Below, piece after piece: positions 1 through 64,000 of a DNA stretch of 64,000 nt. Made by a program: the position numbers and the translations under genes. How positions within the stretch are numbered: the first letter of the stretch is position 1; each line of letters begins with the position of its first letter. The notes under the pieces are model-generated. The model had not been told where the DNA came from. It saw nothing but the letters and a program-made list of their open reading frames with translations, and ran no database searches. The stretch is from the sequence record SRR2962707_3772; one strand, given 5' to 3'.

Positions 1-41
1 TAACCCGAAGGTCGTAGGTTCGAATCCTGCTCCCGCAACCA
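1..41 (+). tRNA. Initiator tRNA-Met (fMet), 3' part only (truncated by the window start)
   Basis: TAACCCGAAGGTCGTAGGTTCGAATCCTGCTCCCGCAACCA: end of anticodon loop, T-arm GGTTCGAATCC and CCA end typical of bacterial tRNA-fMet. Confidence 0.9.
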
Positions 42-96
42 TTTCAAAAAATTATTTAATTCATAACAAATCATCTACGTAACCATTTCAAAAAAC

Positions 97-144
97 GGTC
101 GTAGGTTTCTCTTTAGTTAAGAAAAGCTGCTCCCGCAACCATTT
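97..144 (+). repeat. Split duplicate of the tRNA-fMet 3' end (tRNA relic)
   Basis: GGTCGTAGGTT (97-107) = 10-20 and CTGCTCCCGCAACCATTT (127-144) = 27-44, separated by 19 nt that replace the T-loop; AACCATTTCAAAAAA also occurs at 37-51 and 81-95. Confidence 0.8.
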
Positions 145-620
145 CTGCACTTCTTTTTATAAAAAAACCTTCCTATGTACTTTTTATATTAATGATTTCA
201 AATGAATTTTTGTTGGTTGTGTCTGCCTAAAAATTAGTTTGGTTCGTATCAAAGTGAATTTCAATTTGTTCAAAAAACACACAAAAATTGCTCGTGGTGC
301 GAATCTTTGACCAATATAATAATATTTGGTCTATGTGATACTTTTCCCCAGGTAAATGCCATGCGAATGGCTGTAGCCACCTTTTTCAAGACGATAAAGT
401 TCTATTCATAAACCTTCGCTAAGTTCGTTTAACAGCCTATTTTCATCAATGCTAGCAAGGCCTGAACTGTTTTTGGTGATGCTAATGGCTTGCTTCAGTC
501 GGCATTTCACTCGCATAGGTGTTTTTTCGTGTGTAACCCCTAGGGGATATAGCCAGGACCCTTCGTTTAGAGATATTTTCGAGTTCTTATAAAAAAATAC
601 TAAACGTTAGGAACTTTGAT

Positions 621-2111
621 ATGGAACAAGTTATTCGGGTGTTGACGACGATTCGACCGAAGCGGTCGTTGTTTTTGTCGGTCATGGTGACGTTAGCTAC
701 CATTGGGTTTTTCTGGTATCTCTCAGCTACCCATGCCCCTGGTGAGAGCTGGGGGGCGAAAGCGCTTTTCCCTACCTTATTTGTTTTAACCATCGCATTG
801 ATTTCACGAGCGCCTTTTGAGTCACTGCTCGCAGGCGTGATTGCTGGTTTGATAATGATTGACAATACCAGTGTCGTTTCACCACTGTCAGATATTTTGT
901 CGACCGTCATGGGCAACGAAACCATTATTTGGATTATTTTGGTTTGTGGCTTGATGGGTGGTTTGATTGTCTTGTTAGAGCGGAGCGGTTGTCTGGGGAG
1001 TTTTAGCGATTGGCTCAAGGGTAAAATTCGCTCTCGCCGTCAATCACTGCTAACGACTTTCTTTATTGGTTTGGTGGTTTTTATTGATGATTACCTTAAT
1101 TGTTTAGCGGTTTCCTCTTCCGTTAAAAAAGTAACCGATCATTATAATGTGTCGCGTGAGAAACTGGCTTACATTATTGACTCAACCGCCGCACCTATGT
1201 GTATTTTGGTACCTGTGTCGACTTGGGCAGTGTTTTTCTCTGGACTATTAGAAGAGAACCATTTGGCGCCTGATGGTGGCGGCCTGAGTGTTTACATTTC
1301 TGCTATTCCCTTCATGGTTTATGGTTGGGTTGCGCTTTTATTGGTGTTCTTAGTGGCGCTTGGTGTCGTAGGCAATTTCGGACCAATGAAGAAAGCAGAA
1401 GCCAGAGCGATGGCGGGACAACCATTACCCGATGATTACGACGGTGATAGTATGGAAGCCGCTCCTTCCATCAACCGAAAGCAAACCAGTAGTTTTGTTG
1501 GCATGATGAACTTTCTGCTGCCTATGGTGATCTTGGTTGCTTCTACTGTGTATTATGATGTGGATTTGTTAAGAGGCGTGATTGTGACGCTGGCGATCAC
1601 AGTTGCTTTGTATTATGTGCAAGGGCTTTTAACATTAGAAGAGCAGTTTAAAGGGATCTTTGAAGGTTTCAAAGTCATGCTTTATCCACTGTCTACTGTT
1701 ATTGCTGGATTTATGTTGAAATCCATCAATGACCAATTAGGAATGACACAATACCTTGTAGAAGTGGTTTCACCCTTGATGACCGCAGAGTTAATGCCTG
1801 CGATGGTGTTCTTAGTCATGGCGGCTGTTGTGTTTGGTACTGCGTCTAGCTGGGGTTCTTTCATTATTGCGATTCCAATCGTTGTTCCTATTGCACTGGG
1901 TGTTGATGCTAATATGGCGCTTGTGATTGGTGCACTTTTATCCGCGTCTTCATTTGGTAGTCATGCCTGTTTCTTCAGTGATTCCACCGTGTTGGCCGCT
2001 CAAGGTGCAGGGTGCTCGCCGATGTCTCACGCACTTACTCAGCTACCTTATACGGCCATCGGAGCTGTAGTAAGCTTCGGGATCTTTATGGCACTTGGTT
2101 ATACGATGTAA
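621..2111 (+). CDS. NhaC-family (Na+/H+ antiporter-like) transporter, probably for an amino acid or amine
   Basis: 496 aa, highly hydrophobic; FIDDYLN, SREKLAYIIDSTAAP, FGTASSWG and GSHACFFSDSTVL motifs. Confidence 0.8.
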   Translation: MEQVIRVLTTIRPKRSLFLSVMVTLATIGFFWYLSATHAPGESWGAKALFPTLFVLTIALISRAPFESLLAGVIAGLIMIDNTSVVSPLSDILSTVMGNETIIWIILVCGLMGGLIVLLERSGCLGSFSDWLKGKIRSRRQSLLTTFFIGLVVFIDDYLNCLAVSSSVKKVTDHYNVSREKLAYIIDSTAAPMCILVPVSTWAVFFSGLLEENHLAPDGGGLSVYISAIPFMVYGWVALLLVFLVALGVVGNFGPMKKAEARAMAGQPLPDDYDGDSMEAAPSINRKQTSSFVGMMNFLLPMVILVASTVYYDVDLLRGVIVTLAITVALYYVQGLLTLEEQFKGIFEGFKVMLYPLSTVIAGFMLKSINDQLGMTQYLVEVVSPLMTAELMPAMVFLVMAAVVFGTASSWGSFIIAIPIVVPIALGVDANMALVIGALLSASSFGSHACFFSDSTVLAAQGAGCSPMSHALTQLPYTAIGAVVSFGIFMALGYTM

Positions 2112-2128
2112 GTATTAAAAGCATAGGC

Positions 2129-2160
2129 GTTGGGGGCAGTGAATCTGCACTGCCCCTAAC
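2129..2160 (+). terminator. Stem-loop downstream of the NhaC-family gene
   Basis: GTTGGGGGCAGTG-aatctg-CACTGCCCCTAAC; no clear U-tract. Confidence 0.5.
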
Positions 2161-2769
2161 CATACAGCTCATAGATCCAAACCTACCCAGAACAGCCCTC
2201 ACTAATTTCAAGTATCCGTTATTATCAAGAGAGTCATTGTCGGCGTTAACATTCGGTCGATACAATGACCAAGTAATCTTGATCATACTGTCCTCTACGA
2301 ACGAGTTCTTAGTGCTAAATCATCCCTCTCATACTCTCCACTAACTCATTGATCTTGTTCTCTTTCATAAATCATTCAGCCAATCAGATTGTTCGATAAC
2401 ACAATAGCGCTCACGGTACGCAATCGACTGGAATAGAGTGTGTGGGAGCACAGTAACGTCACTAAGTAACGCCACCAGAATAAAAACGCTAGGCTATGTG
2501 ATGCGGCACGCCAATTCAGTGCCTCATCCCTGCCTAATAAAAGTGAGTAATGACAAGCCACTGTCTGGCGGTCGGCATCGGTCAGTGTGCAACTGAAGTG
2601 TGTTTGGTTGTTATGAAATGTCGATAAAGATAAAGAGGGAGAGTTTGTCATCAAAGAAAGGTGTCAGATGCGCTCCATAGCGGTTGTATCGCTAATTAGC
2701 TAAGAGGTGTATAGCGTGGAATGCATTTGATTGATTGGGGAGAGGTGAGGCTGGCGGTGTCTGTGATGA

Positions 2770-2799
2770 ACCATCCTTTATTAACGAATAAAGGATGGT
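2770..2799 (-). terminator. Stem-loop downstream of the GATase gene
   Basis: ACCATCCTTTATT-aacg-AATAAAGGATGGT, perfect 13-bp stem. Confidence 0.6.
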
Positions 2800-2805
2800 G
2801 CTTTC

Positions 2806-3510
2806 TTATGGCTTAAGGAATTGCGCAATCCAAGACATAAGTTGTTTATTCTGAATGCTTTCTTCTTTTATCGTGTGACGTGCTTTGTTCGCTACGTCTG
2901 GCGTTAATGTTACGCCATCGTATAGCTCGACCAGTTCACTTTCATACTCTTTGGAGAACTCTGGGTGTCCTTGGAAAGTAAGAATACGATCTTTATAAAT
3001 GAATCCTGCAAATTCACAGAAATCCGATGTCAGGAAAACATCTAGCTTTGCTGGTTTGTCTATCACCTGATCTTGATGAAATGCGCAAAAGGCAATGTCA
3101 GTGGCGCCAGGTAGAGTAGGAATTTCACTTGTTACCTGATAGTGATGAACCCCAACACCCCAGCCCGCAGTCGATTTGGTGACAGTGCCGCCGAGTGCAC
3201 GAGCTATGATTTGATGGCCAAAACAAATGCCCACGAGTACTTGTTGGTTGTTGTCTACCTCACGGATAAATTCACATAGGCGCAAGATCCAAGGGTCGTC
3301 ATCGTAAGAGTTGCATTTGGAGCCGGTAATTAACCAGCCATCGCAAGAGGTGGTGCTTTGTGGGAATTCATCCAAGCGCACATCGTATATTTCAAATTCT
3401 AATCTTGACTCGATGTCCGTCAGTTGTTGCGCGAACATTTCAGCATAGGTTGGATAATTAGCTTGAAGTACATCGGGTGTAATGCCCGCCGCAAGAATGC
3501 CGATTTTCAT
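2806..3510 (-). CDS. Class I glutamine amidotransferase-like protein, probable gamma-glutamyl-amide hydrolase
   Basis: GICFGHQ nucleophile elbow and QGHPE catalytic His/Glu; downstream of a GS-like gene. Confidence 0.85.
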   Translation of the reverse strand: MKIGILAAGITPDVLQANYPTYAEMFAQQLTDIESRLEFEIYDVRLDEFPQSTTSCDGWLITGSKCNSYDDDPWILRLCEFIREVDNNQQVLVGICFGHQIIARALGGTVTKSTAGWGVGVHHYQVTSEIPTLPGATDIAFCAFHQDQVIDKPAKLDVFLTSDFCEFAGFIYKDRILTFQGHPEFSKEYESELVELYDGVTLTPDVANKARHTIKEESIQNKQLMSWIAQFLKP

Positions 3511-3645
3511 TTGGTTAAATCCTCAAAAATGGGGTAGAAATAGAGTCTATTGACCTAGTTAAAGTGTGGGGGCTAGCTGTGTATATTTATGCAGGCAATT
3601 CACACTGTATTTTGCCCCGCCGCTCGATAATAGCGTCTTGCATTT

Positions 3646-3683
3646 CCCCTTATCAGACTTGATGTAGAAAGCCTGATAAGGGG
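3646..3683 (-). other. Intergenic stem-loop between the GS-like and GATase genes
   Basis: CCCCTTATCAGACTT-N8-AAGCCTGATAAGGGG. Confidence 0.55.
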
Positions 3684-3697
3684 CGTTTGCTAATCTA

Positions 3698-5047
3698 TTA
3701 TAAATACGCTTCGTATTCTACATTGGAGATACGGCTGTGCATCTTTTCTTGCTCTTGTTCTTTTGCGGCTCCGTAAACACGCACAAACTCTTCACCTAAA
3801 TAATCGCGCATAAAATCGCTTTTTTGGAAGCTGGTTGTCGCCAGATCCCAACGGTTCGGTAGTAAATCTAACTCGTTAGATGTGGTGTAAGCGTCGCCTT
3901 CAATTGGTTTTGGAGGTGTCATCTTGCCTTCGATGCCATTAAGGGCAGCGCCTAAAACAGCGGCCAACACAAGGTATGGGTTCGCGTCAGCGCCTGATAC
4001 TCGGTGCTCAATACGTCGTGCGATGTTTTCGCTTTCTGGGATGCGTACCGCAACGGTGCGGTTTTCATAGCCCCAGCTTGCGAACGTTGGCGCATGGGCA
4101 CCATTTTGAAAACGACGATACGAATTTAGATGCGGCGCAAACACCAGCATGGATTCGGCCATGTTGTTTAATAACCCTGCTACTGCGTGTTGCAGCAGAG
4201 GTGAGCCTTCTTCTGTGCCGTTGTTGAAGACGTTATTGCCTTGCTCATCCAGTAAACTAAAGTGAACATGAAGACCATTGCCGCTTTTGTCTGCATAAGG
4301 CTTAGCCATGAAGCTGGTGCCAAAATCATACTGACGAGCCACGCCCTTCACTAGACGCTTAAACATAATGGCATGATCTGCCGCTTGGACGGCATCGTCT
4401 GTGTGCTTCATGTTGATTTCGAACTGACCGGGGCCTAATTCTGAAATAATCGTATCGGCTGGCACGCCTTGTATGTCGCAGGCTCTACGTACTTCTGTGA
4501 AGAAGCTTTCTAAACCGTCCATTTCTTCAATGGAATAACAGTCGGTCTTGTTTAGGCGAACCCCATTGCCCTCGGTGATAACCGGAGGAGAAGGAACACG
4601 TTTGGCTTCTGATTCGCCATCCAATAGGTAAAATTCTAATTCGGTCGCAACAACAGGCGTGTAACCCAGTGCTTTGAAGCGCTCGACAATGCGCGTCAGT
4701 AATTGTCGCGGGTCTGGGTAGAAAGGAGAGCCGTCTGCGTTGTACATCATGGCCAAAATTTGATCTCGTTCAGATTCTGCCCATGGCACAGGAATAGGTT
4801 CAGGGTGGACGGCTTTACAAATGCCATCGCTGTCGCCTGTTTCAAACACCAGCCCGTTTTCTAAAACGTCATCACCCCAATGGTCAAAACCAATGACGGA
4901 CTGTGGTAATTTGACCCCTTGAGTCATAACGCTTTTTAAACCGCTTGCAGGGATGCGCTTACCACGCAAGTTTCCATTTAGGTCTGTGATGAACAGATCG
5001 AATTCGTGGTTTCCTTCATACATATCCGACATACAAATTTCTCTCAT
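3698..5047 (-). CDS. puuA: Glutamine synthetase-family gamma-glutamyl-amine ligase (PuuA/PauA-like); start may be 5032
   Basis: DLNGNLRGKR, ATELEFYL, SELGPGQFEIN, FMAKP, GNGLHVHFSL, ENRTVAVRIP and IEHRVSGADANPYL motifs. Confidence 0.8.
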   Translation of the reverse strand: MREICMSDMYEGNHEFDLFITDLNGNLRGKRIPASGLKSVMTQGVKLPQSVIGFDHWGDDVLENGLVFETGDSDGICKAVHPEPIPVPWAESERDQILAMMYNADGSPFYPDPRQLLTRIVERFKALGYTPVVATELEFYLLDGESEAKRVPSPPVITEGNGVRLNKTDCYSIEEMDGLESFFTEVRRACDIQGVPADTIISELGPGQFEINMKHTDDAVQAADHAIMFKRLVKGVARQYDFGTSFMAKPYADKSGNGLHVHFSLLDEQGNNVFNNGTEEGSPLLQHAVAGLLNNMAESMLVFAPHLNSYRRFQNGAHAPTFASWGYENRTVAVRIPESENIARRIEHRVSGADANPYLVLAAVLGAALNGIEGKMTPPKPIEGDAYTTSNELDLLPNRWDLATTSFQKSDFMRDYLGEEFVRVYGAAKEQEQEKMHSRISNVEYEAYL

Positions 5048-5536
5048 GAGGTTAGTGTTGGCGTGAGGGTAGTTTGATCAAAGGCTAGAAAGAATAAATG
5101 CGAAATCTATGTTTCTTTTGTTTGTTCAACGTTCTCTTATGGCATTTACCTTAACCCGAGCTAACAATGAGAGTAACTATCTCCGAGTGGGTATACGCGA
5201 AAATCGAGATGGCTTTTAAAAGGGTATTTTGACGAGTCAAGAATCGGTGTGATCTCTCGCTCTGGCTTCTGGTAGTTTTCTTTATTTTTTGTTTAAATTA
5301 TTGATTTATATAGAATAAAAATAGATTTAAAATTATTTCGGATCGGTTTTCTGAAGCGGGAAAGTAGTAAAATGACAAGCTTTTTTGCGTAATAACGGGT
5401 TGAAAAGGGGATGAAGAAAGTTGATCAAATATTCGGTTTATTGTTTTTTTATATCGATACTCGGCTAACATTTTTAATGTCGTTAGATGTCATTTTTGAA
5501 ATGAGCGTCATGATAAATAGCATGGCCATATTAGAT

Positions 5537-5576
5537 AAAATTAAGCCCTTCAGGGCATTGCTCTGAAGGGCTTAAT
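5537..5576 (-). terminator. Rho-independent terminator after the puuB-like gene
   Basis: ATTAAGCCCTTCAGGGC-att-GCTCTGAAGGGCTTAAT with a T-run on the minus strand. Confidence 0.65.
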
Positions 5577-5604
5577 GGAGACATGACTAACGCGGTTAGT
5601 AGGG

Positions 5605-6888
5605 CTAAATCCCTAACTTATCTCGCATGTTGTAGTAGGTTGCGCCAATGGCCGTGTAAGGTACACGAAGCATGCGTCCACCAGGGAATTGGTATTGCGG
5701 CATACTGGCGAACACATCAAAGCGTTCGGTTTCACCATCAATGGCATCAGACAGAATTTCCCCCATCAGGTGTGAGTTAGTCACCCCATGACCTGAATAG
5801 CCTTGTGCGTAATACAGATTGTCGCCAATCTTACCGACTTGCGGCATGCGCATCATGGTTAGCAAGAAGTTACCTGTCCAAGCGTAATCCACTTTTACCC
5901 CTTTTAAAGAAGGGAATGTTTTCAACATTTTTGGTGTAATAATGGATTCAATTTTGCCCGGTTCACGAGCGCCATAGGTTGTGCCACCGCCGTAAATAAG
6001 GCGTCCATCGCCGGATAAACGATAGTAATCAAGCAAATAGTTACAGTCTTCCACACAACGATCGGTTGGCAGTAGCTGCTTTTGTACCGCTTCTGATAAT
6101 GGCTCAGTGGTAATAACTTGAGTACCACATGGCATGGCTTTCTTCTCAATATCTGGTAGAAGGCCAAAGATGTAAGCGTTACCAGCAACCACAATCGTGT
6201 CGGCAATCACTGTCCCTTGTTTGGTGACGACCTTGCCAGGTTTGCCTTGCTCAAGGCGAACTACTTCAGAATCTTCGAAGATTTCACCACCGAGGCTTTC
6301 AAACGCTTTTGCCTGCCCTAGCACCAAGTTTAATGGTTGGATATGGCCGCCTTTGCGGTCAAGTAACCCACCCACGTAGCGTTCGCTACCGATGTGATCT
6401 TGGATAGAATACGCGGTTAACAACTCAAGTTCGTTGTGACCATGGGCTTCCCAAAGTTCTTTTTTGGCTTTTAGCTCTTCAAATTGTTTGTTGTTACAAG
6501 CGGCGAACACGTTGCCGTGTTTAAGGTCACAGTCGATGTTGTATTTTTCAATACGGTTGCGGATTAATTCGGAACCAGCAAACGCCATTTTCGCCATTTT
6601 CTTACCGATCACGTCGCCATAATTGCTGGTGATGTAATCAATATCGCGATTAAAGCTATTTACTATCTGACCGCCATTACGGCCGGATGCACCAAAGCCG
6701 ATACGAGTCCCTTCTAAAACGATGACTTTTTTACCTTTTTCAGCAAGGCTTAACGCCGTTGAAATACCGGTAAAACCAGCGCCAACAACACAGACATCAC
6801 AACGATGCTCACCTGTAAGTTGTGGGCGGATAACCTTATCATTGGCAGACGCAGCATAGTACGAATTTGCATGAGTAGGGGGTGACAT
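5605..6888 (-). CDS. puuB: FAD-dependent oxidoreductase, gamma-glutamylputrescine oxidase-like
   Basis: HANSYYAASAN N-terminus, VVGAGFTG, GFGASGRNGGQ, QGYSGHG and FPGGR motifs. Confidence 0.85.
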   Translation of the reverse strand: MSPPTHANSYYAASANDKVIRPQLTGEHRCDVCVVGAGFTGISTALSLAEKGKKVIVLEGTRIGFGASGRNGGQIVNSFNRDIDYITSNYGDVIGKKMAKMAFAGSELIRNRIEKYNIDCDLKHGNVFAACNNKQFEELKAKKELWEAHGHNELELLTAYSIQDHIGSERYVGGLLDRKGGHIQPLNLVLGQAKAFESLGGEIFEDSEVVRLEQGKPGKVVTKQGTVIADTIVVAGNAYIFGLLPDIEKKAMPCGTQVITTEPLSEAVQKQLLPTDRCVEDCNYLLDYYRLSGDGRLIYGGGTTYGAREPGKIESIITPKMLKTFPSLKGVKVDYAWTGNFLLTMMRMPQVGKIGDNLYYAQGYSGHGVTNSHLMGEILSDAIDGETERFDVFASMPQYQFPGGRMLRVPYTAIGATYYNMRDKLGI

Positions 6889-7311
6889 AAATAGCCTCTC
6901 CTAATACGCGTAGACAACCGTGTCGATACGCTAATAATGTGACATACATAAGAGCAGGTTTCTGCTCTTTCATTTTATTAATCGTGCTTTACACATTTGC
7001 TAGGCCGAGGGCCTTTTGTACTTCAAAAGTTATTTTCTGGTTTATAAGGATAAATCGTCGTTGAGCAAAATATTGCTTCTTCGATATTTTTTCAGCTTAT
7101 CCTTTCCTAAAACGTTTTGCAGTATTGCTCGGTGTAATTTGCTATAGAGCTAAACTAACTGAGATGTTGTCATTAACACCATATCCCCGAGGTGGTATAT
7201 CGTTTCTTTTGTGGCTCTTTAAGATGTAGTGCAGGATAAGCGGAAGGTATTCGCTTAGACAAAACACTTTATTATTACCCCACCTAGGGTTGCAGATTGG
7301 AGAAGTTGACT

Positions 7312-8190
7312 ATGTCGAAGGTAACGGTAGCGGCAACGCAAATGCATTGCACATGGAACCAACAAGAAAATGTAGATCGTGCTGAAAAACTGATTAGAGA
7401 AGCTGCCGCCGGTGGTGCGCAAATTATTCTAATTCAAGAGCTTTTTGAAGCGCCTTATTTCTGTATTGAAATCCATGAGTCTTATCATGATCTTGCAACC
7501 ACACTAGAAGAAAACGCGGCCTTTCAACGATTTAAGGCGTTGGCTGCTGAGTTGAATGTTGTGTTGCCATTTAGCTGGTTTGAAAAAGCCGGCGTCGCGC
7601 GTTTTAATTCGTTGGCGATGATTGATGCAGGCGGTGAGCTATTAGGTGTGTATCGTAAAACGCACATTCCAGACAGTGACGGTTACTTAGAAAAATATTA
7701 CTTTAGCCCTGGAGATACTGGGTTTAAGGTGTGGGACACTCGCTTTGGTCGTATCGGTGTGGGTATTTGTTGGGATCAATGGTTTCCAGAAACCGCGCGA
7801 TCAATGGCCTTGATGGGCGCTGATTTATTGTTCTTCCCAACCGCCATTGGCTCAGAGCCGAGCCAGCCGGAGATGGACACACAACCGCATTGGACGAATG
7901 TAATGCGAGGGCATGCCGCAGCAAATCAAACGCCTGTGATTGCTTCGAATCGTATCGGGACAGAAACCGCGCAATACCGTGATTTATCACTGACTTTCTT
8001 TGGTTCCTCCTTTATCTGTGATGAAAGTGGGGAGCTTGTTGCGCAAGCGGATCGTAACAGTGAGTCCATTTTACTGCATACCTTTGACCTTGATCATGTG
8101 CGTAAACAACGTAAAGCATGGGGCTTATTCCGTGACCGTCGACCAGAGCATTATGGCGTGATCAACACCCTAGACGGGCAAGTAAAATAG
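7312..8190 (+). CDS. aguB: N-carbamoylputrescine amidase (nitrilase superfamily)
   Basis: QELF, YRKTHIP, EKYYFSPGDTGF, ICWDQWFPE, PTAIGSEP and WGLFRDRRPE motifs; GGAG RBS before ATG 7312. Confidence 0.9.
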   Translation: MSKVTVAATQMHCTWNQQENVDRAEKLIREAAAGGAQIILIQELFEAPYFCIEIHESYHDLATTLEENAAFQRFKALAAELNVVLPFSWFEKAGVARFNSLAMIDAGGELLGVYRKTHIPDSDGYLEKYYFSPGDTGFKVWDTRFGRIGVGICWDQWFPETARSMALMGADLLFFPTAIGSEPSQPEMDTQPHWTNVMRGHAAANQTPVIASNRIGTETAQYRDLSLTFFGSSFICDESGELVAQADRNSESILLHTFDLDHVRKQRKAWGLFRDRRPEHYGVINTLDGQVK

Positions 8191-8280
8191 CAGCGAATAG
8201 AACAATCCGCTAGAGCATGGTTTATCGATAAGCGCGTTATAGTGTTTATAATAAAGACTTAAAAACAGCCATGCTTAATG

Positions 8281-8320
8281 GAATGATAAGCCATGTAGAT
8301 CCTCTCATGGTTTATCATTC
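8281..8320 (+). terminator. Stem-loop after aguB
   Basis: GAATGATAAGCCATG...CATGGTTTATCATTC. Confidence 0.5.
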
Positions 8321-8505
8321 TGATCCTTTCAAAGAAACCTCTTTTCTATTACTACACCAAATTCTGCCCTGACATCTTGTGGCCAACGCTAAATGTAAGA
8401 AGCCAATGCGGTCTGACGTTATTCTCAAACTGGACCTATGAAGTGTTTTTTCTTCTCAATAGACTGTGAACACTAAACACAACTGGGTGCTATTAAGGAT
8501 TAAAG

Positions 8506-9264
8506 ATGGATGTAGTCTCTTTGTCGAATGAAAGTCTTATATGGCTGTCTCTGGCGATTGTTTTTGCCTCGGCGATCACGTCAATTACTGGCATGGCAGG
8601 TGGTGTATTGATGTTTTCCGCCATGAGCTTCTTTATGCCAGTAAAACCTCTAATTGCGATTCATGGTGTGGTTCAGGTGTTTAACAATGCAGCACGCAGT
8701 TGGTTTTTGCGTACCAGTATTCGCTGGAGAATGTGTTCCTTGTTTGGTATTGGGGCAGTCTTAGGCGCCTTGATAACCACATTGTTTATCGTTCAGTACG
8801 TTGGTGAGTTTTTTCCATTGCTGCTGCTCGTTTGTTTGATTTTATACACCTTGTTTAAGCCAAAACACATGCCACAAGTGAAAATCCAAGAGAAAAATTT
8901 CTTCTGGGTGGGCATTGCAACAGGGGCTATGGGGATTGTGGTTGGAGCTATTGACCCCTTGTTAGCGGTGTTTTTTATTCGCGACGATTTAACCAAAGAG
9001 GAAGTGGTTGCCAATAAGTCGTTGATGCAAATGTTTGCTCACTTAACCAAAATCCCTGCGTTTTTATTCTTAGGTTTTTCGTTTCTGGATAACGCATACC
9101 TCATTCTGGTGTTGAGCATAGCGGCGGTGGTCGGTGCCAAGCTGGGTGTGATTGTGCTGCGTTATATCAATACCAAGTTTTTCTTTGCACTAATGAAGCT
9201 GGCTTTGTTCATCGCAGCAGGCCGTATTATTTATCAATTGATTCAGATGGGAGTTCCGCTATGA
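8506..9264 (+). CDS. TauE/SafE-family exporter, probable sulfoacetate exporter
   Basis: 252 aa hydrophobic protein with GMAGG and HGVVQ motifs; overlaps the ALDH start (ATGA); taurine gene context. Confidence 0.8.
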   Translation: MDVVSLSNESLIWLSLAIVFASAITSITGMAGGVLMFSAMSFFMPVKPLIAIHGVVQVFNNAARSWFLRTSIRWRMCSLFGIGAVLGALITTLFIVQYVGEFFPLLLLVCLILYTLFKPKHMPQVKIQEKNFFWVGIATGAMGIVVGAIDPLLAVFFIRDDLTKEEVVANKSLMQMFAHLTKIPAFLFLGFSFLDNAYLILVLSIAAVVGAKLGVIVLRYINTKFFFALMKLALFIAAGRIIYQLIQMGVPL

Positions 9265-10631
9265 GCCAAACGTATTCTTTAGTTAATCCGTATAACAATG
9301 AACTATTGGGTGAGTATGAATACTCATCTTGGGCGCAAATCGAAGAAAAGCTGGCGCTATTAAAACAAGGTCAGAAAACGCAGCGTAAGACGGCGGCTTT
9401 TGAGCGTGCCAATATATTAATGACGTTGGCGTCTTTATTAAAAGACAATGCTGAAAAGATGGCCAAGCTCATCACGTTAGAAACCGGAAAAACGATTTCA
9501 GATTCTCGTGTGGAAATGGTCCGTGCGGTGAATGCTACCATCGCCAGTGCAGAAGAAGCGCGCCAAATCAGCGGTGAAGCCTTAGATTCTGATGCCTATG
9601 CGGCGGCAGGCGGAAAAATTGGTGTGGTGTGTTGGCGTCCGCTTGGCACTATATTTTGCATCACGCCGTTTAACTTTCCAATCAACATAGCGATGCACAA
9701 AATTGGCCCTGCGTATGCGGCAGGCAACTCGATCCTATTCAAACCAGGCCCACAAAATACCGCGTCTTCTCAGTTGTTAGTCGACTTATGTTATGAAGCA
9801 GGCATTCCACAAAATGTGCTGCAGTTCTGTATGCCGCCATTGTCTGACTTAGACCGTTTGAATGCACACCCTGCGATTAACGCGATTAACTTTACCGGTG
9901 GTACGGCGGCGGCGAATGCTATTTCAGCGGCGGCGGGTTATAAAAAGCTGTTGCTTGAACTGGGTGGTAATGACCCTCTTATTATTATGGAGGATGCGGA
10001 TCTAGAAGCCGCGGCCAAATCGGCAATCAACCATCGTTTTGCGACGGCAGGACAACGCTGTACGGCGGCGAAGCGTCTTTTCATTCACGCTGCTGTGTAC
10101 GACAAATTTAGAGATATTTTGGTTGAAAAGAGCGCGGCCTTGGTCATTGGCGATCCTATGAAAGACGATACCTTTGTGGGTCCTGTGATTCATCAGGCGG
10201 CCGCAGACGAAATTCGTAAGCGCATTGAAGGCGCGATTAATGATGGGGCGACCGTGGCACTTGGCAACCAGTACGATGGGGCGTTTGTTTACCCTACGAT
10301 TCTTGAAAATGTCAGTGCGGACAGTGAAGTGATGATCGAAGAAACCTTTGGCCCTGTGATGCCATTGTACAAATTTGATGATGTGGAAGAGATTATTCCG
10401 ATTATCAATAACACCGCTTATGGCTTGCAGGCAGGTATTTTCAGTAACAACTTATCCGTAATTCGTTATCTGTTTGAAGAGCTGGATGTGGGGACGTTAG
10501 CGACCAATGATGGCCCAGGTTTTCGCACCGAGCACTTTCCTTTTGGCGGCGTAAAAGAAAGTGGCGTAGGACGTGAAGGAATTAAATACGCGATTCGTGA
10601 AATGAGTCATACCAAAACATTGGTTATTTAA
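9261..10631 (+). CDS. safD: Aldehyde dehydrogenase, probable sulfoacetaldehyde dehydrogenase (SafD-like)
   Basis: ITPFNFP, LELGGND, AGQRCTA, EETFGP and FGGVKESG motifs; lies between a SafE-like exporter and tpa. Confidence 0.7.
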   Translation: MSQTYSLVNPYNNELLGEYEYSSWAQIEEKLALLKQGQKTQRKTAAFERANILMTLASLLKDNAEKMAKLITLETGKTISDSRVEMVRAVNATIASAEEARQISGEALDSDAYAAAGGKIGVVCWRPLGTIFCITPFNFPINIAMHKIGPAYAAGNSILFKPGPQNTASSQLLVDLCYEAGIPQNVLQFCMPPLSDLDRLNAHPAINAINFTGGTAAANAISAAAGYKKLLLELGGNDPLIIMEDADLEAAAKSAINHRFATAGQRCTAAKRLFIHAAVYDKFRDILVEKSAALVIGDPMKDDTFVGPVIHQAAADEIRKRIEGAINDGATVALGNQYDGAFVYPTILENVSADSEVMIEETFGPVMPLYKFDDVEEIIPIINNTAYGLQAGIFSNNLSVIRYLFEELDVGTLATNDGPGFRTEHFPFGGVKESGVGREGIKYAIREMSHTKTLVI

Positions 10632-10654
10632 CCTATTTCATTTAGTTGTGTGTG

Positions 10655-10680
10655 AAAAGCGGCCTAGAGTCGCTTTTTTT
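10655..10680 (+). terminator. Rho-independent terminator
   Basis: AAAAGCGGC-ctaga-GTCGCTTTTTTT. Confidence 0.7.
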
Positions 10681-10747
10681 ATATTTCTATCTATCTGATT
10701 TTTATAGTTTTAATTTGATTTCTTGATGAGTTCTAGATGCTGTTGAT

Positions 10748-10780
10748 CTGGTCTTATCATTGCGTTGCTTCTGGTTCTAA
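10748..10780 (+). promoter_or_regulatory. Probable TauR-binding direct repeat
   Basis: CTGGTCTTAT-N13-CTGGTTCTAA upstream of tpa, resembling the CTGGACYTAA direct repeat bound by TauR. Confidence 0.65.
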
Positions 10781-10914
10781 CAGTTTCTCTAGGAGAAGCG
10801 TAATTTTACTCTATCGGAAATAAATAGGTGGCTTGGTTGATCTTTGTTTTCGAGAGAAGAAAACAAAAGAACCTCGTTAAGTTGGTAAATTCAGCAAGAA
10901 TTGGAGTGGTTACT

Positions 10915-12306
10915 ATGACGTACGATGTAAATGATTTTGACTCTTTGGATGTGGTAAACAACGATCGTGATCATGTTTGGCATCATCTTGCTCAGCATAA
11001 GCCATTTGAAAAAACAGGCCCAATGGTGATCGTAAAGGGTGAGGGCATGAGAGTGTGGGATTCAAAAGGAAATGAATACCTAGACGCGGTTTCTGGCGCG
11101 GTTTGGACGGTAAACGTAGGCTATGGCCGTACTGAGATTGCGGACGCAGTGCGCGACCAATTAGTTGAAATGAACTACTTTGCACAAACCGCGGGTAACG
11201 TTCCTGCGGCGAAGTTCTCCAAAAAGCTGATTGATAAAATGCCAGGTATGAACCGTGTGTATTTTTCTAACTCGGGTTCAGAAGCCAATGAAAAAGCCTT
11301 TAAAATCGTGCGTCAAATTGCTCATAAGAAATACGGCGGCAAAAAAACCAAGATTCTATATCGTGACCGCGATTACCACGGTACAACCATTGCGACATTA
11401 AGTGCATCAGGCCAATACGAGCGCCGTAATCAATACGGTCCATTTGTACCTGATTTCGTCGAAGTACCTCATTGCTGCGAATATCGAGCGCAAGAAGACG
11501 CCGATAAAAGCGCTTACGGTGTTTGGGCCGCGAACCAAATCGAGAAAGTGATCTTGGCGGAAGGCGCAGACACCATTGGCGCCTTGTGTCTTGAACCCAT
11601 CACCGCAGGGGGTGGTGTGATTGAGGCGCCTGCGGGTTATTGGCCTCGTGTCCAAGAGATTTGCAAACAGTACGATATTTTGCTGCATATTGATGAAGTT
11701 GTGTGTGGTTTGGGTCGTACAGGGACTTGGTTTGGTTATCAGCATTATGGTGTGAAGCCTGATATTGTGACCATGGCCAAAGGTGTCGCATCGGGTTACG
11801 CTGCTATCTCTTGTACGGTAACCACCGAAGCGGTGTTTGAGATGTTTAAGGAAGACGAAGACCCACGCATGGGTTACTTCCGTGATATTTCGACCTTTGG
11901 TGGCTGTACAGCAGGCCCAGCGGCGGCGCTGGTTAACATGGAAATCATTGAAAACGAGAAACTATTGGAAAACGCCACACACCAAGGTGAATACTTGCGT
12001 GGTCGTTTAAGCGATTTGATGTCAAAACACCCACTCATTGGAGAAGTGCGCGGCAAAGGGTTATTAGTGGGCATCGAATTGGTGAAAGACCGTGCGACGA
12101 AAGAACCCGTAGAAGAAGAAACCGTCATGGCCATTGCGGGTCATTGTATGGCTAATGGTGTCATTATTGGGCGTACTAATCGTTCTTTTAAAGCGTTTAA
12201 TAATACCATTTGTTTGGCGCCTGCTTTGATCTCGACTAAAGAAGACATGGACCAATTGGTTGCGGCATTAGATGACGCTATTGCAGACGTGACCAGCAAA
12301 ATGTAA
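10915..12306 (+). CDS. tpa: Taurine aminotransferase (class III PLP; Tpa-like)
   Basis: VWHHL.QHK, DAVSGAVWTVNVGYGR, YRDRDYHGTT, IDEVVCGLGRTG, TMAKG and YFRDISTFGGC motifs; GGAG RBS before ATG 10915. Confidence 0.85.
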   Translation: MTYDVNDFDSLDVVNNDRDHVWHHLAQHKPFEKTGPMVIVKGEGMRVWDSKGNEYLDAVSGAVWTVNVGYGRTEIADAVRDQLVEMNYFAQTAGNVPAAKFSKKLIDKMPGMNRVYFSNSGSEANEKAFKIVRQIAHKKYGGKKTKILYRDRDYHGTTIATLSASGQYERRNQYGPFVPDFVEVPHCCEYRAQEDADKSAYGVWAANQIEKVILAEGADTIGALCLEPITAGGGVIEAPAGYWPRVQEICKQYDILLHIDEVVCGLGRTGTWFGYQHYGVKPDIVTMAKGVASGYAAISCTVTTEAVFEMFKEDEDPRMGYFRDISTFGGCTAGPAAALVNMEIIENEKLLENATHQGEYLRGRLSDLMSKHPLIGEVRGKGLLVGIELVKDRATKEPVEEETVMAIAGHCMANGVIIGRTNRSFKAFNNTICLAPALISTKEDMDQLVAALDDAIADVTSKM

Positions 12307-12381
12307 TGCTTTGTGTTGAATGTGAGAATAAGCCCTAAAAGAGGCGCGGTGTTATGTCGCATTTCGAGGCTTTGTCTTAGT

Positions 12382-12414
12382 GTCAAAGCTCAGCATGGCG
12401 TGCTGAGCTTTGAC
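12382..12414 (+). terminator. Stem-loop between tpa and tauR
   Basis: GTCAAAGCTCAGCA-tggcg-TGCTGAGCTTTGAC. Confidence 0.6.
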
Positions 12415-12527
12415 CTTCTAAGTTTTATCGCGCCAGTGTTCACGTCTACAGTGGGTATTTGTGTGTCGAGACGACGCTTTTCTCGTTAGAAAATGTCCAG
12501 TCACGCTTCATTTTAAGGTGTTTTTCT

Positions 12528-13994
12528 ATGATGCAACTTTTCCACCTTTCTCAAAGCAAAGACAGCAGTTTACAAAAGCAATTACGCGAACAAATTGCGC
12601 TCGCCATTATGAAAGGCAGTATCCCATTGGACATTCCACTGCCATCCAGCCGCAAGCTCGCTGAACAATTGAACATTGGACGCAATACAGTGGTGTTGGC
12701 CTATGAGCATTTATTGGACGATGGCTATATTGTCGCCCGAGAAAGGCGTGGCTATTTTGTTAACCCTGATATTTTAGGCGGCCAAGTGAGCGCGTCGCTA
12801 AGACCCACCGAGGAAGAATATAAACGCCCAGACTGGGAGCGCCGCTTTAAAGTTCAGCCTACTGGCCAGACGAATATTGTCAAAGTGGCCGATTGGCAAT
12901 CTTATGAATACCCATTTATTTATGGGCAATTTGACGAAAAGATCTTCCCGAGTGTTAACTGGCGAGAATGCTGCCGAGATGCCGCCAGCGACACGGCATT
13001 AAACGATTGGGCCTCTGATAATTTAGACAATGATGACCCACGTCTGATTGAACAAATCCGCACGCGTTTATTACCAAGAAGAGGCGTATGGGCATCCCCA
13101 GAGCAAATACTCATTACGGTCGGTTCACAGCAGTCTCTGTTTATGTTGGTGCAACTGTTATTGGACCAACATTCTGTATTGGGCCTTGAAGAGCCGGGTT
13201 ATGTAGATGTGCGCAATATTGCCAGTTTGCATAAATGTCAGATTAAGTCGCTGGCGATCGACGCTGAAGGTCTGATCGTAGACGATCAGCTTAAAGGTTG
13301 TGATCTCATTTACACCACGCCCAGCCATCAATGTCCTACGGCCGTCACCATGCCCATTGAACGACGTTATGAATTGTTGAATCGCGCAAACAGCGAGGAT
13401 TTTTTAATCATTGAAGACGATTATGAAAGTGAAACCAACTTCAATGGCAAACCCAGCCCTGCGTTAAAGAGTTTAGACACCAGTGATCGAGTGATTTACA
13501 TTGGCAGTTTGTCGAAAACCTTAGCGCCGGGTTTACGACTGGGGTATGTGGTGGCGTCAGAGCGCTTGATCCAAGAAGCCAGAGCGTTACGGCGCTTGAT
13601 GATCCGCCACCCAGCAAGTAATAATCAGCGCGCGACCGCGTTCTTTTTAGAACGGGGTTATTATGATGCGCTGATGATGAACATCTCTCGAAATTACCAA
13701 GCCCGCTGGAATGCCATGAATCGCGCGCTAAACAAATACCTACCAGGAAGTTACGAAGTGCCCACCTTTGGCGGTTCTTGTTACTGGGTAAAGGGTCCTA
13801 AAGAGCTTGATGCGCTGGTACTGCAAAAATTGGCCCAGAAAGAGAGTATTCTAATTGAGCCTGGCAATGTGCATTTCTCTCAAGAGAATAGTCCCAAGCA
13901 TTATTTCCGCTTAGGTTTTTCCTCTATTTCCACTGATCGTATTGAGCCAGGAATTCAGAAACTCGCTGCGATTATTCAAAAGGCCTGCCGCTAA
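12528..13994 (+). CDS. tauR: MocR/GabR-type GntR regulator, TauR-like
   Basis: wHTH LPSSRKLAEQLNIGRNTV, plus PLP domain with TPSHQCPT, IIEDDYE and SLSKTLAPGLRLG; adjacent to tpa. Confidence 0.8.
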   Translation: MMQLFHLSQSKDSSLQKQLREQIALAIMKGSIPLDIPLPSSRKLAEQLNIGRNTVVLAYEHLLDDGYIVARERRGYFVNPDILGGQVSASLRPTEEEYKRPDWERRFKVQPTGQTNIVKVADWQSYEYPFIYGQFDEKIFPSVNWRECCRDAASDTALNDWASDNLDNDDPRLIEQIRTRLLPRRGVWASPEQILITVGSQQSLFMLVQLLLDQHSVLGLEEPGYVDVRNIASLHKCQIKSLAIDAEGLIVDDQLKGCDLIYTTPSHQCPTAVTMPIERRYELLNRANSEDFLIIEDDYESETNFNGKPSPALKSLDTSDRVIYIGSLSKTLAPGLRLGYVVASERLIQEARALRRLMIRHPASNNQRATAFFLERGYYDALMMNISRNYQARWNAMNRALNKYLPGSYEVPTFGGSCYWVKGPKELDALVLQKLAQKESILIEPGNVHFSQENSPKHYFRLGFSSISTDRIEPGIQKLAAIIQKACR

Positions 13995-14022
13995 AGGATA
14001 GGCCTTGTTGAGTGCATGATAG

Positions 14023-14826
14023 TTAGTTAGCAAACATCCTTTTGATTTTCAAAATCAGGCGCAGGAAAGACAAGGGTACTGGTGGCATCCACTTTTTAAT
14101 GCCGTTTTTGTAAGAGTCTCGTTTTTCAAATGCTTTTGCCCAGCGTTTGACGTGACTGTATTGATCCACAGGAAAGCCCAAACCGCTTAATAGTACGTAT
14201 TGGGGAATCCAAGCAATATCGGCAAGAGAGAGTTGTTCTCCAACAATCCAAGCATGTTGTGCCAGTTTGCTATCAATTTCTGAAAACACCTCGTGTATTT
14301 GTTCCGCGGCTTCTTTTACTCGTCCTTCAGGAAACCCTTTTAAAGACTGTTCGTGGAACGCTAATAGCGTTTTATCTGGTTGAATTTGACGATAGCGCTC
14401 CATATCACTTTCTGCTTTTGTTCCGCCTCCTAGGGTGCCGTAAACAAAAGTTTTAATGGTATTAACGTGTATTTCAGAGGCGAAATTCACCCAGTACTTT
14501 ACGTCTGCTGCGAGTGCTTGGCTGTCAGTTGGAATGAGCGCTGGTTCAGGAAACTTCTCTTCTAGATACAATAAAATATCGTTGGATTCTGTGACTATCT
14601 CACCATTATAAACAATCGCAGGTACTAAGCCTTTTGGGTTGATTTTCAAGTACCAGTCTTCTAGATTTTCTTTTTTGCTTAGGTTGACCTTATGACTCTT
14701 CCAAGGGATGTTTTTTTCTTCGGCCATGATTCTTACGCGCATTGAGCAATTGGAGATACCAGCATGATAAATGTGCAGGCCTGTCATGGATTTTATCTCT
14801 TGGTCATCAGTCTGGATAATCGGCAT
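14023..14826 (-). CDS. Glutathione S-transferase family protein
   Basis: SNCSMRVR, INPKGLVP, TESNDILLYLEE and SLADIAW motifs; AGGAG RBS before ATG 14826. Confidence 0.85.
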   Translation of the reverse strand: MPIIQTDDQEIKSMTGLHIYHAGISNCSMRVRIMAEEKNIPWKSHKVNLSKKENLEDWYLKINPKGLVPAIVYNGEIVTESNDILLYLEEKFPEPALIPTDSQALAADVKYWVNFASEIHVNTIKTFVYGTLGGGTKAESDMERYRQIQPDKTLLAFHEQSLKGFPEGRVKEAAEQIHEVFSEIDSKLAQHAWIVGEQLSLADIAWIPQYVLLSGLGFPVDQYSHVKRWAKAFEKRDSYKNGIKKWMPPVPLSFLRLILKIKRMFAN

Positions 14827-15203
14827 TCTTGTTGCTCCTAATGAAAAGGGTGGGCTTCTGTCGTCGATCAAGGGACAGATATTTAGTTGATAAAGACAAC
14901 CATATGTTAATTTGATTGATCTTGTCAACTTGTTTTCTGCGAATGCTGTTATGACTGAGTTTCTTGGGCAAGAGCCACTTTTCGCCTGACAGGAAGGCTT
15001 AATAATAGATAACACAACAATAGGCCGCTTCCCAGCATCACCACAAGCGTCTGCAGAAACTGGCTATTTTGTCTGTAAAGATAGCGACTATTCTGGGTGG
15101 AAGGAGCAAGTCTGGGTGGAAGGTGCAGTCTATGATAAAGCCGCGAATAACGTCGCAATGGGTGTTAATTTACGTTACTAATCTGGTTGTGTAAGTTGAT
15201 AAG

Positions 15204-15243
15204 AAACCGCTTAAGCTTTCTTTCCCTTTAGCTTAAGCGGTTT
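15204..15243 (-). terminator. Stem-loop after the LysR gene
   Basis: AAACCGCTTAAGCT...AGCTTAAGCGGTTT. Confidence 0.55.
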
Positions 15244-15321
15244 TGCGGTAGGCTCAGATGTTTCTAGAGACTACTTTTAAAACCTTGCATTTAGCCTCTT
15301 AGGTTTTCTATTTTGATCGCA

Positions 15322-16239
15322 CTATTTATTCTGTAATGCTGCCATCAGGGCGCTAAAGAAAACCTCTTCCGCCTCGCTGAATTTCGGCATTTTGTTCCAC
15401 ATTAAATACAAGCTGATGCGAGCCAAACCATCGTAGGGAGGAAGCTGCCAAAGGTTTCCAGAAAGTACATCTTGCTGCACGACATTTTCTGGTAAGGCAC
15501 CAATACCAAGGCCTGCTTTAATCATTCTTCTTACTTCTTCTAAGTTATCACTGGTGCCAACAATGCGACCTTCGAGCCTTTCTTGTGCTCTGTAAATGGC
15601 CAGTGGGGCCAATACACCATCGAGTTGCTCGCTAGCGAATGACACAAAGAATTCGTCTCTTAAGGCTCTGATACTGATGTTTTCTTGTTGGTATAAATGA
15701 TGATCTTTTCCGCAATATAGATTGTATTTTTGACTTAACAAAAGCGTGTCAGACAATTCGGCGTGTTTTCTGTATTTGAGGCAAATACCAATGCTGGCGG
15801 TGTAATTAAGCAAGTTTTGTTTCACATACTCACTGGAACCAGACAAAATTTCGAAAGTGACCCTTGGGTTATTTTTGTGAAATTCTCCCAAGACATGGTC
15901 AAAAACATCGCTGTTTATTCCAGTGACTAAGGCGATTCTGACAATGCCGCTTAAGTCATGGGGCGTTGCGCGTACTGCGGTGGTCAGGCGGGCGATACTG
16001 CCGTAAATCACAATGGCTTCACGATAAACGAGTTCGCCTGCTTTGCTTAATTCGAAGGTGGTTCCGTTGCGAATAATTAAACGCTCGTCCAATCTCTCTT
16101 CAAGGCGTTTAAGGGCTAAGCTGATGGCAGGTTGAGTGAGGTGCAAGCGATCTGCGGCGCGGCTTATACTGCCTTCTTGTACAATGGCAATAAAGGTTCT
16201 TAATAGATTCCAGTCGAGCCTGTCATGAATGCCAGACAT
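15322..16239 (-). CDS. LysR-family transcriptional regulator
   Basis: DWNLLRTF...SISRAADRLHLTQPAISLALKRLEE helix-turn-helix. Confidence 0.9.
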   Translation of the reverse strand: MSGIHDRLDWNLLRTFIAIVQEGSISRAADRLHLTQPAISLALKRLEERLDERLIIRNGTTFELSKAGELVYREAIVIYGSIARLTTAVRATPHDLSGIVRIALVTGINSDVFDHVLGEFHKNNPRVTFEILSGSSEYVKQNLLNYTASIGICLKYRKHAELSDTLLLSQKYNLYCGKDHHLYQQENISIRALRDEFFVSFASEQLDGVLAPLAIYRAQERLEGRIVGTSDNLEEVRRMIKAGLGIGALPENVVQQDVLSGNLWQLPPYDGLARISLYLMWNKMPKFSEAEEVFFSALMAALQNK

Positions 16240-16462
16240 AGTTTATCCGCCTATGGAGCTGAAAAATTAACTGATCATAGTACAGTTAATTTCTTTTGAA
16301 AGGTATTTCATGCGATGAAAATTTTGTGCTGTTTAGTGGCGTAGGGCACTATAGTGAGCTTTCTTCATCTCCTTTTTACCTGCGCAGCACCTTCTTTAAG
16401 TACAGAAAGTGCTGCGACAATGGCCAGTAATGCTCTATTTTGGGTGTTGCTTCAAACCAAAC

Positions 16463-17959
16463 TTATTCGTTTAGATCAATCCAAGTTGATTTTAGATCCG
16501 TGTATTTTTCCAGAGCATGGATGGACTTATCGCGACCAAAACCGGATTGTTTTCTACCCCCAAAAGGAACTGTGATAGCCCCATCAGCATAGCTGTTCAC
16601 CCAGATCATTCCTGCTTGAAGCTTTCGAGAAACACGATGGGCTCGGCCAAGGTTGTTGGTCCAAAGTCCTGCGCCTAAGCCATAGTCAGAATCATTGGCA
16701 AGGGCAATGACTTCCGCCTCTGTGGTAAATCGACATAATCCGAGTACCGGCCCAAACAGTTCTTCTTGCATAACCAAATTGCTATTATCGCTGCATTCAA
16801 GAATGGTGGGATTTAAGAACCAGCCTTCTTGAAGTTCTGAGCGCAGGGCAGGGGTAAGCTCTTTCGCACCGCCAGCAATGGCTTCTTCGACGCCTGCAAT
16901 AATACGTTCAAACTGCAATTGGTCGACGATTGCCCCTGCTAAATTGTCAGGGTTAAGGGGATTGCCAGGTTGATATTTCTTTGCTTCTGCGAGCAGTAAG
17001 GGCAAAAAGCGGTCATAAATAGAATCTTGCACATACAGGCGCGAAGCGGCAATGCAGACCTCACCTTGATTAATAAAGATGGCCGCTGCTGCGGTGGCGG
17101 CGGCGCGCTCTAGGTTCTCATAATCATCAAAGATAATTTGTGGCGATTTACCACCACACTCTAGCCAAACTCGTTTCAGGTTAGAGTGTGCCGAATACTC
17201 CATAAAGCGTTTACCAGTCAGCGTGGACCCGGTGAAGGTCAAACAGTCTACATCAGGGTGTAGGCCTAAGGTTTGTCCTGCTACCTTGCCTTGGCCTGGC
17301 ACGATTTGTAACACGCCATCAGGCAGGCCAGCTTCTGCTGCCAGCGCAGCAAGACGAATCGCGGATAAACTCGATTGTTCAGCAGGTTTGACGATCACAC
17401 TGTTGCCTGTGGCAAGAGCGGGGGCAATTTTCCAGCTGGTAATCATTAAGGGAAAGTTCCAAGGCACAACCGCCGCAATCACGCCTAACGGCTCTCGCGT
17501 TACCGTGGCCAAGACGTTTTCAGCGGTAGGCAGTACTTCATCATTAATGGTCTCGATGGCACCGGCGTAGAAGCGAAAGCAGCGAATTGCTTCGGGAACA
17601 TCAAAGGCGAGCGCGTCGGCTGCCGTTTTGCCCATGTCCAAGCTTTCCAGCAAGGCCAATTCTTCCGCATGCTCGGCCATCAGATCTGCAAGTTTTTCAA
17701 GTACAACACGACGTTGGCTTGGCGATATGCGCGCCCAATCACCTTGATTAAATGCCGCGCGGGCGCCTGAAACAGCACGGTTTACATCATTTTCACTGCA
17801 ATCGGCAATGTGCGTCAGTGTCTGTTTATTCGCTGGGTTGATGCATGGCAAAGTGCGTTGATCTTGCGCATCACAGTAGTGACCATTGATCCAAGCGCGC
17901 CCTTCAAAAGAGAGCGTGTCTTGCCGTTTTAGCCAATCTTGGTGAGTTAATTTGCTCAT
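16463..17959 (-). CDS. Aldehyde dehydrogenase, PuuC/KauB-like subfamily
   Basis: VVPWNFP, KPAEQS, FTGST, NLKRVWLECGGKSP, NQGEVCIA and PFGGRKQSGFGRDKS motifs. Confidence 0.85.
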   Translation of the reverse strand: MSKLTHQDWLKRQDTLSFEGRAWINGHYCDAQDQRTLPCINPANKQTLTHIADCSENDVNRAVSGARAAFNQGDWARISPSQRRVVLEKLADLMAEHAEELALLESLDMGKTAADALAFDVPEAIRCFRFYAGAIETINDEVLPTAENVLATVTREPLGVIAAVVPWNFPLMITSWKIAPALATGNSVIVKPAEQSSLSAIRLAALAAEAGLPDGVLQIVPGQGKVAGQTLGLHPDVDCLTFTGSTLTGKRFMEYSAHSNLKRVWLECGGKSPQIIFDDYENLERAAATAAAAIFINQGEVCIAASRLYVQDSIYDRFLPLLLAEAKKYQPGNPLNPDNLAGAIVDQLQFERIIAGVEEAIAGGAKELTPALRSELQEGWFLNPTILECSDNSNLVMQEELFGPVLGLCRFTTEAEVIALANDSDYGLGAGLWTNNLGRAHRVSRKLQAGMIWVNSYADGAITVPFGGRKQSGFGRDKSIHALEKYTDLKSTWIDLNE

Positions 17960-19197
17960 AGTGCGCCCCCAGCTTCCGCTAACATAGCGTTTAACAACAC
18001 ATGGGCGCCAGCTTCTAATTCATCGGGTCGTGCGTCTTCTATTTCGTTATGGCTAATCCCCCCAATACAAGGGACAAAAATCATGGCCGTTGGGATGGTG
18101 CGACTTAAATAAACCGCATCATGGCCCGCGCCACTGATCATTTCTATGTGCGGCAGCGCTAGAGAATTGACCGCGTCACGAACACGGTTAATACAGTCTT
18201 TATTAAAATGAGTGGGTGGCATCTTTTGAACCACTTTTAACGCGATCTCGATGCCTTCCTTTTTCTCTTCGAGCAATAAGGCTGCAAACTCGTCGTGCAT
18301 TTTATCGAGTTCTGCTTTGTCGCTGTGGCGTAGGTCTACGGTAAATTTCACGCGACCAGGCACCACATTACGCGAGTTAGGGTGCATGTCTAACTCACCC
18401 ACTGTCACGCGGCCATCTGGCTGACGAGAGTCAGCAATGGTGAGAATGCGATTAATAAGTTGTGAGGCGGTTTTTAATGCATCTCGGCGGTAAGACATCG
18501 GGCTTGGACCTGCATGACACTCTTGGCCTGTCACAACAACGTCATACCAATACAGGCCGAGGGCACCTGTCACCACGCCAACCGGTAGGTTTTCGGTGTC
18601 GAGTACAGGGCCTTGTTCAATGTGAGCTTCAAAATAGGCTTTTACATCGTAACCGCCAACCGCTTCACTGCCCGCGTAATTAATGCGTTTTAGCTCGTCG
18701 CGTACACTCATGCCGGCTTTGTCTTGAGCCGATAAGGCTTCTTCGAGTGTTAAGGTGTTGGAAAATACACCAGAACCCATCATCACAGGGACGAAACGTG
18801 ACCCTTCTTCGTTTGTCCAGATGGCGACATCAATAGGGTGATCTGTGGTGATTTTTTGCTCGTTAAGGGTTCGAATGACTTCTAATCCCGCTAAGACACC
18901 ATAGTTACCATCAAATCGCCCCCCAGTCGGTTGGGTGTCAATGTGGCTGCCACACATAACAGGGGCTAAGTCCGCTTGGCGACCTTCGCGACGGGCAAAA
19001 ATATTGCCAATTTGATCAATTCGAATGCTCATGCCTTCGTCACGGAACCAGCGGATTACTAAGTCGCGCCCAGCTTTGTCTTCGTCAGTTAGCGCCAGTC
19101 GACAGTTGCCACCTAGAGGTGTTGCGCCAATTTTTGCGAGATCCATTAAAGATTGCCATAGGCGAGAGCCATTCACTTTCATAGGAGATTGCGTCAT
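17956..19197 (-). CDS. Zn-dependent M20 amidohydrolase (N-carbamoylase / beta-ureidopropionase type)
   Basis: GSHIDTQPTGGRFDG, WTNEEG, EAHIEQGP, HAGP, SGAGHDA and SHNE motifs. Confidence 0.88.
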   Translation of the reverse strand: MTQSPMKVNGSRLWQSLMDLAKIGATPLGGNCRLALTDEDKAGRDLVIRWFRDEGMSIRIDQIGNIFARREGRQADLAPVMCGSHIDTQPTGGRFDGNYGVLAGLEVIRTLNEQKITTDHPIDVAIWTNEEGSRFVPVMMGSGVFSNTLTLEEALSAQDKAGMSVRDELKRINYAGSEAVGGYDVKAYFEAHIEQGPVLDTENLPVGVVTGALGLYWYDVVVTGQECHAGPSPMSYRRDALKTASQLINRILTIADSRQPDGRVTVGELDMHPNSRNVVPGRVKFTVDLRHSDKAELDKMHDEFAALLLEEKKEGIEIALKVVQKMPPTHFNKDCINRVRDAVNSLALPHIEMISGAGHDAVYLSRTIPTAMIFVPCIGGISHNEIEDARPDELEAGAHVLLNAMLAEAGGAL

Positions 19198-19229
19198 CGT
19201 TGTTCTCTCTTTCAATCGTTAAATTAGGG

Positions 19230-20957
19230 TTAAGCGTTATTTGACTTAGCTTGATCGCTGAGCGCTTGCTCACGTATTGAACTAAGCAATTGGCCTGGTG
19301 CAATGCCATTTGAGTCGTATCTGAGCTCAATAATGGCGGGCAGCTTTTCTGTTTCAGCAAAAGACAGCGCATCACGGAAAGCCTGTTCAAACTCAGTGTC
19401 TTTCGTGACTATGGCACCTTTGCCTCCGTAGGCTTCAATCAGATTAGAAAACTCAGGGTTGGCGAAAGTGAGGGCAATTTCACGACCAGGGAACTCTCTT
19501 TCTTGGTGGGCACGAATCGTCCCCCACATACCGTTGTTGAACACCAAGATGACAATGCCCAACTTGTACTGCATCGCCACAGCCAACTCTTGTAAATTCA
19601 TTTGAAAGCAACCATCACCGGCGTAGCAGATAGACGGCTCATTTGGGTATTCAAATTTATAACTGATGGCGGCAGGCAAACCGTAGCCCATGGTGCCGAC
19701 AGTGGAGGCTAGAGAGCTACCATGACCAGAGAATTGCATGTAACGATGGGGATAAAGTGCATAGTTACCGGCACCCACGGTCACACAGCCACGCCCGCCT
19801 AATACTTCATTGACTGTGCAAGAAACCTTGTCGAGGCTTAACGAACCAGGGGAACTAAGCGGGGTTAACGACGCCAGATAGGCTTGGCGTGCTTGCTGAC
19901 GTAGACTTGCCCAACGAGCAGCTTGAGTGGGTGTTAGCTCCGCGAGCATAGAGGCAAAACCGCACACACTGGCATTAATAGCAAGGTCTGGGCGATACAC
20001 TCGGCCCAATTCTTCAGGGTCAGGGTAAACATGAATAAAGGTTTGCTTTGGTTGAGGCGATTCGATCCATGAATAGCCTTCACTGCTGGCTTCGCCAATG
20101 CGGGTTCCAACGGCAAGGATGAGGTCGCTGTTTTTTAATTGTTGACGCAATTCTTCTGTCATCGACCAGCCAACATGGCCGACAAATTGCTCGTCGTGCT
20201 GGTCATAACATTCTAAGCGGCGCCATGCGACGCCAACGGGTAGGTCGAATCGTTTCGCAAACTCAGCCACTTGTGCTGTGGCTGTGGTGCTCCAACCGCT
20301 GCCGCCAATCAAAAGAAAAGGACGTTCAGCCGCCTCTAAGCGTGTTTGTAAATCCTGCATTTGCTGTGAATTTACATAGCTTTGTAGTGGCGCCATCGGG
20401 GCGACATTGGCCACAACAGATTGATCCCACAAGACGTCTTCAGGTAGGGCTAAAACAACAGGGCCAGGTCTGCCGCTGGTGGCTACATTCCAAGCACGAG
20501 TAACGTATTCTGGGATGCGGTCGATAGAGTCGATTTGCGCCACCCACTTAGTCATTTCGCCGAACATGCGGCGGTAGTCGATTTCTTGGAAGGCTTCGCG
20601 TTCGACAAAGTCATTGCCTACTTGGCCAACAAATAAAATTAATGGCGTAGAATCTTGATACGCGGTATGCACACCAACCGATGCATTTGTTGCCCCTGGA
20701 CCACGGGTGACAAAGCAGATTCCAGGTTCACCGGTAAGCTTGCCGTAGGCTTCTGCCATATAAGCTGCGCCACTTTCTTGACGACAAGTGACGGCTTGGA
20801 TGCTGTCTGTGTGCTCATTAAATGCATCGATGCAGGGCAGGTAGCTTTCGCCAGCGACCATAAAAATGCGTCGTGCACCTTGCATTTTAAGTTGCTCAAC
20901 TAGAATTTGTCCGCCGTTGCGTACTTGTGTTTGTTTATCTTGTGTTGCATGAGACAT
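19230..20957 (-). CDS. Thiamine-diphosphate-dependent enzyme (acetolactate synthase-like superfamily), substrate unknown
   Basis: GESY, RQESGAAYMAEA, TRGPGATN and the ThDP motif GDGCFQMN...FNN. Confidence 0.85.
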   Translation of the reverse strand: MSHATQDKQTQVRNGGQILVEQLKMQGARRIFMVAGESYLPCIDAFNEHTDSIQAVTCRQESGAAYMAEAYGKLTGEPGICFVTRGPGATNASVGVHTAYQDSTPLILFVGQVGNDFVEREAFQEIDYRRMFGEMTKWVAQIDSIDRIPEYVTRAWNVATSGRPGPVVLALPEDVLWDQSVVANVAPMAPLQSYVNSQQMQDLQTRLEAAERPFLLIGGSGWSTTATAQVAEFAKRFDLPVGVAWRRLECYDQHDEQFVGHVGWSMTEELRQQLKNSDLILAVGTRIGEASSEGYSWIESPQPKQTFIHVYPDPEELGRVYRPDLAINASVCGFASMLAELTPTQAARWASLRQQARQAYLASLTPLSSPGSLSLDKVSCTVNEVLGGRGCVTVGAGNYALYPHRYMQFSGHGSSLASTVGTMGYGLPAAISYKFEYPNEPSICYAGDGCFQMNLQELAVAMQYKLGIVILVFNNGMWGTIRAHQEREFPGREIALTFANPEFSNLIEAYGGKGAIVTKDTEFEQAFRDALSFAETEKLPAIIELRYDSNGIAPGQLLSSIREQALSDQAKSNNA

Positions 20958-21232
20958 GGCTTTCTCCAGAATTTTTTAATTCGTGCTTGAGTCCAAACAC
21001 AGAGATAAAGGTCATCGTTGTAAAATCAGCATTTAAATAATGAATAAGGCGTGATAAAAATCATCTGCATCATATTTATCTTTACTTGCCTGTTCGTCAA
21101 TTTTGCAAATTTAATAGGGCGTATAATTCGATTTTATGTGAATTTAAAACGCACGAGTCCCTTCTCTCATTAATTGAATTTAAAGAGTAAAAATGTATTG
21201 GTGTTTTGTTTTGTGTCTTTTTAGAAGTCTTT

Positions 21233-21940
21233 CTAAGTTTCTAATTTAGGTATTTGCTTTATGTCTATTATGCACTTTGAGCGAAAACCTGATTGATAAG
21301 AGAAAGCCAAATCTTTTTCATAGTCAGATTTGTTTTTTTGACTTTCGGTTAAATCAGGCCAAGGTCCATCAATGGCGATAATAGAATGTTGCAAACAAGT
21401 CGCTAGAAAGGTTTCGCGCTGAGGTCTCATCATTTCCATTCTCATTGGCTCTTTTGATAACCCCAAGGATGTTGATAAATCCCCAGTGCCTAGCAAAGCT
21501 GCCAAAATGTTCGCAGGGCAAGACATGATCGCCTCGAGATTTGTTATCCCAGCATGGCTTTCGATGGTGGGCACAATAGGAGTATTTGCCAAGCCGCACT
21601 GCGTCATTGCGTCAGTGAGTAGCAACAATTGTTCGGATGTTTCTACTTGTGGAAGAAAGAGAGCATAAGGCTTGGTGTGGCCGAGCAACAAGAGTTGTTC
21701 GGCCCCTCCATTTGATAACGCGTCGATGCGAATGGCACAAGCGACCTTGTTTTGTTGGCAGAGAGTCACCGCTTGTTGGAATTGCTTACAAGCAAGAATT
21801 TTGTTTTCTTTTGCGGTGAACTCTTCCAAATCGATGACGATGACGGTTGGCGACGCTTTGGCCGCCTTTTCAATCGCATCAAGGTCATCCCCTGCAATAA
21901 ACAGCCAAGAATCAATGGTGTTTGAGCTTGAAATAGTCAT
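21233..21940 (-). CDS. Divergent CitE / HpcH-HpaI aldolase-lyase family protein
   Basis: SWLFIAG, VIDLEE, AIRI, PTIES, GTGDLS and AIDG motifs; last gene of the TRAP operon. Confidence 0.65.
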   Translation of the reverse strand: MTISSSNTIDSWLFIAGDDLDAIEKAAKASPTVIVIDLEEFTAKENKILACKQFQQAVTLCQQNKVACAIRIDALSNGGAEQLLLLGHTKPYALFLPQVETSEQLLLLTDAMTQCGLANTPIVPTIESHAGITNLEAIMSCPANILAALLGTGDLSTSLGLSKEPMRMEMMRPQRETFLATCLQHSIIAIDGPWPDLTESQKNKSDYEKDLAFSYQSGFRSKCIIDIKQIPKLET

Positions 21941-21943
21941 GCG

Positions 21944-23227
21944 TTACTCCATTAAATTCGGTAGGTAGAGAACAATTTCAGGCACAAAGATTAATAATAT
22001 AAGTACCATGACCATAGACGCTAGCATTAATAATAATGGACGGAATGCCTCAGATGTTTTTATTCCTGCAATGCGACAAGAGGCCATTAGATCAATACCA
22101 AGCGGTGGTGTGTTTGCCCCAATGGCGAGGTTTATGGTTAATAAAACACCAAAATGTATTAGATCGATGTTGTAGGTTTGTAATAAAGGTAAAACAATCG
22201 GTGTGATAATAATAATGATGGCAATACTTTCCATGAAAGTACCAAGAACTAATATGACAGCCATCAATAAAAGTAAAACACTGTATTTACTGCTTGTTAG
22301 ATCCGCTATTAATGCAGCAACCGCTTGAGGAACCGCTTCATAACTTAAACACCAAGCGAATAACCCCGCCGCAGCGATAATCAACAAAATGGCCGCGCTG
22401 GTTTCTGCGGTTTCCTTTAGTGAATCCCATAGCGCGTTTAGATCCAAGCAACGGTAAATGAAAAAGCCCAAAATCAATGCATAAACAATGGCAGAAATGG
22501 CGGCTTCGGTTGGTGTGAAAATCCCCAGTCTAATACCACCGATGATCAATACCGGCACGATAAGCGCTGGAATAGCATCACGTAATGCGATCAGTTGCTC
22601 CATTCTGGAAAAGCGTTTACCGCCAGACCAGCCGTTTTTCTTGGATAAATACACAGCAACAATAATGAGCCCTGTTGCCAATAGTATTCCAGGAATAATA
22701 CCGCCCATAAAAAGTTTGCCGATGGACGCATTGGCCGTGGTGCCATAAATGATCATCACGATACTAGGGGGAATAACCGTCCCTAACGAACTTGACGTGC
22801 CGACCAAGGCCGCGCTGAAACCAGGCGCGTAGCCTTCTTTTTTCATCGCAGGTAATAGCATACTGCCGATGGCGACAACGTCCGCCACTCCAGAGCCTGA
22901 TAAGGCGCCAAAGAGCATACAAGCCAGCACGGCAACCACGGCTAAGCCACCTGGTTTGTTTCCAACGATCGCCATGCATAAATTAATAATGCGGACCGTG
23001 AGCCCTGCTCGGTTCATCAGTTGGGCAGCAAAAACAAACAGAGGAATCGCCAGCAATGTGAAGCTATGCATGCCAGCCACATATTGTTGTGCTGCGACCA
23101 TCATGGGCGCCGCATCAAAAAATAATAAGTACCCTAAAGCCGCAATGAGCAGGCTAAATAGGATAGGTACGTCAATAATTAAACAGACAGCAAAAATTGC
23201 TAATAGTGATAAAGCGCCACTACTCAT
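21944..23227 (-). CDS. dctM: TRAP transporter large permease
   Basis: LLAIPLF, SGSGVAD, IPPSIVMIIYG, FTPTEAA and NTPPLG motifs. Confidence 0.9.
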   Translation of the reverse strand: MSSGALSLLAIFAVCLIIDVPILFSLLIAALGYLLFFDAAPMMVAAQQYVAGMHSFTLLAIPLFVFAAQLMNRAGLTVRIINLCMAIVGNKPGGLAVVAVLACMLFGALSGSGVADVVAIGSMLLPAMKKEGYAPGFSAALVGTSSSLGTVIPPSIVMIIYGTTANASIGKLFMGGIIPGILLATGLIIVAVYLSKKNGWSGGKRFSRMEQLIALRDAIPALIVPVLIIGGIRLGIFTPTEAAISAIVYALILGFFIYRCLDLNALWDSLKETAETSAAILLIIAAAGLFAWCLSYEAVPQAVAALIADLTSSKYSVLLLLMAVILVLGTFMESIAIIIIITPIVLPLLQTYNIDLIHFGVLLTINLAIGANTPPLGIDLMASCRIAGIKTSEAFRPLLLMLASMVMVLILLIFVPEIVLYLPNLME

Positions 23228-23684
23228 GGGAAGATCTCCAACTTGCACATAAGGTTGCAATGTGAACAAGGCCAATAAAAGTACAGCTCACAGGTACACT
23301 GAGATACAGCAGTCCGACTGGCCACTGCATTGCAGGGGTGTGTTGATTTATCGTCAGCAAGGTAAGATCCCAGCCCGATTTGGTTAATAAGACCATCGCC
23401 GCAATAATCAGCACATCTACCAGACGGTGAAGTAGTCGGGTTATTTTTTGGTTTTTTAGCCACAGAGCCAAAATGCCAGCCGACAGGTGAGAGTTGTTTT
23501 TACTGCACCAAACAGCCCCCGTCATAGCGACCCAAATTAATAGGAACTGAGGAAGCTCCTCTGCCCAGTGCGGTGTGACGCCAGCAAAGAAGCGCATAAA
23601 AACGATCCAGGCGATCAGGGAGGCCATAATGGCCACCCCGACAGCGGAAAGGTAAAGGTTAAGTTTGATTAAAAGGCGCAGCAT
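23220..23684 (-). CDS. dctQ: TRAP transporter small permease
   Basis: 154 aa, about four TM segments, WAEEL motif; between dctP and dctM. Confidence 0.85.
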   Translation of the reverse strand: MLRLLIKLNLYLSAVGVAIMASLIAWIVFMRFFAGVTPHWAEELPQFLLIWVAMTGAVWCSKNNSHLSAGILALWLKNQKITRLLHRLVDVLIIAAMVLLTKSGWDLTLLTINQHTPAMQWPVGLLYLSVPVSCTFIGLVHIATLCASWRSSHE

Positions 23685-23687
23685 TTT

Positions 23688-24689
23688 TTACTCTCCAGAT
23701 GTTTGTTCTGCTGCGGCGTATTGTTTGACTAAGTCGATCATGTCCTTGCCTAGAATGGGTTCGTATTTCTTCCAAACAGGGGCAACCGCGGCGGCAAAAG
23801 GCGCAGTATTTACCGTATTAATAACCATGCCTTGATCTTCTAGTTTCTTAATCAATTTGGAGTCGTCGTTCTGGGTCATAACTCGCTGTTTATCACGCCA
23901 TTTATCGGCTAGTTTCTGCACCGTTACCTGATCTTCATCAGACATACGCTTCCAAGTGTATTGGGAAAAAGCCAAACAAGCAGGAGACCAAACGTGGCCA
24001 GTTAATGAAACGTACTTTTGGACTTCATAGAAAGAGGAGGAGTAAATAATAGCCAGTGGATTTTCTTGAGCATCGAATACGCCCTGTTGAAGAGCGGAAT
24101 ACAGCTCACCAAATGCAAGAGGTGCAGGGCTGGCGCCTAAGCCAATAAAGGCATCGAGTCGCATCTTGTCTGGCGTAACGCGGATTTTTAAGCCATCTAG
24201 GTCTTTAGGCGTGTTAATCGGTGCTCGATTATTGGTGATATGACGAAAGCCATTTTCCCACCAAGACACGATTTTAATATTGTGCTTGAGAGCAAGGTTT
24301 TCTAAGCGATCACCAAGCTTGCCGTCATAGGCAGCATAAGCGGCTTGACGATCCGGCCAAGCATAAGGGAGTTCTGAAATACCAAATTTTGGTTCAACCG
24401 GCTGGAATGAACCACAGCCAATGATACCGGCTTGAATGCTGCCAATTTGCAGGCCTTCAACTAGGGTGTTTTCATTGCCTAATTGGCCACTCGGGTAGAG
24501 CTTGATAGTAACGCGGCTGTTGGTTTGATTTTTAACGTCTTCGGCAAATCCTTTTGCTGCCACATTCCAGCTATGGGACTCTGGCAATACGTCCGCCAGT
24601 TTGATTTCCAATGCTAAGGTTTGGTTTGCGGCCAGTGCGATGGAAATTGCACTGAAAGTGAGTAGTGAACTTTTGATGGAGTTTCTCAT
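23688..24689 (-). CDS. dctP: TRAP transporter substrate-binding protein
   Basis: Signal peptide; QLG.E, ENGFRHIT, GLKIR and ELYSALQQG..DAQEN motifs. Confidence 0.92.
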   Translation of the reverse strand: MRNSIKSSLLTFSAISIALAANQTLALEIKLADVLPESHSWNVAAKGFAEDVKNQTNSRVTIKLYPSGQLGNENTLVEGLQIGSIQAGIIGCGSFQPVEPKFGISELPYAWPDRQAAYAAYDGKLGDRLENLALKHNIKIVSWWENGFRHITNNRAPINTPKDLDGLKIRVTPDKMRLDAFIGLGASPAPLAFGELYSALQQGVFDAQENPLAIIYSSSFYEVQKYVSLTGHVWSPACLAFSQYTWKRMSDEDQVTVQKLADKWRDKQRVMTQNDDSKLIKKLEDQGMVINTVNTAPFAAAVAPVWKKYEPILGKDMIDLVKQYAAAEQTSGE

Positions 24690-24970
24690 AATTTACCCTT
24701 TGTGTAATATTTGTTATGTCAACTACACAATTGCTTAAATTTTGTGAATCTACAATTTTTTATATTTAATGATGCGCATAAATTTGATTAATACCATTTG
24801 TATTTTACGTCGCTGCACTAAAATAGAGTTTTTAGGTAGCCGCGCTAGGCCAGATGCAGGGTGCGTTTGCTGTGAGAGGGGGGTTCTTGCCCCATTTTGG
24901 TGTTGGGTTTTGTTTTGTTATTGTGCGCTTTAGTGAGAGACATTAAATTTCAAAGAGGGGTGTTGAGAAT

Positions 24971-25003
24971 AAAAAAACCAGAGCAGGCAACTGATCTGGT
25001 TTT
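24971..25003 (-). terminator. Rho-independent terminator after the peroxiredoxin gene
   Basis: AAAAAAACCAGA...TCTGGTTTT; T-run on the minus strand. Confidence 0.6.
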
Positions 25004-25039
25004 CGTAGCGTTTGGTGAATTGCGTCTTAGTTTTTGAGA

Positions 25040-25693
25040 CTAAGAGGGCATTTTCGCCATACGAAGGTAAGGCAGTACCGCGTTTACTTCGCCAAATTTT
25101 TCTTTGGCCTGTTCGTCATTTAAGGACAGAGCCACGATAACGTCTTCTCCAACGGTCCAGTTGGCTGGCATGGCAATCGGTACGCCGTAGCTTGCTTGTA
25201 GAGCATCCAGTGCACGCAACACTTCGGCAAAATTACGTCCCACAGACATTGGATAAGTCATGGATAATTGCAGCTTCTTGTCTGGGCTAATGATAAATAC
25301 CACTCGCACGCTGGCTGAGTTTGCCGCGGTGCGACCATCGGGCAAGTAAGCATCGGCAGGTAGCATATCAAGCGCTTTTGACACCGTTAAGGATTCATCT
25401 GCGATGATCGGAAAGCTGGCTTTGGCACCAGAAAAAGACTCAATGTCTTTTTTCCATTCTTTGTGTTCTGCTACGCCATCAACAGACAAGCCAATTACCT
25501 TAGTACCGCGTTTTTCCCACTCAGCAGACAATTGAGACACGGCGCCAAATTCTGTCGTACACACGGGCGTAAAATCTTTCGGGTGGCTGAATAAAATGGC
25601 CCAGCTGTCACCAATCCAATCGTGAAGCTTAAAGGTGCCTTGATCTGTTTCGAGTTCTAAATTTGGAACGGTATCGTTAATGCGTAATGACAT
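25040..25693 (-). CDS. 1-Cys peroxiredoxin (Prx6 type)
   Basis: FSHPKDFTPVCTTE and YPMSVGRNFAEVLR motifs. Confidence 0.92.
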   Translation of the reverse strand: MSLRINDTVPNLELETDQGTFKLHDWIGDSWAILFSHPKDFTPVCTTEFGAVSQLSAEWEKRGTKVIGLSVDGVAEHKEWKKDIESFSGAKASFPIIADESLTVSKALDMLPADAYLPDGRTAANSASVRVVFIISPDKKLQLSMTYPMSVGRNFAEVLRALDALQASYGVPIAMPANWTVGEDVIVALSLNDEQAKEKFGEVNAVLPYLRMAKMPS

Positions 25694-25872
25694 CACTATT
25701 CTCCTTTGAGTCTCGTTTATTCAGCAGCCTATTCAGGTGACTGAGGTTTGGCCTATTGCGTTATGCAATTTAATTCTTTGCCGTCAAGTGCGTGACTTGA
25801 TGAAACAACATTAGATCTTTCTAATATTGCTTGCAACCACTATCGAACTATTGGCTTTATTTAAGAAAACTA

Positions 25873-27234
25873 TCACGACTCAAGTTTTCGATAGAGTGAG
25901 CGTAGACTAATGCCTGCCACCGCCGCCACCTTTTCTTTGTCATGATGATGGCGAGCCATTAACTCTGCCAAGTAATGTTTTTCCGCTGTTTTTAAGTCTG
26001 GCCATTCTGCTTTCGTTGCAGACATTATGCTGGCTTGGGGGGATGGGTGAGGCAACAGCAAATGCTCGCTGTGCTGGTGAAGCTCGTGGTCTATGTTTAA
26101 GCACTCTTCAATTGTGCGCCGTTCGATGAGGTTGGTGTCGGTCAAAATGATGGCGCGGTTAAGTATGTTTCTTAGCTCTCGAATATTGCCAGGAAAATCA
26201 TATCGTTTCAGAGTTTGCAGTGCCGAGTCCGTTAGGTGATATTCCTTTCCTTCGCTAATACGGGCCAATAACGTCGATATGAGCAAGGGCAAATCGTCTT
26301 GTCGTTCACGCAATGACGGCACATAAACGGGGAACACATTAATTCGGTAATAGAGGTCTTGGCGGAATTCGCCTGTTTTGACCATGTTTATCAGGTTTTT
26401 ATGTGTTGCGCAGACGAGCCTAAAATGGCTGTGCTTAACGGTTGATGAGCCAACTGGCCGAAAGGAGCCCGTTTCAATTAGCCGCAATAATTTCACTTGC
26501 ATAGAGAGCGGAACATCCCCTATTTCATCAAGGAACAAGGTGCCACCATTTGCCTGTTCTACTAAGCCAGTACGATGGTTGTTGGCACCGGTAAAGGCGC
26601 CTTTTACATGACCAAATAGCTCGCTTTCAAATAAGGAGTCGGTCAGTCCTGCGCACTCCAGTGTAACCAAAGGATTGTTGGAGCGTTGACTGCCTTGATG
26701 AATGGCGTGGGCAACCAGTTCTTTACCGCTGCCTGATTCACCCAGCAGCAAAACAGAGGCTTCGCTGTGACTTACACGGGTAATCTTCTCAAGCATTTGA
26801 TTGAATTTTTTACTGGAGCCAACCAGGGCGCTTGTGATGTTTTCTGCGCTAGCAACGGCGACAGCGCGTAATAATTCAACAAAGAAAAGCAGCTCACCTT
26901 GGTGGTCATGTATTGGCAGCATCTCGACATCCACATGTTCTTTTCCTCGAGGCGTTTGGTGGATGTGAAGCACTCGCTCTTTGTGCCCCGTTTGTTGTAC
27001 GGCGGATAGAGGGCAATCTTCTCCCGCTTCATCGCAGGGAACTGAGTAGCCGTGGGACACTTCAAAGCAACGAGGTTTTTTCGCAAATGAGACTTCTCCA
27101 AATTCTTGTCGATAGTACTCGTTAGTCGCAAGGATCTGATAATCCACAGAGACAAGAATGGCGGGGCAGTCGTAGCCCTCCAACATGTTTGAAAGAGCGC
27201 CATAAGGCAAACGGTCAGAAGCAATGATAGTCAT
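25873..27234 (-). CDS. fisR: Sigma54-dependent persulfide-responsive activator (FisR-like)
   Basis: PAS-like N-domain with C-x10-C-x6-C (RCFEVSHGYSVPCDEAGEDCP), GESGSGKE, GAFTGA and a C-terminal Fis HTH; divergent from pdo-sqr. Confidence 0.82.
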   Translation of the reverse strand: MTIIASDRLPYGALSNMLEGYDCPAILVSVDYQILATNEYYRQEFGEVSFAKKPRCFEVSHGYSVPCDEAGEDCPLSAVQQTGHKERVLHIHQTPRGKEHVDVEMLPIHDHQGELLFFVELLRAVAVASAENITSALVGSSKKFNQMLEKITRVSHSEASVLLLGESGSGKELVAHAIHQGSQRSNNPLVTLECAGLTDSLFESELFGHVKGAFTGANNHRTGLVEQANGGTLFLDEIGDVPLSMQVKLLRLIETGSFRPVGSSTVKHSHFRLVCATHKNLINMVKTGEFRQDLYYRINVFPVYVPSLRERQDDLPLLISTLLARISEGKEYHLTDSALQTLKRYDFPGNIRELRNILNRAIILTDTNLIERRTIEECLNIDHELHQHSEHLLLPHPSPQASIMSATKAEWPDLKTAEKHYLAELMARHHHDKEKVAAVAGISLRSLYRKLES

Positions 27235-27242
27235 AAAGGCAG

Positions 27243-27277
27243 TGTCATATTTGGCAAGGTTAGCGTCAAATATGGCA
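27243..27277. promoter_or_regulatory. Tandem palindromic enhancer sites, probable FisR UAS
   Basis: TGTCA-TATT-TGGCA (27243-27256) and CGTCA-AATA-TGGCA (27264-27277), 21 bp apart and about 100 bp upstream of the sigma54 promoter. Confidence 0.6.
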
Positions 27278-27332
27278 AAGTGGGTGAGATTAGTCAAAGA
27301 AAGTCGAATCAGAATTGTATTTTATTGATATA

Positions 27333-27345
27333 AATCAGTTGGTTA
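27333..27345 (+). promoter_or_regulatory. Possible IHF site
   Basis: AATCAGTTGGTTA versus consensus WATCAANNNNTTR, between the UAS and the sigma54 promoter. Confidence 0.45.
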
Positions 27346-27361
27346 GGTTTGTTTTTGATGT

Positions 27362-27377
27362 TGGCACGGTTTCTGCT
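27362..27377 (+). promoter_or_regulatory. Sigma54 (-24/-12) promoter of pdo-sqr-sulP
   Basis: TGGCACGGTTTCTGCT with GG-N10-GC spacing. Confidence 0.85.
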
Positions 27378-27435
27378 CTATATAAATAATCAACCGACTT
27401 TCGGTTACCAATTGATTAAATAGGGGAAACAGATC

Positions 27436-28314
27436 ATGACTCATTCCGTGATAACGCCCAAGGTTGCTGCTTTTTTTGACAAAAACTCCAACACATTTTC
27501 GTATGTTGTTAAGGACCCTAGCTCAGTAAGCTGCGCCATTATTGATAGCGTTTTAGATTTTGATTACGCCTCCGGTAGTACCTCTTATAGCGGTGCGGAT
27601 GAAATTATAGAGTATGTCAAAGGGCATAAGCTGAGCGTTGAATGGCTTATTGAAACCCATGTTCATGCCGATCACCTTTCAGCCGCACCGTATTTACAAG
27701 ACAAACTGGGTGGGAAAATTGGTATTGGCCAACAGATCACCACAGTGCAAGACACCTTTGCCACTGTCTTTAATGAAGGCGCTGGTTTTAAGCATGATGG
27801 ATCACAATTTGATTATTTATTTCAAGATGGTGAGCACTATCAAGTAGGCGCCATGCCTTGTGTGGCAATGCACACACCGGGTCATACCCCAGCATGCTTT
27901 ACTCATGCCTTAGGAGACGCTGTTTTCGTTGGTGACACCTTGTTTATGCCTGACGCTGGTACGGCGCGTGCCGATTTTCCTGGCGGCGATGCGGCGACCT
28001 TGTTCGACTCCATCCAAAAAATATTGGCCTTGCCTGACGGTTATCGCATTTTTATGTGTCATGACTATTGCCCAAACGGTCGAGAGTTAGAGTACCAAAC
28101 GACGGTTAAAGCCCAGCGTGAAAGCAATATTCATGTGCGCAAAGACATCAGCAAATCGGTTTTTGTTGATTTGCGTGAAACACGAGATAAAACCCTCGAT
28201 ATGCCGCGACTTATTCTACCTTCGTTGCAAATTAATATGCGCGCTGGGCACATGCCAGAGCCTGAGGATAATGGTTTGGCCTATCTAAAAATCCCATTGA
28301 ATGCCTTTAAGTAG
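27436..28314 (+). CDS. pdo: Persulfide dioxygenase (MBL fold)
   Basis: ETHVHADHLSAA, HTPGHT, GDTLFMPD.GTAR.DFPGG and CHDY motifs. Confidence 0.88.
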   Translation: MTHSVITPKVAAFFDKNSNTFSYVVKDPSSVSCAIIDSVLDFDYASGSTSYSGADEIIEYVKGHKLSVEWLIETHVHADHLSAAPYLQDKLGGKIGIGQQITTVQDTFATVFNEGAGFKHDGSQFDYLFQDGEHYQVGAMPCVAMHTPGHTPACFTHALGDAVFVGDTLFMPDAGTARADFPGGDAATLFDSIQKILALPDGYRIFMCHDYCPNGRELEYQTTVKAQRESNIHVRKDISKSVFVDLRETRDKTLDMPRLILPSLQINMRAGHMPEPEDNGLAYLKIPLNAFK

Positions 28315-28387
28315 CTCACTTATTCACAACATGATTATAAAAAATATTTTAATAACAATGACTTAATAGAAATATCGAGAGATCACT

Positions 28388-29971
28388 ATGATACGCAAAC
28401 AAATAACTCGCCATTACTCAGTGTCTGAACAAATCAGCTTAGAGGATGTGGATCGCTTGGCCGAATCCGGCGTCACCCTGATCATTGGCAACCGACCAGA
28501 TAATGAAGAAGAAGGGCAGTTAGCCTTTGCTGAGATAGCCGCACGAGCAGAAAACAATCACATCAAAGCGCTGCATATTCCATTTGCTGGTGGCCAAATG
28601 CAGGCCACCGATGTGGCGGCGTTCAAGGCCGCGCTTAAAGAAGCGGATAACGTTCATGCTTTTTGCCGCACAGGGAACCGTTCTACCCTAATTTGGGAAG
28701 CGGCCAATCAAAGCGAAGTGATTTCAAAAGCCCATGACAAAGTCAAAGAATTCGATGTGGTGATTGTTGGTGCGGGGACGGCCGGAATCTCAACCGCGGC
28801 AAGCTTATTAAAGCGTAAACCCAGCGTGCGTATTTGTTTGATTGATCCTGCGACAGACCACTTTTATCAACCGGGTTGGACATTAGTGGGCGGCGGCGTG
28901 TTTAAAGCGGAAAAGACCCGTAGAAACATGGCGGATGTGATGCCCAAAGGTGTTGCATGGAATAAAACGTCAGTCAAAACCTTTCAACCTAGTGATAACC
29001 AAGTCACGCTTGAAGACGGTCAAGTGATTGCTTATCAGCAATTGGTGGTGGCCTCGGGTCTAAAATTAGATTGGGCGGCGATCGAAGGCTTGCCAGAAGC
29101 GCTAGGGCGCAATGGCGTGACGTCTAACTACCGATATGATCTGGCGCCTTACACTTGGGAACTGGCTAAGACGCTAAAAGGAGGCAAGGCGATTTTTACT
29201 CAACCACCAATGCCAATTAAGTGTGCCGGTGCGCCACAAAAAGCCATGTATTTGTCTTGCGATCATTGGTTAAAACAAGGGGCACTGGATGAGATAGAAG
29301 TGTCCTTTTACAACGCAGGAGGCGTCATATTTGGTGTGCCAGATTATGTGCCCGCTCTGCAGAGTTACATCGAAAAGTATCAGGTCAATACTTACTTTAC
29401 TCATAATTTAGTGAAGGTAGATGGACCAAACCAATTGGCTTACTTTTCAACGAAAGATGAAAATGACCAACAAATCGTAATCGAAAAATCCTTTGATATG
29501 CTCCATGTTTGTCCACCACAGTGTGCGCCTGATTTCATTCGTAATAGTCCACTTGTAGACGATGCAGGTTGGGTCGATGTGGATAAAGAGACACTGCAAC
29601 ATAAAGCATTTGCCAACATCTGGTCATTAGGGGATGTGGCCAATACACCAAATGCGAAAACCATGGCGGCTGCTCGCAAACAGGCGCCGGTTGTCGCCCA
29701 AAATATTTTTGATGTGCTCGAAGGTCGCCCGATTAAGGCAATTTACGACGGTTATGGTTCGTGTCCATTAACCGTTGAGCGCGGCAAAATTGTATTGGCA
29801 GAATTTGGTTATGGTGGTGTGGTCATGCCAACCTTTCCAAGTTGGCTTAACAAGGGCACCAAGCCGACACGGTTAGCCTGGATATTAAAAGAAGACCTAT
29901 TGCCGCCGTTTTATTGGCACGGCATGTTGAAAGGGTATGAATGGTTCGTTAAGCCAACAATGCGCAAATAA
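28388..29971 (+). CDS. sqr: Sulfide:quinone oxidoreductase with N-terminal DUF442 (PTP-like sulfurtransferase) domain
   Basis: N-terminal NRPDNEE and FCRTGNRS; then IVGAGTAG, YQPGWTLVGGG, KCAGAPQK and YDGYGSCP. Confidence 0.88.
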   Translation: MIRKQITRHYSVSEQISLEDVDRLAESGVTLIIGNRPDNEEEGQLAFAEIAARAENNHIKALHIPFAGGQMQATDVAAFKAALKEADNVHAFCRTGNRSTLIWEAANQSEVISKAHDKVKEFDVVIVGAGTAGISTAASLLKRKPSVRICLIDPATDHFYQPGWTLVGGGVFKAEKTRRNMADVMPKGVAWNKTSVKTFQPSDNQVTLEDGQVIAYQQLVVASGLKLDWAAIEGLPEALGRNGVTSNYRYDLAPYTWELAKTLKGGKAIFTQPPMPIKCAGAPQKAMYLSCDHWLKQGALDEIEVSFYNAGGVIFGVPDYVPALQSYIEKYQVNTYFTHNLVKVDGPNQLAYFSTKDENDQQIVIEKSFDMLHVCPPQCAPDFIRNSPLVDDAGWVDVDKETLQHKAFANIWSLGDVANTPNAKTMAAARKQAPVVAQNIFDVLEGRPIKAIYDGYGSCPLTVERGKIVLAEFGYGGVVMPTFPSWLNKGTKPTRLAWILKEDLLPPFYWHGMLKGYEWFVKPTMRK

Positions 29972-29983
29972 TGAGAGCTCAGC

Positions 29984-31693
29984 ATGATAGTTGAACGCGT
30001 TTTCCCCGCCGTTTCTTGGTTGAAAAGCTACAATCGAGTGCAGTTTGGCCAAGATGCTACGGCGGCCTTTATTGTGACCATGTTGTTGATTCCTCAGTCT
30101 TTGGCTTATGCCATGTTGGCTGGCGTGCCGCCGGAAGTTGGTTTGTATTCGAGTATTTTGCCCTTGGTGCTTTACGCGCTCTTTGGCACCAGTACGTCGT
30201 TATCCGTAGGGCCGGTGGCGGTGGCGTCTTTGATGACAGCCACCTCATTGGCTGCGATAGCAGAGCAGGGGACGGCAAGTTATTTGACTGGCGCCATTAC
30301 CTTGGCTTTGTTATCAGGCGTCATCTTGCTGGCGATGGGGGTGATGAAACTAGGCATGATCACCAATTTGCTTTCCCATTCGGTGATCTCTGGCTTTATT
30401 TCAGCCTCAGGGATCATTATTGCCTTGAGCCAGCTCAAGCATATCTTTGGTGTTCAGGCTCATGGCGACAATGTGGTGACACAATTGCTGAGCATGGCAG
30501 GCAATATTGGCCAGTTTAATGCCATGACGTGTGCGGTGGGCGTCTCGGTTGTGGCATTTTTGTTGCTGGCGAGGCGTTATGCAAAGCGCAGTTTGATGCT
30601 GATTAAAGTGCCAGAAAGCAACGCGACATCTTTAGCAAAAACCGCGCCCATCCTAGGCGTGTTGGCCAGTTTGGCATTGGTTTATGTGTTCGACTTACAG
30701 GCTTATGGCGTGGCCATTACAGGAGACATTCCAGCGGGCTTACCGCACTTCGGGTTGTCGCTGCCGTCTATAGAGTTGGTGAAAAGTTTGGCGTTACCAG
30801 CGTTGATGATTTCTGTTATTGGCTATGTGGAATCCATTTCTGTGGGCAAAACCTTAGGCGCAAAGCGACGAGAAAAGGTACAACCGAACCAAGAGCTGAT
30901 TGGTTTAGGCGCGGCCAATATTGCCTCCGGTTTGTCGGGCGGTTTTCCTGTGACAGGGGGCTTCTCTCGTTCGGTGGTGAATTTTGATGCTGGTGCTGTC
31001 ACTCAGCTGGCAGGAGTGATGACGGCCATTGGCATCATGATCGCCTCTTTGGTGCTGACTCCTGTGTTGTTCTTTTTGCCTAAGGCAACGCTCGCCGCCA
31101 CTATTATTGTGGCGGTGATGACTTTAATCGATTTTTCTATATTGAAAAAGACGTGGTTTTTTTCACGCAGTGATTTTTATGCGGTGTTGGCCACTGTCGT
31201 GATTACCCTTTTATTTGGTGTGGAAGTGGGCGTGGCTTCTGGCGTTGGTTTATCTGTCTTGTTGCATTTATCGCGGACTTCTCGGCCGCATGTGGCGGAA
31301 GTGGGCTTGATTGAAGGCTCTGAACATTTTCGCAACGTAAAACGCTATGACGTCAAAACCGCCGCTAATTTACTTTGTTTACGGCCTGATGAGAGCTTGT
31401 TTTTTGTCAATGCCGCGTTTCTTGAAGACTCGATTTTAGAGTCGATTAACCAGCGTCCTGCCATCACTCATGTGGTGATCCAGTGCAGTGCGGTCAATGA
31501 TATTGATTTTAGTGCATTAGAAATGCTGGAATCGCTAAACACAGAGCTGCAGGCGGCTAATATTTCATTGTCTTTGTCTGAAGTAAAAGGACCGGTAATG
31601 GACAGTCTAGAATTTAGTGGTTTTTTACAGCATCTAAGTGGCAAGGTGTTTCTATCGCAATATCAAGCCTTTAAGACATTGGCAAATGGGTAA
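29984..31693 (+). CDS. SulP-family anion transporter with STAS domain
   Basis: IPQSLAYAMLAG.P...GLY, NQELIGLG and GGFSRS motifs; C-terminal STAS domain. Confidence 0.9.
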   Translation: MIVERVFPAVSWLKSYNRVQFGQDATAAFIVTMLLIPQSLAYAMLAGVPPEVGLYSSILPLVLYALFGTSTSLSVGPVAVASLMTATSLAAIAEQGTASYLTGAITLALLSGVILLAMGVMKLGMITNLLSHSVISGFISASGIIIALSQLKHIFGVQAHGDNVVTQLLSMAGNIGQFNAMTCAVGVSVVAFLLLARRYAKRSLMLIKVPESNATSLAKTAPILGVLASLALVYVFDLQAYGVAITGDIPAGLPHFGLSLPSIELVKSLALPALMISVIGYVESISVGKTLGAKRREKVQPNQELIGLGAANIASGLSGGFPVTGGFSRSVVNFDAGAVTQLAGVMTAIGIMIASLVLTPVLFFLPKATLAATIIVAVMTLIDFSILKKTWFFSRSDFYAVLATVVITLLFGVEVGVASGVGLSVLLHLSRTSRPHVAEVGLIEGSEHFRNVKRYDVKTAANLLCLRPDESLFFVNAAFLEDSILESINQRPAITHVVIQCSAVNDIDFSALEMLESLNTELQAANISLSLSEVKGPVMDSLEFSGFLQHLSGKVFLSQYQAFKTLANG

Positions 31694-31740
31694 GACGCTG
31701 ATGAAATAAAGGGCGCTTACGGAATAGTCGTGATCCTAGG

Positions 31741-31779
31741 ATAACCAAGTTGAATGACGTATTTGGCTTGGTTATTTTT
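31741..31779 (+). terminator. Terminator after sulP
   Basis: ATAACCAAGTTGAAT-gacgt-ATTTGGCTTGGTTAT-TTTT. Confidence 0.6.
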
Positions 31780-31802
31780 GGACGGCACAGGCGCCGTATT
31801 TA

Positions 31803-32726
31803 TCACTGTAACGGCGAAAGTGCCAGTAAGCACTGGTAAAAAGCCTGCGCCGCTGGTGTGAGTGTGTCCTGATGACTTTTGAGCACCAATGAAAATTCAC
31901 TGCTAAATTGCCATTGGCTTGGGTTCAGAGCAACTAAGTCTTTTTGATGGCGGTTATTGTCGATCAAGTGAGTAGGTAAAAAGCTAAGATGCGTCCCCGC
32001 CATGGTTAATATTACGCCCGATTCCACATTCCAACCGTCGATTAATTTCATGTCGTCATATTGATCCACCTGCAATATTTCTTTCATTATTTTGGCCGAA
32101 TAGCCGCCGATGTTTATACGTTGCCCTGCCAGTGAATAGTGATTACGGATGATTTTGGCCGCCACGTCCTTTCTGGCGAATAGCTGGCTTTGCTCATAAA
32201 ACAAAGGTTCGACATGGGCAAAATGGCTAGTGTTGTAATCGCTTAGTACAACTATCATCATATCTAATTGGTTTTTAGAGAGTTTTTCGTTTAAAAAAGT
32301 ATAATCACCGACTTCTAATGAGATGTCGACGCTGTCGCTTAGTTGGTAAAAATTCTCGATTGCTTGCGGAATGATGTTGTCTTCAAGGGTGATGGTATTG
32401 TCCAATACACCCACTCGAACATGGCCGGTTAGGGTGGATCGAACACCTTTCAGTTTGAAAGAGAAGTCGCTCAATACTGAACTAAGCTCATTCGCATAAC
32501 GGTACACCGTGTGTCCTTCACTGGTTAACTCAAAACCACTTCGTCCACGCTGACACAGTTTTATTCCTAGGCTCTTTTCTAGTTCTATTAATTGATTGCT
32601 TAAAACCGGTTGGCTAAGCCCTGTGCTATGGGTGGCATTACTGATGCCATTTTGTTCGACAATTTCGCAGAATAGCTCGAGTCGACGTAAATCTCGTTTG
32701 TCCAGTTTGCCAGCATTATTGATCAT
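31803..32726 (-). CDS. LysR-family regulator, divergent from the NCS1-DUF917 operon
   Basis: DLRRLELF...GLSQPVLSNQLIELEKSLG..LCQRGRSGF. Confidence 0.88.
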   Translation of the reverse strand: MINNAGKLDKRDLRRLELFCEIVEQNGISNATHSTGLSQPVLSNQLIELEKSLGIKLCQRGRSGFELTSEGHTVYRYANELSSVLSDFSFKLKGVRSTLTGHVRVGVLDNTITLEDNIIPQAIENFYQLSDSVDISLEVGDYTFLNEKLSKNQLDMMIVVLSDYNTSHFAHVEPLFYEQSQLFARKDVAAKIIRNHYSLAGQRINIGGYSAKIMKEILQVDQYDDMKLIDGWNVESGVILTMAGTHLSFLPTHLIDNNRHQKDLVALNPSQWQFSSEFSLVLKSHQDTLTPAAQAFYQCLLALSPLQ

Positions 32727-32840
32727 CTCGAATTTACATCTCTTTTTTCAAATGTTTGCATTCAATAATATTCATTTATTCAAATGTGACAAGCTGTTAG
32801 TTTTTATTTGCTTTATTTATGAACAATTCAGGGGCGTAAG

Positions 32841-34169
32841 ATGAAAAATACACACAAGAAACAGAAAATTGACGATTTTGAATTAGAGCCCGTTCCTCTG
32901 AATGCCAAGAGGTCATGGTATGTCATTAGTTTGATCTGGCTGGCCATTGGCATTGATGTGTCAGGGCTGTTTCTTGGTGCGCTATTGAGTCAGGGGCTGA
33001 GTGTCTACAACGCACTTCTGGCGACCTTTATTGGCTCTTCGATTCTGGCGCTCCTTGCCATGCTGTGTGCCAACATTGGTTTTCAATCGTCGGTGTCGAC
33101 CTCGTTAATGAGCAGTACTGTGTTTGGGCGTTATGGTGGTAAGGCGCTGGGGGCCATTAATGGTATTTCTTTGGTTGGCTGGTTTGCGTTTCAGACGGAT
33201 TTTTTTGCACACATATTAGTTGCTTCTCTGGATAAATACGGCATTGTCATTTCGAACTTAAGTGCGTTGATCTTTGGCGCCTTGCTCATGATGATCACCG
33301 CGATTTATGGCGTTCGTGCATTGGGTAAACTGAGTGCATATTCAGTGCCTTTAATGGTGACCCTGATTACCGTCGGCCTTTATATGGCGTCGAGTCACAG
33401 CAGCGTTGTTGAAGAACCTATCCGTTCTCCGCTTTCTATGGGGCAGGCGATTTCTTATGTTATGTCCATTTGGATTCTTGCCGCGGTTGCCGCCCCTGAT
33501 ATTTCTCGTTATGCCAAAACCCGTAAAGACGCCATCTTAGGCGCAGGCTTTGGCTTCTTGTTTGGTAACAGTGCCACCTTGGTGGTGGCAATCCTGCTTT
33601 TGCGCATGACAGGTTCAACCAGCTTGGTGGATGTGTTCTTTGGCTTGGGTCTGGGTGTTGCCGCTATTTTTATTATTGTGTTTGCGCAATGGACCACCAA
33701 CAGCAGCAATCTGGTGTCTGGCTCCCTCGGGTTATCCGTGGTCTTTCCGAATGTTCCACGTCCGATTCTTGTGGTGGTAATGACGGCCATTGGCGTGGTG
33801 ATAGCGCAATTGGGCATGATTGAGTATTTCACTTCATTTTTAACCTTGTTAGGCGTCGTGATTGCACCTTCGGCGGGTGTGTATCTCGCGCAATATTACT
33901 TTTTAGACCGTAGCGTGATGAGCTTTGAACGCACGCAAACTGCGCCTAATTGGTTACTAAAAGGGCTTATCTCATGGTTTTTTGGGTGTGTGGTTAGCGC
34001 CTGCACCGCCACTGAGTTTTTAGGTCTTTTCTCTATTACTAGCATTTCTGCTGTTGATGGCATCTTGGCCTCTCTTGTCGCTTACATAGTGTTAATGACA
34101 TTTTCTAATTTAAGAAAACCCGCAGAACTAAGACAACCAACTGAATTAAGAAAGGAAAACCGTCCATGA
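32841..34169 (+). CDS. NCS1 (cytosine/purine permease) family transporter
   Basis: Multi-TM protein with GWFAFQ, PDISRYAK and AQWTTN motifs. Confidence 0.85.
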   Translation: MKNTHKKQKIDDFELEPVPLNAKRSWYVISLIWLAIGIDVSGLFLGALLSQGLSVYNALLATFIGSSILALLAMLCANIGFQSSVSTSLMSSTVFGRYGGKALGAINGISLVGWFAFQTDFFAHILVASLDKYGIVISNLSALIFGALLMMITAIYGVRALGKLSAYSVPLMVTLITVGLYMASSHSSVVEEPIRSPLSMGQAISYVMSIWILAAVAAPDISRYAKTRKDAILGAGFGFLFGNSATLVVAILLLRMTGSTSLVDVFFGLGLGVAAIFIIVFAQWTTNSSNLVSGSLGLSVVFPNVPRPILVVVMTAIGVVIAQLGMIEYFTSFLTLLGVVIAPSAGVYLAQYYFLDRSVMSFERTQTAPNWLLKGLISWFFGCVVSACTATEFLGLFSITSISAVDGILASLVAYIVLMTFSNLRKPAELRQPTELRKENRP

Positions 34170-35305
34170 TTATTAATGATCAAATGATTGATGACATCGC
34201 GATTGGCGCTACCGTATTGGGTACCGGTGGTGGCGGGGACCCTTACAGTGGTTCATTAATGGCCAAAGTGGCGATTGCTAATGCGGCCCAGCCGGTTGAA
34301 TTGATTTCGTTAGACAGTGTTGAAGACGATTGGGTTGTAGTGCCTTCGTCTATGATTGGCGCGCCAACGGTAGCGATTGAGAAATTAAACTCACAAAATC
34401 AAATGTTAGTGGCCTTCGAGGCGATGGAAAAAGAAATGGGAGGCAGCATAGCGGCGACCTTTCCTATTGAAATTGGGGGTGGCAATTCATTGATCCCTAT
34501 TTTAGTGGCGGCCAGCAAAGGCATTCCTGTGATTGACTGTGATGCCATGGGGCGGGCTTTCCCTGAGTCACAAATGGTCACTTTTTACTTGGATGATTTG
34601 CCTTCTGCGCCAAACACATTGGCCGATGAGAAAGGCAATGTGGTGACACTACAGCCTATCGATGGACTTTGGGCTGAGCATTTTGCTCGTGCCATTACTG
34701 AAAAAATGGGCGGCTCTGCGGCCATATGCGATTACCCCATGTTGGGCGTTAATTTAAAGCAAAGTGCGTTGGGTGGCACTTTAACCAAATCGATCAAGAT
34801 TGGTAAAGCAATTCGAGAAGCCAATGAAACCGGCCAAAATGCAACGCAAGCTGTGCTTGATATTGTGGGCGGTCATCGGGTTATTAGTGGAAAAATCACC
34901 GATATTGAGCGTAATACTGGCGGTGGTTTTGTGACTGGGAATGTGGTCATTGAACCGCTAAAAAGTCCATCAACTCAGGAAGACGGCAGTGTTTGTGTGC
35001 ACTTTCAAAACGAATTGCTATTGGCGCACAAAGGCAGATCTGCTGCGGATATTAACGATGAAAACTTATTGGCCAGCACGCCAGATTTGATCTCCATATT
35101 GGATTATGAAACAGGCCATCCGATTACCACAGATCAACTTCGTTATGGTCAACGAGTCGATTTGATTGCTTACCCTTGTGATGAAAAGTGGCGCACGCCA
35201 AAAGGCATTGAAGTGGTCGGTCCTGGTTACTTTGGTTACCACGTCAGCTATACACCTATTGATGTTCTTGCACAAAAAAATCGCCTTGAAGGAGCACAAA
35301 AATGA
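34166..35305 (+). CDS. DUF917 family protein
   Basis: GATVLGTGGGGDP, GAPTV..EK, EIGGGN, DCDAMGRAFPE, GGF..G, FQNE and PDLI motifs. Confidence 0.88.
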   Translation: MIINDQMIDDIAIGATVLGTGGGGDPYSGSLMAKVAIANAAQPVELISLDSVEDDWVVVPSSMIGAPTVAIEKLNSQNQMLVAFEAMEKEMGGSIAATFPIEIGGGNSLIPILVAASKGIPVIDCDAMGRAFPESQMVTFYLDDLPSAPNTLADEKGNVVTLQPIDGLWAEHFARAITEKMGGSAAICDYPMLGVNLKQSALGGTLTKSIKIGKAIREANETGQNATQAVLDIVGGHRVISGKITDIERNTGGGFVTGNVVIEPLKSPSTQEDGSVCVHFQNELLLAHKGRSAADINDENLLASTPDLISILDYETGHPITTDQLRYGQRVDLIAYPCDEKWRTPKGIEVVGPGYFGYHVSYTPIDVLAQKNRLEGAQK

Positions 35306-36861
35306 CCACTAATTACCGACTAGGCATAGACGTTGGCGGCACCAATACGGATGGCGTTCTGCTGGATAATTCGCTTAATTGTGTGGCGAAAGTAAAAGTC
35401 TCTACCACGCTTGATATCTCCACTGGCATTGATAATGCCGTAGCGGCCTTGCTAACAGGTGCTGGCATAACGGGCGCGCAAATTAAGCACGCGATGCTGG
35501 GAACCACACAGTGTACGAATGCCATTGTTGAAAAACGCGGTCTGGACAGGGTGGGCATGATTCGCTTGGCCTTGCCCAGCGGTAGCGCGATTCCACCCCT
35601 TAGCGGCTGGAGCCAATCTTGGAAGGATTTATTGGGTGAACATTTTTACGAAGCCCATGGCGGTTATGAGTACGATGGCCAGAAGATTGCTGAAATAAAC
35701 GAAGCCGAAATTCGAGATATTTGCGCCAAAATGAGAGGACATGTCGACGCTATCGCGGTGTGCGGCGTTTTCTCGCCAGTCAATGGTGAGCAGGAGTTGA
35801 CCGTGGCCAACTGGGTGTCAGAAGAAATGCCGGATATGGACATTTCTCTTTCCCATAAAGTAGGCAGTTTGGGGATCTTAGAGCGCGAAAACGCGACCAT
35901 CTTAAATGCGGCATTGCAAGGCACGGCAAAACGCTTTGTAAATGGTTTTTGCCAAGCGCTTGATAAGCATGGAATCCAGGTTACGCCGTATTTTGGTCAG
36001 AATGATGGCACCTTGATGTCCAAAGAATTTGCGCTTAAATACCCAATATTAACCGTAGCCTGTGGGCCGACGAATTCGATTCGTGGTGCCAGCCATTTAA
36101 CCAAGCTGACAGACGCTATTGTGGTGGATGTGGGCGGTACTACGTCTGATATTGGTGTGTTAATGCACGGCTATCCAAGAGAGTCGAGCCTTTCTGTGTC
36201 GTTGGGGGAGGTGAGAACGAATTTTCGCATGCCTGACATTCTTGCCATTGCCATCGGTGGGGGTACTCGAGTGAATTTTGAAGAGGGTGAACCGGTACTT
36301 GGACCAGAAAGTGTGGGCCACCAAATTACCGAAAAGGCTCTGAGTTTTGGCGGTGAAGTACTGACTTTGACAGACGTGGCGCTGGCGCTTGATGTCATGA
36401 CTTGGTCAGGTGCGCAGCAGCAAGGATCGATTGATCTGGACCCGCAAAAAGCACGCAAAATTTACGCAAAAATGCTGGTAACGGTGGAAGACGCCATTGA
36501 TAAAATGAAAACCTCAGCGGAAAAGGTGCCGGTTATCTTGGTGGGTGGTGGCAGCGCTTTGCTCCCTGATCATTTTGAGGGGGCGAGCCGAGTGGTGCGG
36601 CCTGAGCATTTTGAAGTCGCAAATGCGATTGGCGTGGCGCTCGGTGAAATTTCAGGGCAGCTCGACCGAATTGTTTCTATCGAGCCTACGAAGCGCGCCA
36701 CTGAGATTGCACGATTGGAAGAAGAAGCCAAGGCGATTGCGATAGAGGCCGGCTCATGCCCACAAAGCGTCTCTATCATAGAGAGAAGTGAGATTCCGTT
36801 GAGTTATCTCAAAGGCAATATGGTGCACATTAAAATCAAAGCAGCGGGCAAAATGTTGTAG
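35302..36861 (+). CDS. Hydantoinase/oxoprolinase A-like (actin-like ATPase) protein
   Basis: GIDVGGTNTD, GTT..TNA, LEREN, GPTNS.RGA, DVGGTTSD and VANAIG motifs. Confidence 0.88.
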   Translation: MTTNYRLGIDVGGTNTDGVLLDNSLNCVAKVKVSTTLDISTGIDNAVAALLTGAGITGAQIKHAMLGTTQCTNAIVEKRGLDRVGMIRLALPSGSAIPPLSGWSQSWKDLLGEHFYEAHGGYEYDGQKIAEINEAEIRDICAKMRGHVDAIAVCGVFSPVNGEQELTVANWVSEEMPDMDISLSHKVGSLGILERENATILNAALQGTAKRFVNGFCQALDKHGIQVTPYFGQNDGTLMSKEFALKYPILTVACGPTNSIRGASHLTKLTDAIVVDVGGTTSDIGVLMHGYPRESSLSVSLGEVRTNFRMPDILAIAIGGGTRVNFEEGEPVLGPESVGHQITEKALSFGGEVLTLTDVALALDVMTWSGAQQQGSIDLDPQKARKIYAKMLVTVEDAIDKMKTSAEKVPVILVGGGSALLPDHFEGASRVVRPEHFEVANAIGVALGEISGQLDRIVSIEPTKRATEIARLEEEAKAIAIEAGSCPQSVSIIERSEIPLSYLKGNMVHIKIKAAGKML

Positions 36862-36905
36862 CTTCGCCTTCGCACGATTGTTCTTCTATTGAGTTGTGTT
36901 TTTGC

Positions 36906-36941
36906 ATCGCACTATGGGTCATAACTGGCACATAGTGCGAT
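36906..36941 (+). terminator. Stem-loop after the hydantoinase gene
   Basis: ATCGCACTATG...CATAGTGCGAT followed by a T-rich stretch. Confidence 0.55.
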
Positions 36942-37084
36942 CTTGTTTCTGCTGTCTGTGCTGGCCGCTTCTGAATGATCCCCCCTGTTTATCCTCTTGT
37001 TTTCTTCCTGTTCTGTTGCTTAAAACCCAGAGGACATCGCACTTTTTGGCCTTCTATAGTCAATAAAAAGAAAAAACAATTGAA

Positions 37085-37129
37085 GACCCGAAACGTTTTG
37101 GTTTATATTTATCCAAATCGTTTCGGGTC
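37085..37129. promoter_or_regulatory. Two LacI-type operators in inverted arrangement
   Basis: GACCCGAAACGTTTTGG and CCAAATCGTTTCGGGTC; each has an AAWCGTTT core with a central CG. Confidence 0.7.
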
Positions 37130-37175
37130 ATCATTGATAGGCCTTCACATGCGCATAATAAAAACGAATAAATTG

Positions 37176-38201
37176 ATGAAAAAAAAACCGACACTGAAAT
37201 CCATAGCAGAATATTTGAATATATCGGTGACCACAGTATCCCGAGCTTTGTCTGGCTATGACGATGTAAGTCCTAATACTCGCCGTCAAGTTGAAGAAGC
37301 GGTGGCTACCCTTGGCTATGTTCCCAACCTAGCGGCTCGTCGGCTCGTGACGGGGAAAAGTGATGCTATTGGCATCTTGTTGCCCGTTTCCTACGGCGAC
37401 ATGAGAGATCACTTCTTAAGTCACTTCCTACTGCATTTCGGTCGTTCCCTGCATACTCACAATCCCAACTTAGACTTAATCGTTTCTTATGCCCCAGAAG
37501 GCGAAGAAGAGCTGTCAACCTATCAGCGATTTATTGATAGCCAACGGGTGGACGCTTTTGTTGTGATGCGTACCAGAAAAGACGATGCACGGGTGAACTT
37601 GTTGTTGGAGAACAAGGTGCCGTTTGTGACTCACGGACGGACCTTAAGCTCTGAAAAGCATAATTGGATAGATACAGATGCCATTTCAGGGTTTGAGTTT
37701 GCGACTCAGAGCTTGATTGATAAAGGCCATAAAAAGATTGTTTTAATGAACCTTCCAGAACGGATGTACACCTCTGATCTGCGTCTGGAAGGTTATATGA
37801 ACGCCATGAACAAAGCAGGTTTAACGCCTGATGTGTTCGTGACGGAGGTGTCCGATAACATTCCGCACCGCCTCTCCTTGGAATTACTGAAAAGCCAGAA
37901 CGCACCAACTGGCTTTATCTGTGCTTCCGATGTTATTGCCCATGAAGTCGTGAAAGCCGCCAAAGAGCTAGGCATCGACCCATGTGCAGACATCAATGTA
38001 ATTGGTTGCGATGACCTGCCGGTATCCACTTTGGGTGATCCAACTATTTCAACGCTAAAGTCGTCTTTTGAAGATCATAGCAATGCCATTATTTCTATCT
38101 TACAAGCTGAGATGAATGGCCATCTCACCGTGCCCAGAAATAAGCTAATTAACTATGAGCTGATAGAGCGTCAAACGAGTGAAAATAAAAATATTAGCTA
38201 A
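37176..38201 (+). CDS. LacI-family transcriptional regulator
   Basis: PTLKSIAEYLNISVTTVSRAL...LGYVPNLAARRL; likely start ATG 37176 (or 37149). Confidence 0.92.
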   Translation: MKKKPTLKSIAEYLNISVTTVSRALSGYDDVSPNTRRQVEEAVATLGYVPNLAARRLVTGKSDAIGILLPVSYGDMRDHFLSHFLLHFGRSLHTHNPNLDLIVSYAPEGEEELSTYQRFIDSQRVDAFVVMRTRKDDARVNLLLENKVPFVTHGRTLSSEKHNWIDTDAISGFEFATQSLIDKGHKKIVLMNLPERMYTSDLRLEGYMNAMNKAGLTPDVFVTEVSDNIPHRLSLELLKSQNAPTGFICASDVIAHEVVKAAKELGIDPCADINVIGCDDLPVSTLGDPTISTLKSSFEDHSNAIISILQAEMNGHLTVPRNKLINYELIERQTSENKNIS

Positions 38202-38254
38202 GTTTTTGATAAAGAAACTAGACTTAATATAAGAATAAAAAAGAGGAAAAATGT

Positions 38255-39514
38255 ATGTTAAAAAAAATAATATTACCAATATTATTAGGGTCCTCTATCG
38301 CTTCGGCGAGTGAGGTTGTCTTTTATTCAACTCAAGCGAACCCGCTCAAAGAAGCGGACGCAATGCGAAATGACGTGTTAATCGACTATGATGGAAATGT
38401 TAAATTTCTTCCACAAGAAGCTGGCCCGTTTTTTTCTCGGATACAAGCAGAGTCTCGTACCAACTCAGTGACACTGGGTGTATTAGGGGCATTGCATGGA
38501 CAGTTCCCTCAGATTCAGGACGCGTTAGACCCTGTTGATGATGTACTGGCTCAACTGCCTAAGGTCAGCGCCAACACGGCCATTACCAAGCTGGGTAAGC
38601 TGGGTACAGACCATCAAAAATACATCCCTTGGATGCAAGCTACCTACATTATGGCGGCGAACAAAAAGGCACTGCCTTATTTGCCTAAAGGCGCCAACAT
38701 CAATGCTTTAACCTATGACCAACTGGCGCAATGGGCCATCAACCTTACCAAAGCGACAGGCAGTCCGAAGCTTGGTTTCCCAGCTGGTGAGAAAGGCCTA
38801 ATGCACCGCTTTATTCAAGGTTACCTTTACCCTTCGTTCACCCACTCCGTGGTCACTGATTTTCGTGGTAAAGACGCGCAAGAAATGTGGGCTTATTTTC
38901 GTAGCCTTTGGAAGAATGTTAACCCTCGTTCCACCGCGTATAACTTGATGCAAGAGCCTTTGTTAACTGGCGAAGTATGGGTTGCTTTTGATCATACGGC
39001 TCGTCTTAAAGGGGCATTTGATCAAAAACCAAATGACTTTGTTGCGTTTCCCGCACCTGCAGGGAAATACGGTCGAGGTTTTATGCCGGTTATTGCAGGC
39101 CTAGCCATTCCTAAGAACACGCCAGACCGAGCGGCGTCTGTCAGCTTAATCAAATACTTGTCTCGCCCTGATATTCAAGTAAAAACCTTGAAAGCCACAG
39201 GCTTTTATCCGGTTGTAGATGTGGCTCTGCCAGAGGATCTTCCTGCCAATGTTCGTATCGCGGGCAAAGCCATTGCGCTTCAAGCTAATGCGCCAGATGC
39301 ATTGCCGTCGATTTTACCGGTAGGACTTGGGAACTTGAGTGGGCAATTCAATAAAGTTTACCAAGACACCTTCCAGCAAATCATTCTGCGTAATGCGGAC
39401 ATCGACAAAGTACTTAATCGTCAGGCAAAAAGGCTGAGAACGCTGATTAATCGAGCCAAAGCACCTTGCTGGGCGCCCGATAAAGCGAGTGATGGCCCTT
39501 GTCCAATTAACTGA
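38255..39514 (+). CDS. Carbohydrate ABC transporter substrate-binding protein
   Basis: Signal peptide; YIPWMQATY and WVAFDHTAR motifs; first gene of a CUT1 operon. Confidence 0.85.
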   Translation: MLKKIILPILLGSSIASASEVVFYSTQANPLKEADAMRNDVLIDYDGNVKFLPQEAGPFFSRIQAESRTNSVTLGVLGALHGQFPQIQDALDPVDDVLAQLPKVSANTAITKLGKLGTDHQKYIPWMQATYIMAANKKALPYLPKGANINALTYDQLAQWAINLTKATGSPKLGFPAGEKGLMHRFIQGYLYPSFTHSVVTDFRGKDAQEMWAYFRSLWKNVNPRSTAYNLMQEPLLTGEVWVAFDHTARLKGAFDQKPNDFVAFPAPAGKYGRGFMPVIAGLAIPKNTPDRAASVSLIKYLSRPDIQVKTLKATGFYPVVDVALPEDLPANVRIAGKAIALQANAPDALPSILPVGLGNLSGQFNKVYQDTFQQIILRNADIDKVLNRQAKRLRTLINRAKAPCWAPDKASDGPCPIN

Positions 39515-39525
39515 TTTCTCGCTTT

Positions 39526-39555
39526 CTGGTCTGCCTCTAGGCTGTTGCAGACCAG
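39526..39555 (+). other. Intra-operon stem-loop after the binding-protein gene
   Basis: CTGGTCTGC...GCAGACCAG. Confidence 0.45.
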
Positions 39556-39589
39556 CTATGAAATTATTTAAAAGAAATCAGGATTTGTT

Positions 39590-40438
39590 ATGAATAAAAA
39601 ATATTACCCTTATGTTTTAATTGCGCCAAGCGTATTGTTTTTATTGATTTTTTTTGTATATCCATTCATTGAAGTGTTCGTTCAGGCCTTCACTTCGTCA
39701 GATGGTCATGTTGGTTTAAGCAACTTTGAAAATATCTTTACTGACTATAATTTTCTTCCCTCTTTGAAAAACACCTTGCTGCTTGCCTTGGTGGTTGTCC
39801 CTGTGCAGTTGTGCATGGCGGTCGGTATGTCATTGATGATTTCGAAAATGAAGAAAGGTCGTGACACTGTTTTGTATATTTTGACCATTCCTTTGGGTGT
39901 GTCGGATCTTGCTGCCGGTATTATCTGGTTGGCGATTTTGGATCAAAACGGTTTCTTAAACAGTTTCTTGTTCTCGATTGGTGTCATTGATCAGCCAGAA
40001 AGTTGGTTGAACTATCAAAACCCTATCATTATTTTCACCGCTGTTGTGGTGGCCGAAATCTGGCGTGCGACGGCGATTCTTTTGGTTATTTTGGTGTCCG
40101 GTATCGGTCTTATTCCGAAAGAATACTACGAAGCCGCTGAAATTTTTGGCGCGAATTCGTGGGTTCGTTTGTGGAAGGTGACATTGCCTTTGTTACGTCC
40201 AAGTTTGCAAACAGCACTGATCCTACGAACCTTATTGGCGTTCGAAGTGTTTGCTGTTGTCATGCTGTTAGGGGGCTCCAATATGCCTGTATTAATGGGA
40301 GAAACCTTTAATTGGGCCTTTAATTACCAAGATGCCGGCGCAGCGTCTGCCTATGCCGTGGTTATCCTAGCCCTTTCTATTGTCTTTACGCTGTTTTATC
40401 TAAGAGTGTTGCGTGTTCCTAAAGGGGCTAGAATATGA
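39590..40438 (+). CDS. Sugar ABC transporter permease 1
   Basis: EAA loop IPKEYYEAAEIFGA...VTLPLLRP. Confidence 0.9.
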   Translation: MNKKYYPYVLIAPSVLFLLIFFVYPFIEVFVQAFTSSDGHVGLSNFENIFTDYNFLPSLKNTLLLALVVVPVQLCMAVGMSLMISKMKKGRDTVLYILTIPLGVSDLAAGIIWLAILDQNGFLNSFLFSIGVIDQPESWLNYQNPIIIFTAVVVAEIWRATAILLVILVSGIGLIPKEYYEAAEIFGANSWVRLWKVTLPLLRPSLQTALILRTLLAFEVFAVVMLLGGSNMPVLMGETFNWAFNYQDAGAASAYAVVILALSIVFTLFYLRVLRVPKGARI

Positions 40439-41295
40439 GCGATTTAAGTTACGATGAAATCTTGGAAAAAGAAGTCCGAGAGGTAAACAGAAAGAAGAAA
40501 ATGTGGCGCTGGTTATTTTTGAGCAGTGTGGCGTTTCTTGTGTCTTGGATTCTGTTCCCCATCTATTTATTAGTGGTCAACTCCTTGAGTTCAGCGGACG
40601 TCATTAATGGCTTTCCTAAGAACTTCTGGCCTGCATTTGACATGGAAAGCCTGCACTTTTTCGTGAATTACTACGGTGTGCTAGGGGCGTTGAAAAACTC
40701 TTTAATCGCGGCCTTGTTCACCATGGTGATTGCGATTGGTCTAGGGACGCCAGCAGGCTACGCATTAGCGCGCTTTGATTTTCGAGGCAAAGAAACCTTT
40801 AGAATGTTGATCTTGTTAACGCGAGCGTTTCCAATGCCGTTGTTGGCGCTGCCATTGGCGGTGATTTTCATTAATGTTGGTCTGGACGATTCTTTGTTTG
40901 GCTTGTCTTTGGTGCACACGGCCTTGGCTTTGCCTTTCTCTGTGTTGATTACCTCCAGCTTGTTCCTTGGTATTCCTGTTGAGTTAGAAGAAGCGGCCTG
41001 GGTACTTGGTTGTAATCGTTGGCAGGCGTTCATGAAAGTTGTGATGCCATTAGCCTTGCCAGGTCTTACTGCGTCTGCTGTGTTTGCCTTTGTTATTTCG
41101 TGGAACGAAGTGTTTGCTGCCGCGGTGCTCACCGTAAACAACCAAACATTGACGGCCTTTTTGGTGCAAAGCCTTTCTACGTCTCCGGTAGAAGTGAAGT
41201 TTGCTGGTGGCTTGATTTTGATATTGCCAGCCATCCTATTTTTATTCGTTGTTAGAAAATATCTATTCAGTATGTGGGGGATTGCGAACCGTTAA
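40435..41295 (+). CDS. Sugar ABC transporter permease 2
   Basis: IPVELEEAAWVLG...PLALPG and SWNE motifs. Confidence 0.9.
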   Translation: MSDLSYDEILEKEVREVNRKKKMWRWLFLSSVAFLVSWILFPIYLLVVNSLSSADVINGFPKNFWPAFDMESLHFFVNYYGVLGALKNSLIAALFTMVIAIGLGTPAGYALARFDFRGKETFRMLILLTRAFPMPLLALPLAVIFINVGLDDSLFGLSLVHTALALPFSVLITSSLFLGIPVELEEAAWVLGCNRWQAFMKVVMPLALPGLTASAVFAFVISWNEVFAAAVLTVNNQTLTAFLVQSLSTSPVEVKFAGGLILILPAILFLFVVRKYLFSMWGIANR

Positions 41296-41342
41296 GTCCG
41301 AGGTTTTTTCTTCACATTGATATTTATTTTTAGGAACTTGTT

Positions 41343-42356
41343 ATGACCACTATTACCGTAGAAAACATTAAAAAATCCTTTGGTGATGCAGACATACTTA
41401 AATCTGTGTCACTCGATATTAAAGACCAAGAATTTACTGTTCTATTGGGGCCTTCAGGGTGTGGTAAGTCCACTTTGTTGCGCATCATTGCTGGGTTAGA
41501 AACACAAGACAGCGGTACGATTAAAATTGGTGATCGTGTTGTGTCACATTTACCGCCAAGAGAGCGCAATGTGGCCATGGTGTTTCAAAACTACGCTGTT
41601 TTCCCACATATGACGGTGTTTGAAAACATTGCTTTTGGCTTGCGCATGAAAAAAGCCCCAGAGAAAAAGATCAAAGAGAATGTAGAGCGTACCGCAGCCT
41701 TGATGCACATTGATCATTTGTTAAAGCGTTACTCTGGTCAGCTCTCTGGTGGTCAACGCCAACGTGTGGCTGTAGCCCGTGCGCTGGCTGTTGAACCAGA
41801 TGTTCTCTTGATGGATGAACCCTTGTCCAACTTGGATGCCTTGTTGCGTTTGCAAATGCGTGCTGAGCTAAAATCGGTATTAGAAGCGTCTAAAACCACC
41901 ACTGTGTATGTGACCCATGACCAAGTGGAAGCGATGAGTTTGGCCGACCGTATTGCGGTGATGAACTCAGGGCGTATTGATCAATACGATTTCCCTGATG
42001 AAATTTACAACAATCCAGCCACAGAATACGTGGGTAGCTTCATTGGTAATCCACCTATGAACTTTATTTCTCCTGACTTCCAAGTAGGCACAGTGCCTAA
42101 CGGTGCTTTCCAGCTTGGTATTCGTCCAGAAGACTTCCATATCTCAAAAGAGCAAAGAGATAACTACTGGCCTATTACCGTGTTAACCCGTGAGAAATTA
42201 GGCTCTCATCAGCAGCTGTCTGCTGAATTGAACGGCCAATTATTCCGCGTGAATATCCCAAATGAAATTGAAATAGAAAGCGGCAATACATTGTATTTAA
42301 TGCCAAAAGAAGACAAAAAACGTTGGTACACTGAAGGTGGGAAAATTATTTTATGA
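41343..42356 (+). CDS. Sugar ABC transporter ATP-binding protein (MalK/UgpC-like)
   Basis: GPSGCGKST, LSGGQRQR, MDEPLSNLDA and YVTHDQVEAM motifs. Confidence 0.93.
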   Translation: MTTITVENIKKSFGDADILKSVSLDIKDQEFTVLLGPSGCGKSTLLRIIAGLETQDSGTIKIGDRVVSHLPPRERNVAMVFQNYAVFPHMTVFENIAFGLRMKKAPEKKIKENVERTAALMHIDHLLKRYSGQLSGGQRQRVAVARALAVEPDVLLMDEPLSNLDALLRLQMRAELKSVLEASKTTTVYVTHDQVEAMSLADRIAVMNSGRIDQYDFPDEIYNNPATEYVGSFIGNPPMNFISPDFQVGTVPNGAFQLGIRPEDFHISKEQRDNYWPITVLTREKLGSHQQLSAELNGQLFRVNIPNEIEIESGNTLYLMPKEDKKRWYTEGGKIIL

Positions 42357-43618
42357 GTAAGCTAGAGAACTTAGTCGCGCAAGCAAAAGGGATTTTACGC
42401 ACCAATGATCTGGGTGGTTATACTGTTCCTACCAAAGGATTGTATCCATTCCAGTGGAATTGGGACGCAGGCGTCACTGCGTTAGGCTGGTTGTATGTTG
42501 ATGAAGCTCGAGCATGGACTGAGTTTGATAAACTGTTTGAAGGCCAGTGGGACAACGGCATGGTGCCTCATATCGTATTCCATCAAGAGTCTGACGATTA
42601 TTTCCCAGGCCCTGATCAATGGAAAGTAGAGGGTAATCCACCGACTACTTCTATTTCTCAGCCGCCATTATTGGCGACCATGGTGCGAATTATCTATGAG
42701 CAAAGTAAGGACAAAGACCTTGCGCAGGCGAAATTAGACGCCTTGATGCCAAAACTGATTCGTTACCACGAATGGTGGTACCGAGAGCGTGATCCAGAAA
42801 CAACCGGTTTGGTTTCCAGCTATCACCCTTGGGAATCTGGGATGGACAACAGCCCAGCATGGGATGATGTGTTGCAGCGTGTGCCACAGGTAACGCGTCC
42901 TTATCAGCGTCGTGATTTGAACCACGTAGATAGCAAACAGCGCCCATTGAAAGAGCAGTATGATCGTTATATTTATTTGGTGGATTTCTTTCGTGAAAAC
43001 GATTTCGATTACCAGAAAATCTATCAAAACTGTCCTTTCCACACGCAAGACATCAGCTTAAATGCCGTGTTACAGCGTGCGACAATAGATTTGATTCACC
43101 TAAATACGCTGGCATCGACCCAGGTGGACATGTCTTCACTGGAAGCGTCTGTGAAAAAAGCAGAAGCGATTTTCCCAAGCTTATGGGACGCAGAGCGTCA
43201 CTTGTTCTTGAACAGAGATCACGCGCTTGCTAAAGCGATTCCGGTAAGCACATCGGGTGGCTTTATGCCGCTATACAGCTACTCAGCCAGCGCTGAACAA
43301 GCGGCTTTGATGGCAGAAGAAATCCAGAAATGGTTGGTGTTAGGACCAAGTGGTTTGGCGTCTACCTCGCCTCTAGAAAGCACATTTGATGCGAAGCGTT
43401 ACTGGAGAGGGCCATCTTGGTTGCATATTAACTGGATGATTGCCGACGGTTTGAAGCATTACGGTTATGATGATGTGGCTGAACAATTACGCCAAGCGTC
43501 ACGAGCGATCATTGATCAATCCGGTTACTTTGAATACTTTGATCCGATTACGGGTGAAGGTTGTGGCGGTAAGGACTTCTCTTGGACAGCGGCCATTGCT
43601 TTGCATTGGTTACTATAA
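42353..43618 (+). CDS. GH63-like (mannosyl-/glucosylglycerate hydrolase, MGH1-like) glycoside hydrolase
   Basis: LYPFQWNWD, GMVPHIVF, HPWESGMDNSP, YWRGPSW..IN, EYFDP and FSWTAA motifs. Confidence 0.8.
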   Translation: MSKLENLVAQAKGILRTNDLGGYTVPTKGLYPFQWNWDAGVTALGWLYVDEARAWTEFDKLFEGQWDNGMVPHIVFHQESDDYFPGPDQWKVEGNPPTTSISQPPLLATMVRIIYEQSKDKDLAQAKLDALMPKLIRYHEWWYRERDPETTGLVSSYHPWESGMDNSPAWDDVLQRVPQVTRPYQRRDLNHVDSKQRPLKEQYDRYIYLVDFFRENDFDYQKIYQNCPFHTQDISLNAVLQRATIDLIHLNTLASTQVDMSSLEASVKKAEAIFPSLWDAERHLFLNRDHALAKAIPVSTSGGFMPLYSYSASAEQAALMAEEIQKWLVLGPSGLASTSPLESTFDAKRYWRGPSWLHINWMIADGLKHYGYDDVAEQLRQASRAIIDQSGYFEYFDPITGEGCGGKDFSWTAAIALHWLL

Positions 43619-43683
43619 ACAGCCAGACCACGCTTAATGTTTCTAGTTATTAAGCGCTAGGTGGCGGTGTAGTCTCACTTTAT

Positions 43684-43720
43684 AAAGCCAGATGAACTCG
43701 GTTCATCTGGCTTTTCTTTT
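43684..43720. terminator. Bidirectional terminator
   Basis: AAAGCCAGATGAAC-tcg-GTTCATCTGGCTTT-TCTTTT between convergent genes. Confidence 0.75.
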
Positions 43721-43722
43721 GG

Positions 43723-44763
43723 CTATACCAGCTCTTTGTTGGAGAGTGGTGGCGTCGATGGGGGCTGGTAAAGCCAAGCGTACTTTCTGCTAGACAGTAA
43801 TGGAAGGAGACGGGCGAGCGCCACGATAATAACGATGGCAAAAACCAATCTTACCCATAATATTGAAAACAAATCCGCGCCTAATAACAGCATTAAAAGT
43901 GTGTCTTCGATAAGGCTATGGCATAAGCCTAGAAAAGCCATGGTTAAAAACACGTCCTGGTTATCAATGTGTCCTGTTTTGGCTTCTCGGATCAAAATAC
44001 TGCCGCCAAAAGATAGGCCGAGGGTTAAACCAACCACAATAATATTAGACGCTTTTGCCCCAATGCCTAATAAGCGGAGCAAAGGGGACAATAAAAAGTG
44101 AATGGCTTTTTCGATGCCAAGGTAATTCAACACTCGGATGGTTAAGGTAAGTGCGGCGATGATAACAAACGCCGCCACGAACGTTTGCCCTTGTAATAAA
44201 AGCCAGCTGCTCCAGCTAGCGTCGCTGTTTTCGGGTATCCAAGCGGTGTTAATAGGCGTTTGTAACAGGGCAAATGCATCATAATAGTGGTGCAAGAGAA
44301 AGCCCAATAACATGGCACCGCCAATGCGCAATACAAGAGTAAACCTGAGTCTGGCGCCGACGGCTTTGGCAATCGCGGCCTCAATAGGCAGTCCGTGGGA
44401 AATGAGCATCATAGAGCACAAAACACTGACCTGTGCGACGCTCAGTTGGTCCATTCCTCCTAATTGGTAAAAAATGGCCATCGCCGTGTATAGATTACTG
44501 AAGATGGCCGTCACCCACACCAACCCCATTTCTCCGGGCAATCCTACCCAAATCATAATGGGGCTAATGGCGTTTCCTAAGGCGTTAATCCAACCTAGTA
44601 ACTCAATCATTCTGACCACAAGTAAGATAGGGATCATGATTTTCGCCAACCCCCAAAAAATCCGACACACATCCATTAGCCATCTGCCAATCCGATTGCG
44701 TTCGGCCTGTTGAGATAATGTGTGTAGACGACTCTGAATACGGTGCTGAAAGGAGCGGATCAT
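43723..44763 (-). CDS. Membrane protein with nucleoside-recognition (Gate)-type domains, putative transporter
   Basis: Hydrophobic; LSVAQVSVL..M.LISHGLPIE, GLTLGLSFGG and LCHSLIEDT motifs. Confidence 0.7.
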   Translation of the reverse strand: MIRSFQHRIQSRLHTLSQQAERNRIGRWLMDVCRIFWGLAKIMIPILLVVRMIELLGWINALGNAISPIMIWVGLPGEMGLVWVTAIFSNLYTAMAIFYQLGGMDQLSVAQVSVLCSMMLISHGLPIEAAIAKAVGARLRFTLVLRIGGAMLLGFLLHHYYDAFALLQTPINTAWIPENSDASWSSWLLLQGQTFVAAFVIIAALTLTIRVLNYLGIEKAIHFLLSPLLRLLGIGAKASNIIVVGLTLGLSFGGSILIREAKTGHIDNQDVFLTMAFLGLCHSLIEDTLLMLLLGADLFSILWVRLVFAIVIIVALARLLPLLSSRKYAWLYQPPSTPPLSNKELV

Positions 44764-44894
44764 TGTATTGCCTTATGAAAAATGATGAGCAAAAGTCAGG
44801 CAATAGAATATCAAATTGAGAATTAATTAATGCTTCTTATTGGGTATTTTGGAAACTATAATTTCTTATATTCATACTAAGAGAAATGTAATTA

Positions 44895-45368
44895 ATGAAG
44901 CTGCATCCTATCGACATTCGTATTTTAACTGAGCTGCAGCAAGATGCGGATCAAACCAATCTCTCTTTGGCGGAAAAAGTCGGCTTGTCAGCGCCAGCCT
45001 GTTTAAAACGAGTGCATAAACTCAAAGCCGAAGGAATTATTGAGCGAGTGGTGGCCGTGGTGTCCGCTCAAGCGCTAGGGCGTCGGTTAAATATGGTGGT
45101 AGAAGTCGAAATGACCAGTGATGATTTGATGCTGGCCAACCAGTTTATCGCTGCGATCAATCAATCCCCAGAAGTCAAACAATGCTACAAGGTGACAGGC
45201 AGCGTTGATTTTGTCTTAATCGTCAATGTGAGCGATATTTTTGAGTATGAAGCCTTTTGTCAGCGCGTTATATACGCACAACAAGGCATGAAAAAATTCA
45301 CCACATTAATTAGTCTGCGCTGTACCAAATTTGATTTGTCCCAAGGGGGCTTGTCGTCTTTATCATAA
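44895..45368 (+). CDS. Lrp/AsnC family regulator
   Basis: DIRILTELQQDA..TN..LAEKVGLSAPACLKRV and QCYKVTG.VDF motifs. Confidence 0.92.
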   Translation: MKLHPIDIRILTELQQDADQTNLSLAEKVGLSAPACLKRVHKLKAEGIIERVVAVVSAQALGRRLNMVVEVEMTSDDLMLANQFIAAINQSPEVKQCYKVTGSVDFVLIVNVSDIFEYEAFCQRVIYAQQGMKKFTTLISLRCTKFDLSQGGLSSLS

Positions 45369-45607
45369 AGTCGAAGCACAAGGGGATGAGCAAGAATGAT
45401 GCATGACATCGCGATATAAAGCGTTTGCCATAAAAATAGTCATCAACGTGCTTTTTCGGCTTGAAAATCGGTTAGTATTACAATATTACGACAGAGGTTG
45501 TGTCTGCCTTTGCGGTCTTTATCACCCGTATTATTTACGTGAAAAAGTCAAAAACGAATGTGAAATTGCATAATATATCGGCTTACTCGGCGTTTTAACG
45601 CCTTATA

Positions 45608-47236
45608 TTGCCCAATATGAATGACATTTTTCGCCATGAATACGTGTATCAAATAACAGGAAAAGTGACTTTGGGTACTTTGAAATACAATTTTCTAAAA
45701 TTAAATAGGCTGATTTTGCTGTTGGCGCTAACGGCCACCATATTGACTTTTGTTAACAGTTTTTACTCTAACTATGAAGTGCAAAAAGAACAGCTTATTA
45801 CTCAGCGCATTAGCGTGAATCAAGCTTATGCGCATAAATTAGCCGACACAACCGAAGTGTTTTTGAACTTATCGCGGCAGCAACTGGCTTATTCTGCGAA
45901 CGGTTTAGGAACCAAGATGCACGATAAGACCTTTCTTGCTCGAGAGGCGAACCGCCTTAAATATCAAACAGACAGTTTTAATTCCGTTGTCATTAGTAAT
46001 GCCACAGGCATGACGCAAGCGGCGTCGCCTGAAACACTAGGTTTGGTGGGTAAGCAGCTTAAATCAGCAGGCAGTCGAGAAGCGTTAGAAGAAAAGAGAT
46101 CGCTGATTAGTAAGCCATATATCTCAACGATTAATAATTTATTGGTTTTTATTTCCACGCCGATTTTTAGCCCAGAGCATGACTACCTTGGTTTTGTAGG
46201 GGGCACTATTTATCTTAAAAAACCCAATATTCTCCGTGAAATTCTAGGCGAACATTTTTATAGAAATGGTTCCTATATTTATGTGGTAGACAATGCGAAG
46301 AAGATCTTATACCACCCGGATCAAGACAGAATCGGTACGATTGTAAAGAACAACACAGGCCTAGATGAAATCATTGCTAAAAAAGAAGGGGGCGTGTCCC
46401 TGCGCAACAGCAGAGGGATTGATATGCTGGCTGGCTACGCAACGATTCCGAGTACCGGTTGGACCATAATAACGCAAAGTCCATTGGAATCTTCTTTGTT
46501 GCCTTTGACTGGCATTATGGAGCAGGTGATTTTAAAGACCTTACCAATGACGCTGGCGGTGTTTGTGTTTATCTGGCTATTTGCCCGCGCCATTTCTCAC
46601 CCATTACGACAATTAGCGGACAAGGCCAAGACCCTTGATAACCCTGCGGTGAGTGAAGAAATTGAACGCATTAATTCATGGTATGTAGAAAGCTCAAGCC
46701 TTAAGAAAGCCATTCTGAGTGGTGTGAAATTACTGCAAGTTCAAATCGGCCAACTGCGGCTGGACGCAGACACAGACCCTTTGACGGGGGCGAAGAACCG
46801 TCGGGCACTGCAATTTAAGCTTGAAGAGTTGGTCGCACAAGACAAAACGTTTTCTCTCTTGTCTGTGGATGTGGATTACTTCAAAAAAGTGAATGATACG
46901 TTCGGCCATAACGTCGGCGATGAAGTGCTTAAACAGCAAATTCAAATCATGAATCGCTTCTCTCGTAGTGAAGATATGGTCGCGAGGACAGGGGGGGAAG
47001 AGTTTGTATTATTGCTTAAAGAAACCTCTGTAGAAGACGCCTACTTGGTGGCGGAACGACTTAGGGAAGCGGTGGAAAAAGAAGAGTTTGAGACAGTAGG
47101 GCACATTACTGTCTCTATTGGCGTAGCAAGCTGGAGCAACCATTCGGTTCCCTTGAAAAAAGTGCTTATCTGCGTGGATGAAGCGCTTTATGAGGCCAAG
47201 AAACAAGGTCGTAATAGAACAATTGTTGCCGAATAA
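45608..47236 (+). CDS. Membrane-bound sensor (dCache-type) diguanylate cyclase; start may be nearer 45665
   Basis: Two TM segments flanking a periplasmic domain (YHPD); DPLTG..NRR, DVDYFKKVND.FGH..GD and RTGGEEF motifs. Confidence 0.88.
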   Translation: MPNMNDIFRHEYVYQITGKVTLGTLKYNFLKLNRLILLLALTATILTFVNSFYSNYEVQKEQLITQRISVNQAYAHKLADTTEVFLNLSRQQLAYSANGLGTKMHDKTFLAREANRLKYQTDSFNSVVISNATGMTQAASPETLGLVGKQLKSAGSREALEEKRSLISKPYISTINNLLVFISTPIFSPEHDYLGFVGGTIYLKKPNILREILGEHFYRNGSYIYVVDNAKKILYHPDQDRIGTIVKNNTGLDEIIAKKEGGVSLRNSRGIDMLAGYATIPSTGWTIITQSPLESSLLPLTGIMEQVILKTLPMTLAVFVFIWLFARAISHPLRQLADKAKTLDNPAVSEEIERINSWYVESSSLKKAILSGVKLLQVQIGQLRLDADTDPLTGAKNRRALQFKLEELVAQDKTFSLLSVDVDYFKKVNDTFGHNVGDEVLKQQIQIMNRFSRSEDMVARTGGEEFVLLLKETSVEDAYLVAERLREAVEKEEFETVGHITVSIGVASWSNHSVPLKKVLICVDEALYEAKKQGRNRTIVAE

Positions 47237-47323
47237 AATGGGGCTTGGGAAGGCCAGATAGAGTGGGGTAGACACTCCCCCCAACGGATGAAAAAGTCGC
47301 CTACTTGCTCGTTATTAAGCAAC

Positions 47324-47365
47324 AAAAAAGGCCTATTCTCAATCTTGATTGGGAATAGGCCTTTT
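47324..47365. terminator. Bidirectional terminator
   Basis: AAAAAAGGCCTATTCTCAATC-tt-GATTGGGAATAGGCCTTTT. Confidence 0.7.
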
Positions 47366-47431
47366 GTCTATTTAGGATGAGAAACTATTTTAGGGTGAGA
47401 AAGTGACGGCGAACGCCGTGTCATTACTCAC

Positions 47432-48877
47432 TTATAGTGGATAATGTTGCTCTGGGTTCTCAATAGTAATCCAGCGCACATCGGTAAATTCTGAAATGCC
47501 TGCTTGGCCACCAAAGCGTCCGTAACCAGATTCACCGACACCACCAAATGGAATTTGTGGCTCGTCAGAAACAGTAGCGCCATTAATGTGGCAAATACCG
47601 CTTTCTATTGCATTAGCACAGGCTAGCGCACGGTTGATATCTTGAGAAAACACCGCTGCGGATAAACCATATTCTGTGTCATTCGCAATGCGAATGGCTT
47701 CTTCATCGCCACTGACGCGGATGATGGATTTCACCGGGCCAAAGCTTTCTTCGTTAAAAATGCGCATGGTGTCGTTCACGCCATCGAGCAAGGTTGGTGA
47801 GAAAATCGCCCCATCACTGTCGCCACCACAAACAAGGGTAGCGCCTTTGGCAACCGCATCATTAATCAAGGTGTGCATTTTTTCGCTTGCATCAGGGTTC
47901 ACCAGTGAGCCTAGCGCGACCTTGTCCCTAGGGTTGCCCCAAGTGAGTTTGGCGGCACGAGCAACCAATTTCTCGACAAATTCATCGGCAATTTTTTCGT
48001 CTACGATCAAGCGTTCCGTCGACATACAGATTTGCCCTTGATTCATAAAAGAACCAAAAATCGCCGCGTTTACCGCACCATCAATATTGGCATCAGAGAG
48101 CACAACAAGTGGTGCTTTGCCGCCTAACTCCAGCAGTGCAGGCTTTAAATTTGCGCCTGCTAAACCACCGATAATACGGCCAATAGGGCTGGAACCAGTG
48201 AAGTTTACATGGCGTACTTCAGGGGCTTCAATCAAGGCTTTTACGATTGATGGCGCGTCTTTAGGGTCGTTGGATAACACATTAATAACGCCTTCAGGGA
48301 TACCCGCTTCCAAGAAGCAATCCACGATTAGACGCTGGGTTTGTGGGCAAAGTTCGGCGCTTTTAAGGATCACGGCATTACCACAGGCGATCGGCATAGC
48401 AACCGCGCGGGTGCCTAGAATAATAGGCGCATTCCACGGCGCTATTGCTAAGCAAACCCCCCTGGCTTTGCGTACTGATAAAGACAATATGCCGGGTTTA
48501 TTAGACGGAATCACTTCCCCGCCAATCTGAGTGGTTAAAGACGCAGATTCACGCAATACATCCACCGCCAACTTAACATTAAATCCAGCCCATACCGCGG
48601 TAGCACCGGTTTCTGTCATCATGGCATCAACGAATAAGCTGAGTTTTGACTCCATGATGTCAGCCGCTTTGTTTAATAAGCTGCGTCGTGTAGCTGGGCT
48701 GCTAAGAGACCATTTTTCAAAGGCTTGTTGTGCCGCTTTTACTGTTATCTTGACGTCTTCTAGGGTGGCGGCGGCAGAGACAGACGCCACGTCACCGGTG
48801 ACCGGATCAAATCGGGTGTAGAGGTTGTTGTTCTGGGCAGAGCAGTCTTGTCCGCCAATACTTAATAAAACAGTCAT
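47432..48877 (-). CDS. vdh: Aromatic aldehyde dehydrogenase (vanillin/salicylaldehyde dehydrogenase-like)
   Basis: ETGAT..WAGFN, IAPWNAP.ILG.RA, LELGGKAP, NQGQICMSTER, GICHING.TV.DE and the WITI...QHYP terminus. Confidence 0.75.
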   Translation of the reverse strand: MTVLLSIGGQDCSAQNNNLYTRFDPVTGDVASVSAAATLEDVKITVKAAQQAFEKWSLSSPATRRSLLNKAADIMESKLSLFVDAMMTETGATAVWAGFNVKLAVDVLRESASLTTQIGGEVIPSNKPGILSLSVRKARGVCLAIAPWNAPIILGTRAVAMPIACGNAVILKSAELCPQTQRLIVDCFLEAGIPEGVINVLSNDPKDAPSIVKALIEAPEVRHVNFTGSSPIGRIIGGLAGANLKPALLELGGKAPLVVLSDANIDGAVNAAIFGSFMNQGQICMSTERLIVDEKIADEFVEKLVARAAKLTWGNPRDKVALGSLVNPDASEKMHTLINDAVAKGATLVCGGDSDGAIFSPTLLDGVNDTMRIFNEESFGPVKSIIRVSGDEEAIRIANDTEYGLSAAVFSQDINRALACANAIESGICHINGATVSDEPQIPFGGVGESGYGRFGGQAGISEFTDVRWITIENPEQHYPL

Positions 48878-48919
48878 ATTATTGTCCTTATTCACTGATT
48901 ATTCTGGTGTTACTTGAGT

Positions 48920-49705
48920 TTATAAGTTGAGTTTTTCAACCGTTTCGGCCGCCTCTAAACCACCGTCGGTTGAGATGTTATTACCATTGACCCATTTTGC
49001 GGCATCGGAGCAAAGGAACAAAATGACCGGTGCTATGTCATCTGGTGTGCCTGCGCGTCCCACTCGGTTGATGTCTTTGCTGGCTTTTTCTTCACCTAGC
49101 ACTTGACGGAATTGAGCGAGAATAGGGGTTTCTACAGGGCCTGGAGAGACGGCATTGATGCGAATGCCTTTGTCTTTAAATTGTTTTTGCTGAGAGGCAA
49201 TTTTATTCCAAACCAACAAAATTTCCTTAGAAATAGGGTAACCAAGCTGGTTTGGAATATCGAAATCTTTGATGACCTTATCGATATCAGGAAAACCATC
49301 GATACGGGCAATGGCGGACGCTCGTTCTGTGTTATCTCGCCAGCCAAATCCTGCCATGGAGGCAACGTTGATAATACTGCCGCCTGGACGCATTTTCAGT
49401 GCCGCACCTTCTGATAGGTTTTTCAAACCAAAAAAGTTAATTGCCAGTGTGATATTGGCACCCGCGATACCAGAAACACCTGCGACATTGCACAGCGCAT
49501 CGATGTTTTCTGGCAAGGCGTCAAGAATAGCTGAGACACCCGCTTGGGTCGATAGGTCGCCTTGTATAAAAGTACCAATTGTTTTTTCAGGCTTGACCAC
49601 ATCGATACCGATGACATTAGCACCCATTTCAGACGCTAATTCAGCACAACGATGAGCGATACCACTAGCAACCCCTGTAATGACGATCGTTTTTCCTGCT
49701 AACAT
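48920..49705 (-). CDS. Short-chain dehydrogenase, coniferyl-alcohol dehydrogenase (CalA)-like
   Basis: TGVASGI, DALCNVAGV, NVAS.AG..W, YPISKE and SPGPVETPIL motifs. Confidence 0.75.
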   Translation of the reverse strand: MLAGKTIVITGVASGIAHRCAELASEMGANVIGIDVVKPEKTIGTFIQGDLSTQAGVSAILDALPENIDALCNVAGVSGIAGANITLAINFFGLKNLSEGAALKMRPGGSIINVASMAGFGWRDNTERASAIARIDGFPDIDKVIKDFDIPNQLGYPISKEILLVWNKIASQQKQFKDKGIRINAVSPGPVETPILAQFRQVLGEEKASKDINRVGRAGTPDDIAPVILFLCSDAAKWVNGNNISTDGGLEAAETVEKLNL

Positions 49706-49735
49706 AATTTTTCTACCTTATTTATCAGTGGATGT

Positions 49736-50581
49736 TTACTTGTCTTTATTTTCCAATACAAGTAAGCCGTAATGTGTGTTGGAGACGGGGCAGTGTGTGA
49801 ATCGATAGACTTGTTCGACATCCTCGTCTAATGCCCCTCGCATGATGAACCACATAATGGCTTCGATCCCTTCGGATCCAGTTTCACGCAGATATTCGGT
49901 GTGACTGGTGTGTTTGATTTTTTCGGGCGCTGAGACTAAGTCATCTAACCATTGCTCGTCATAATCCGCATTAATCAAGCCGGCTCGTTCGCCTTGTAAT
50001 TGATGAGAAAGTCCGCCAGTACCGAAGACGGCTACCTTGGTGTCTTTTGGGTAGGATTCCACGGCTTTGCGAATGGCTTTGCCTAAATTAAAGCAGCGAT
50101 TTCCTGTCGGTTGAGGGTATTGAATAACATTGACGCACAGTGGGATGACCTCGCAAGGCCATTCTTCTGGCTGTCCAAACATAATAGAAAGCGGCACGGT
50201 AAGACCATGGTCAACGGGCATTTCATTAACGATGGTCATATCAAACTCATCCATGATTAATGATTCTGTAATGTGCCATGCTAGTTCAGGATTGCCTTTG
50301 ACGACGGGCACTTTGCGTGGGCCATAACCTTCATCTGCGGGTTGAAATTCGGGCGCGACACCGATGGCAAAGGTGGAAATAGATTCCAGAGAAAACGCTG
50401 AGGCATGGTCGTTAAATACCACAATACAGACATCAGGTTTGACTTCTTCGATCCATTTTTTGGCAGGTTCCATGCCGTCAAAAACAGGTTTCCAATAGGC
50501 TTCTTGCGTCTTATTATGATCAACGGCCGCACCAATGGCAGGGATATGAGAGGTGCCAACACCAGCAATGATTTTGCCCAT
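49736..50581 (-). CDS. ligB: Protocatechuate 4,5-dioxygenase-type extradiol dioxygenase, beta subunit
   Basis: Fe-ligand motifs TSHIPAIG, FNDHAS and GSEGIE.IMW; VDHG..VP and GG.SHQLQG.RAG motifs. Confidence 0.9.
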   Translation of the reverse strand: MGKIIAGVGTSHIPAIGAAVDHNKTQEAYWKPVFDGMEPAKKWIEEVKPDVCIVVFNDHASAFSLESISTFAIGVAPEFQPADEGYGPRKVPVVKGNPELAWHITESLIMDEFDMTIVNEMPVDHGLTVPLSIMFGQPEEWPCEVIPLCVNVIQYPQPTGNRCFNLGKAIRKAVESYPKDTKVAVFGTGGLSHQLQGERAGLINADYDEQWLDDLVSAPEKIKHTSHTEYLRETGSEGIEAIMWFIMRGALDEDVEQVYRFTHCPVSNTHYGLLVLENKDK

Positions 50582-50979
50582 TATTTTGTCTCCTTCTTAC
50601 TGCGGTTGCCATCGATAGAGCGACCACCAGTGATCATCATGTGTTTGAATTCTTCTTCTGTCATGCCTGAGTCAGACATGGCCGCGCCTGCCGCTTGCAT
50701 GGTCATGCCATCAAAAATAGCCAGTTTGAAGGTGTAATAGATGTTGCCGCCTAGGCGAAGCATTTCGAGCCAGTTGCGTTCTAAAAGGGCTTTTCGTTGT
50801 TCATTTGTGACTGGGAATTTTGCTAAATAAGCTTCTTCGTCTTTTCGGAATTCGTCACGATTCTCTTGCTTATTCAATGACATGCAAAACATGTTTAGGT
50901 AGTAACCCTTACGGTAATGGGTCCCGTCGAACACATAGGTTCCTGGAATGTCGTGATAGTCTCTTTCTTGGTCCGTCAT
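50581..50979 (-). CDS. ligA: Protocatechuate 4,5-dioxygenase-type extradiol dioxygenase, alpha subunit
   Basis: DIPGT.VF, KGY.LN.FCMSL, GGNIYY..KL and MMI.GGRS motifs; 1-bp overlap with ligB. Confidence 0.9.
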   Translation of the reverse strand: MTDQERDYHDIPGTYVFDGTHYRKGYYLNMFCMSLNKQENRDEFRKDEEAYLAKFPVTNEQRKALLERNWLEMLRLGGNIYYTFKLAIFDGMTMQAAGAAMSDSGMTEEEFKHMMITGGRSIDGNRSKKETK

Positions 50980-51113
50980 CACTTTTCCTCAGCTTAAGAT
51001 TGTATTTTTTATTGTTACCAGCCGTGCTAAGCCTTGAGTAAGCAAACGTCTGAGAGCGATGCCAGTATAGGAATTTGCAAAACAAGGAACAATTAGGCTA
51101 AATAGAACAAACT

Positions 51114-51129
51114 GTTCCGACTGTGGAAC
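51114..51129. promoter_or_regulatory. Probable LysR operator in the ligA/LysR divergent region
   Basis: GTTCC-GACTGT-GGAAC palindrome containing T-N11-A. Confidence 0.5.
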
Positions 51130-51147
51130 GATGGAAGGATAGAATCC

Positions 51148-52050
51148 ATGCGAGTGATGATGAATTGGAACATTGATGATATTCCCGTGTTTGTCGCTAT
51201 TGTTGACAGGATGGGGATTTCCGCGGCGGCAGACTACTTACACCTTCCTAAATCCAGTGTGAGTCGAGCCCTGAGCCGATTAGAGGAAGCGTTAGCGGTC
51301 CGCTTGATAGAGCGGAACTCAAGACGCTTACGGATTACGAGCGAAGGGTCGGCGTTTTACCGTCAATGTTTATTGATTATGGAGCAAGTCAACGAAGCCA
51401 ATGCGCTAATGGCAGGGTTAACCGCGGTGCCAAGCGGTAAGCTGGTGGTGACACTGCCAATGGCGTTTAGCCGTGAAATCGTGGTGCAGCACCTTAATAA
51501 ATTTATTCAACGTTACCCTAAAGTCACCTTAGACATCGTTATCACCAGTCATCCGGTGGATATTATTCGAGATCAGATCGACGTTGCCGTGATGATAGGG
51601 CCGTTAGACGACTCCGAATTGAGGGCTAAGCAGTTATTAAGCAGCCCATTGATCTGGGTGAGCAGTCCAGAGTATCTAGATCAGCATGCATTAGGCGTTG
51701 GCCCAGAAGCGCTTTGTGAGCACGTTAAAATTTGTGAGAAGCGTTATGGAAAAACCAAGCTGGCGATTAAATATCAGGAAAAACGTGAACACATTAACCT
51801 GAGTGACGTTATCCATATTAATGACCCCATTGCGGTTCGTGAGGCCGTGGTTCATGGCTCCGGCGTCTCGCTAATACCATCAATTTATTGCAAAAAACAG
51901 TTAAAAAGCGGCGCTTTGATCGAAGTGTATCAAGATGTTGAGCTGGAAACTTCGTCGCCGATTTTGGCGGTGTTCCCAAGTCGTCGGCTAATATCCAATA
52001 AGGTTCGGGCGTTTATTGATTTCTTAGAGCAAATAGTAGACCTAGAGTAA
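51148..52050 (+). CDS. LysR-family (CrgA-like) regulator, divergent from ligAB
   Basis: SAAADYLHLPKSSVSRALSRLEEAL.VRL.ERNSR and KVRAFIDFL motifs. Confidence 0.9.
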   Translation: MRVMMNWNIDDIPVFVAIVDRMGISAAADYLHLPKSSVSRALSRLEEALAVRLIERNSRRLRITSEGSAFYRQCLLIMEQVNEANALMAGLTAVPSGKLVVTLPMAFSREIVVQHLNKFIQRYPKVTLDIVITSHPVDIIRDQIDVAVMIGPLDDSELRAKQLLSSPLIWVSSPEYLDQHALGVGPEALCEHVKICEKRYGKTKLAIKYQEKREHINLSDVIHINDPIAVREAVVHGSGVSLIPSIYCKKQLKSGALIEVYQDVELETSSPILAVFPSRRLISNKVRAFIDFLEQIVDLE

Positions 52051-52131
52051 GCGGTGCATCGCACAACCCTGTCTTATCAGGCAGTAAGGCGAGCCAATAG
52101 GTGGCTGAATGTTCAAAATGTACAAGTTTAA

Positions 52132-53382
<1,251 letters not shown>

Positions 53383-53391
53383 CGCTTAACC

Positions 53392-54303
53392 TTATTCGCC
53401 AGTATCTAACGGCTCTTGATGCTGGCGAATAACGCTGTCTTTAAAGGCTTTCGGTGACAAGCCTGTGTGCTTTTTAAAGAAGCGCGAAAAATAACTAATG
53501 TCCTCAAAACCGAGCTGATAAGCCACTTCCGACACCGATTGAAAAGAATAAGCCAAATTCACTTTCGCCTCACTGATGACCCTGTCATGAATGATCTTTA
53601 ACGCGGATTTCCCCGTCACAGTGTGACTAATGCGATTCAAATGCGTCACCGAAATACGCAGTTGCATGGCGTATTCAGAGATGGGTTTTTTGTCCGCAAA
53701 AGAGTGACTGACCAGCTGTTGGAATTGTCGGTAATACCACAGGTTTCTGTCTTTTTCAGAAGGCCTTTGATGCGCTGAAAATACATTGTTAGCACGCATT
53801 ATTTGGCTAAATATCAAGCCCAACAAGCAGCGCATGGACACGCCTCGAGCGGGCTGACGGTTTCTGTATTCAGAGCGTAGCTGGCGAAATAAAGTGAGAA
53901 TCTCTGAGGTCGCATCTTCTTGTCCATTGCGCTCAATTACGATGGCTTTATCCAAGGATTGCAAACAGCTTTGCGAGCTTGCCAGCAAATCATTGAGGTA
54001 CTCGCGCGACACAGTGACTATGGTGCCTTCGATGTCTTTTTGCATTTCAAAACTGTGCACATCCCCAGCGGGAACGAAACAGCAGCAGGGGGTATTTAAG
54101 GGAATGAGCGCATTGTTTAAGTACATGGTGCCGGTGCCAGAGAAGAAATACACCAGATGACACAAATCATCGTGACGATGGGGTTCAATCACCCAGTCAT
54201 TTACTTCAGTGGAGCTTTTGACGCTGTCTATATGGACGGGATTCAGTGAAAAATCGACATCAAATTGTCCGTAGACTCGATAATTTGGAATGGCTTTTTG
54301 CAT
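53392..54303 (-). CDS. pobR: AraC-family regulator, PobR-like
   Basis: IPNYRVYG, PHRH cupin and C-terminal EVAYQLGFEDISYFSRFFKK; adjacent to pobA. Confidence 0.7.
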   Translation of the reverse strand: MQKAIPNYRVYGQFDVDFSLNPVHIDSVKSSTEVNDWVIEPHRHDDLCHLVYFFSGTGTMYLNNALIPLNTPCCCFVPAGDVHSFEMQKDIEGTIVTVSREYLNDLLASSQSCLQSLDKAIVIERNGQEDATSEILTLFRQLRSEYRNRQPARGVSMRCLLGLIFSQIMRANNVFSAHQRPSEKDRNLWYYRQFQQLVSHSFADKKPISEYAMQLRISVTHLNRISHTVTGKSALKIIHDRVISEAKVNLAYSFQSVSEVAYQLGFEDISYFSRFFKKHTGLSPKAFKDSVIRQHQEPLDTGE

Positions 54304-54411
54304 GCTATGTCTCACCAAATGAATGAAAGGTAAGCGCTCAGAGACCTCGTTCACCATGATAACAGAATGCGTAACTAGAGCATCTTGATGAACGAGGCTG
54401 CACTGGGCTGA

Positions 54412-55896
54412 TTACAATAAGCCTCCTTCAGACGCTGAGATGGAATGCATTTCCTGAAACGCGATAATGCCTTCATAGCCTAAATTTCGGCCCACGCCAC
54501 TGTGTTTATGTCCGCCGAATGGGGCGCGACTGTCTTGCGCTAATGGCCCGTGATTGTTTAGGTAGGTGTAGCCAGCTTCGAGACGTCGAGCAAGGCGCAA
54601 TGCCTGATCTCGATCCTCTGTCCAGACGGAGGAGCATAAACCGAACTCCGAATCATTGGCGAAGTGGATGGCCTCATCGACGGAATCGAAAGGGATGATC
54701 GGCAGCACAGGACCAAATTGCTCTTCTTTGACCACGCGTAAATTAAGGTGTGGATTGAGCACTAGAGTTGGTTTTTGAAAGTAACCTTCTGCGTACAAGG
54801 CCGTGTCTGGCACCTGACCAAGCTCCAACACATCACAGCCAGATTGTTTGGCTTCGGCTATCATGCTGGTGACAATCCCAAGCTGCTTTTTATTGTTCAG
54901 TGGGCCCATGGTGGTCGTGGCTAGGGTGCCATCGCCGATGACCTGAGCAGAGGCCATTTGAGTGAGCCCTGTTACCACTTCGTCATAGCGTGAACGATGA
55001 ACATAAAGGCGTTTTAAAGCCATACAAATTTGCCCAGAAGACATGAAAGCGGCGAGGTACATGCGTTTAAACGCCGCGTCATCTAATTTAGCGTCAGCGA
55101 GGACAATGCCCGCATCGTTGCCGCCAAGCTCTAACGTAACAGGCACCAGATTATCGGCGGCGACTTTCATCACATGCTTACCGACCGCTACGCTGCCGGT
55201 AAAGTTTATTGTGCGTATCGCTGGGTGAGATAACAAGGCATCGCCGATATTGGCCGATGACCCAGTTAGCAAGTTGATTACCCCAGGCGGTAGCATTTCG
55301 GCCATGAGTCCCACGGTCAGTGCGGTGACCAAGGCCGATTCTTTTGACGGTTTGACCACCACGCAATTGCCCGCGATCAGAGCTTGGGGCAATTTGGCGC
55401 CAAGAATGGAGATGGGCCAGTTCCAAGGCACCACGAGCGCTGCCACGCCGCGAGCTTGTCGCGTGATGATGGTGTCATAGTGTGGGCCAGATAATGTTTC
55501 GTCTTGGCTTAAGCGCTCTGCGTAAGAGGCCACTTGGCGAAAACGATCACTAATGCGCGATATTTCGATATGAGCTTCATGCAAGATTTTACCGTGTTCA
55601 CGAGTAAAGAGCCGCGCACGAGCTTGCAGCTCTTCTGGGTTATTCACCAAGTGATCAGCAATATTGAGTAGGTATTGGGCTCGTTCTTGGTAGGATAAAG
55701 CCGACCATGCTGGCATTGCATCGCGGGCTGCATTGCAGGCTAAATCCACATCCGCCACGGTGGCGCTGGCCGCGTACCCGACTAATTCACTTGGGCGCGC
55801 GGGGTTATATTGCGGGTAGGTTTCACCCGATACGGCATTTTGATATTGGCCATTAATATAGAGTTGTGTGGTTACAGTATTATGGTTGATTGGCAT
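54412..55896 (-). CDS. Aldehyde dehydrogenase family protein
   Basis: VPWNWP, FTGS, TLELGGND, SSGQICMA, EEQFGP and PFGG.K.SG motifs. Confidence 0.88.
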   Translation of the reverse strand: MPINHNTVTTQLYINGQYQNAVSGETYPQYNPARPSELVGYAASATVADVDLACNAARDAMPAWSALSYQERAQYLLNIADHLVNNPEELQARARLFTREHGKILHEAHIEISRISDRFRQVASYAERLSQDETLSGPHYDTIITRQARGVAALVVPWNWPISILGAKLPQALIAGNCVVVKPSKESALVTALTVGLMAEMLPPGVINLLTGSSANIGDALLSHPAIRTINFTGSVAVGKHVMKVAADNLVPVTLELGGNDAGIVLADAKLDDAAFKRMYLAAFMSSGQICMALKRLYVHRSRYDEVVTGLTQMASAQVIGDGTLATTTMGPLNNKKQLGIVTSMIAEAKQSGCDVLELGQVPDTALYAEGYFQKPTLVLNPHLNLRVVKEEQFGPVLPIIPFDSVDEAIHFANDSEFGLCSSVWTEDRDQALRLARRLEAGYTYLNNHGPLAQDSRAPFGGHKHSGVGRNLGYEGIIAFQEMHSISASEGGLL

Positions 55897-55976
55897 GCTT
55901 ATCACCTTCGATCAATTTTTATTTTTAGTGGATATCGGCGAGTATCTAGGGAAAAGAAGGCGCTTCCTTCCCTTAT

Positions 55977-56007
55977 TCCCTGTTTGCCAAATCATGGCGA
56001 ACAGGGA
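55977..56007. other. Intergenic stem-loop between the OsmC-like and ALDH genes
   Basis: TCCCTGTTTGCCA-aatca-TGGCGAACAGGGA. Confidence 0.45.
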
Positions 56008-56048
56008 GGATGACCATTCGTTATTTGACGCATTAACCGTTTGGCAAA

Positions 56049-57245
56049 TTAATACCCTGACAAGCGGATTTTTGTTTTAAGGTCCGCTTTACAAAAGGCG
56101 TGTAAAAAACAGGTTTGTTCAGAAACGTCGAGAATCGTTTTAGCAAACTCATCGTCTTCGCTGCTTTCTAAATAAACATGAGTTTCCAGCGGATCCGCTT
56201 TTCCGACTTCACCAGTCCCACCAGAGGCGCCGCCTAGGGTGAAATGAGAATCTTGCAAAATGCGGTAATCCGTCAAGTTTTTGCGCTTCATCTTCGCATA
56301 GCGACCAAACTGAGTCATAAAGCAAAAGCCAATGCCTGCGGACATATACGAGGTGGCGTCCGGCGCTCGCCCTAAACCACCGTTTTCTTCTCCTTCTTCT
56401 GATAATAGGGTGAAAACGGATCCGTGTGGGTTGTATAAATGTTGGACGATTTCTTTTATGCCATCAGGGCGTAATGTGCAAATGCCGCGTAGGTGAAGTA
56501 GGCGATCTTGATGATCGGTTAAGCTAGAGCTGGCGCCATGCAAGGAGTTTTCATGTTTGGGTGTTAATCCTCCTTTTACGCAAAGATCTTCCCAGTTGCC
56601 GGTGGCGGGCTCGGCGAGATCCATTTTGACCGCTGGGTCGGTTTCGACGGGTTTGCCCAGCGGTTGTGCTTTTTCTGGTGCCAGTTCGTTACCGTTGTGG
56701 CTAAGGGTAAATAGGCTCTCATGATGGCCGCGCATGAGACCATTAAGAGGGGAGGCTGCGGTGGCGTCCATGAGCAGCCTTGTTAGGGTATTGCGGTCAG
56801 CATCTGAGTCAATCTGTGCTTCTAAATCCACATCGTAGGCGTTGGCGATCATGGTGCCGCGGGCCAGGCTGCCTTTCATGCTGTAATAATTGTCTTGGAT
56901 TAGGCGAATCTTGTTGATCTTGATATTACGCAACTTGGCCAGCGCTAAAATCTCATTCATGTAAGAGGCAATCATGCCCACCGTTAGAAAACATAATGGC
57001 GCGGGGGCACAATCAGTGCCGTCCAAATAAGCGCCTTCATCACTGGCAAGACGCCAAGTGGTGCCTGTTCGAGCGGAGGTCACGAGGGCTTCTTTTTGAA
57101 ACACAGTTAGTGAGCGAACCGCGGTTCGTAAATCTTCTCCTAAACGGGCTTTGGGCGCACTCATGCCTGCCGCCGCCGCGTTATCTACCTTGTAAAAAAG
57201 CGGCTTGCCACTGTCGATTAATTTGTTTTCTGCAGTCTTGTTCAT
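56049..57245 (-). CDS. Protein with two tandem OsmC/Ohr-like domains, function unknown
   Basis: Repeat 1 LASDEG.YL.GTD.APAP...GMIASYM...AASP; repeat 2 LSEEG....G.G.APD...AGIGFCFMTQ...EQTCF; likely start ATG 57245. Confidence 0.65.
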   Translation of the reverse strand: MNKTAENKLIDSGKPLFYKVDNAAAAGMSAPKARLGEDLRTAVRSLTVFQKEALVTSARTGTTWRLASDEGAYLDGTDCAPAPLCFLTVGMIASYMNEILALAKLRNIKINKIRLIQDNYYSMKGSLARGTMIANAYDVDLEAQIDSDADRNTLTRLLMDATAASPLNGLMRGHHESLFTLSHNGNELAPEKAQPLGKPVETDPAVKMDLAEPATGNWEDLCVKGGLTPKHENSLHGASSSLTDHQDRLLHLRGICTLRPDGIKEIVQHLYNPHGSVFTLLSEEGEENGGLGRAPDATSYMSAGIGFCFMTQFGRYAKMKRKNLTDYRILQDSHFTLGGASGGTGEVGKADPLETHVYLESSEDDEFAKTILDVSEQTCFLHAFCKADLKTKIRLSGY

Positions 57246-57455
57246 CGTTATACCTATCGCTCTGTGTTTCATGGTGCGAAGTGAATCATTAAGAACGAGG
57301 CGTATGAGGCTGTTCTGTATGGCTTCAATTCTTCTTTCATTGGCTTGGCGCATGGCCCTTGTTGTGCAAAGTGGACCTTGGTTTTTATCGTGAACCTCAT
57401 TGCGCTTGAAGCCGATAAAAACACACAATAAAGCGCTCTGTCAAATAAATGAACC

Positions 57456-57476
57456 AAGGTTCACTATGTGAACCTT
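57456..57476. promoter_or_regulatory. Perfect palindrome, probable IclR operator
   Basis: AAGGTTCAC-TAT-GTGAACCTT between the divergent OsmC-like and IclR genes. Confidence 0.7.
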
Positions 57477-57631
57477 TGGCTTGATTCCTTCTTTATGCAC
57501 ACCGCCTTTTGGTGGCCGTTTTAAAGGCGCTAGCGACCTTGTCGTGTGCTGTTTGTGGTGTGGTAAAACATTTGAGTTTGCCTATCTCAGGCCGCATAAT
57601 GAACCAACGTTGAAGCTGACATAGAGCAAAA

Positions 57632-58486
57632 ATGAAACAGATAGAAAAGGATGGACTCACTGTCGATACCAGTGTGAAAGGGGCGGCTAGCGGAGTGCAA
57701 TCATTGGCTCGTGGCTTAAAAGTATTAGCGGCTGTGAATGAGTTCACCCCCGCGACTGTCACGCAAATAGTGGCCAGTACTGGGTTTCCTAAGGCGACGG
57801 TAATTCGGTTATTAAAAACGCTGAAAAACGAAGGTTATATCGATTTAAACCCAGAAGCGGGTGGCTATAAAACATTACCAAAAGTCAGGTTACTGGCCAG
57901 CTCGATGATTTCAGACAATAGTTTTGCTGTATCTGCTCGCCAATTTCTAAACGATTTTGCGCAAATACTAAAATGGCCAAGTGATTTACTGATCGCAGAG
58001 GGCTCATCCATGGTGGTTCAGGCCTCAAATCGAGATACGGCGCCGATCCACATAAAACGCTTTGAGCAAGGTCGTTTTTCTCTGTTGTTATCAGCAAGTG
58101 GTATTGCGTATCTTTCTGCGCTTCCAGCCAAAAAACGACAAGAGGTCGTGAAGGCGACGGTCAAGCTTCAACCCTCGTCGGAGGATCTTGAGCTGCTGAC
58201 CGAGAAAGTCATGCAAGAGATTGCACACTGCCAACAAAATGGCTTTGCTGTGACCGATTATCACGCGCCGATTGAAGGCACCAGAGCTGTTGCGATTCCA
58301 CTGCTGTATGAGGGCGAGCCATTTGGGGCGTTAGCGATGTTGTTTATTCGAGACGCGGTCAGTGATGAGCAATTACAGACCTTTTTATTGCCCCAATTAC
58401 GTGACGCGGCGGGTGCTGTGGCGCGTTTATACCAGCAACATGGCGCTGGTATGACATTGACACCAGTGCCTCACGAGGAGGCATGA
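57632..58486 (+). CDS. IclR-family (MhpR-like) regulator
   Basis: VQSLARGLKVL...TGFPKATVIRLLKTL..EGY and SASG.AYL motifs. Confidence 0.88.
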   Translation: MKQIEKDGLTVDTSVKGAASGVQSLARGLKVLAAVNEFTPATVTQIVASTGFPKATVIRLLKTLKNEGYIDLNPEAGGYKTLPKVRLLASSMISDNSFAVSARQFLNDFAQILKWPSDLLIAEGSSMVVQASNRDTAPIHIKRFEQGRFSLLLSASGIAYLSALPAKKRQEVVKATVKLQPSSEDLELLTEKVMQEIAHCQQNGFAVTDYHAPIEGTRAVAIPLLYEGEPFGALAMLFIRDAVSDEQLQTFLLPQLRDAAGAVARLYQQHGAGMTLTPVPHEEA

Positions 58487-59394
58487 TCGACTTGTTGGGC
58501 CGTGGCGGACCAGCGTTCTAGCAGAATGTTAATAAACAAATCCGCCGCTGGTGACAAGGACGTAGAGCTGCGTTTGACGAGACCAATAGAGCGGTCGATT
58601 TGTTGGTCTTTCAGTGGTCGGTAGGTGAGTGCCGAGGTACTGCTAAGTGGCATTGCCAGTTTTGGAACAATGGATATGCCTAAGCCCATTTCTACCAGCC
58701 CCAGTGAGGTAGACAGGTGCTGCACTTCATAAAAACTATTCAATTGCACTTGGTCTTTGGCCAGAGATTTATCCAGCAAAATTCGGTTACCACTGGCCCT
58801 TCCTACACTGATCAGTTTATAAGGTTCCATGTCGGTCCAAGACACTTCTGTTAATTTGCAAAGCGGGTGATCTTTTCTCAAACAGACCACAAAAGGGTCA
58901 TCCAGTAATTGCGTAAAGGTGACTTCAGGGTGCTGAGCAATGGCCATGTTAATGCCAAAATCCGCGTCGCCTCGAATCACAGATTCCAAACCATGGTTTG
59001 CGCTTTCATCGAGGATCTGGATGCGAATTCCAGGGTATCTTTCATTAAAAACAGTGATAACGCTTGGTAAGAAGTAAAACGCTGCGGTTGGAATACAGGC
59101 AATGGTGACCTTACCTTTTTGCTGAGAGGCCATGTCTTTAATGCCTAAAACAGACAATTCAAACTCTTCAACCATGCGCCTTGCTTTGGGCAAGAACTCC
59201 CTTCCGACTGAGGTTAGCCAGGTTTTTCTCGTGGTTCTTTCAAAGAGTTGAGCCCCTAGTATCCCTTCTAATTTTTGCATTCTGCGGCTGAGAGCCGGTT
59301 GGGATAAAAAGGTCAATTCGGCGGCATCGTGAAAGTTTCCAGTTTCTGCGATACGAATAAAAATAACCAAGTCTTTAAATTCTATTTGATGCAT
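58471..59394 (-). CDS. LysR-family regulator (YbhD-like)
   Basis: LSQPALSRRMQKLE...LFERTTR, IACIPTAAFYFLP and YEVQHLSTSLGLVE.GLG motifs. Confidence 0.9.
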   Translation of the reverse strand: MHQIEFKDLVIFIRIAETGNFHDAAELTFLSQPALSRRMQKLEGILGAQLFERTTRKTWLTSVGREFLPKARRMVEEFELSVLGIKDMASQQKGKVTIACIPTAAFYFLPSVITVFNERYPGIRIQILDESANHGLESVIRGDADFGINMAIAQHPEVTFTQLLDDPFVVCLRKDHPLCKLTEVSWTDMEPYKLISVGRASGNRILLDKSLAKDQVQLNSFYEVQHLSTSLGLVEMGLGISIVPKLAMPLSSTSALTYRPLKDQQIDRSIGLVKRSSTSLSPAADLFINILLERWSATAQQVDHASS

Positions 59395-59419
59395 GAGGGT
59401 CTCTATTAATTCGTTTTAC

Positions 59420-59452
59420 GCATCAACTATGCATTATTTTTGCATTTGATGC
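59420..59452. promoter_or_regulatory. Nested inverted repeat, probable LysR binding region
   Basis: GCATCAA-ct-ATGCA-N7-TGCAT-TTGATGC. Confidence 0.55.
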
Positions 59453-59511
59453 ACTAATCAATCTTGTGACATTGTAATAGAAGGTACTCAATAACAATAA
59501 GGTTTATTCAC

Positions 59512-60573
59512 ATGTCGCAAACCCTATCCTGCATGATTATGCGTGGTGGCACTTCTCGAGGCCCCTATTTGCAAATCGCTGATCTGCCTCAAGACAGAGA
59601 AGCCTGCGCAGAAGTTTTATTAAAAGTTATGGGATCTGGGCATGAGCTACAATTAGATGGCATTGGTGGTGGCAATAGTTTAACCAGTAAGGTTGCTATG
59701 GTTGGTCCTTCTACTCATCCGGATGCCGATGTTGACTATCTGTTTGCCCAAGTGGGTATTCTCGAAAAGAAAGTCGACTTCTCTCCAAATTGCGGAAACA
59801 TGCTTTCAGGCGTAGCACCTTATGCCATTGAAACGGGCTTGTTTCCAGCGGCTCAAGGCAAAACAACAGTACGCATCCATAATTTGAATACCGGCAAGAT
59901 TATCCATGCCACCGTGTTAACCCCAAATGGTCAGGTTCAGTATGACGGGGACACCATCATTAGTGGTACAAACTCACCAGGTGCACCTATCGAGTTAACC
60001 TTCCTTAACGTAGAAGGCTCGAAAACAGGTAAGTTGTTACCAACAGGTAAGTTGATCAATGTTATTGATTCTATTGAAGTAACTTGTCTTGATGCGGCAA
60101 CACCAGTGGTTTTAATCAATGCACAAGATCTTAATAAAACCGGCAGTGAGTCACCGGCTGAATTAGACAGTGACATTGAATTTATGGCGCGCTTAGAAAA
60201 TATTCGTTTGCAAGCGGGTGAGTTAATGGGCATGGGAGATGTATCAAATTCTGTCATTCCGAAGCCGATTTTAGTGTCACCAGCGTTGCATGGCGGCACG
60301 ATCACCGCACGCTATTTTGTGCCGCATAAATGCCATAAAGCATTGGCAGTAACCGGCAGTATCGCCATTGTGACCGCGTGTTGCACACCGGGTACTGTGG
60401 CATCAAAACTGATCGATGCTCAGGAAGCGAGCTCGGTTTTTGTATTGGAACACCCATCTGGCACGATTGAATTGAGCGCCAGACGCAAAGAAAACGACCC
60501 ATCTGCCTTGGACAGTGTGTCGCTAATCCGTACTGCGAAGAAAATATTATTAGGCAATATCTATCTTAGCTAA
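59512..60573 (+). CDS. PrpF/DapF-fold isomerase, 4-oxalomesaconate tautomerase (GalD/LigU/YbhH)-like
   Basis: MRGGTSRG, QLDGIGGGNSLTSKV, NCGNM.SGV, TCLDAA.P, CHKALAVTG and EHPSG motifs. Confidence 0.85.
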   Translation: MSQTLSCMIMRGGTSRGPYLQIADLPQDREACAEVLLKVMGSGHELQLDGIGGGNSLTSKVAMVGPSTHPDADVDYLFAQVGILEKKVDFSPNCGNMLSGVAPYAIETGLFPAAQGKTTVRIHNLNTGKIIHATVLTPNGQVQYDGDTIISGTNSPGAPIELTFLNVEGSKTGKLLPTGKLINVIDSIEVTCLDAATPVVLINAQDLNKTGSESPAELDSDIEFMARLENIRLQAGELMGMGDVSNSVIPKPILVSPALHGGTITARYFVPHKCHKALAVTGSIAIVTACCTPGTVASKLIDAQEASSVFVLEHPSGTIELSARRKENDPSALDSVSLIRTAKKILLGNIYLS

Positions 60574-60636
60574 TCGCTTTTGGTGCGTTCTTATCGAGCG
60601 CATTAATAAACTATAAAAACAAGAAAGGAAGATAAC

Positions 60637-61719
60637 ATGAAAAAAATACTCAACTTAGTCTGTGCGTCTGCATTGTCTATCAGCTGTGTACTTGCGTTGC
60701 CTGCGCAAGCAAAAGAAGCCGATGTGCCATCGACAATTAACTGGACGGTACCCTTTGGGGTTGGTGGCGGTACTGATGTGTGGGCGCGATTTATTGCTCC
60801 TTACCTAACAAAGTACATTCCAAGCAATCCGACTGTGGTTATCCGTAACCAACCAGGTGGCGGCTCCATTACCGGCGCAAACTTGTTTTACAAGCGTGCC
60901 AAAGACGATGGCAGCACCATGCTAGCGACGTCGGCATCGACCTTGTTCCCATATATGTTGGGTGACAAACGAGTGCGTTATAACTTCGATAAATGGGTGC
61001 CATTAATGGCAAGCCCAACGGGTGGTGTGGTTTACGTACAGCCAGGTTTGGGTGTGAAATCAGCCGCGGATATCGATAAATTAGATGGCATGACGCTACC
61101 GTTTGGTTCACAAGGACCAACACGTCTTGAATTGCCTGTCTTGATCGCCTTCGAAATGCTGGGTTTGGACGTGAAACCTGTGTTCGGTATGAAAAGCCGT
61201 GGTGCGGGTCGTTTGGCGTTTGAACGTGGCGAAGCGAAAATTGACTTCCAAACAACGTCTGCTTACTTAAACTCAGTGGTTGATCTAGTAAACAATGACA
61301 AAGCGATTCCATTGTTTTCTCTAGGTGTTATGAATAAAGAGGGTAAAGTAGTACGTGATCCTGCGTTCCCTGATCTACCCACTTTTCAAGAAGTGTATGC
61401 TCAGAAATTTGGCAAACAACCTTCTGGTATAGAGTATTCGGCTTACTCTAAATTCTTTGCAGCGGGCTTCGCTTTCCAAAAAATGATCTTTATCCCATCT
61501 GACACACCAACAAATGTGATCAATGAATACCGTAATGCTGTTCAAACTATGTTGAAAGACCCTAAATTCATTGAAGATGCCGCGGTTCAAGTGGGACCTT
61601 ACCAAAGCATTGTAGGCATTGATGCAGCACAGCACATTCAAGAGGCTCTTACAGTATCTCCTGAACTTTATACTTGGATTTCAGGCTGGTTAAAAAAGAA
61701 ATTTGATTACACCCTGTAA
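60637..61719 (+). CDS. Tripartite tricarboxylate transporter substrate-binding protein (TctC/Bug-like)
   Basis: Signal peptide; VPFGVGGGTDVWAR, N.PGGG and RLAFERGE motifs. Confidence 0.85.
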   Translation: MKKILNLVCASALSISCVLALPAQAKEADVPSTINWTVPFGVGGGTDVWARFIAPYLTKYIPSNPTVVIRNQPGGGSITGANLFYKRAKDDGSTMLATSASTLFPYMLGDKRVRYNFDKWVPLMASPTGGVVYVQPGLGVKSAADIDKLDGMTLPFGSQGPTRLELPVLIAFEMLGLDVKPVFGMKSRGAGRLAFERGEAKIDFQTTSAYLNSVVDLVNNDKAIPLFSLGVMNKEGKVVRDPAFPDLPTFQEVYAQKFGKQPSGIEYSAYSKFFAAGFAFQKMIFIPSDTPTNVINEYRNAVQTMLKDPKFIEDAAVQVGPYQSIVGIDAAQHIQEALTVSPELYTWISGWLKKKFDYTL

Positions 61720-61751
61720 GTAGTTTGTTGTTTTATATTTAGGAGTTATTC

Positions 61752-63719
61752 ATGGCTGTGCTTCTTAGTGCTCTAGACCAAATATTATCGTTAACGCACC
61801 TAGTCTATTTGGTGGGTGGCGTATTGGTCGGTCTTGTTGTTGGTATTATTCCTGGACTTGGCGGCATTGCCGGCATGTCCTTGCTACTACCGTTTTTATA
61901 TGGAATGGAGCCTTCAGTTGGTCTTGGTATGCTGATGGGGTTGGTTGCTGTGATTCCCACAGGTGATACTTTCACCTCTGTGTTAATGGGGATACCAGGA
62001 TCCAGTTCTTCGCAAGCCACAGTCATGGATGGTTTTCCATTGGCGAAAAAAGGCCAGGCAGCACGCGCGCTGTCTGCGGCTTTTTTATGCTCAATGATTG
62101 GCGGTGTGGTTGGTGCGATTGTACTGAGTGTCTTCATTTTGGTGGCACGACCTGTGGTACTCGCATTCTCATCTGCTGAATTGTTTATGCTGACTTTATT
62201 AGGCCTGAGTGTGGTTGCGGCCTTATCCGGCGGGAATTTATTTAAAGGCTTAGCCGCTTGTGGTTTTGGCCTATTAATTGGTTCTGTTGGCTCGGCGCCT
62301 GCCACTGGTGAGTTCCGTTTTACCCTAGGCATTGATTACTTGTATGACGGTATTCCATTGGTTGTCGTGGGTTTGGGTATCTTTGCGCTACCAGAAATCA
62401 TCAGCTTATTGGTGCAAAACAAAGCCATTGCTTCTACGCCAAATAAATTAGGTCATGGTTTAAAACAGGGTTTCAAAGACGTGTTTGCCAACTTGCCTTT
62501 GGTCGGTAAATCGTCTGTATTTGGTAGCTTGATCGGTGCGATTCCTGGTTTAGGTGGTTCGGTTGTTGACTGGATGACATACAGTTTCGCGATGAATGGC
62601 AGTAAAGACACGTCCCAGTTTGGTAAAGGGGACATTCGTGGTGTTATTGCGCCTGAGTCTGCGAATAACGCTTGTGCTTCAGGTAGTATGATTCCAACCT
62701 TGTTGTTTGGTATTCCAGGCTCGGGTTCGGCTGCGGTTTTTCTAGGTGGTATGTTATTGCTGGGTCTTCAGCCTGGTGTTTCCATGATCACCACGAACTT
62801 AGACCTGACTTACACTATTATTTGGTCTTTGGCGTTGGCGAACATTTTAGGGGCGATCTTTTGTATTGCTTTTACGCGACCTATTTCACTATTAACCTAT
62901 GTGAAATTTTCAATACTTGCGCCGATTATCTTAACCTTGATCTTGTTTGCTGCGTATCAAGCAACGCGCAGTCTAGGTGATTTCATGGTGCTGGGTGTCA
63001 TTGCAACAATTGGTGTGATGATGAAAGGGGCCAACTGGCCACGTCCTGCTTTCTTGATTGGTTTTGTGCTTTCTTCTGGCGCTGAAAACTACTTTTTCCA
63101 AAGCATTCAGTTTTACGGTAGCTCTTGGTTTCTACGCCCTGGTGTAATTGCACTGGCTGCCTTGATTGTATTGGGCTTTGTATTACCTCCAATGCTGAAG
63201 AAAAGAAGAGCGGCAAAAGCCAGCACGCAGCCTAAAACCGGTCTAGAGCCAGAAGAGCCTAGTGTTAAAACGGTGTCGGCGACGGATTGGGTATTGTTAG
63301 CGGTATTGGGTGCATCCGGCTTATACGCTTTGGTTGATGTATGGAATATGTCGACCTTGACGAAAGCTTTCCCAATTATTTCTATTGCCATTGTGTTGTT
63401 CTCTGTGGCGATGCTGATTGTGAAATTTATCCGAGAAAAACATCAGCGAGTGGCGTCTAACTTAAGAACAGACCTTGTGTACATTGTTGGCTTCTTTATG
63501 ATTGCTTACGGTTATTACACGCTGGGATTTGTCACCACGACCTTTGTCTTCTCGTTCTTGTTCTTGCGTTATTTGGCGAAGGCGACGTATTTAAAATCGT
63601 CTACCATTGCCGTTTGCTTGGTGATCTTCCTCGTGGTTTTAGGTCGCATCATGAACATAGAATACCCAGAAGGCTACTTTGACCCCTATTTCTTTGATGT
63701 GGTTAATCGTTTTTTCTAA
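61752..63719 (+). CDS. Tripartite tricarboxylate transporter large permease TctA with C-terminal TctB-like extension
   Basis: GIIPGLGG, GIPG...SQAT..DG.PLAKKG, APESANNA, IPTLLFGIPGS and RPA..IGFVL motifs, then extra TM helices. Confidence 0.85.
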   Translation: MAVLLSALDQILSLTHLVYLVGGVLVGLVVGIIPGLGGIAGMSLLLPFLYGMEPSVGLGMLMGLVAVIPTGDTFTSVLMGIPGSSSSQATVMDGFPLAKKGQAARALSAAFLCSMIGGVVGAIVLSVFILVARPVVLAFSSAELFMLTLLGLSVVAALSGGNLFKGLAACGFGLLIGSVGSAPATGEFRFTLGIDYLYDGIPLVVVGLGIFALPEIISLLVQNKAIASTPNKLGHGLKQGFKDVFANLPLVGKSSVFGSLIGAIPGLGGSVVDWMTYSFAMNGSKDTSQFGKGDIRGVIAPESANNACASGSMIPTLLFGIPGSGSAAVFLGGMLLLGLQPGVSMITTNLDLTYTIIWSLALANILGAIFCIAFTRPISLLTYVKFSILAPIILTLILFAAYQATRSLGDFMVLGVIATIGVMMKGANWPRPAFLIGFVLSSGAENYFFQSIQFYGSSWFLRPGVIALAALIVLGFVLPPMLKKRRAAKASTQPKTGLEPEEPSVKTVSATDWVLLAVLGASGLYALVDVWNMSTLTKAFPIISIAIVLFSVAMLIVKFIREKHQRVASNLRTDLVYIVGFFMIAYGYYTLGFVTTTFVFSFLFLRYLAKATYLKSSTIAVCLVIFLVVLGRIMNIEYPEGYFDPYFFDVVNRFF

Positions 63720-63751
63720 GTAACACAGTAAGCGTTTTAAAAAGAAACAAC

Positions 63752-63784
63752 AAAGCGGCAAGTTATCACTTGCCGCTTTTTTTT
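63752..63784 (+). terminator. Rho-independent terminator
   Basis: AAAGCGGCAAGT-tatc-ACTTGCCGCTTT-TTTTT. Confidence 0.8.
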
Positions 63785-63828
63785 GGTGATAGCCTACAGA
63801 GGGTGCCAGGCTCAATGGCTGCGAGTAT

Positions 63829-64000
63829 TTATTTTTTGAAAATAATCAGCGCACAGAAAAAATACACCCCCGCACCAAGCCCTGCCACCACGTACACAAG
63901 GCTGATGTCACCTGGGATTAACTCTACGAATGAGGTGAGGAATTGTCCTAGAAAAATAGCCATTGCCAAATAGGATAAGTTTTTACCTCTTTCTGTCGGT
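63829..64000 (-). CDS. C-terminal fragment of a probable MFS transporter (continues beyond the window)
   Basis: Own translation: ...PTERGKNLSYLAMAIFLGQFLTSFVELIPGDISLVYVVAGLGAGVYFFCALIIFKK*. Confidence 0.6.
   Translation of the reverse strand, partial: PTERGKNLSYLAMAIFLGQFLTSFVELIPGDISLVYVVAGLGAGVYFFCALIIFKK

Follow-up and report, generated by a model that had tools for sequence, protein, structure and literature searches.

A 13,142-base aromatic region (47432..60573) of record SRR2962707_3772, from a marine bacterium, carries a natural pobA variant with both of the changes that engineers use for gallic acid. We read the region as an accessory aromatic funnel feeding the canonical lig pathway, perhaps with a side route through gallate, and lying next to an unrelated, genus-native transporter-tautomerase module; we give this reading a probability of roughly 55%. 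Within the window (the whole 64,000-nucleotide stretch analyzed), an aromatic aldehyde dehydrogenase, an SDR, ligB and ligA follow each other on the minus strand, next come a LysR-type regulator and pobA with F385 and V199, and an oxalomesaconate tautomerase is found about 6 kb past pobA. A first-pass annotation had correctly placed ligAB, the variant pobA and the tautomerase, and had proposed that together they convert protocatechuate (PCA) via gallate to oxalomesaconate (OMA), bypassing LigC and LigI. The genes and the enzymology assumed for PobA and LigAB stood up, but the premise of missing LigC and LigI did not, and the link to the tautomerase was weakened.

A natural PobA variant with V199 and F385

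The pobA gene (52141..53382, plus strand) encodes a PobA-family flavoprotein monooxygenase (TIGR02360, 611.1 bits, cut-off 538.7). Its conserved core begins at 52210. The start is uncertain in the window allele; comparison of start codons revealed that the ATG preceded by a ribosome-binding site in relatives is missing, the nearest in-frame ATG being at 52177, and hence the window strain may express the enzyme poorly. The protein was aligned to the Pseudomonas PobA structures 6JU1 and 1PXC, its best PDB matches (~537 bits, both with F at 385 in the alignment). The window sequence reads AENFVGL, with F where the wild type has Tyr385, which confirmed the F385 of the first-pass annotation, and DEVVY where the wild type has HELIY, which places a valine at position 199. 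This second change had gone unmentioned. Neither Tyr201 nor any residue that binds the carboxylate has changed, and S212, R214, Y222, P293 and T294 are the same as in P. aeruginosa PobA (PaPobA).

Among the best 120 homologs, residues 199-201-385 were V/I-Y-F in 18, V-W-F in one, V-Y-Y in one and L-Y-Y in 100. In the tree the F385 proteins group in a single clade with 21 tips (support 1.0; F385 in 20/21), and the clade residue was found in 0/101 canonical sequences at either position. Every other PobA examined has L199/Y385, as seen in three separate sets (79/79, 80/80 and 38/38). The variant belongs to a rare, well-supported natural clade whose hallmark is V/I199 plus F385, Tyr201 being unchanged.

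According to Katsuki et al. 2023 (PMC10770758), mutations at positions 199 and 385 shift the preference of PobA from 4-hydroxybenzoate (4-HB) to PCA, the product being gallate. Addition of L199V to Y385F in PaPobA brought PCA hydroxylation 30-fold above wild type. XaPobA is a natural PCA hydroxylase; V199L lowers this activity while 4-HB hydroxylation is kept, and F385Y lowers it and makes 4-HB the preferred substrate. With the signature of the window protein, the W201Y mutant of XaPobA showed a kcat/Km of 16 mM-1 s-1 for PCA and 11 mM-1 s-1 for 4-HB (PMC10770758). By analogy with this mutagenesis of two PobA scaffolds, the variant is predicted to be a dual-specificity enzyme converting 4-HB to PCA and PCA to gallate, a call that rests on two residues and clade membership.

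Engineered PaPobA L199V/Y385F, a mutant that forms gallate, is of the same scaffold type (62% identity of the variant to the P. aeruginosa-group PobA P0069) and combines V199 and F385 with the retained Tyr201, Ser212, Arg214 and Tyr222. In contrast to it, the variant is natural, its residues are fixed across the 21-tip clade, and 16 further positions are clade-specific. XaPobA and the other clade F protocatechuate 5-hydroxylases (PDB 8JQO/8JQP/8JQQ) share Val199, Phe385 and the carboxylate-binding residues, as described in PMC10770758, which also puts clade F below 47% identity to PaPobA. However, clade F has Trp201, Met210, Ile75 and Met72 where the variant has Tyr201, Leu210, Phe75 and His72, and the variant scores 322-325 bits to the XaPobA structures versus ~537 to PaPobA. 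The hosts differ as well, clade F occurring in Burkholderiales and the variant in marine Gammaproteobacteria.

LigAB and the neighboring genes

The ligB gene (49736..50581, minus strand) encodes the catalytic beta subunit of a two-subunit class III extradiol dioxygenase of the SYK-6 LigAB type (PF02900, 249.9 bits; NF009903, 447.9, cut-off 317), and ligA (50581..50982, minus) the alpha subunit (PF07746, 117.5 bits; TIGR02792, 133.9, cut-off 108.6). The protocatechuate 4,5-dioxygenase LigAB of Sphingobium sp. SYK-6 (PDB 1B4U/1BOU) likewise has two separate subunits; LigB matches 1B4U_B with 385.7 bits, versus 271.5 to the gallate dioxygenase DesB, and LigA matches 1B4U_A with 104.8 bits. On the gallate dioxygenase model NF009904, LigB scores 343.7, under the cut-off of 412. 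At the position of SYK-6 Phe103-alpha, the gate for the C5 substituent, the window LigA has Met instead, as do LigA proteins of canonical clusters. Unlike in SYK-6, ligAB is trailed by the SDR and the aromatic aldehyde dehydrogenase and not by ligC. Because its nearest relative is the PCA-preferring SYK-6 enzyme, its ortholog in Colwellia is the canonical pathway dioxygenase and its Met is shared with canonical LigA, the window LigAB bears no mark of gallate adaptation. Cleavage of gallate to OMA by LigAB-type enzymes, on which the first-pass annotation relied, is nevertheless backed by Novosphingobium aromaticivorans, which resembles the present case in having two two-subunit LigAB paralogs per genome. 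As reported by Perez et al. 2021 (PMC8091115), its LigAB and LigAB2 both turn gallate into OMA and PCA into CHMS; PCA, gallate and 3-methylgallate are all opened by either enzyme, the preferences differing between the two.

The SDR (48920..49705, minus) lies 30 nt downstream of ligB and 24 nt upstream of the aldehyde dehydrogenase gene. It falls into the 'coniferyl-alcohol dehydrogenase' subfamily (NF009092, 317.9 bits, cut-off 242) and is presumed to be an aryl-alcohol dehydrogenase; a PDB search gave no match at E <= 1e-25. The aldehyde dehydrogenase, ALDH1 (47432..48895, minus; PF00171, 496.9 bits), belongs to the vanillin/salicylaldehyde/4-hydroxybenzaldehyde group, matching salicylaldehyde dehydrogenase 6QHN (560 bits), vanillin dehydrogenase 9IHB (541) and NahF 4JZ6 (514), in agreement with the Vdh step proposed earlier. 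Between ALDH1 and a convergent GGDEF gene, a hairpin (47326..47365) with a perfect 18-bp stem and flanking A and T runs is likely a bidirectional terminator ending the ligA-ligB-SDR-ALDH1 operon. It was the sole long stem in a terminator scan that returned 22 sites overall versus 16.0 +/- 4.3 in shuffled sequence.

Upstream of pobA and divergent from ligAB lies the LysR-family regulator (51148..52050, plus; PF03466, PF00126). Convergent with pobA is an AraC-family, HpaA-like regulator (53392..54357, minus), followed by a second aldehyde dehydrogenase, ALDH2 (54412..55905, minus), whose closest family models are phenylacetaldehyde and aminobutyraldehyde dehydrogenases, an OsmC-domain fusion protein whose N-terminal ~330 aa form an uncharacterised domain (56049..57428, minus) and an IclR-family regulator (57632..58486, plus). 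The ligAB-LysR-pobA adjacency recurs in the same layout in the genome of a second species (G028; 86-95% identity), in which ALDH1 (92%) and the LysR gene (91%) occupy the same positions. Variant pobA and ligAB are adjacent in just these two closely related species; in Colwellia the adjacency was not found, the two loci being ~3 Mb apart. The AraC gene is kept beside pobA in G028 (80%) and in Colwellia (56%). The Colwellia pobA locus further includes an adjoining ALDH2 (75%), which was not found at the corresponding place in G028, two copies of the OsmC-domain fusion (71% and 79%) and an IclR gene (64%).

The canonical pathway and the tautomerase module

A scan of 50 open reading frames of the window (17 + 33) revealed no Amidohydro_2, GFO_IDH_MocA or RraA-like protein; thus ligC, ligI, ligJ and ligK are absent from the window, as the first-pass annotation had noted. 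However, its step from this absence to a bypass of LigC and LigI fails. As a stand-in for the window's own assembly we used the nearest genome (G001), in which 76% of the window's sampled 31-mers recur and the 13,142-base region is 99% identical. A search of this genome found ligC, ligI, ligJ and ligK, together with ligU, a further ligAB and a canonical pobA, all on contigs other than that of the region; absence from the window hence implies no bypass. Contig C3 holds ligJ (476 bits to OMA hydratase 2GWG), ligK (TIGR02798, 348 bits, cut-off 304.5), ligU (NF033377, 523.8 bits), ligI (355 bits to PDC hydrolase 4D8L) and a second ligA and ligB. A 315-aa Gfo/Idh/MocA gene ~9 kb from these genes is 66-77% identical to the genes at the ligC position in Sphingobium and Azospirillum lig clusters, and synteny in two named plasmids identifies it as the putative ligC ortholog. 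Contig C2 carries a canonical PobA (L199/Y385). In a sister species (G006), pobA-AraC-ligC-ligJKUI-ligBA form one locus.

The tautomerase (59512..60573, plus) is a PrpF-superfamily oxalomesaconate tautomerase paralog (NF033377, 485.4 bits, cut-off 440; PF04303, 373.5 bits). Its G028 copy is 41% identical to the LigU of contig C3 (tblastn), and the window copy shows 43% identity to that of G001. Co-oriented with it are a TctC-like binding protein (60637..61719, plus; PF03401 match under the cut-off) and a fused TctA/TctB permease (61752..63719, plus; PF01970, 398.4 bits), together a tripartite tricarboxylate-type transporter (60637..63719). As the first-pass annotation had observed, the tautomerase has its own regulator, the adjoining LysR gene (58471..59394, minus), which stands beside it at 92-95% identity in 8/8 loci of species without the variant pobA. 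The LysR-tautomerase-TctC-TctAB module was intact in all of these loci, and 15 further species of the genus, all with neither the variant pobA nor window-type ligAB, have it at 80-83% identity. The tautomerase sits in a separate module, unrelated to the funnel and native to the genus, which weakens its assignment to a pobA-ligAB route.

Readings of the region and a possible gallate branch

From gene families and gene order we infer the following flow. The SDR and ALDH1 would oxidise an aryl alcohol first to the aldehyde and then to an acid of the 4-hydroxybenzoate type, which the variant PobA would hydroxylate before the SYK-6-like LigAB opens the ring; the later steps would fall to the complete canonical set of ligC, ligI, ligU, ligJ and ligK located elsewhere in the nearest genome. 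It is possible, though we lean against it, that the variant is just another 4-HB 3-hydroxylase in which V199 and F385 are tolerated lineage changes. The island would then be a horizontally acquired second funnel from 4-HB or aryl aldehydes via PCA to CHMS, with LigC and LigI carrying all of the flux and gallate not being formed in vivo. Such a role would agree with the score above the TIGR02360 equivalog cut-off, the conserved Tyr201 and carboxylate-binding residues, the PCA type of LigAB and the presence of the canonical lower pathway. In addition, the variant is the only match above that cut-off in the Colwellia genome (G065), where it adjoins a complete ligABIC and ligUKJ set; as the only pobA there, beside a complete canonical pathway, it probably retains 4-HB hydroxylation, which counts for the funnel reading as well. 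However, V/I199 and F385 are fixed throughout the clade and appear in no canonical sequence examined outside it, and both Marinomonas genomes with the variant also hold a canonical PobA, suggesting that the two are not redundant. Moreover, positions 199 and 385 shift the preference toward PCA in both scaffolds tested (PMC10770758).

Action on another 3-substituted 4-hydroxybenzoate is improbable. Vanillate, for example, could be converted to 5-hydroxyvanillate (3-O-methylgallate) and by LigAB to CHMOD/PDC, followed by LigI, allowing demethylase-independent use of guaiacyl aromatics. The vanillin dehydrogenase match of ALDH1 (541 bits) and the subfamily of the SDR would fit, although ALDH1 matches salicylaldehyde dehydrogenases just as well; neither a VanA_C domain nor a GCV_T frame of LigM/DesA size turned up in G001, G028 or G065, but this search covered two demethylase types and others are possible. 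LigAB enzymes turn 3-methylgallate into CHMOD and PDC (PMC8091115), and V199 and F385 line the pocket for the 3-substituent in XaPobA, while vanillate is not among the substrates given for XaPobA (PMC10770758); in the literature consulted we found no report of a PobA-type enzyme accepting a 3-methoxy group. Very improbable is a non-catabolic role, in which gallate or another catechol or pyrogallol is made for protection or metal handling. The XaPobA authors call the role of bacterial PCA hydroxylases unknown and speculate about antioxidant protection for clade F (PMC10770758), no partner of pobA is better conserved than the OsmC-domain fusion genes (71-79%), and the ALDH2-pobA pair of Colwellia is preceded, at a distance of 0.3-4 kb, by AhpC and AhpF. 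The AhpCF adjacency occurs in a single genome, however, and in Marinomonas a ring-cleavage dioxygenase, aryl-aldehyde dehydrogenases and LysR/AraC regulators beside pobA look catabolic. Hardly credible is the bypass as first annotated, in which an obligate route from 4-HB via PCA and gallate to OMA replaces LigC and LigI for lack of these enzymes and the tautomerase is the dedicated next step. The lack of ligC, ligI, ligJ and ligK in the window, V199/F385, a tautomerase above its model cut-off and the compact ligAB-pobA-tautomerase layout of G028 speak for it, but G001, with the full lower pathway, a second ligAB and a canonical pobA, contradicts it for that genome, and the tautomerase module in 15 further species without the variant argues against it.

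An accessory funnel into the canonical pathway leaves room for a gallate branch, in which part of the flux would run from gallate by LigAB to OMA and on via the tautomerase, LigJ and LigK. The gallate pathway of P. putida KT2440 (GalA, GalD, GalB, GalC) follows the same logic, from gallate to OMA and through a tautomerase, a hydratase and an aldolase. It differs in its fused GalA/DesB-type dioxygenase, which has no counterpart here (LigB is under the NF009904 cut-off, and the LigB homologs of G001 are just two, each ~280 aa), and the hydratase of G001 is LigJ-type. To make gallate from PCA, the cell would spend NADPH and lose the reducing equivalent that LigC yields, which speaks against the branch, and a selective reason for it with LigC and LigI present is not obvious. 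Nevertheless, given the V199/F385 mutagenesis, the cleavage of gallate by LigAB enzymes and the type of ALDH1, a gallate branch is plausible as a side route that would skip LigC and LigI in parallel to the normal route and not replace it.

Gene layout and the start of the variant pobA

In the left part of the region studied (47432–60573, 13,142 bases), four genes are arranged in a single run on the minus strand. The dioxygenase genes ligA (50581–50982, 133 aa) and ligB (49736–50581, 281 aa) overlap by 1 nt and are followed, after a gap of 30 nt, by an SDR gene (48920–49705) of the NCBIfam 'coniferyl-alcohol dehydrogenase' subfamily and, 24 nt further on, by the aldehyde dehydrogenase gene ALDH1 (47432–48895). 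A perfect hairpin of 18 bp (47326–47365) lies at the end of this run. Divergent from ligA, a LysR gene (51148–52050, plus strand) precedes the variant pobA (52141–53382, plus strand), an ORF of the PobA family. To its right, a gene for an AraC regulator is convergent with pobA, and further rightward a second aldehyde dehydrogenase gene (ALDH2), an OsmC-domain fusion (56049–57428, minus strand) and an IclR regulator gene are found. These are followed by a LysR regulator gene divergent from the oxalomesaconate (OMA) tautomerase gene (59512–60573, plus strand), which forms a module (59512–63719) with genes for a TctC-like binding protein and a fused TctA/TctB permease. Members of the GFO_IDH_MocA (LigC), Amidohydro_2 (LigI/LigJ) and RraA-like (LigK) families were absent from the 50 window ORFs scanned, confirming both the genes named in the first-pass annotation and the lack of these lig genes within the window.

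Promoter-like sites were fewer (13) than the 18.8 expected from shuffles. The RNA libraries X2 and X3, in which DNA may be present, yielded sparse, short contigs of low depth over ligB, pobA, the Tct genes and the genes for AraC, IclR, the OsmC fusion and LysR. In genomes G030 and G050 the flank past the LysR gene showed no synteny with the left flank of the window, which bears on a simple island-insertion model. Two further groups of consecutive genes were observed in the window. A TPP-dependent enzyme, an HpcH/HpaI-family aldolase and a DctPQM TRAP transporter (19230–24689, minus strand) possibly form a small acid-catabolic unit, which has no relation to the pobA and ligAB finding. A cytosine/purine-type permease, an S-Me-THD-like protein and a hydantoinase/oxoprolinase-family protein (32841–36861, plus strand) are encoded behind a divergent LysR gene.

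At the beginning of the variant pobA (52141–52215), the ATG preceded by a ribosome binding site is missing; GGAG is followed by ATA, and the nearest in-frame ATG lies at 52177. In the nearest genome (G001), a second Marinomonas species genome (G028), database proteins and a metagenome contig, ATG follows GGAG and the protein begins with MKT[I/L]KTKV. The 9-nt unit GAAGACAAT is present in one copy in the window and in two copies in the relatives, and the ATG is lost accordingly. The two-copy form is carried by a metagenome contig that is ~99.3% identical over 45000–63549, and run X4 contains both alleles (2.4 of 4.7 depth). Because the ATG behind the ribosome binding site is absent, the variant PobA may be poorly made in the window strain, or the missing ATG may be an assembly artefact.

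A PobA clade with changes at residues 199 and 385

Against TIGR02360, the equivalog model for 4-hydroxybenzoate 3-monooxygenase, the variant PobA scored 611.1 bits (cut-off 538.7). In the alignment, the carboxylate-binding residues Ser212, Arg214 and Tyr222 are all kept, as is Tyr201 at the substrate 4-OH, and the proton-relay Tyr385 and Leu199 are absent. Compared with Pseudomonas PobA structures, the protein reads ...AENFVGL at position 385 and ...DEVVY... instead of ...HELIY... at position 199. The alignment thus bears out the F385 noted earlier and reveals V199 besides. The two best PDB matches, 6JU1 and 1PXC, both have F at position 385; we take them to be Y385F mutants, a naming that does not appear in the search output.

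Clade F PobAs of Burkholderiales were described by Katsuki et al. (2023) as the first natural protocatechuate 5-hydroxylases; they have Val199, Trp201, Met210 and Phe385 and are less than 47% identical to PaPobA (PMC10770758). As summarised there from earlier engineering, PaPobA Y385F hydroxylates protocatechuate (PCA) faster than the wild type, and with L199V and Y385F combined the rate on PCA is 30-fold above wild type (PMC10770758). In XaPobA, V199L lowered PCA hydroxylation and kept hydroxylation of 4-hydroxybenzoate (4-HB), and F385Y switched the preference (PMC10770758). XaPobA W201Y, which has the V199/Y201/F385 signature of the variant PobA, showed a kcat of 8.1 s-1 on PCA and 0.79 s-1 on 4-HB, with kcat/Km values of 16 and 11 mM-1 s-1, respectively (PMC10770758). 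The variant PobA shares Val/Ile199 and Phe385 with the XaPobA type, whereas it has Y201, L210, F75 and H72 in place of the Trp201, Met210, Ile75 and Met72 of clade F. Unlike clade F with its low identity to PaPobA, it shares 62% identity with the PobA of the P. aeruginosa group, and it scored ~537 bits to PaPobA structures versus 322–325 bits to the XaPobA structures 8JQO, 8JQP and 8JQQ. Judged by residues, identity and bit scores, the variant PobA is assigned outside clade F, and the V/I199-Y201-F385 lineage is apparently separate from it.

The best 120 homologs from a collection of 5.8 billion proteins comprised 18 sequences with V/I199-Y201-F385, 100 with L199/Y201/Y385 and two oddities, one V199/W201/F385 with M210 and one V199/Y201/Y385. 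A FastTree phylogeny (122 sequences) grouped the F385 proteins and both oddities into a single clade of 21 tips (support 1.0); the PobA variant thus represents a clade and not a stray mutation. The V/I199-Y201-F385 sequences stem from Marinomonas, Colwellia, Paraglaciecola, Exilibacterium, one Pseudomonas and several metagenome sequences. Named clade members are Marinomonas pollencensis (93% identical), Colwellia sp. (80%), Exilibacterium tricleocarpae, Pseudomonas akapageensis, Paraglaciecola chathamensis and P. polaris, the remainder being metagenome proteins. Eighteen alignment positions distinguish the clade from canonical PobAs, and neither at 199 nor at 385 was the clade residue found in any of 101 canonical sequences. 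All other PobAs examined have L199/Y385 (79 of 79 proteins from titled genomes and 38 of 38 from the genus and order samples, sets that may overlap), and metagenome-contig loci, which may overlap the other sets, were L/Y/Y in 80 of 80 cases among the matches listed.

The clade is rare and patchy. Two of the 64 species genomes of the genus Marinomonas carry it (G001 and G028), and the same two are the carriers among 401 genomes of an order-level sample. A sample of the family of the Colwellia genome G065 contained it in one of 401 genomes, and neither sample held additional carriers. We found no description of the clade in the literature searched on PobA, F385 and gallate, on PCA hydroxylases or on Marinomonas and PCA or gallate; the main text of PMC10770758 mentions neither Marinomonas, Colwellia and Gammaproteobacteria nor vanillate. 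A metagenome PobA (P0018, 63% identical to the window protein) carries V199/W201/M210/F385, the XaPobA signature of the Burkholderiales PCA hydroxylase, and sits inside the gammaproteobacterial F385 clade, where its placement is weakly supported (0.158). This implies a double origin of the W201/M210 state or, alternatively, a link between the two lineages.

Ring cleavage and its genomic setting

Statements on the genome outside the window refer to G001 rather than to the window's own assembly. G001 contains 76% of the window's sampled 31-mers, matches the region studied at 99% across its whole length and is rated 100% complete. Its contig C3 carries lig genes on one strand: ligK (TIGR02798, 348 bits, cut-off 304.5), two Amidohydro_2 genes matching OMA hydratase 2GWG (LigJ, 476 bits) and PDC hydrolase 4D8L (LigI, 355 bits), a second OMA tautomerase gene (NF033377, 523.8 bits) and a second ligA and ligB. 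About 9 kb from this cluster, a PcaQ-like LysR gene precedes a 315-aa Gfo/Idh/MocA gene. The latter shares 66% identity with the gene after ligJ-ligA-ligB on plasmid pBSY17_1 of Sphingobium sp. RAC03 and 77% with a lig-cluster neighbour on an Azospirillum plasmid, and is taken to be ligC. With it, the complete set for PCA 4,5-cleavage (ligC, ligI, ligU, ligJ, ligK) is present in G001. A second PobA, 56% identical to that of the window and canonical in form (...HELIY... and ...QYVGL), is encoded on contig C2. In the sister species G006 a single locus comprises pobA, AraC, ligC, ligJ, ligK, ligU, ligI, ligB and ligA. The first-pass annotation had proposed a candidate undescribed route that bypasses LigC and LigI, both missing from the window, and had named their presence elsewhere as the first half of what would refute it. 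Since both genes are found elsewhere in the nearest genome, a replacement of LigC and LigI is not supported, and the finding concerns one enzyme clade, not a new pathway.

A search of G001, G028 and G065 for an intradiol dioxygenase domain gave no match, and PCA is therefore presumably degraded via 4,5-cleavage. Neither a VanA_C domain nor a GCV_T frame of LigM/DesA size was seen in these whole genomes. The absence of all three contrasts with the vanillin-dehydrogenase-like ALDH of G001 and G028 and with the SDRs of the 'coniferyl-alcohol dehydrogenase' subfamily.

The contexts of the clade were compared in the same three genomes. G028 has the order ALDH1-SDR-ligB-ligA, LysR-pobA, AraC, LysR, tautomerase-TctC-TctAB at 80–98% identity; genes for ALDH2, the OsmC fusion and the IclR regulator are missing from this position. 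In G065, the variant pobA is accompanied by ALDH2 (75%), AraC (56%), IclR (64%), two OsmC fusions (71% and 79%) and an SDR (44%), and no ligAB lies within 10 kb. The single LigB-family gene of G065 is of the window type (LigB 64%, LigA 68% identical) and is located ~3 Mb from pobA, inside a canonical cluster (ligA-ligB-ligI-ligC) that has ligU, ligK and ligJ next to it; the window ligAB is followed by SDR and ALDH genes and does not stand in a ligC/ligI cluster. From this Colwellia ortholog we conclude that LigAB of the window type is a PCA 4,5-dioxygenase of the ordinary kind. Matches over the TIGR02360 cut-off numbered two in G001, two in G028 and one in G065. As the variant is this sole match in G065, the F385 enzyme has most likely retained its role in 4-HB hydroxylation where no other PobA is present.

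The OsmC fusion (400–460 aa; Colwellia locus L020, 14325–15539 and 18379–19593) is the best-conserved pobA partner between Marinomonas and Colwellia. Its C-terminal part is OsmC, and the N-terminal ~330 residues gave no Pfam, PDB or Atlas family match; the Atlas clusters are named just 'putative OsmC family protein'. AhpF and AhpC are encoded directly upstream of the ALDH2-pobA pair in this one Colwellia genome (L020, 5260–7555).

Window LigA scored 133.9 against TIGR02792 (cut-off 108.6) and 104.8 bits to chain A of 1B4U, and window LigB scored 447.9 against NF009903 (cut-off 317). To SYK-6 LigB (1B4U chain B) and the gallate dioxygenase DesB, the window LigB scored 385.7 and 271.5 bits, and the C3 copy 285.4 and 236.8 bits. 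The score against the gallate dioxygenase model NF009904 (343.7) lies under the cut-off of 412. GalA/DesB is a single fused polypeptide of ~420 aa, whereas the window dioxygenase is encoded by two genes. Phe103-alpha of SYK-6 is reported to act as a gate for the C5 substituent (PMC10094722). Met occupies this position in window LigA and likewise in LigA proteins from the canonical clusters of G001, Colwellia and G006; being common to these, it is not diagnostic of specialisation and was rejected as a marker of gallate adaptation. With differing preferences, LigAB and LigAB2 of N. aromaticivorans turn gallate into OMA, 3-methylgallate into CHMOD and PDC, and PCA into the ring-cleavage semialdehyde CHMS (PMC8091115), in agreement with the earlier statement that LigAB-type enzymes open gallate. 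A third LigAB type occurs in ~20 species of the genus, its LigB being 57–61% identical to that of the window. In five loci (L221–L225; G044, G037, G032, G033, G007) Val takes the Phe103-alpha position of its LigA; according to published work, this exchange favours larger C5 substituents. An SDR and an ALDH lie nearby in two of the five. Fused GalA/DesB-like frames of ~420 aa were seen in six species of the genus and not in G001.

The best PDB matches of ALDH1 are salicylaldehyde (560 bits), vanillin (541 bits) and NahF (514 bits) dehydrogenases, and the label 'Vdh' is therefore apt. Since these are aromatic aldehyde dehydrogenases, a function of ALDH1 in oxidising CHMS to OMA, which would be another bypass of LigC/LigI, was ruled out. 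The SDR was dropped as a LigC substitute because the Colwellia pobA locus, which lies away from ligAB, likewise contains a member of this subfamily. ALDH2 gave generic matches only.

The window tautomerase exceeded the cut-off of the GalD/LigU equivalog model NF033377 (485.4 versus 440). Orthologs of 80–83% identity are present in 15 further species among the 64 of the genus, all without the variant pobA and without window-type ligB. At all eight such loci examined (L239–L246), LysR (92–95%), TctC (69–80%) and the start of TctAB (90–95%) are kept beside the tautomerase; proximity to ligAB was seen in G001 and G028 only. LysR, the PrpF-family 'OMA tautomerase', TctC and TctA/TctB thus constitute a module of four genes that is native to the genus, occurring with at least 80% identity in 17 of 64 species genomes, and the tautomerase appears to lie outside the ligAB/pobA unit. 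Its proposed role as the step after LigAB is weakened by this distribution. The enzyme could still act on OMA of whatever origin, but the neighbouring genes speak for a link with an imported tricarboxylate-like substrate over one with this ligAB. Its pairing with a transporter of the tricarboxylate type suggests that an unsaturated tricarboxylate is taken up.

Readings of the locus and their meaning

The reading we favour, at a probability of about 0.55, is an accessory funnel into the complete canonical pathway, with a PobA of predicted dual specificity and a PCA-type LigAB. Aryl alcohols and aldehydes would be oxidised first, hydroxylation would be carried out by the dual-specificity PobA, and the ring would be opened by the PCA-type LigAB and enter the canonical pathway. 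A side branch from gallate to OMA is chemically and genetically possible and is not needed.

The locus might instead be a plain duplicate route without gallate, which we consider possible, if on the doubtful side. Another 3-substituted substrate of the variant PobA, such as vanillate, would agree with the Vdh-like ALDH1 and with the missing VanA_C domain and GCV_T frames, and is unlikely on the whole. AhpF/AhpC and the OsmC fusions give the Colwellia locus an oxidative-stress flavour; that gallate has a protective, non-catabolic role is very improbable. We give the least credence to the obligate bypass of LigC/LigI, leading from the PobA variant via LigAB to the OMA tautomerase. Of that interpretation, the enzymology of the F385 PobA, the Vdh label of ALDH1 and the opening of gallate by LigAB-type enzymes find support, and the replacement of LigC/LigI does not.

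Beyond the accessory funnel, we tentatively propose that the V/I199-Y201-F385 clade may be a second natural lineage of PCA 5-hydroxylases, which in Marinomonas would form, together with the LigAB beside it, a catabolic shunt from 4-HB via PCA and gallate to OMA; this could well prove wrong.

Microbial production of gallic acid relies on PobA mutants that hydroxylate PCA. To our knowledge, the clade F proteins of Burkholderiales are the only natural PCA hydroxylases known. The V199/F385 clade carries the same two pocket changes that engineers put into PaPobA; it would put the engineered solution to an evolutionary test and, on a PaPobA-like scaffold, would give ready-made catalysts for the conversion of PCA to gallate. 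The physiological role of the bacterial PCA hydroxylase "remains unknown" according to Katsuki et al. (PMC10770758), and the shunt, if true, would be such a role. In the bolder variant with vanillate as the true substrate, guaiacyl aromatics would be usable without an O-demethylase. The natural V199/F385 clade is worth a bench test, and the Marinomonas pobA beside a ring-cleaving dioxygenase would be a tractable system for the function of such enzymes.

Follow-up and report, generated by a model that had tools for sequence, protein, structure and literature searches.

What does a protein built from two OsmC-like repeats do among genes for the breakdown of aromatic compounds? The question is raised by a gene, here called OsmC2, in a 64,000-nucleotide stretch of sequence record SRR2962707_3772 (the window), where it lies between an ALDH gene and a divergent regulator. 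The features of this island are the following.

47432–48895: a second ALDH
48920–50982, minus strand: ligA and ligB (protocatechuate 4,5-dioxygenase) and a coniferyl-alcohol-dehydrogenase-type (CalA-type) SDR, the latter at 48920–49705 (NF009092, 317.9 bits against a cut-off of 242)
52141–53382, plus strand: PobA, 4-hydroxybenzoate 3-monooxygenase (TIGR02360, 611.1 bits against a cut-off of 538.7)
53392–54357, minus strand: AraC-family regulator between pobA and the ALDH (profile matches)
54412–55905, minus strand: ALDH, 143 bp downstream of OsmC2 (PF00171, 451.9 bits)
56049–57245, minus strand: OsmC2, tandem-OsmC protein, 398 aa (NF041052, AF2, VIA-align)
56052–56528, minus strand: C-terminal OsmC-like half of OsmC2 with the Cys pair, residues ~240–398 (PF02566, 3cje alignment)
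56676–57146, minus strand: N-terminal OsmC-like half of OsmC2, residues ~34–190 (NF041052, conservation counts)
57449–57476, no strand: putative IclR operator TGAACC-AA-GGTTCAC-TAT-GTGAACC, containing a palindrome (related repeats in loci L001 and L003)
57632–58486, plus strand: IclR-family regulator (HTH_IclR, E = 8.5e-12; IclR_C, E = 2.4e-7)

Relatives of OsmC2 show their tightest coupling to the PobA step.

Fold and cysteine site of OsmC2

The open reading frame is listed as 56049–57428 on the minus strand (459 aa, with a TTG start at 57428). Because its relatives are 398–404 aa long and can be aligned from MNKTAENK onward, the start is likely the ATG at 57243–57245, which gives 398 aa. The sequence has no hydrophobic N-terminus. 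A preliminary description of the locus had recognized a protein of about 400 aa with two OsmC-like repeats, and profile searches confirm it. The whole protein matches NCBIfam NF041052, titled 'OsmC-related (seleno)protein', at 134.8 bits (cut-off 95), each half matches it separately (N half, residues 45–185, E = 1.8e-17; C half, E = 6.9e-21), and the two halves align with one another (17% identity, E = 2e-6). While NF041052 is a model of a single domain of 144 positions, OsmC2 comprises two such halves. The Pfam OsmC model PF02566 exceeds its threshold in the C half only (49.8 bits in the whole-protein search); against the isolated halves it scores 37.5 bits for C and 15.5 bits (E = 0.024) for N. 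The four motifs quoted in the preliminary description are all present: GMIASYM at residues 90–96, AASP at 163–166, GIGFCFM at 304–310 and EQTCF at 376–380.

The AlphaFold model (AF2; pLDDT 95.1, pTM 0.94), the two-domain check proposed at the outset, is OsmC-like and agrees with the fused pseudo-dimer suggested there. Foldseek returned the OsmC-like 3cje as the only match at E ≤ 0.001, and nine of the best 12 VIA-align rows (Z 7.5–11.4, the next row falling to 5.7) are titled OsmC/Ohr-type. Most single OsmC chains in these best rows cover model residues ~34 to 398, which fits the expectation for an intertwined pseudo-dimer. By this model, OsmC2 condenses the intertwined OsmC/Ohr homodimer into one chain. 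Its C half is most similar, in sequence and structure alike, to Jann_2040 of Jannaschia sp. CCS1 (PDB 3cje) and GSU2788 (PDB 2opl), with E = 3.3e-5 in the sequence comparison and, for 3cje, Z 11.4 and an rmsd of 2.4 over 142 residues at 22% identity. Both are structural-genomics proteins of unassigned function with a single domain of 150–180 residues; they are presumed homodimers and, unlike OsmC2, have no fused second half.

With the OsmC/Ohr thiol peroxidases (E. coli OsmC, Pseudomonas and Xylella Ohr; PF02566), OsmC2 shares the alpha/beta fold, the intertwined two-unit architecture, the positions of the peroxidatic and resolving cysteines, and a conserved Arg in the strand that precedes the first helix. 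It differs from them in that it joins both units in a single 398-aa chain, with cysteines retained at one site only, and in that its N half does not reach the Pfam threshold. C308 (codon 56322–56324), within a C-F-M-T motif, is conserved in 61 of 64 relatives and C379 (codon 56109–56111) in 62, along with T311 (62/64) and H382 (61/64), and alignment with 3cje pairs both cysteines. The equivalent N-half positions are mostly Ser (S94 in 37/64, S165 in 49/64), so the Cys pair does lie in the C-terminal half only, as first noticed. Near-invariant residues of the N half are W64 (64/64), R65 (62/64), D69 (64/64) and E70 (62/64); the equivalent of R65 in the C half is weakly conserved (R in 38/64 relatives but T in the window protein). 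We infer that the surviving site combines Cys308 and Cys379 of the C half with the Trp64-Arg65...Asp69-Glu70 strand of the N half, the proximity of R65 to C308 being read from alignment ranges only. In Ohr and OsmC sites an acidic residue accompanies the Arg; before C308 there is no clearly conserved acidic counterpart, D296 being kept in 34 of the 64 relatives. The strictly kept Cys pair argues for catalysis.

Gene neighbourhoods and regulation

OsmC2 was compared over 79 loci in Pseudomonadota, Bacteroidota and Acidobacteriota (53–80% identity), with identity thresholds and context labels of our own choosing. At 32 of these it lies within ~8 kb of an aromatic-catabolic gene, a sulfatase or an orthologous ALDH. 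Scored neighbours were PobA and protocatechuate-cleavage genes, coniferyl-alcohol-type dehydrogenases, the orthologous ALDH, MBL or type-I sulfatases, and self-sufficient reductive dehalogenases. Aromatic-catabolic genes occur at 23 loci, sulfatases at 13, TonB-dependent receptors at 6 and self-sufficient reductive dehalogenases (RdhA) at 2 (L004, L046). In a quick tree, all 12 rows of the window's own OsmC2 clade (SH-aLRT 99) have scored neighbours. Locus L068 reads TAXI-Sulfatase-MBLsulf-OsmC2-PobA with overlapping stops and starts, L077 reads Sulfatase-MBLsulf-TAXI-OsmC2-SDR-ALDH and adjoins ligCBA, L027 and L009 read GntR<>OsmC2-OsmC2-PobA-DctPQM, and L004 reads OsmC2-LysR-ALDH-RdhA(+reductase)-PobA. 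G001, the nearest genome compared, encodes an identical OsmC2 15–23 kb from DctPQM-Sulfatase-MBLsulf-ALDH-SDR plus SulP. The preliminary description had called the module an orphan; it is not, because the OsmC2–ALDH pair turns up repeatedly in different classes and phyla, as does its association with PobA, sulfatases and TRAP transporters.

The ALDH of the window, co-oriented with OsmC2 as originally stated, contains the catalytic motifs LELGGN and GQIC and is predicted to be active. Its relatives begin at the MPINHN methionine (55896), and no NCBIfam equivalog matches it at its cut-off. The divergent regulator belongs to the IclR family, but its earlier label, MhpR-like, holds only in part: with 111 bits, the top-scoring IclR-type NCBIfam model stays well short of its cut-off of 251, so the specificity is left unassigned. 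In L001 and L003 the OsmC2 operon likewise has a divergent IclR orthologue (64–70% identity), and in L005 one within the same range lies two genes from one OsmC2 copy; more distant relatives (46–47%) occur in L018 and L023. The palindrome reported between OsmC2 and the regulator is perfect, with a 9+3+9 arrangement (AAGGTTCAC-TAT-GTGAACCTT, 57456–57476), and is the sole such site: at ≤3 mismatches no other was found in the window and none in 100 shuffles. Additional TGAACC half-sites lie at ~57391–57396 and ~57600–57605, and the matching intergenic regions of L001 (819–837) and L003 (6823–6852) contain GGTyCA-based inverted repeats. These three loci, the only ones on which the assignment draws, make 57449–57476 a probable IclR operator.

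A possible thiol-reductase step before PobA

Routes to 4-hydroxybenzoate and protocatechuate include the CalA/CalB alcohol and aldehyde dehydrogenases, TsaC/TsaD of toluenesulfonate degradation, and the aerobic reductive dehalogenases BhbA/NpRdhA. The neighbours of OsmC2 share the logic of these routes: SDR and ALDH benzylic oxidation is followed by PobA and protocatechuate 4,5-cleavage, and in L004 RdhA is fused to a reductase. To our knowledge, none of these pathways as described has an OsmC-fold protein, an MBL-type or a type-I sulfatase, and our literature search found no such pathway that does.

Our tentative answer, to which we give somewhat less than an even chance, is that OsmC2 is a one-site thiol reductase in a marine route that leads to 4-hydroxybenzoate from hydroxybenzyl compounds carrying sulfate or halogen. 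The analysis establishes the OsmC fold, that one site is conserved, and which genes are linked; that the enzyme works as a thiol reductase, on which class of substrate, in what order the steps run and how the genes are regulated is inferred. In this mostly marine route, sulfated and/or halogenated p-hydroxybenzyl compounds or p-hydroxybenzoates would enter through TRAP, TAXI-type TRAP or TonB-dependent transporters and would lose their sulfate to an MBL-type alkylsulfatase together with a type-I sulfatase. Oxidation of the side chain would begin with a CalA-type SDR and continue with the ALDH whose gene adjoins OsmC2, and the product would pass through PobA and protocatechuate to LigAB. OsmC2 would reduce a reactive oxidized or electrophilic species at or just before the PobA step, with peroxides, quinones or quinone methides, and ring substituents as candidate targets. 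Cys308 of the CxxT motif would be the attacking thiolate and Cys379 the resolving thiol, with thiol-disulfide turnover through a C308–C379 disulfide. Such a redox role is in keeping with the C308-F-M-T311 motif, which corresponds to the UxxT of marine OsmC-like selenoproteins, and with the '(seleno)protein' in the title of NF041052. Re-reduction may fall to a general cellular reductant, since no thioredoxin, lipoyl or reductase partner was found linked to OsmC2. The divergent IclR probably controls OsmC2 and ALDH from the GGTTCA-type operator.

Peroxide reduction is possible because OsmC2 retains the catalytic set of the OsmC-type peroxidases: the Cys pair, the CxxT motif and the conserved Arg. 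OsmC2 could then be a plain organic-hydroperoxide or H2O2 reductase, a fused dimer with no pathway step, whose place near flavin monooxygenase and catechol pathways would reflect nothing more than the peroxides that arise there. Among solved structures, its nearest matches are hydroperoxide-resistance proteins of the OsmC/Ohr type, and 47 of the 79 loci have no scored aromatic, sulfatase or ALDH gene within the fetched flanks. Because of these loci, and because a Pseudohongiellaceae-like clade (12 loci, beside an ankyrin-repeat gene) has fixed synteny with unrelated genes, a general housekeeping role is possible. We nevertheless consider the plain reductase unlikely. In L068 OsmC2 is embedded between transporter and catabolic genes, in L027 tandem paralogues precede pobA, and conservation across three phyla is unusually high. 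Unlike ohr loci, those of OsmC2 are catabolic operons with IclR, GntR or LysR regulators and no OhrR-type repressor. The regulators nearby are of the IclR, GntR-FCD, LysR or AraC type, and no MarR/OhrR-type match was seen among the 56 of 63 otherwise unclassified immediate neighbours scanned or among recurrent neighbour clusters. The survey thus bears out the aromatic-catabolic setting, as opposed to a classical ohr/ohrR-type stress locus, that had been suggested.

It is quite unlikely that OsmC2 acts instead as a thiol-dependent reductive 'trimming' enzyme that strips a ring substituent to supply PobA with 4-hydroxybenzoate. The C308 thiolate (selenolate in relatives) would attack bromine or iodine, by analogy to deiodinases and Bmp8, or would accept a sulfate group to be released as sulfite, with C379 resolving to the disulfide. 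We know of no OsmC-fold enzyme that removes a ring halide or sulfate. The minimal operon OsmC2-OsmC2-PobA-TRAP, which has no other enzyme, favours such a role, as do the sulfatases at 13 loci, the TauE/SafE-type exporter adjoining OsmC2 in L076, and the BhbA/NpRdhA-like enzymes of L004 (TIGR02486, 217 bits) and L046. However, with a dehalogenase or sulfatases already encoded in the same loci OsmC2 could be redundant, and RdhA, found at just two of the 79 loci, is missing from G001. As tabulated in PMC1088965 (Zhang et al. 2005), marine metagenome OsmC-like selenoproteins (COG1765-type) use Sec in a U-x-x-T motif where OsmC2 uses Cys (C308-F-M-T311). Such a motif in relatives would suit attack on electrophilic atoms, as in other selenoenzymes.

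The preliminary description had proposed that OsmC2 forms an aldehyde for the adjacent ALDH, which is very unlikely; we found nothing in its support. The pair itself is conserved (ALDH orthologues of 59–69% identity at 12 of 79 loci, in several OsmC2 clades). L018 reads IclR<>OsmC2-ALDH-DctPQM with no SDR called between, and in L023, where ORF calls are poor, IclR, OsmC2 and ALDH matches adjoin one another. Yet the SDR is the obvious source of the aldehyde. A coniferyl-alcohol-dehydrogenase-type SDR stands beside OsmC2 and an ALDH in L001, L005, L077 and L078 (it joins the conserved pair in L077 and L078, while the ALDH of L001 is a different one), and CalA-type SDRs are encoded elsewhere in the organism's island, in the window and in G001. 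L027 and L068 combine OsmC2 and PobA with no ALDH, and we know of no OsmC-fold chemistry that yields an aldehyde. In the proposed route the neighbouring SDR, not OsmC2, would supply it.

That OsmC2 serves the short MBL-type alkylsulfatases (~420–470 aa, with Lactamase_B and Alkyl_sulf_dimr domains only and no third domain) as an accessory or non-catalytic subunit is highly improbable: although such a sulfatase is near OsmC2 at 10 of 79 loci, directly upstream in L068 (8-bp overlap) and L006 (5-bp gap), and two distinct subgroups are linked, 69 loci have no such neighbour, the window organism's two genes are ~19 kb apart, and the Cys pair is strictly kept.

OsmC2 represents a large, highly conserved and unstudied family of ~400-aa proteins annotated merely as "OsmC family"; a literature search found no biochemical or genetic data on any member. 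Because marine bacteria repeatedly place this family among genes for the breakdown of sulfated and hydroxylated aromatics, OsmC2 probably performs a step in that process.

Fold and active site of OsmC2

The gene, its partner, its regulator and the palindrome between them lie as follows.

54412-55905, minus strand: aldehyde dehydrogenase (ALDH), 143 bp downstream of OsmC2
56049-57245, minus strand: OsmC2, the tandem-OsmC protein, 398 aa
57456-57476: perfect palindrome AAGGTTCAC-TAT-GTGAACCTT
57632-58486, divergent from OsmC2: IclR-family regulator

The preliminary description saw two OsmC-like repeats in OsmC2, the first without the cysteine pair and the second with it, and its four motifs (GMIASYM, AASP, GIGFCFM and EQTCF) are all present in the translation. 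Both halves match the NCBIfam model NF041052, 'OsmC-related (seleno)protein', with E values of 1.8e-17 for the N half and 6.9e-21 for the C half, and over its full length the protein reaches 134.8 bits (cut-off 95), in two stretches. PF02566 (OsmC) gives the whole protein 49.8 bits against a threshold of 27.5, covering residues 292-392 only, and the N half alone 15.5 bits, under threshold. A direct alignment of the two halves (17% identity, E 2e-6) likewise bears out the repeats.

The AlphaFold2 model, made from an alignment of 64 diverse relatives, reaches a pLDDT of 95.1 and a pTM of 0.94 and predicts the two-unit OsmC fold for which this check had been proposed. Sequence comparison finds a single relative of solved structure, the OsmC-like 3cje (E 3.3e-5, aligned with the C half), which is also the only Foldseek match to the model at E<=0.001, with OsmC/Ohr entries making up most of the list beneath. 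VIA-align, which is independent of Foldseek, places its 12 best chains at Z 7.5-11.4, nine of them titled OsmC/Ohr-type, and the next at Z 5.7; the top score of 11.4 again falls to 3cje. Most of these single chains of about 140 residues cover model residues ~34-398, their first strands matched to the N half and the remainder to the C half. This is the alignment pattern expected if OsmC2 is, as modelled, a single-chain version of the intertwined OsmC dimer.

The cysteines of the C half are conserved across the 64-sequence alignment (C308 in 61/64, C379 in 62/64), as is T311 (62/64), and both align with the two cysteines of 3cje. The matching N-half positions are both serine (S94 in 37/64, S165 in 49/64), in agreement with the loss first read from the motifs, and there is therefore one site per chain, against two per OsmC dimer. 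The N half is not merely decayed: W64 and D69 are present in 64/64, and R65 and E70 in 62/64. At the C-half position that corresponds to R65, only 38/64 have Arg and the window protein has Thr. D296, ahead of C308, is kept in only 34/64. Alignment ranges in the model place the R65 strand where it may complete the C308/C379 site. The motif C308-F-M-T311 is the Cys form of an x-x-T motif and corresponds to the UxxT tabulated for Sargasso Sea OsmC-like selenoproteins (PMC1088965), in which U stands in place of the cysteine of OsmC2; this correspondence supports a redox role for C308. The model and the alignment together make OsmC2 an OsmC pseudo-dimer in which a single Cys-Cys site is conserved.

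The OsmC2 gene, its regulator and its island

In the mechanical ORF call, OsmC2 starts from a TTG at 57428 and is 459 aa long. Relatives of 398-404 aa align from MNKTAENK, so the start is likely the ATG at 57243-57245. The frame upstream of this ATG is open for 61 codons (57246-57428), an extension that the relatives do not share, and a 459-aa form, 99% identical, tops the list of homologues. The ALDH, described earlier as co-oriented with OsmC2, does lie on the same strand; it matches PF00171 with 451.9 bits, its catalytic LELGGN and GQIC are visible in the translation, and no NCBIfam equivalog reaches its cut-off (best 359.8 bits against 615). A promoter and terminator scan finds no more sites than in shuffles and no terminator-like site in the OsmC2-ALDH gap. 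Two metatranscriptome runs each contribute one short contig, 57134-57396 (OsmC2 start and leader) and 57952-58210 (within the IclR gene). The sequencing runs consist of contigs only, and the one covering the whole stretch is probably DNA and uninformative on expression; the metatranscriptome contigs are evidence for neither transcription nor co-transcription of the region.

The regulator is divergent from OsmC2 and belongs to the IclR family (PF09339, E 8.5e-12; PF01614, E 2.4e-7), as described; the MhpR-like label is only partly right, no subgroup model for MhpR or PcaR-PcaU-PobR reaching its cut-off (NF007342, 111 bits against 251; TIGR02431, 85 against 285). The palindrome is present as first read and is the sole such site in the window at <=3 mismatches, with 0 in 100 shuffles. 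The intergenic region around it reads TGAACC-AA-GGTTCAC-TAT-GTGAACC, with extra TGAACC half-sites near 57391 and 57600. The exact core GTTCAC-N3-GTGAAC occurs in 0/79 loci of OsmC2 relatives, and looser GGTyCA inverted repeats in two orthologous intergenic regions only. Both adjoin the orthologous IclR gene: TGGTCCAC-N3-GTGGACCA in L001 (819-837) and ATGGACC-GG-GGTTCAT in L003 (6823-6852). The repeats in these two loci and in the window thus suggest a putative shared GGTyCA half-site, drawn from three loci only.

The island in the window further holds pobA (4-hydroxybenzoate hydroxylase; TIGR02360, 611 bits), an AraC regulator, ligAB (protocatechuate 4,5-dioxygenase), a short-chain dehydrogenase (SDR) of the coniferyl-alcohol-dehydrogenase type (NF009092, 318 bits against 242) with a second ALDH, 4-oxalomesaconate tautomerase and TctC/TctA. 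In the nearest genome examined, G001, OsmC2 is identical, and a sulfatase operon stands 15-23 kb from it.

G001:C1:174010-185230 (L086, 4010-15230), outside the window: LysR<>DctP-DctQ-DctM-type I sulfatase-short MBL alkylsulfatase-ALDH-CalA-type SDR, then a SulP/STAS sulfate permease

MBL here denotes the metallo-beta-lactamase type. This operon falls just past the right end of the window, provided that both assemblies are collinear, and has the look of an undescribed route by which a sulfated aromatic alcohol is taken up and desulfated. Its products resemble those of two OsmC2 loci: the SDR shares 57% identity with the SDR of locus L077, the sulfatase 48% with its counterparts in both L068 and L077, and the MBL-type sulfatase 44% with the one in L068; the single operon of L077 is therefore represented here by two blocks of one island. 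No reductive-dehalogenase domain is found in G001.

At 60637-63719, a 655-aa TctA permease with a TctB-like C-terminal extension comes after the tautomerase and a binding protein whose match to TctC is very weak (E 1.5e-4). A sulfide-handling cluster at 25040-31693 contains a peroxiredoxin, a sigma-54 activator, a SulP permease, a protein with a Blh-like sulfur transferase/dioxygenase domain (389 bits, under the 625 cut-off) and an SQR-like flavoprotein (201 bits, under 525). The sulfoacetaldehyde dehydrogenase SafD (863 bits against 700), a class-III aminotransferase and a MocR-type regulator at 9261-13994 probably constitute a taurine or hypotaurine-type sulfonate route.

The double-OsmC family and its neighbours

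The family is large and unusually conserved. Of the 8000 candidates that a word-indexed search with OsmC2 scored, 2288 proteins reach E<=0.001; the top 120 measure 345-459 aa, are 63-99% identical and, where named, are called 'OsmC family protein' or 'hypothetical'. An exhaustive search of 50%-identity representatives gives 539 matches at E<=0.001, of which 178 reach E<=1e-30, with full-length two-domain members down to about 30% identity. The protein atlas look-up returns clusters of 'putative OsmC family protein' and nothing else. Matches of odd length (P0222, P0266, P0209, P0168 and P0194) were considered as informative fusions and rejected; they carry unrelated domains (GH95, PAD) or none and look like gene-call or assembly chimeras. 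Literature searches pairing OsmC with 4-hydroxybenzoate, coumarate/protocatechuate, sulfatase/TRAP or reductive dehalogenase, and alkyl- or arylsulfatase with protocatechuate, found nothing on the family or its pathway. A proteomics study of Epibacterium mobile lists an 'OsmC-like family protein' up 119-fold under UVB (PMC6308992), which is no more than a candidate member of the family and is not drawn on here.

A scan of genomes turned up 304 relatives; the top 80 make up the 79 loci counted below. The counts come from tblastn of reference proteins against flanks of up to 8 kb, with identity thresholds and context labels of our choosing and families assigned by Pfam and NCBIfam scans of representatives; called genes were not used because ORF calls are crude in high-GC loci.

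Table. Neighbours of OsmC2 relatives, as loci out of 79
DctP-type TRAP (tripartite ATP-independent periplasmic transporter) binding protein: 22
GntR-FCD regulator: 16
Orthologous ALDH (59-69% identity to that of the window): 12
Ankyrin-repeat protein: 12
Short MBL-type alkylsulfatase: 10
PobA: 9
CalA-type SDR: 8
IclR: 8
Type-I sulfatase: 6
LigC: 6
PcaH: 6
TonB-dependent receptor: 6
LigA: 5
Reductive dehalogenase: 2

The neighbourhood survey proposed in the preliminary description thus places an aromatic-catabolic gene near OsmC2 in 23/79 loci and a sulfatase in 13/79; either of these or the orthologous ALDH is found in 32/79, and none of the three in the fetched flanks of the other 47. In a quick maximum-likelihood tree, the window protein belongs to a 12-row clade (SH-aLRT 99) in which Gammaproteobacteria, Alphaproteobacteria and Flavobacteriaceae are intermixed and all 12 rows have aromatic, sulfatase or ALDH neighbours. 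A second group, mostly Rhodobacterales, has them in 19/34 rows, and a Pseudohongiellaceae-like clade shows fixed synteny with an ankyrin-repeat gene, without aromatic genes.

Individual operons draw these genes together. In L068 (Hoeflea), a TAXI transporter, type-I sulfatase, MBL-type sulfatase, OsmC2 and PobA follow one another with overlapping stop and start codons. L077 combines sulfatase, MBL-type sulfatase, TAXI transporter, OsmC2, CalA-type SDR and an ALDH 62% identical to that of the window, with ligC, ligB and ligA alongside. L027 (Marinovum algicola) and L009 carry GntR<>OsmC2-OsmC2-PobA-DctPQM and no further enzyme. The tandem paralogues of L027 (6626-13263, strain FF3) and L009 are each 54-55% identical to window OsmC2, and the L027 operon, compact and carried by a cultivable strain, lends itself to experiments. 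L004 (SAR92) has OsmC2, LysR, ALDH, a 1075-aa reductive dehalogenase and PobA. This dehalogenase (L004:11772-14999; TIGR02486, 217 bits against 160) has a fused NADH-oxidoreductase/ferredoxin-like C-terminus, is flanked by the ALDH and pobA two genes away from OsmC2, and is 54% identical to that of L046; both resemble self-sufficient aerobic dehalogenases. L005 (Colwellia) has two OsmC2 copies, one followed by SDR, MBL-type sulfatase, TonB-dependent receptor and sulfatase. In the Flavobacteriaceae loci L006 (720-5812) and L007, a SulP-like permease, MBL-type sulfatase, OsmC2 and DUF3179 stand in series; the nesting of these Bacteroidota proteins in a proteobacterial clade suggests horizontal transfer of the block. 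A TauE/SafE-type sulfite/anion exporter (L076:9176-9949) directly adjoins OsmC2 in an ALDH-DctPQM-OsmC2 locus, a single case. The best matches of the TRAP binding proteins among solved structures are only unnamed 'TRAP solute binding proteins'; some of these may bind aromatic acids, a possibility given no weight here.

Possible roles of OsmC2

OsmC2 recurs in operons with genes of a funnel through which benzylic alcohols and aldehydes and sulfate esters are converted to 4-hydroxybenzoate and protocatechuate. The reading we favour, tentatively and at somewhat less than an even chance for the composite claim, is that OsmC2 would act as a thiol reductase at the PobA step or immediately ahead of it, its target being a reactive species, oxidised or electrophilic. 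That its substrates are algal bromophenol sulfates or compounds of that kind is a chemical guess, based on the set of enzymes encoded and on general natural-product chemistry.

A plain peroxidase is unlikely. The catalytic residues are retained and 47 loci are without aromatic neighbours, as such an enzyme would allow, but it fits poorly with translational coupling, tandem paralogues and catabolic-type regulators. Whereas Ohr-OhrR stress loci have an adjoining MarR-family repressor, the window locus has an IclR regulator instead; no OhrR/MarR-type regulator is found among the recurrent neighbour clusters, nor at E<=1e-6 among the 56 scanned of 63 otherwise unclassified immediate neighbours. 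A reductase that removes a substituent, by dehalogenation or reductive desulfation, is slightly less likely still, though it would account for the minimal OsmC2-OsmC2-PobA-TRAP operon and for the dehalogenases and sulfatases found near OsmC2. Its boldest form, similarly unlikely, is that the double-OsmC family is a new cofactor-free, Cys/Sec-dependent reductive class that strips Br, I or perhaps sulfate (as sulfite) from hydroxybenzoates halogenated or sulfated by algae and hands 4-hydroxybenzoate to PobA. If true, marine bacteria would have in this family a widespread substitute for the cobalamin-dependent reductive dehalogenases, and the family would belong to a pathway, so far undescribed, for compounds of the sulfated bromophenol type. 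The aldehyde-generating chemistry first proposed is very improbable: with SDRs to form the aldehyde it is not needed, and some loci have OsmC2 but no ALDH. Adjacency to a sulfatase, in a few loci only, is what speaks for a sulfatase subunit, which we consider scarcely credible.

Algae and seagrasses make sulfated and halogenated phenolic compounds in quantity. Time and again OsmC2 shares an operon with PobA, LigAB or PcaGH, with dehydrogenases for benzylic alcohols and aldehydes, with sulfatases of two kinds, sulfate permeases and importers of the TRAP or TonB-dependent type, and in some loci with a reductive dehalogenase. This recurrence suggests that marine bacteria have a coherent route for the catabolism of sulfated and/or halogenated phenolics, one that the literature searched did not describe. 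Cultivable carriers with compact operons make the role of OsmC2 directly testable. Its substrate, once found, would give a function to thousands of genes and could reveal new chemistry of the OsmC fold.
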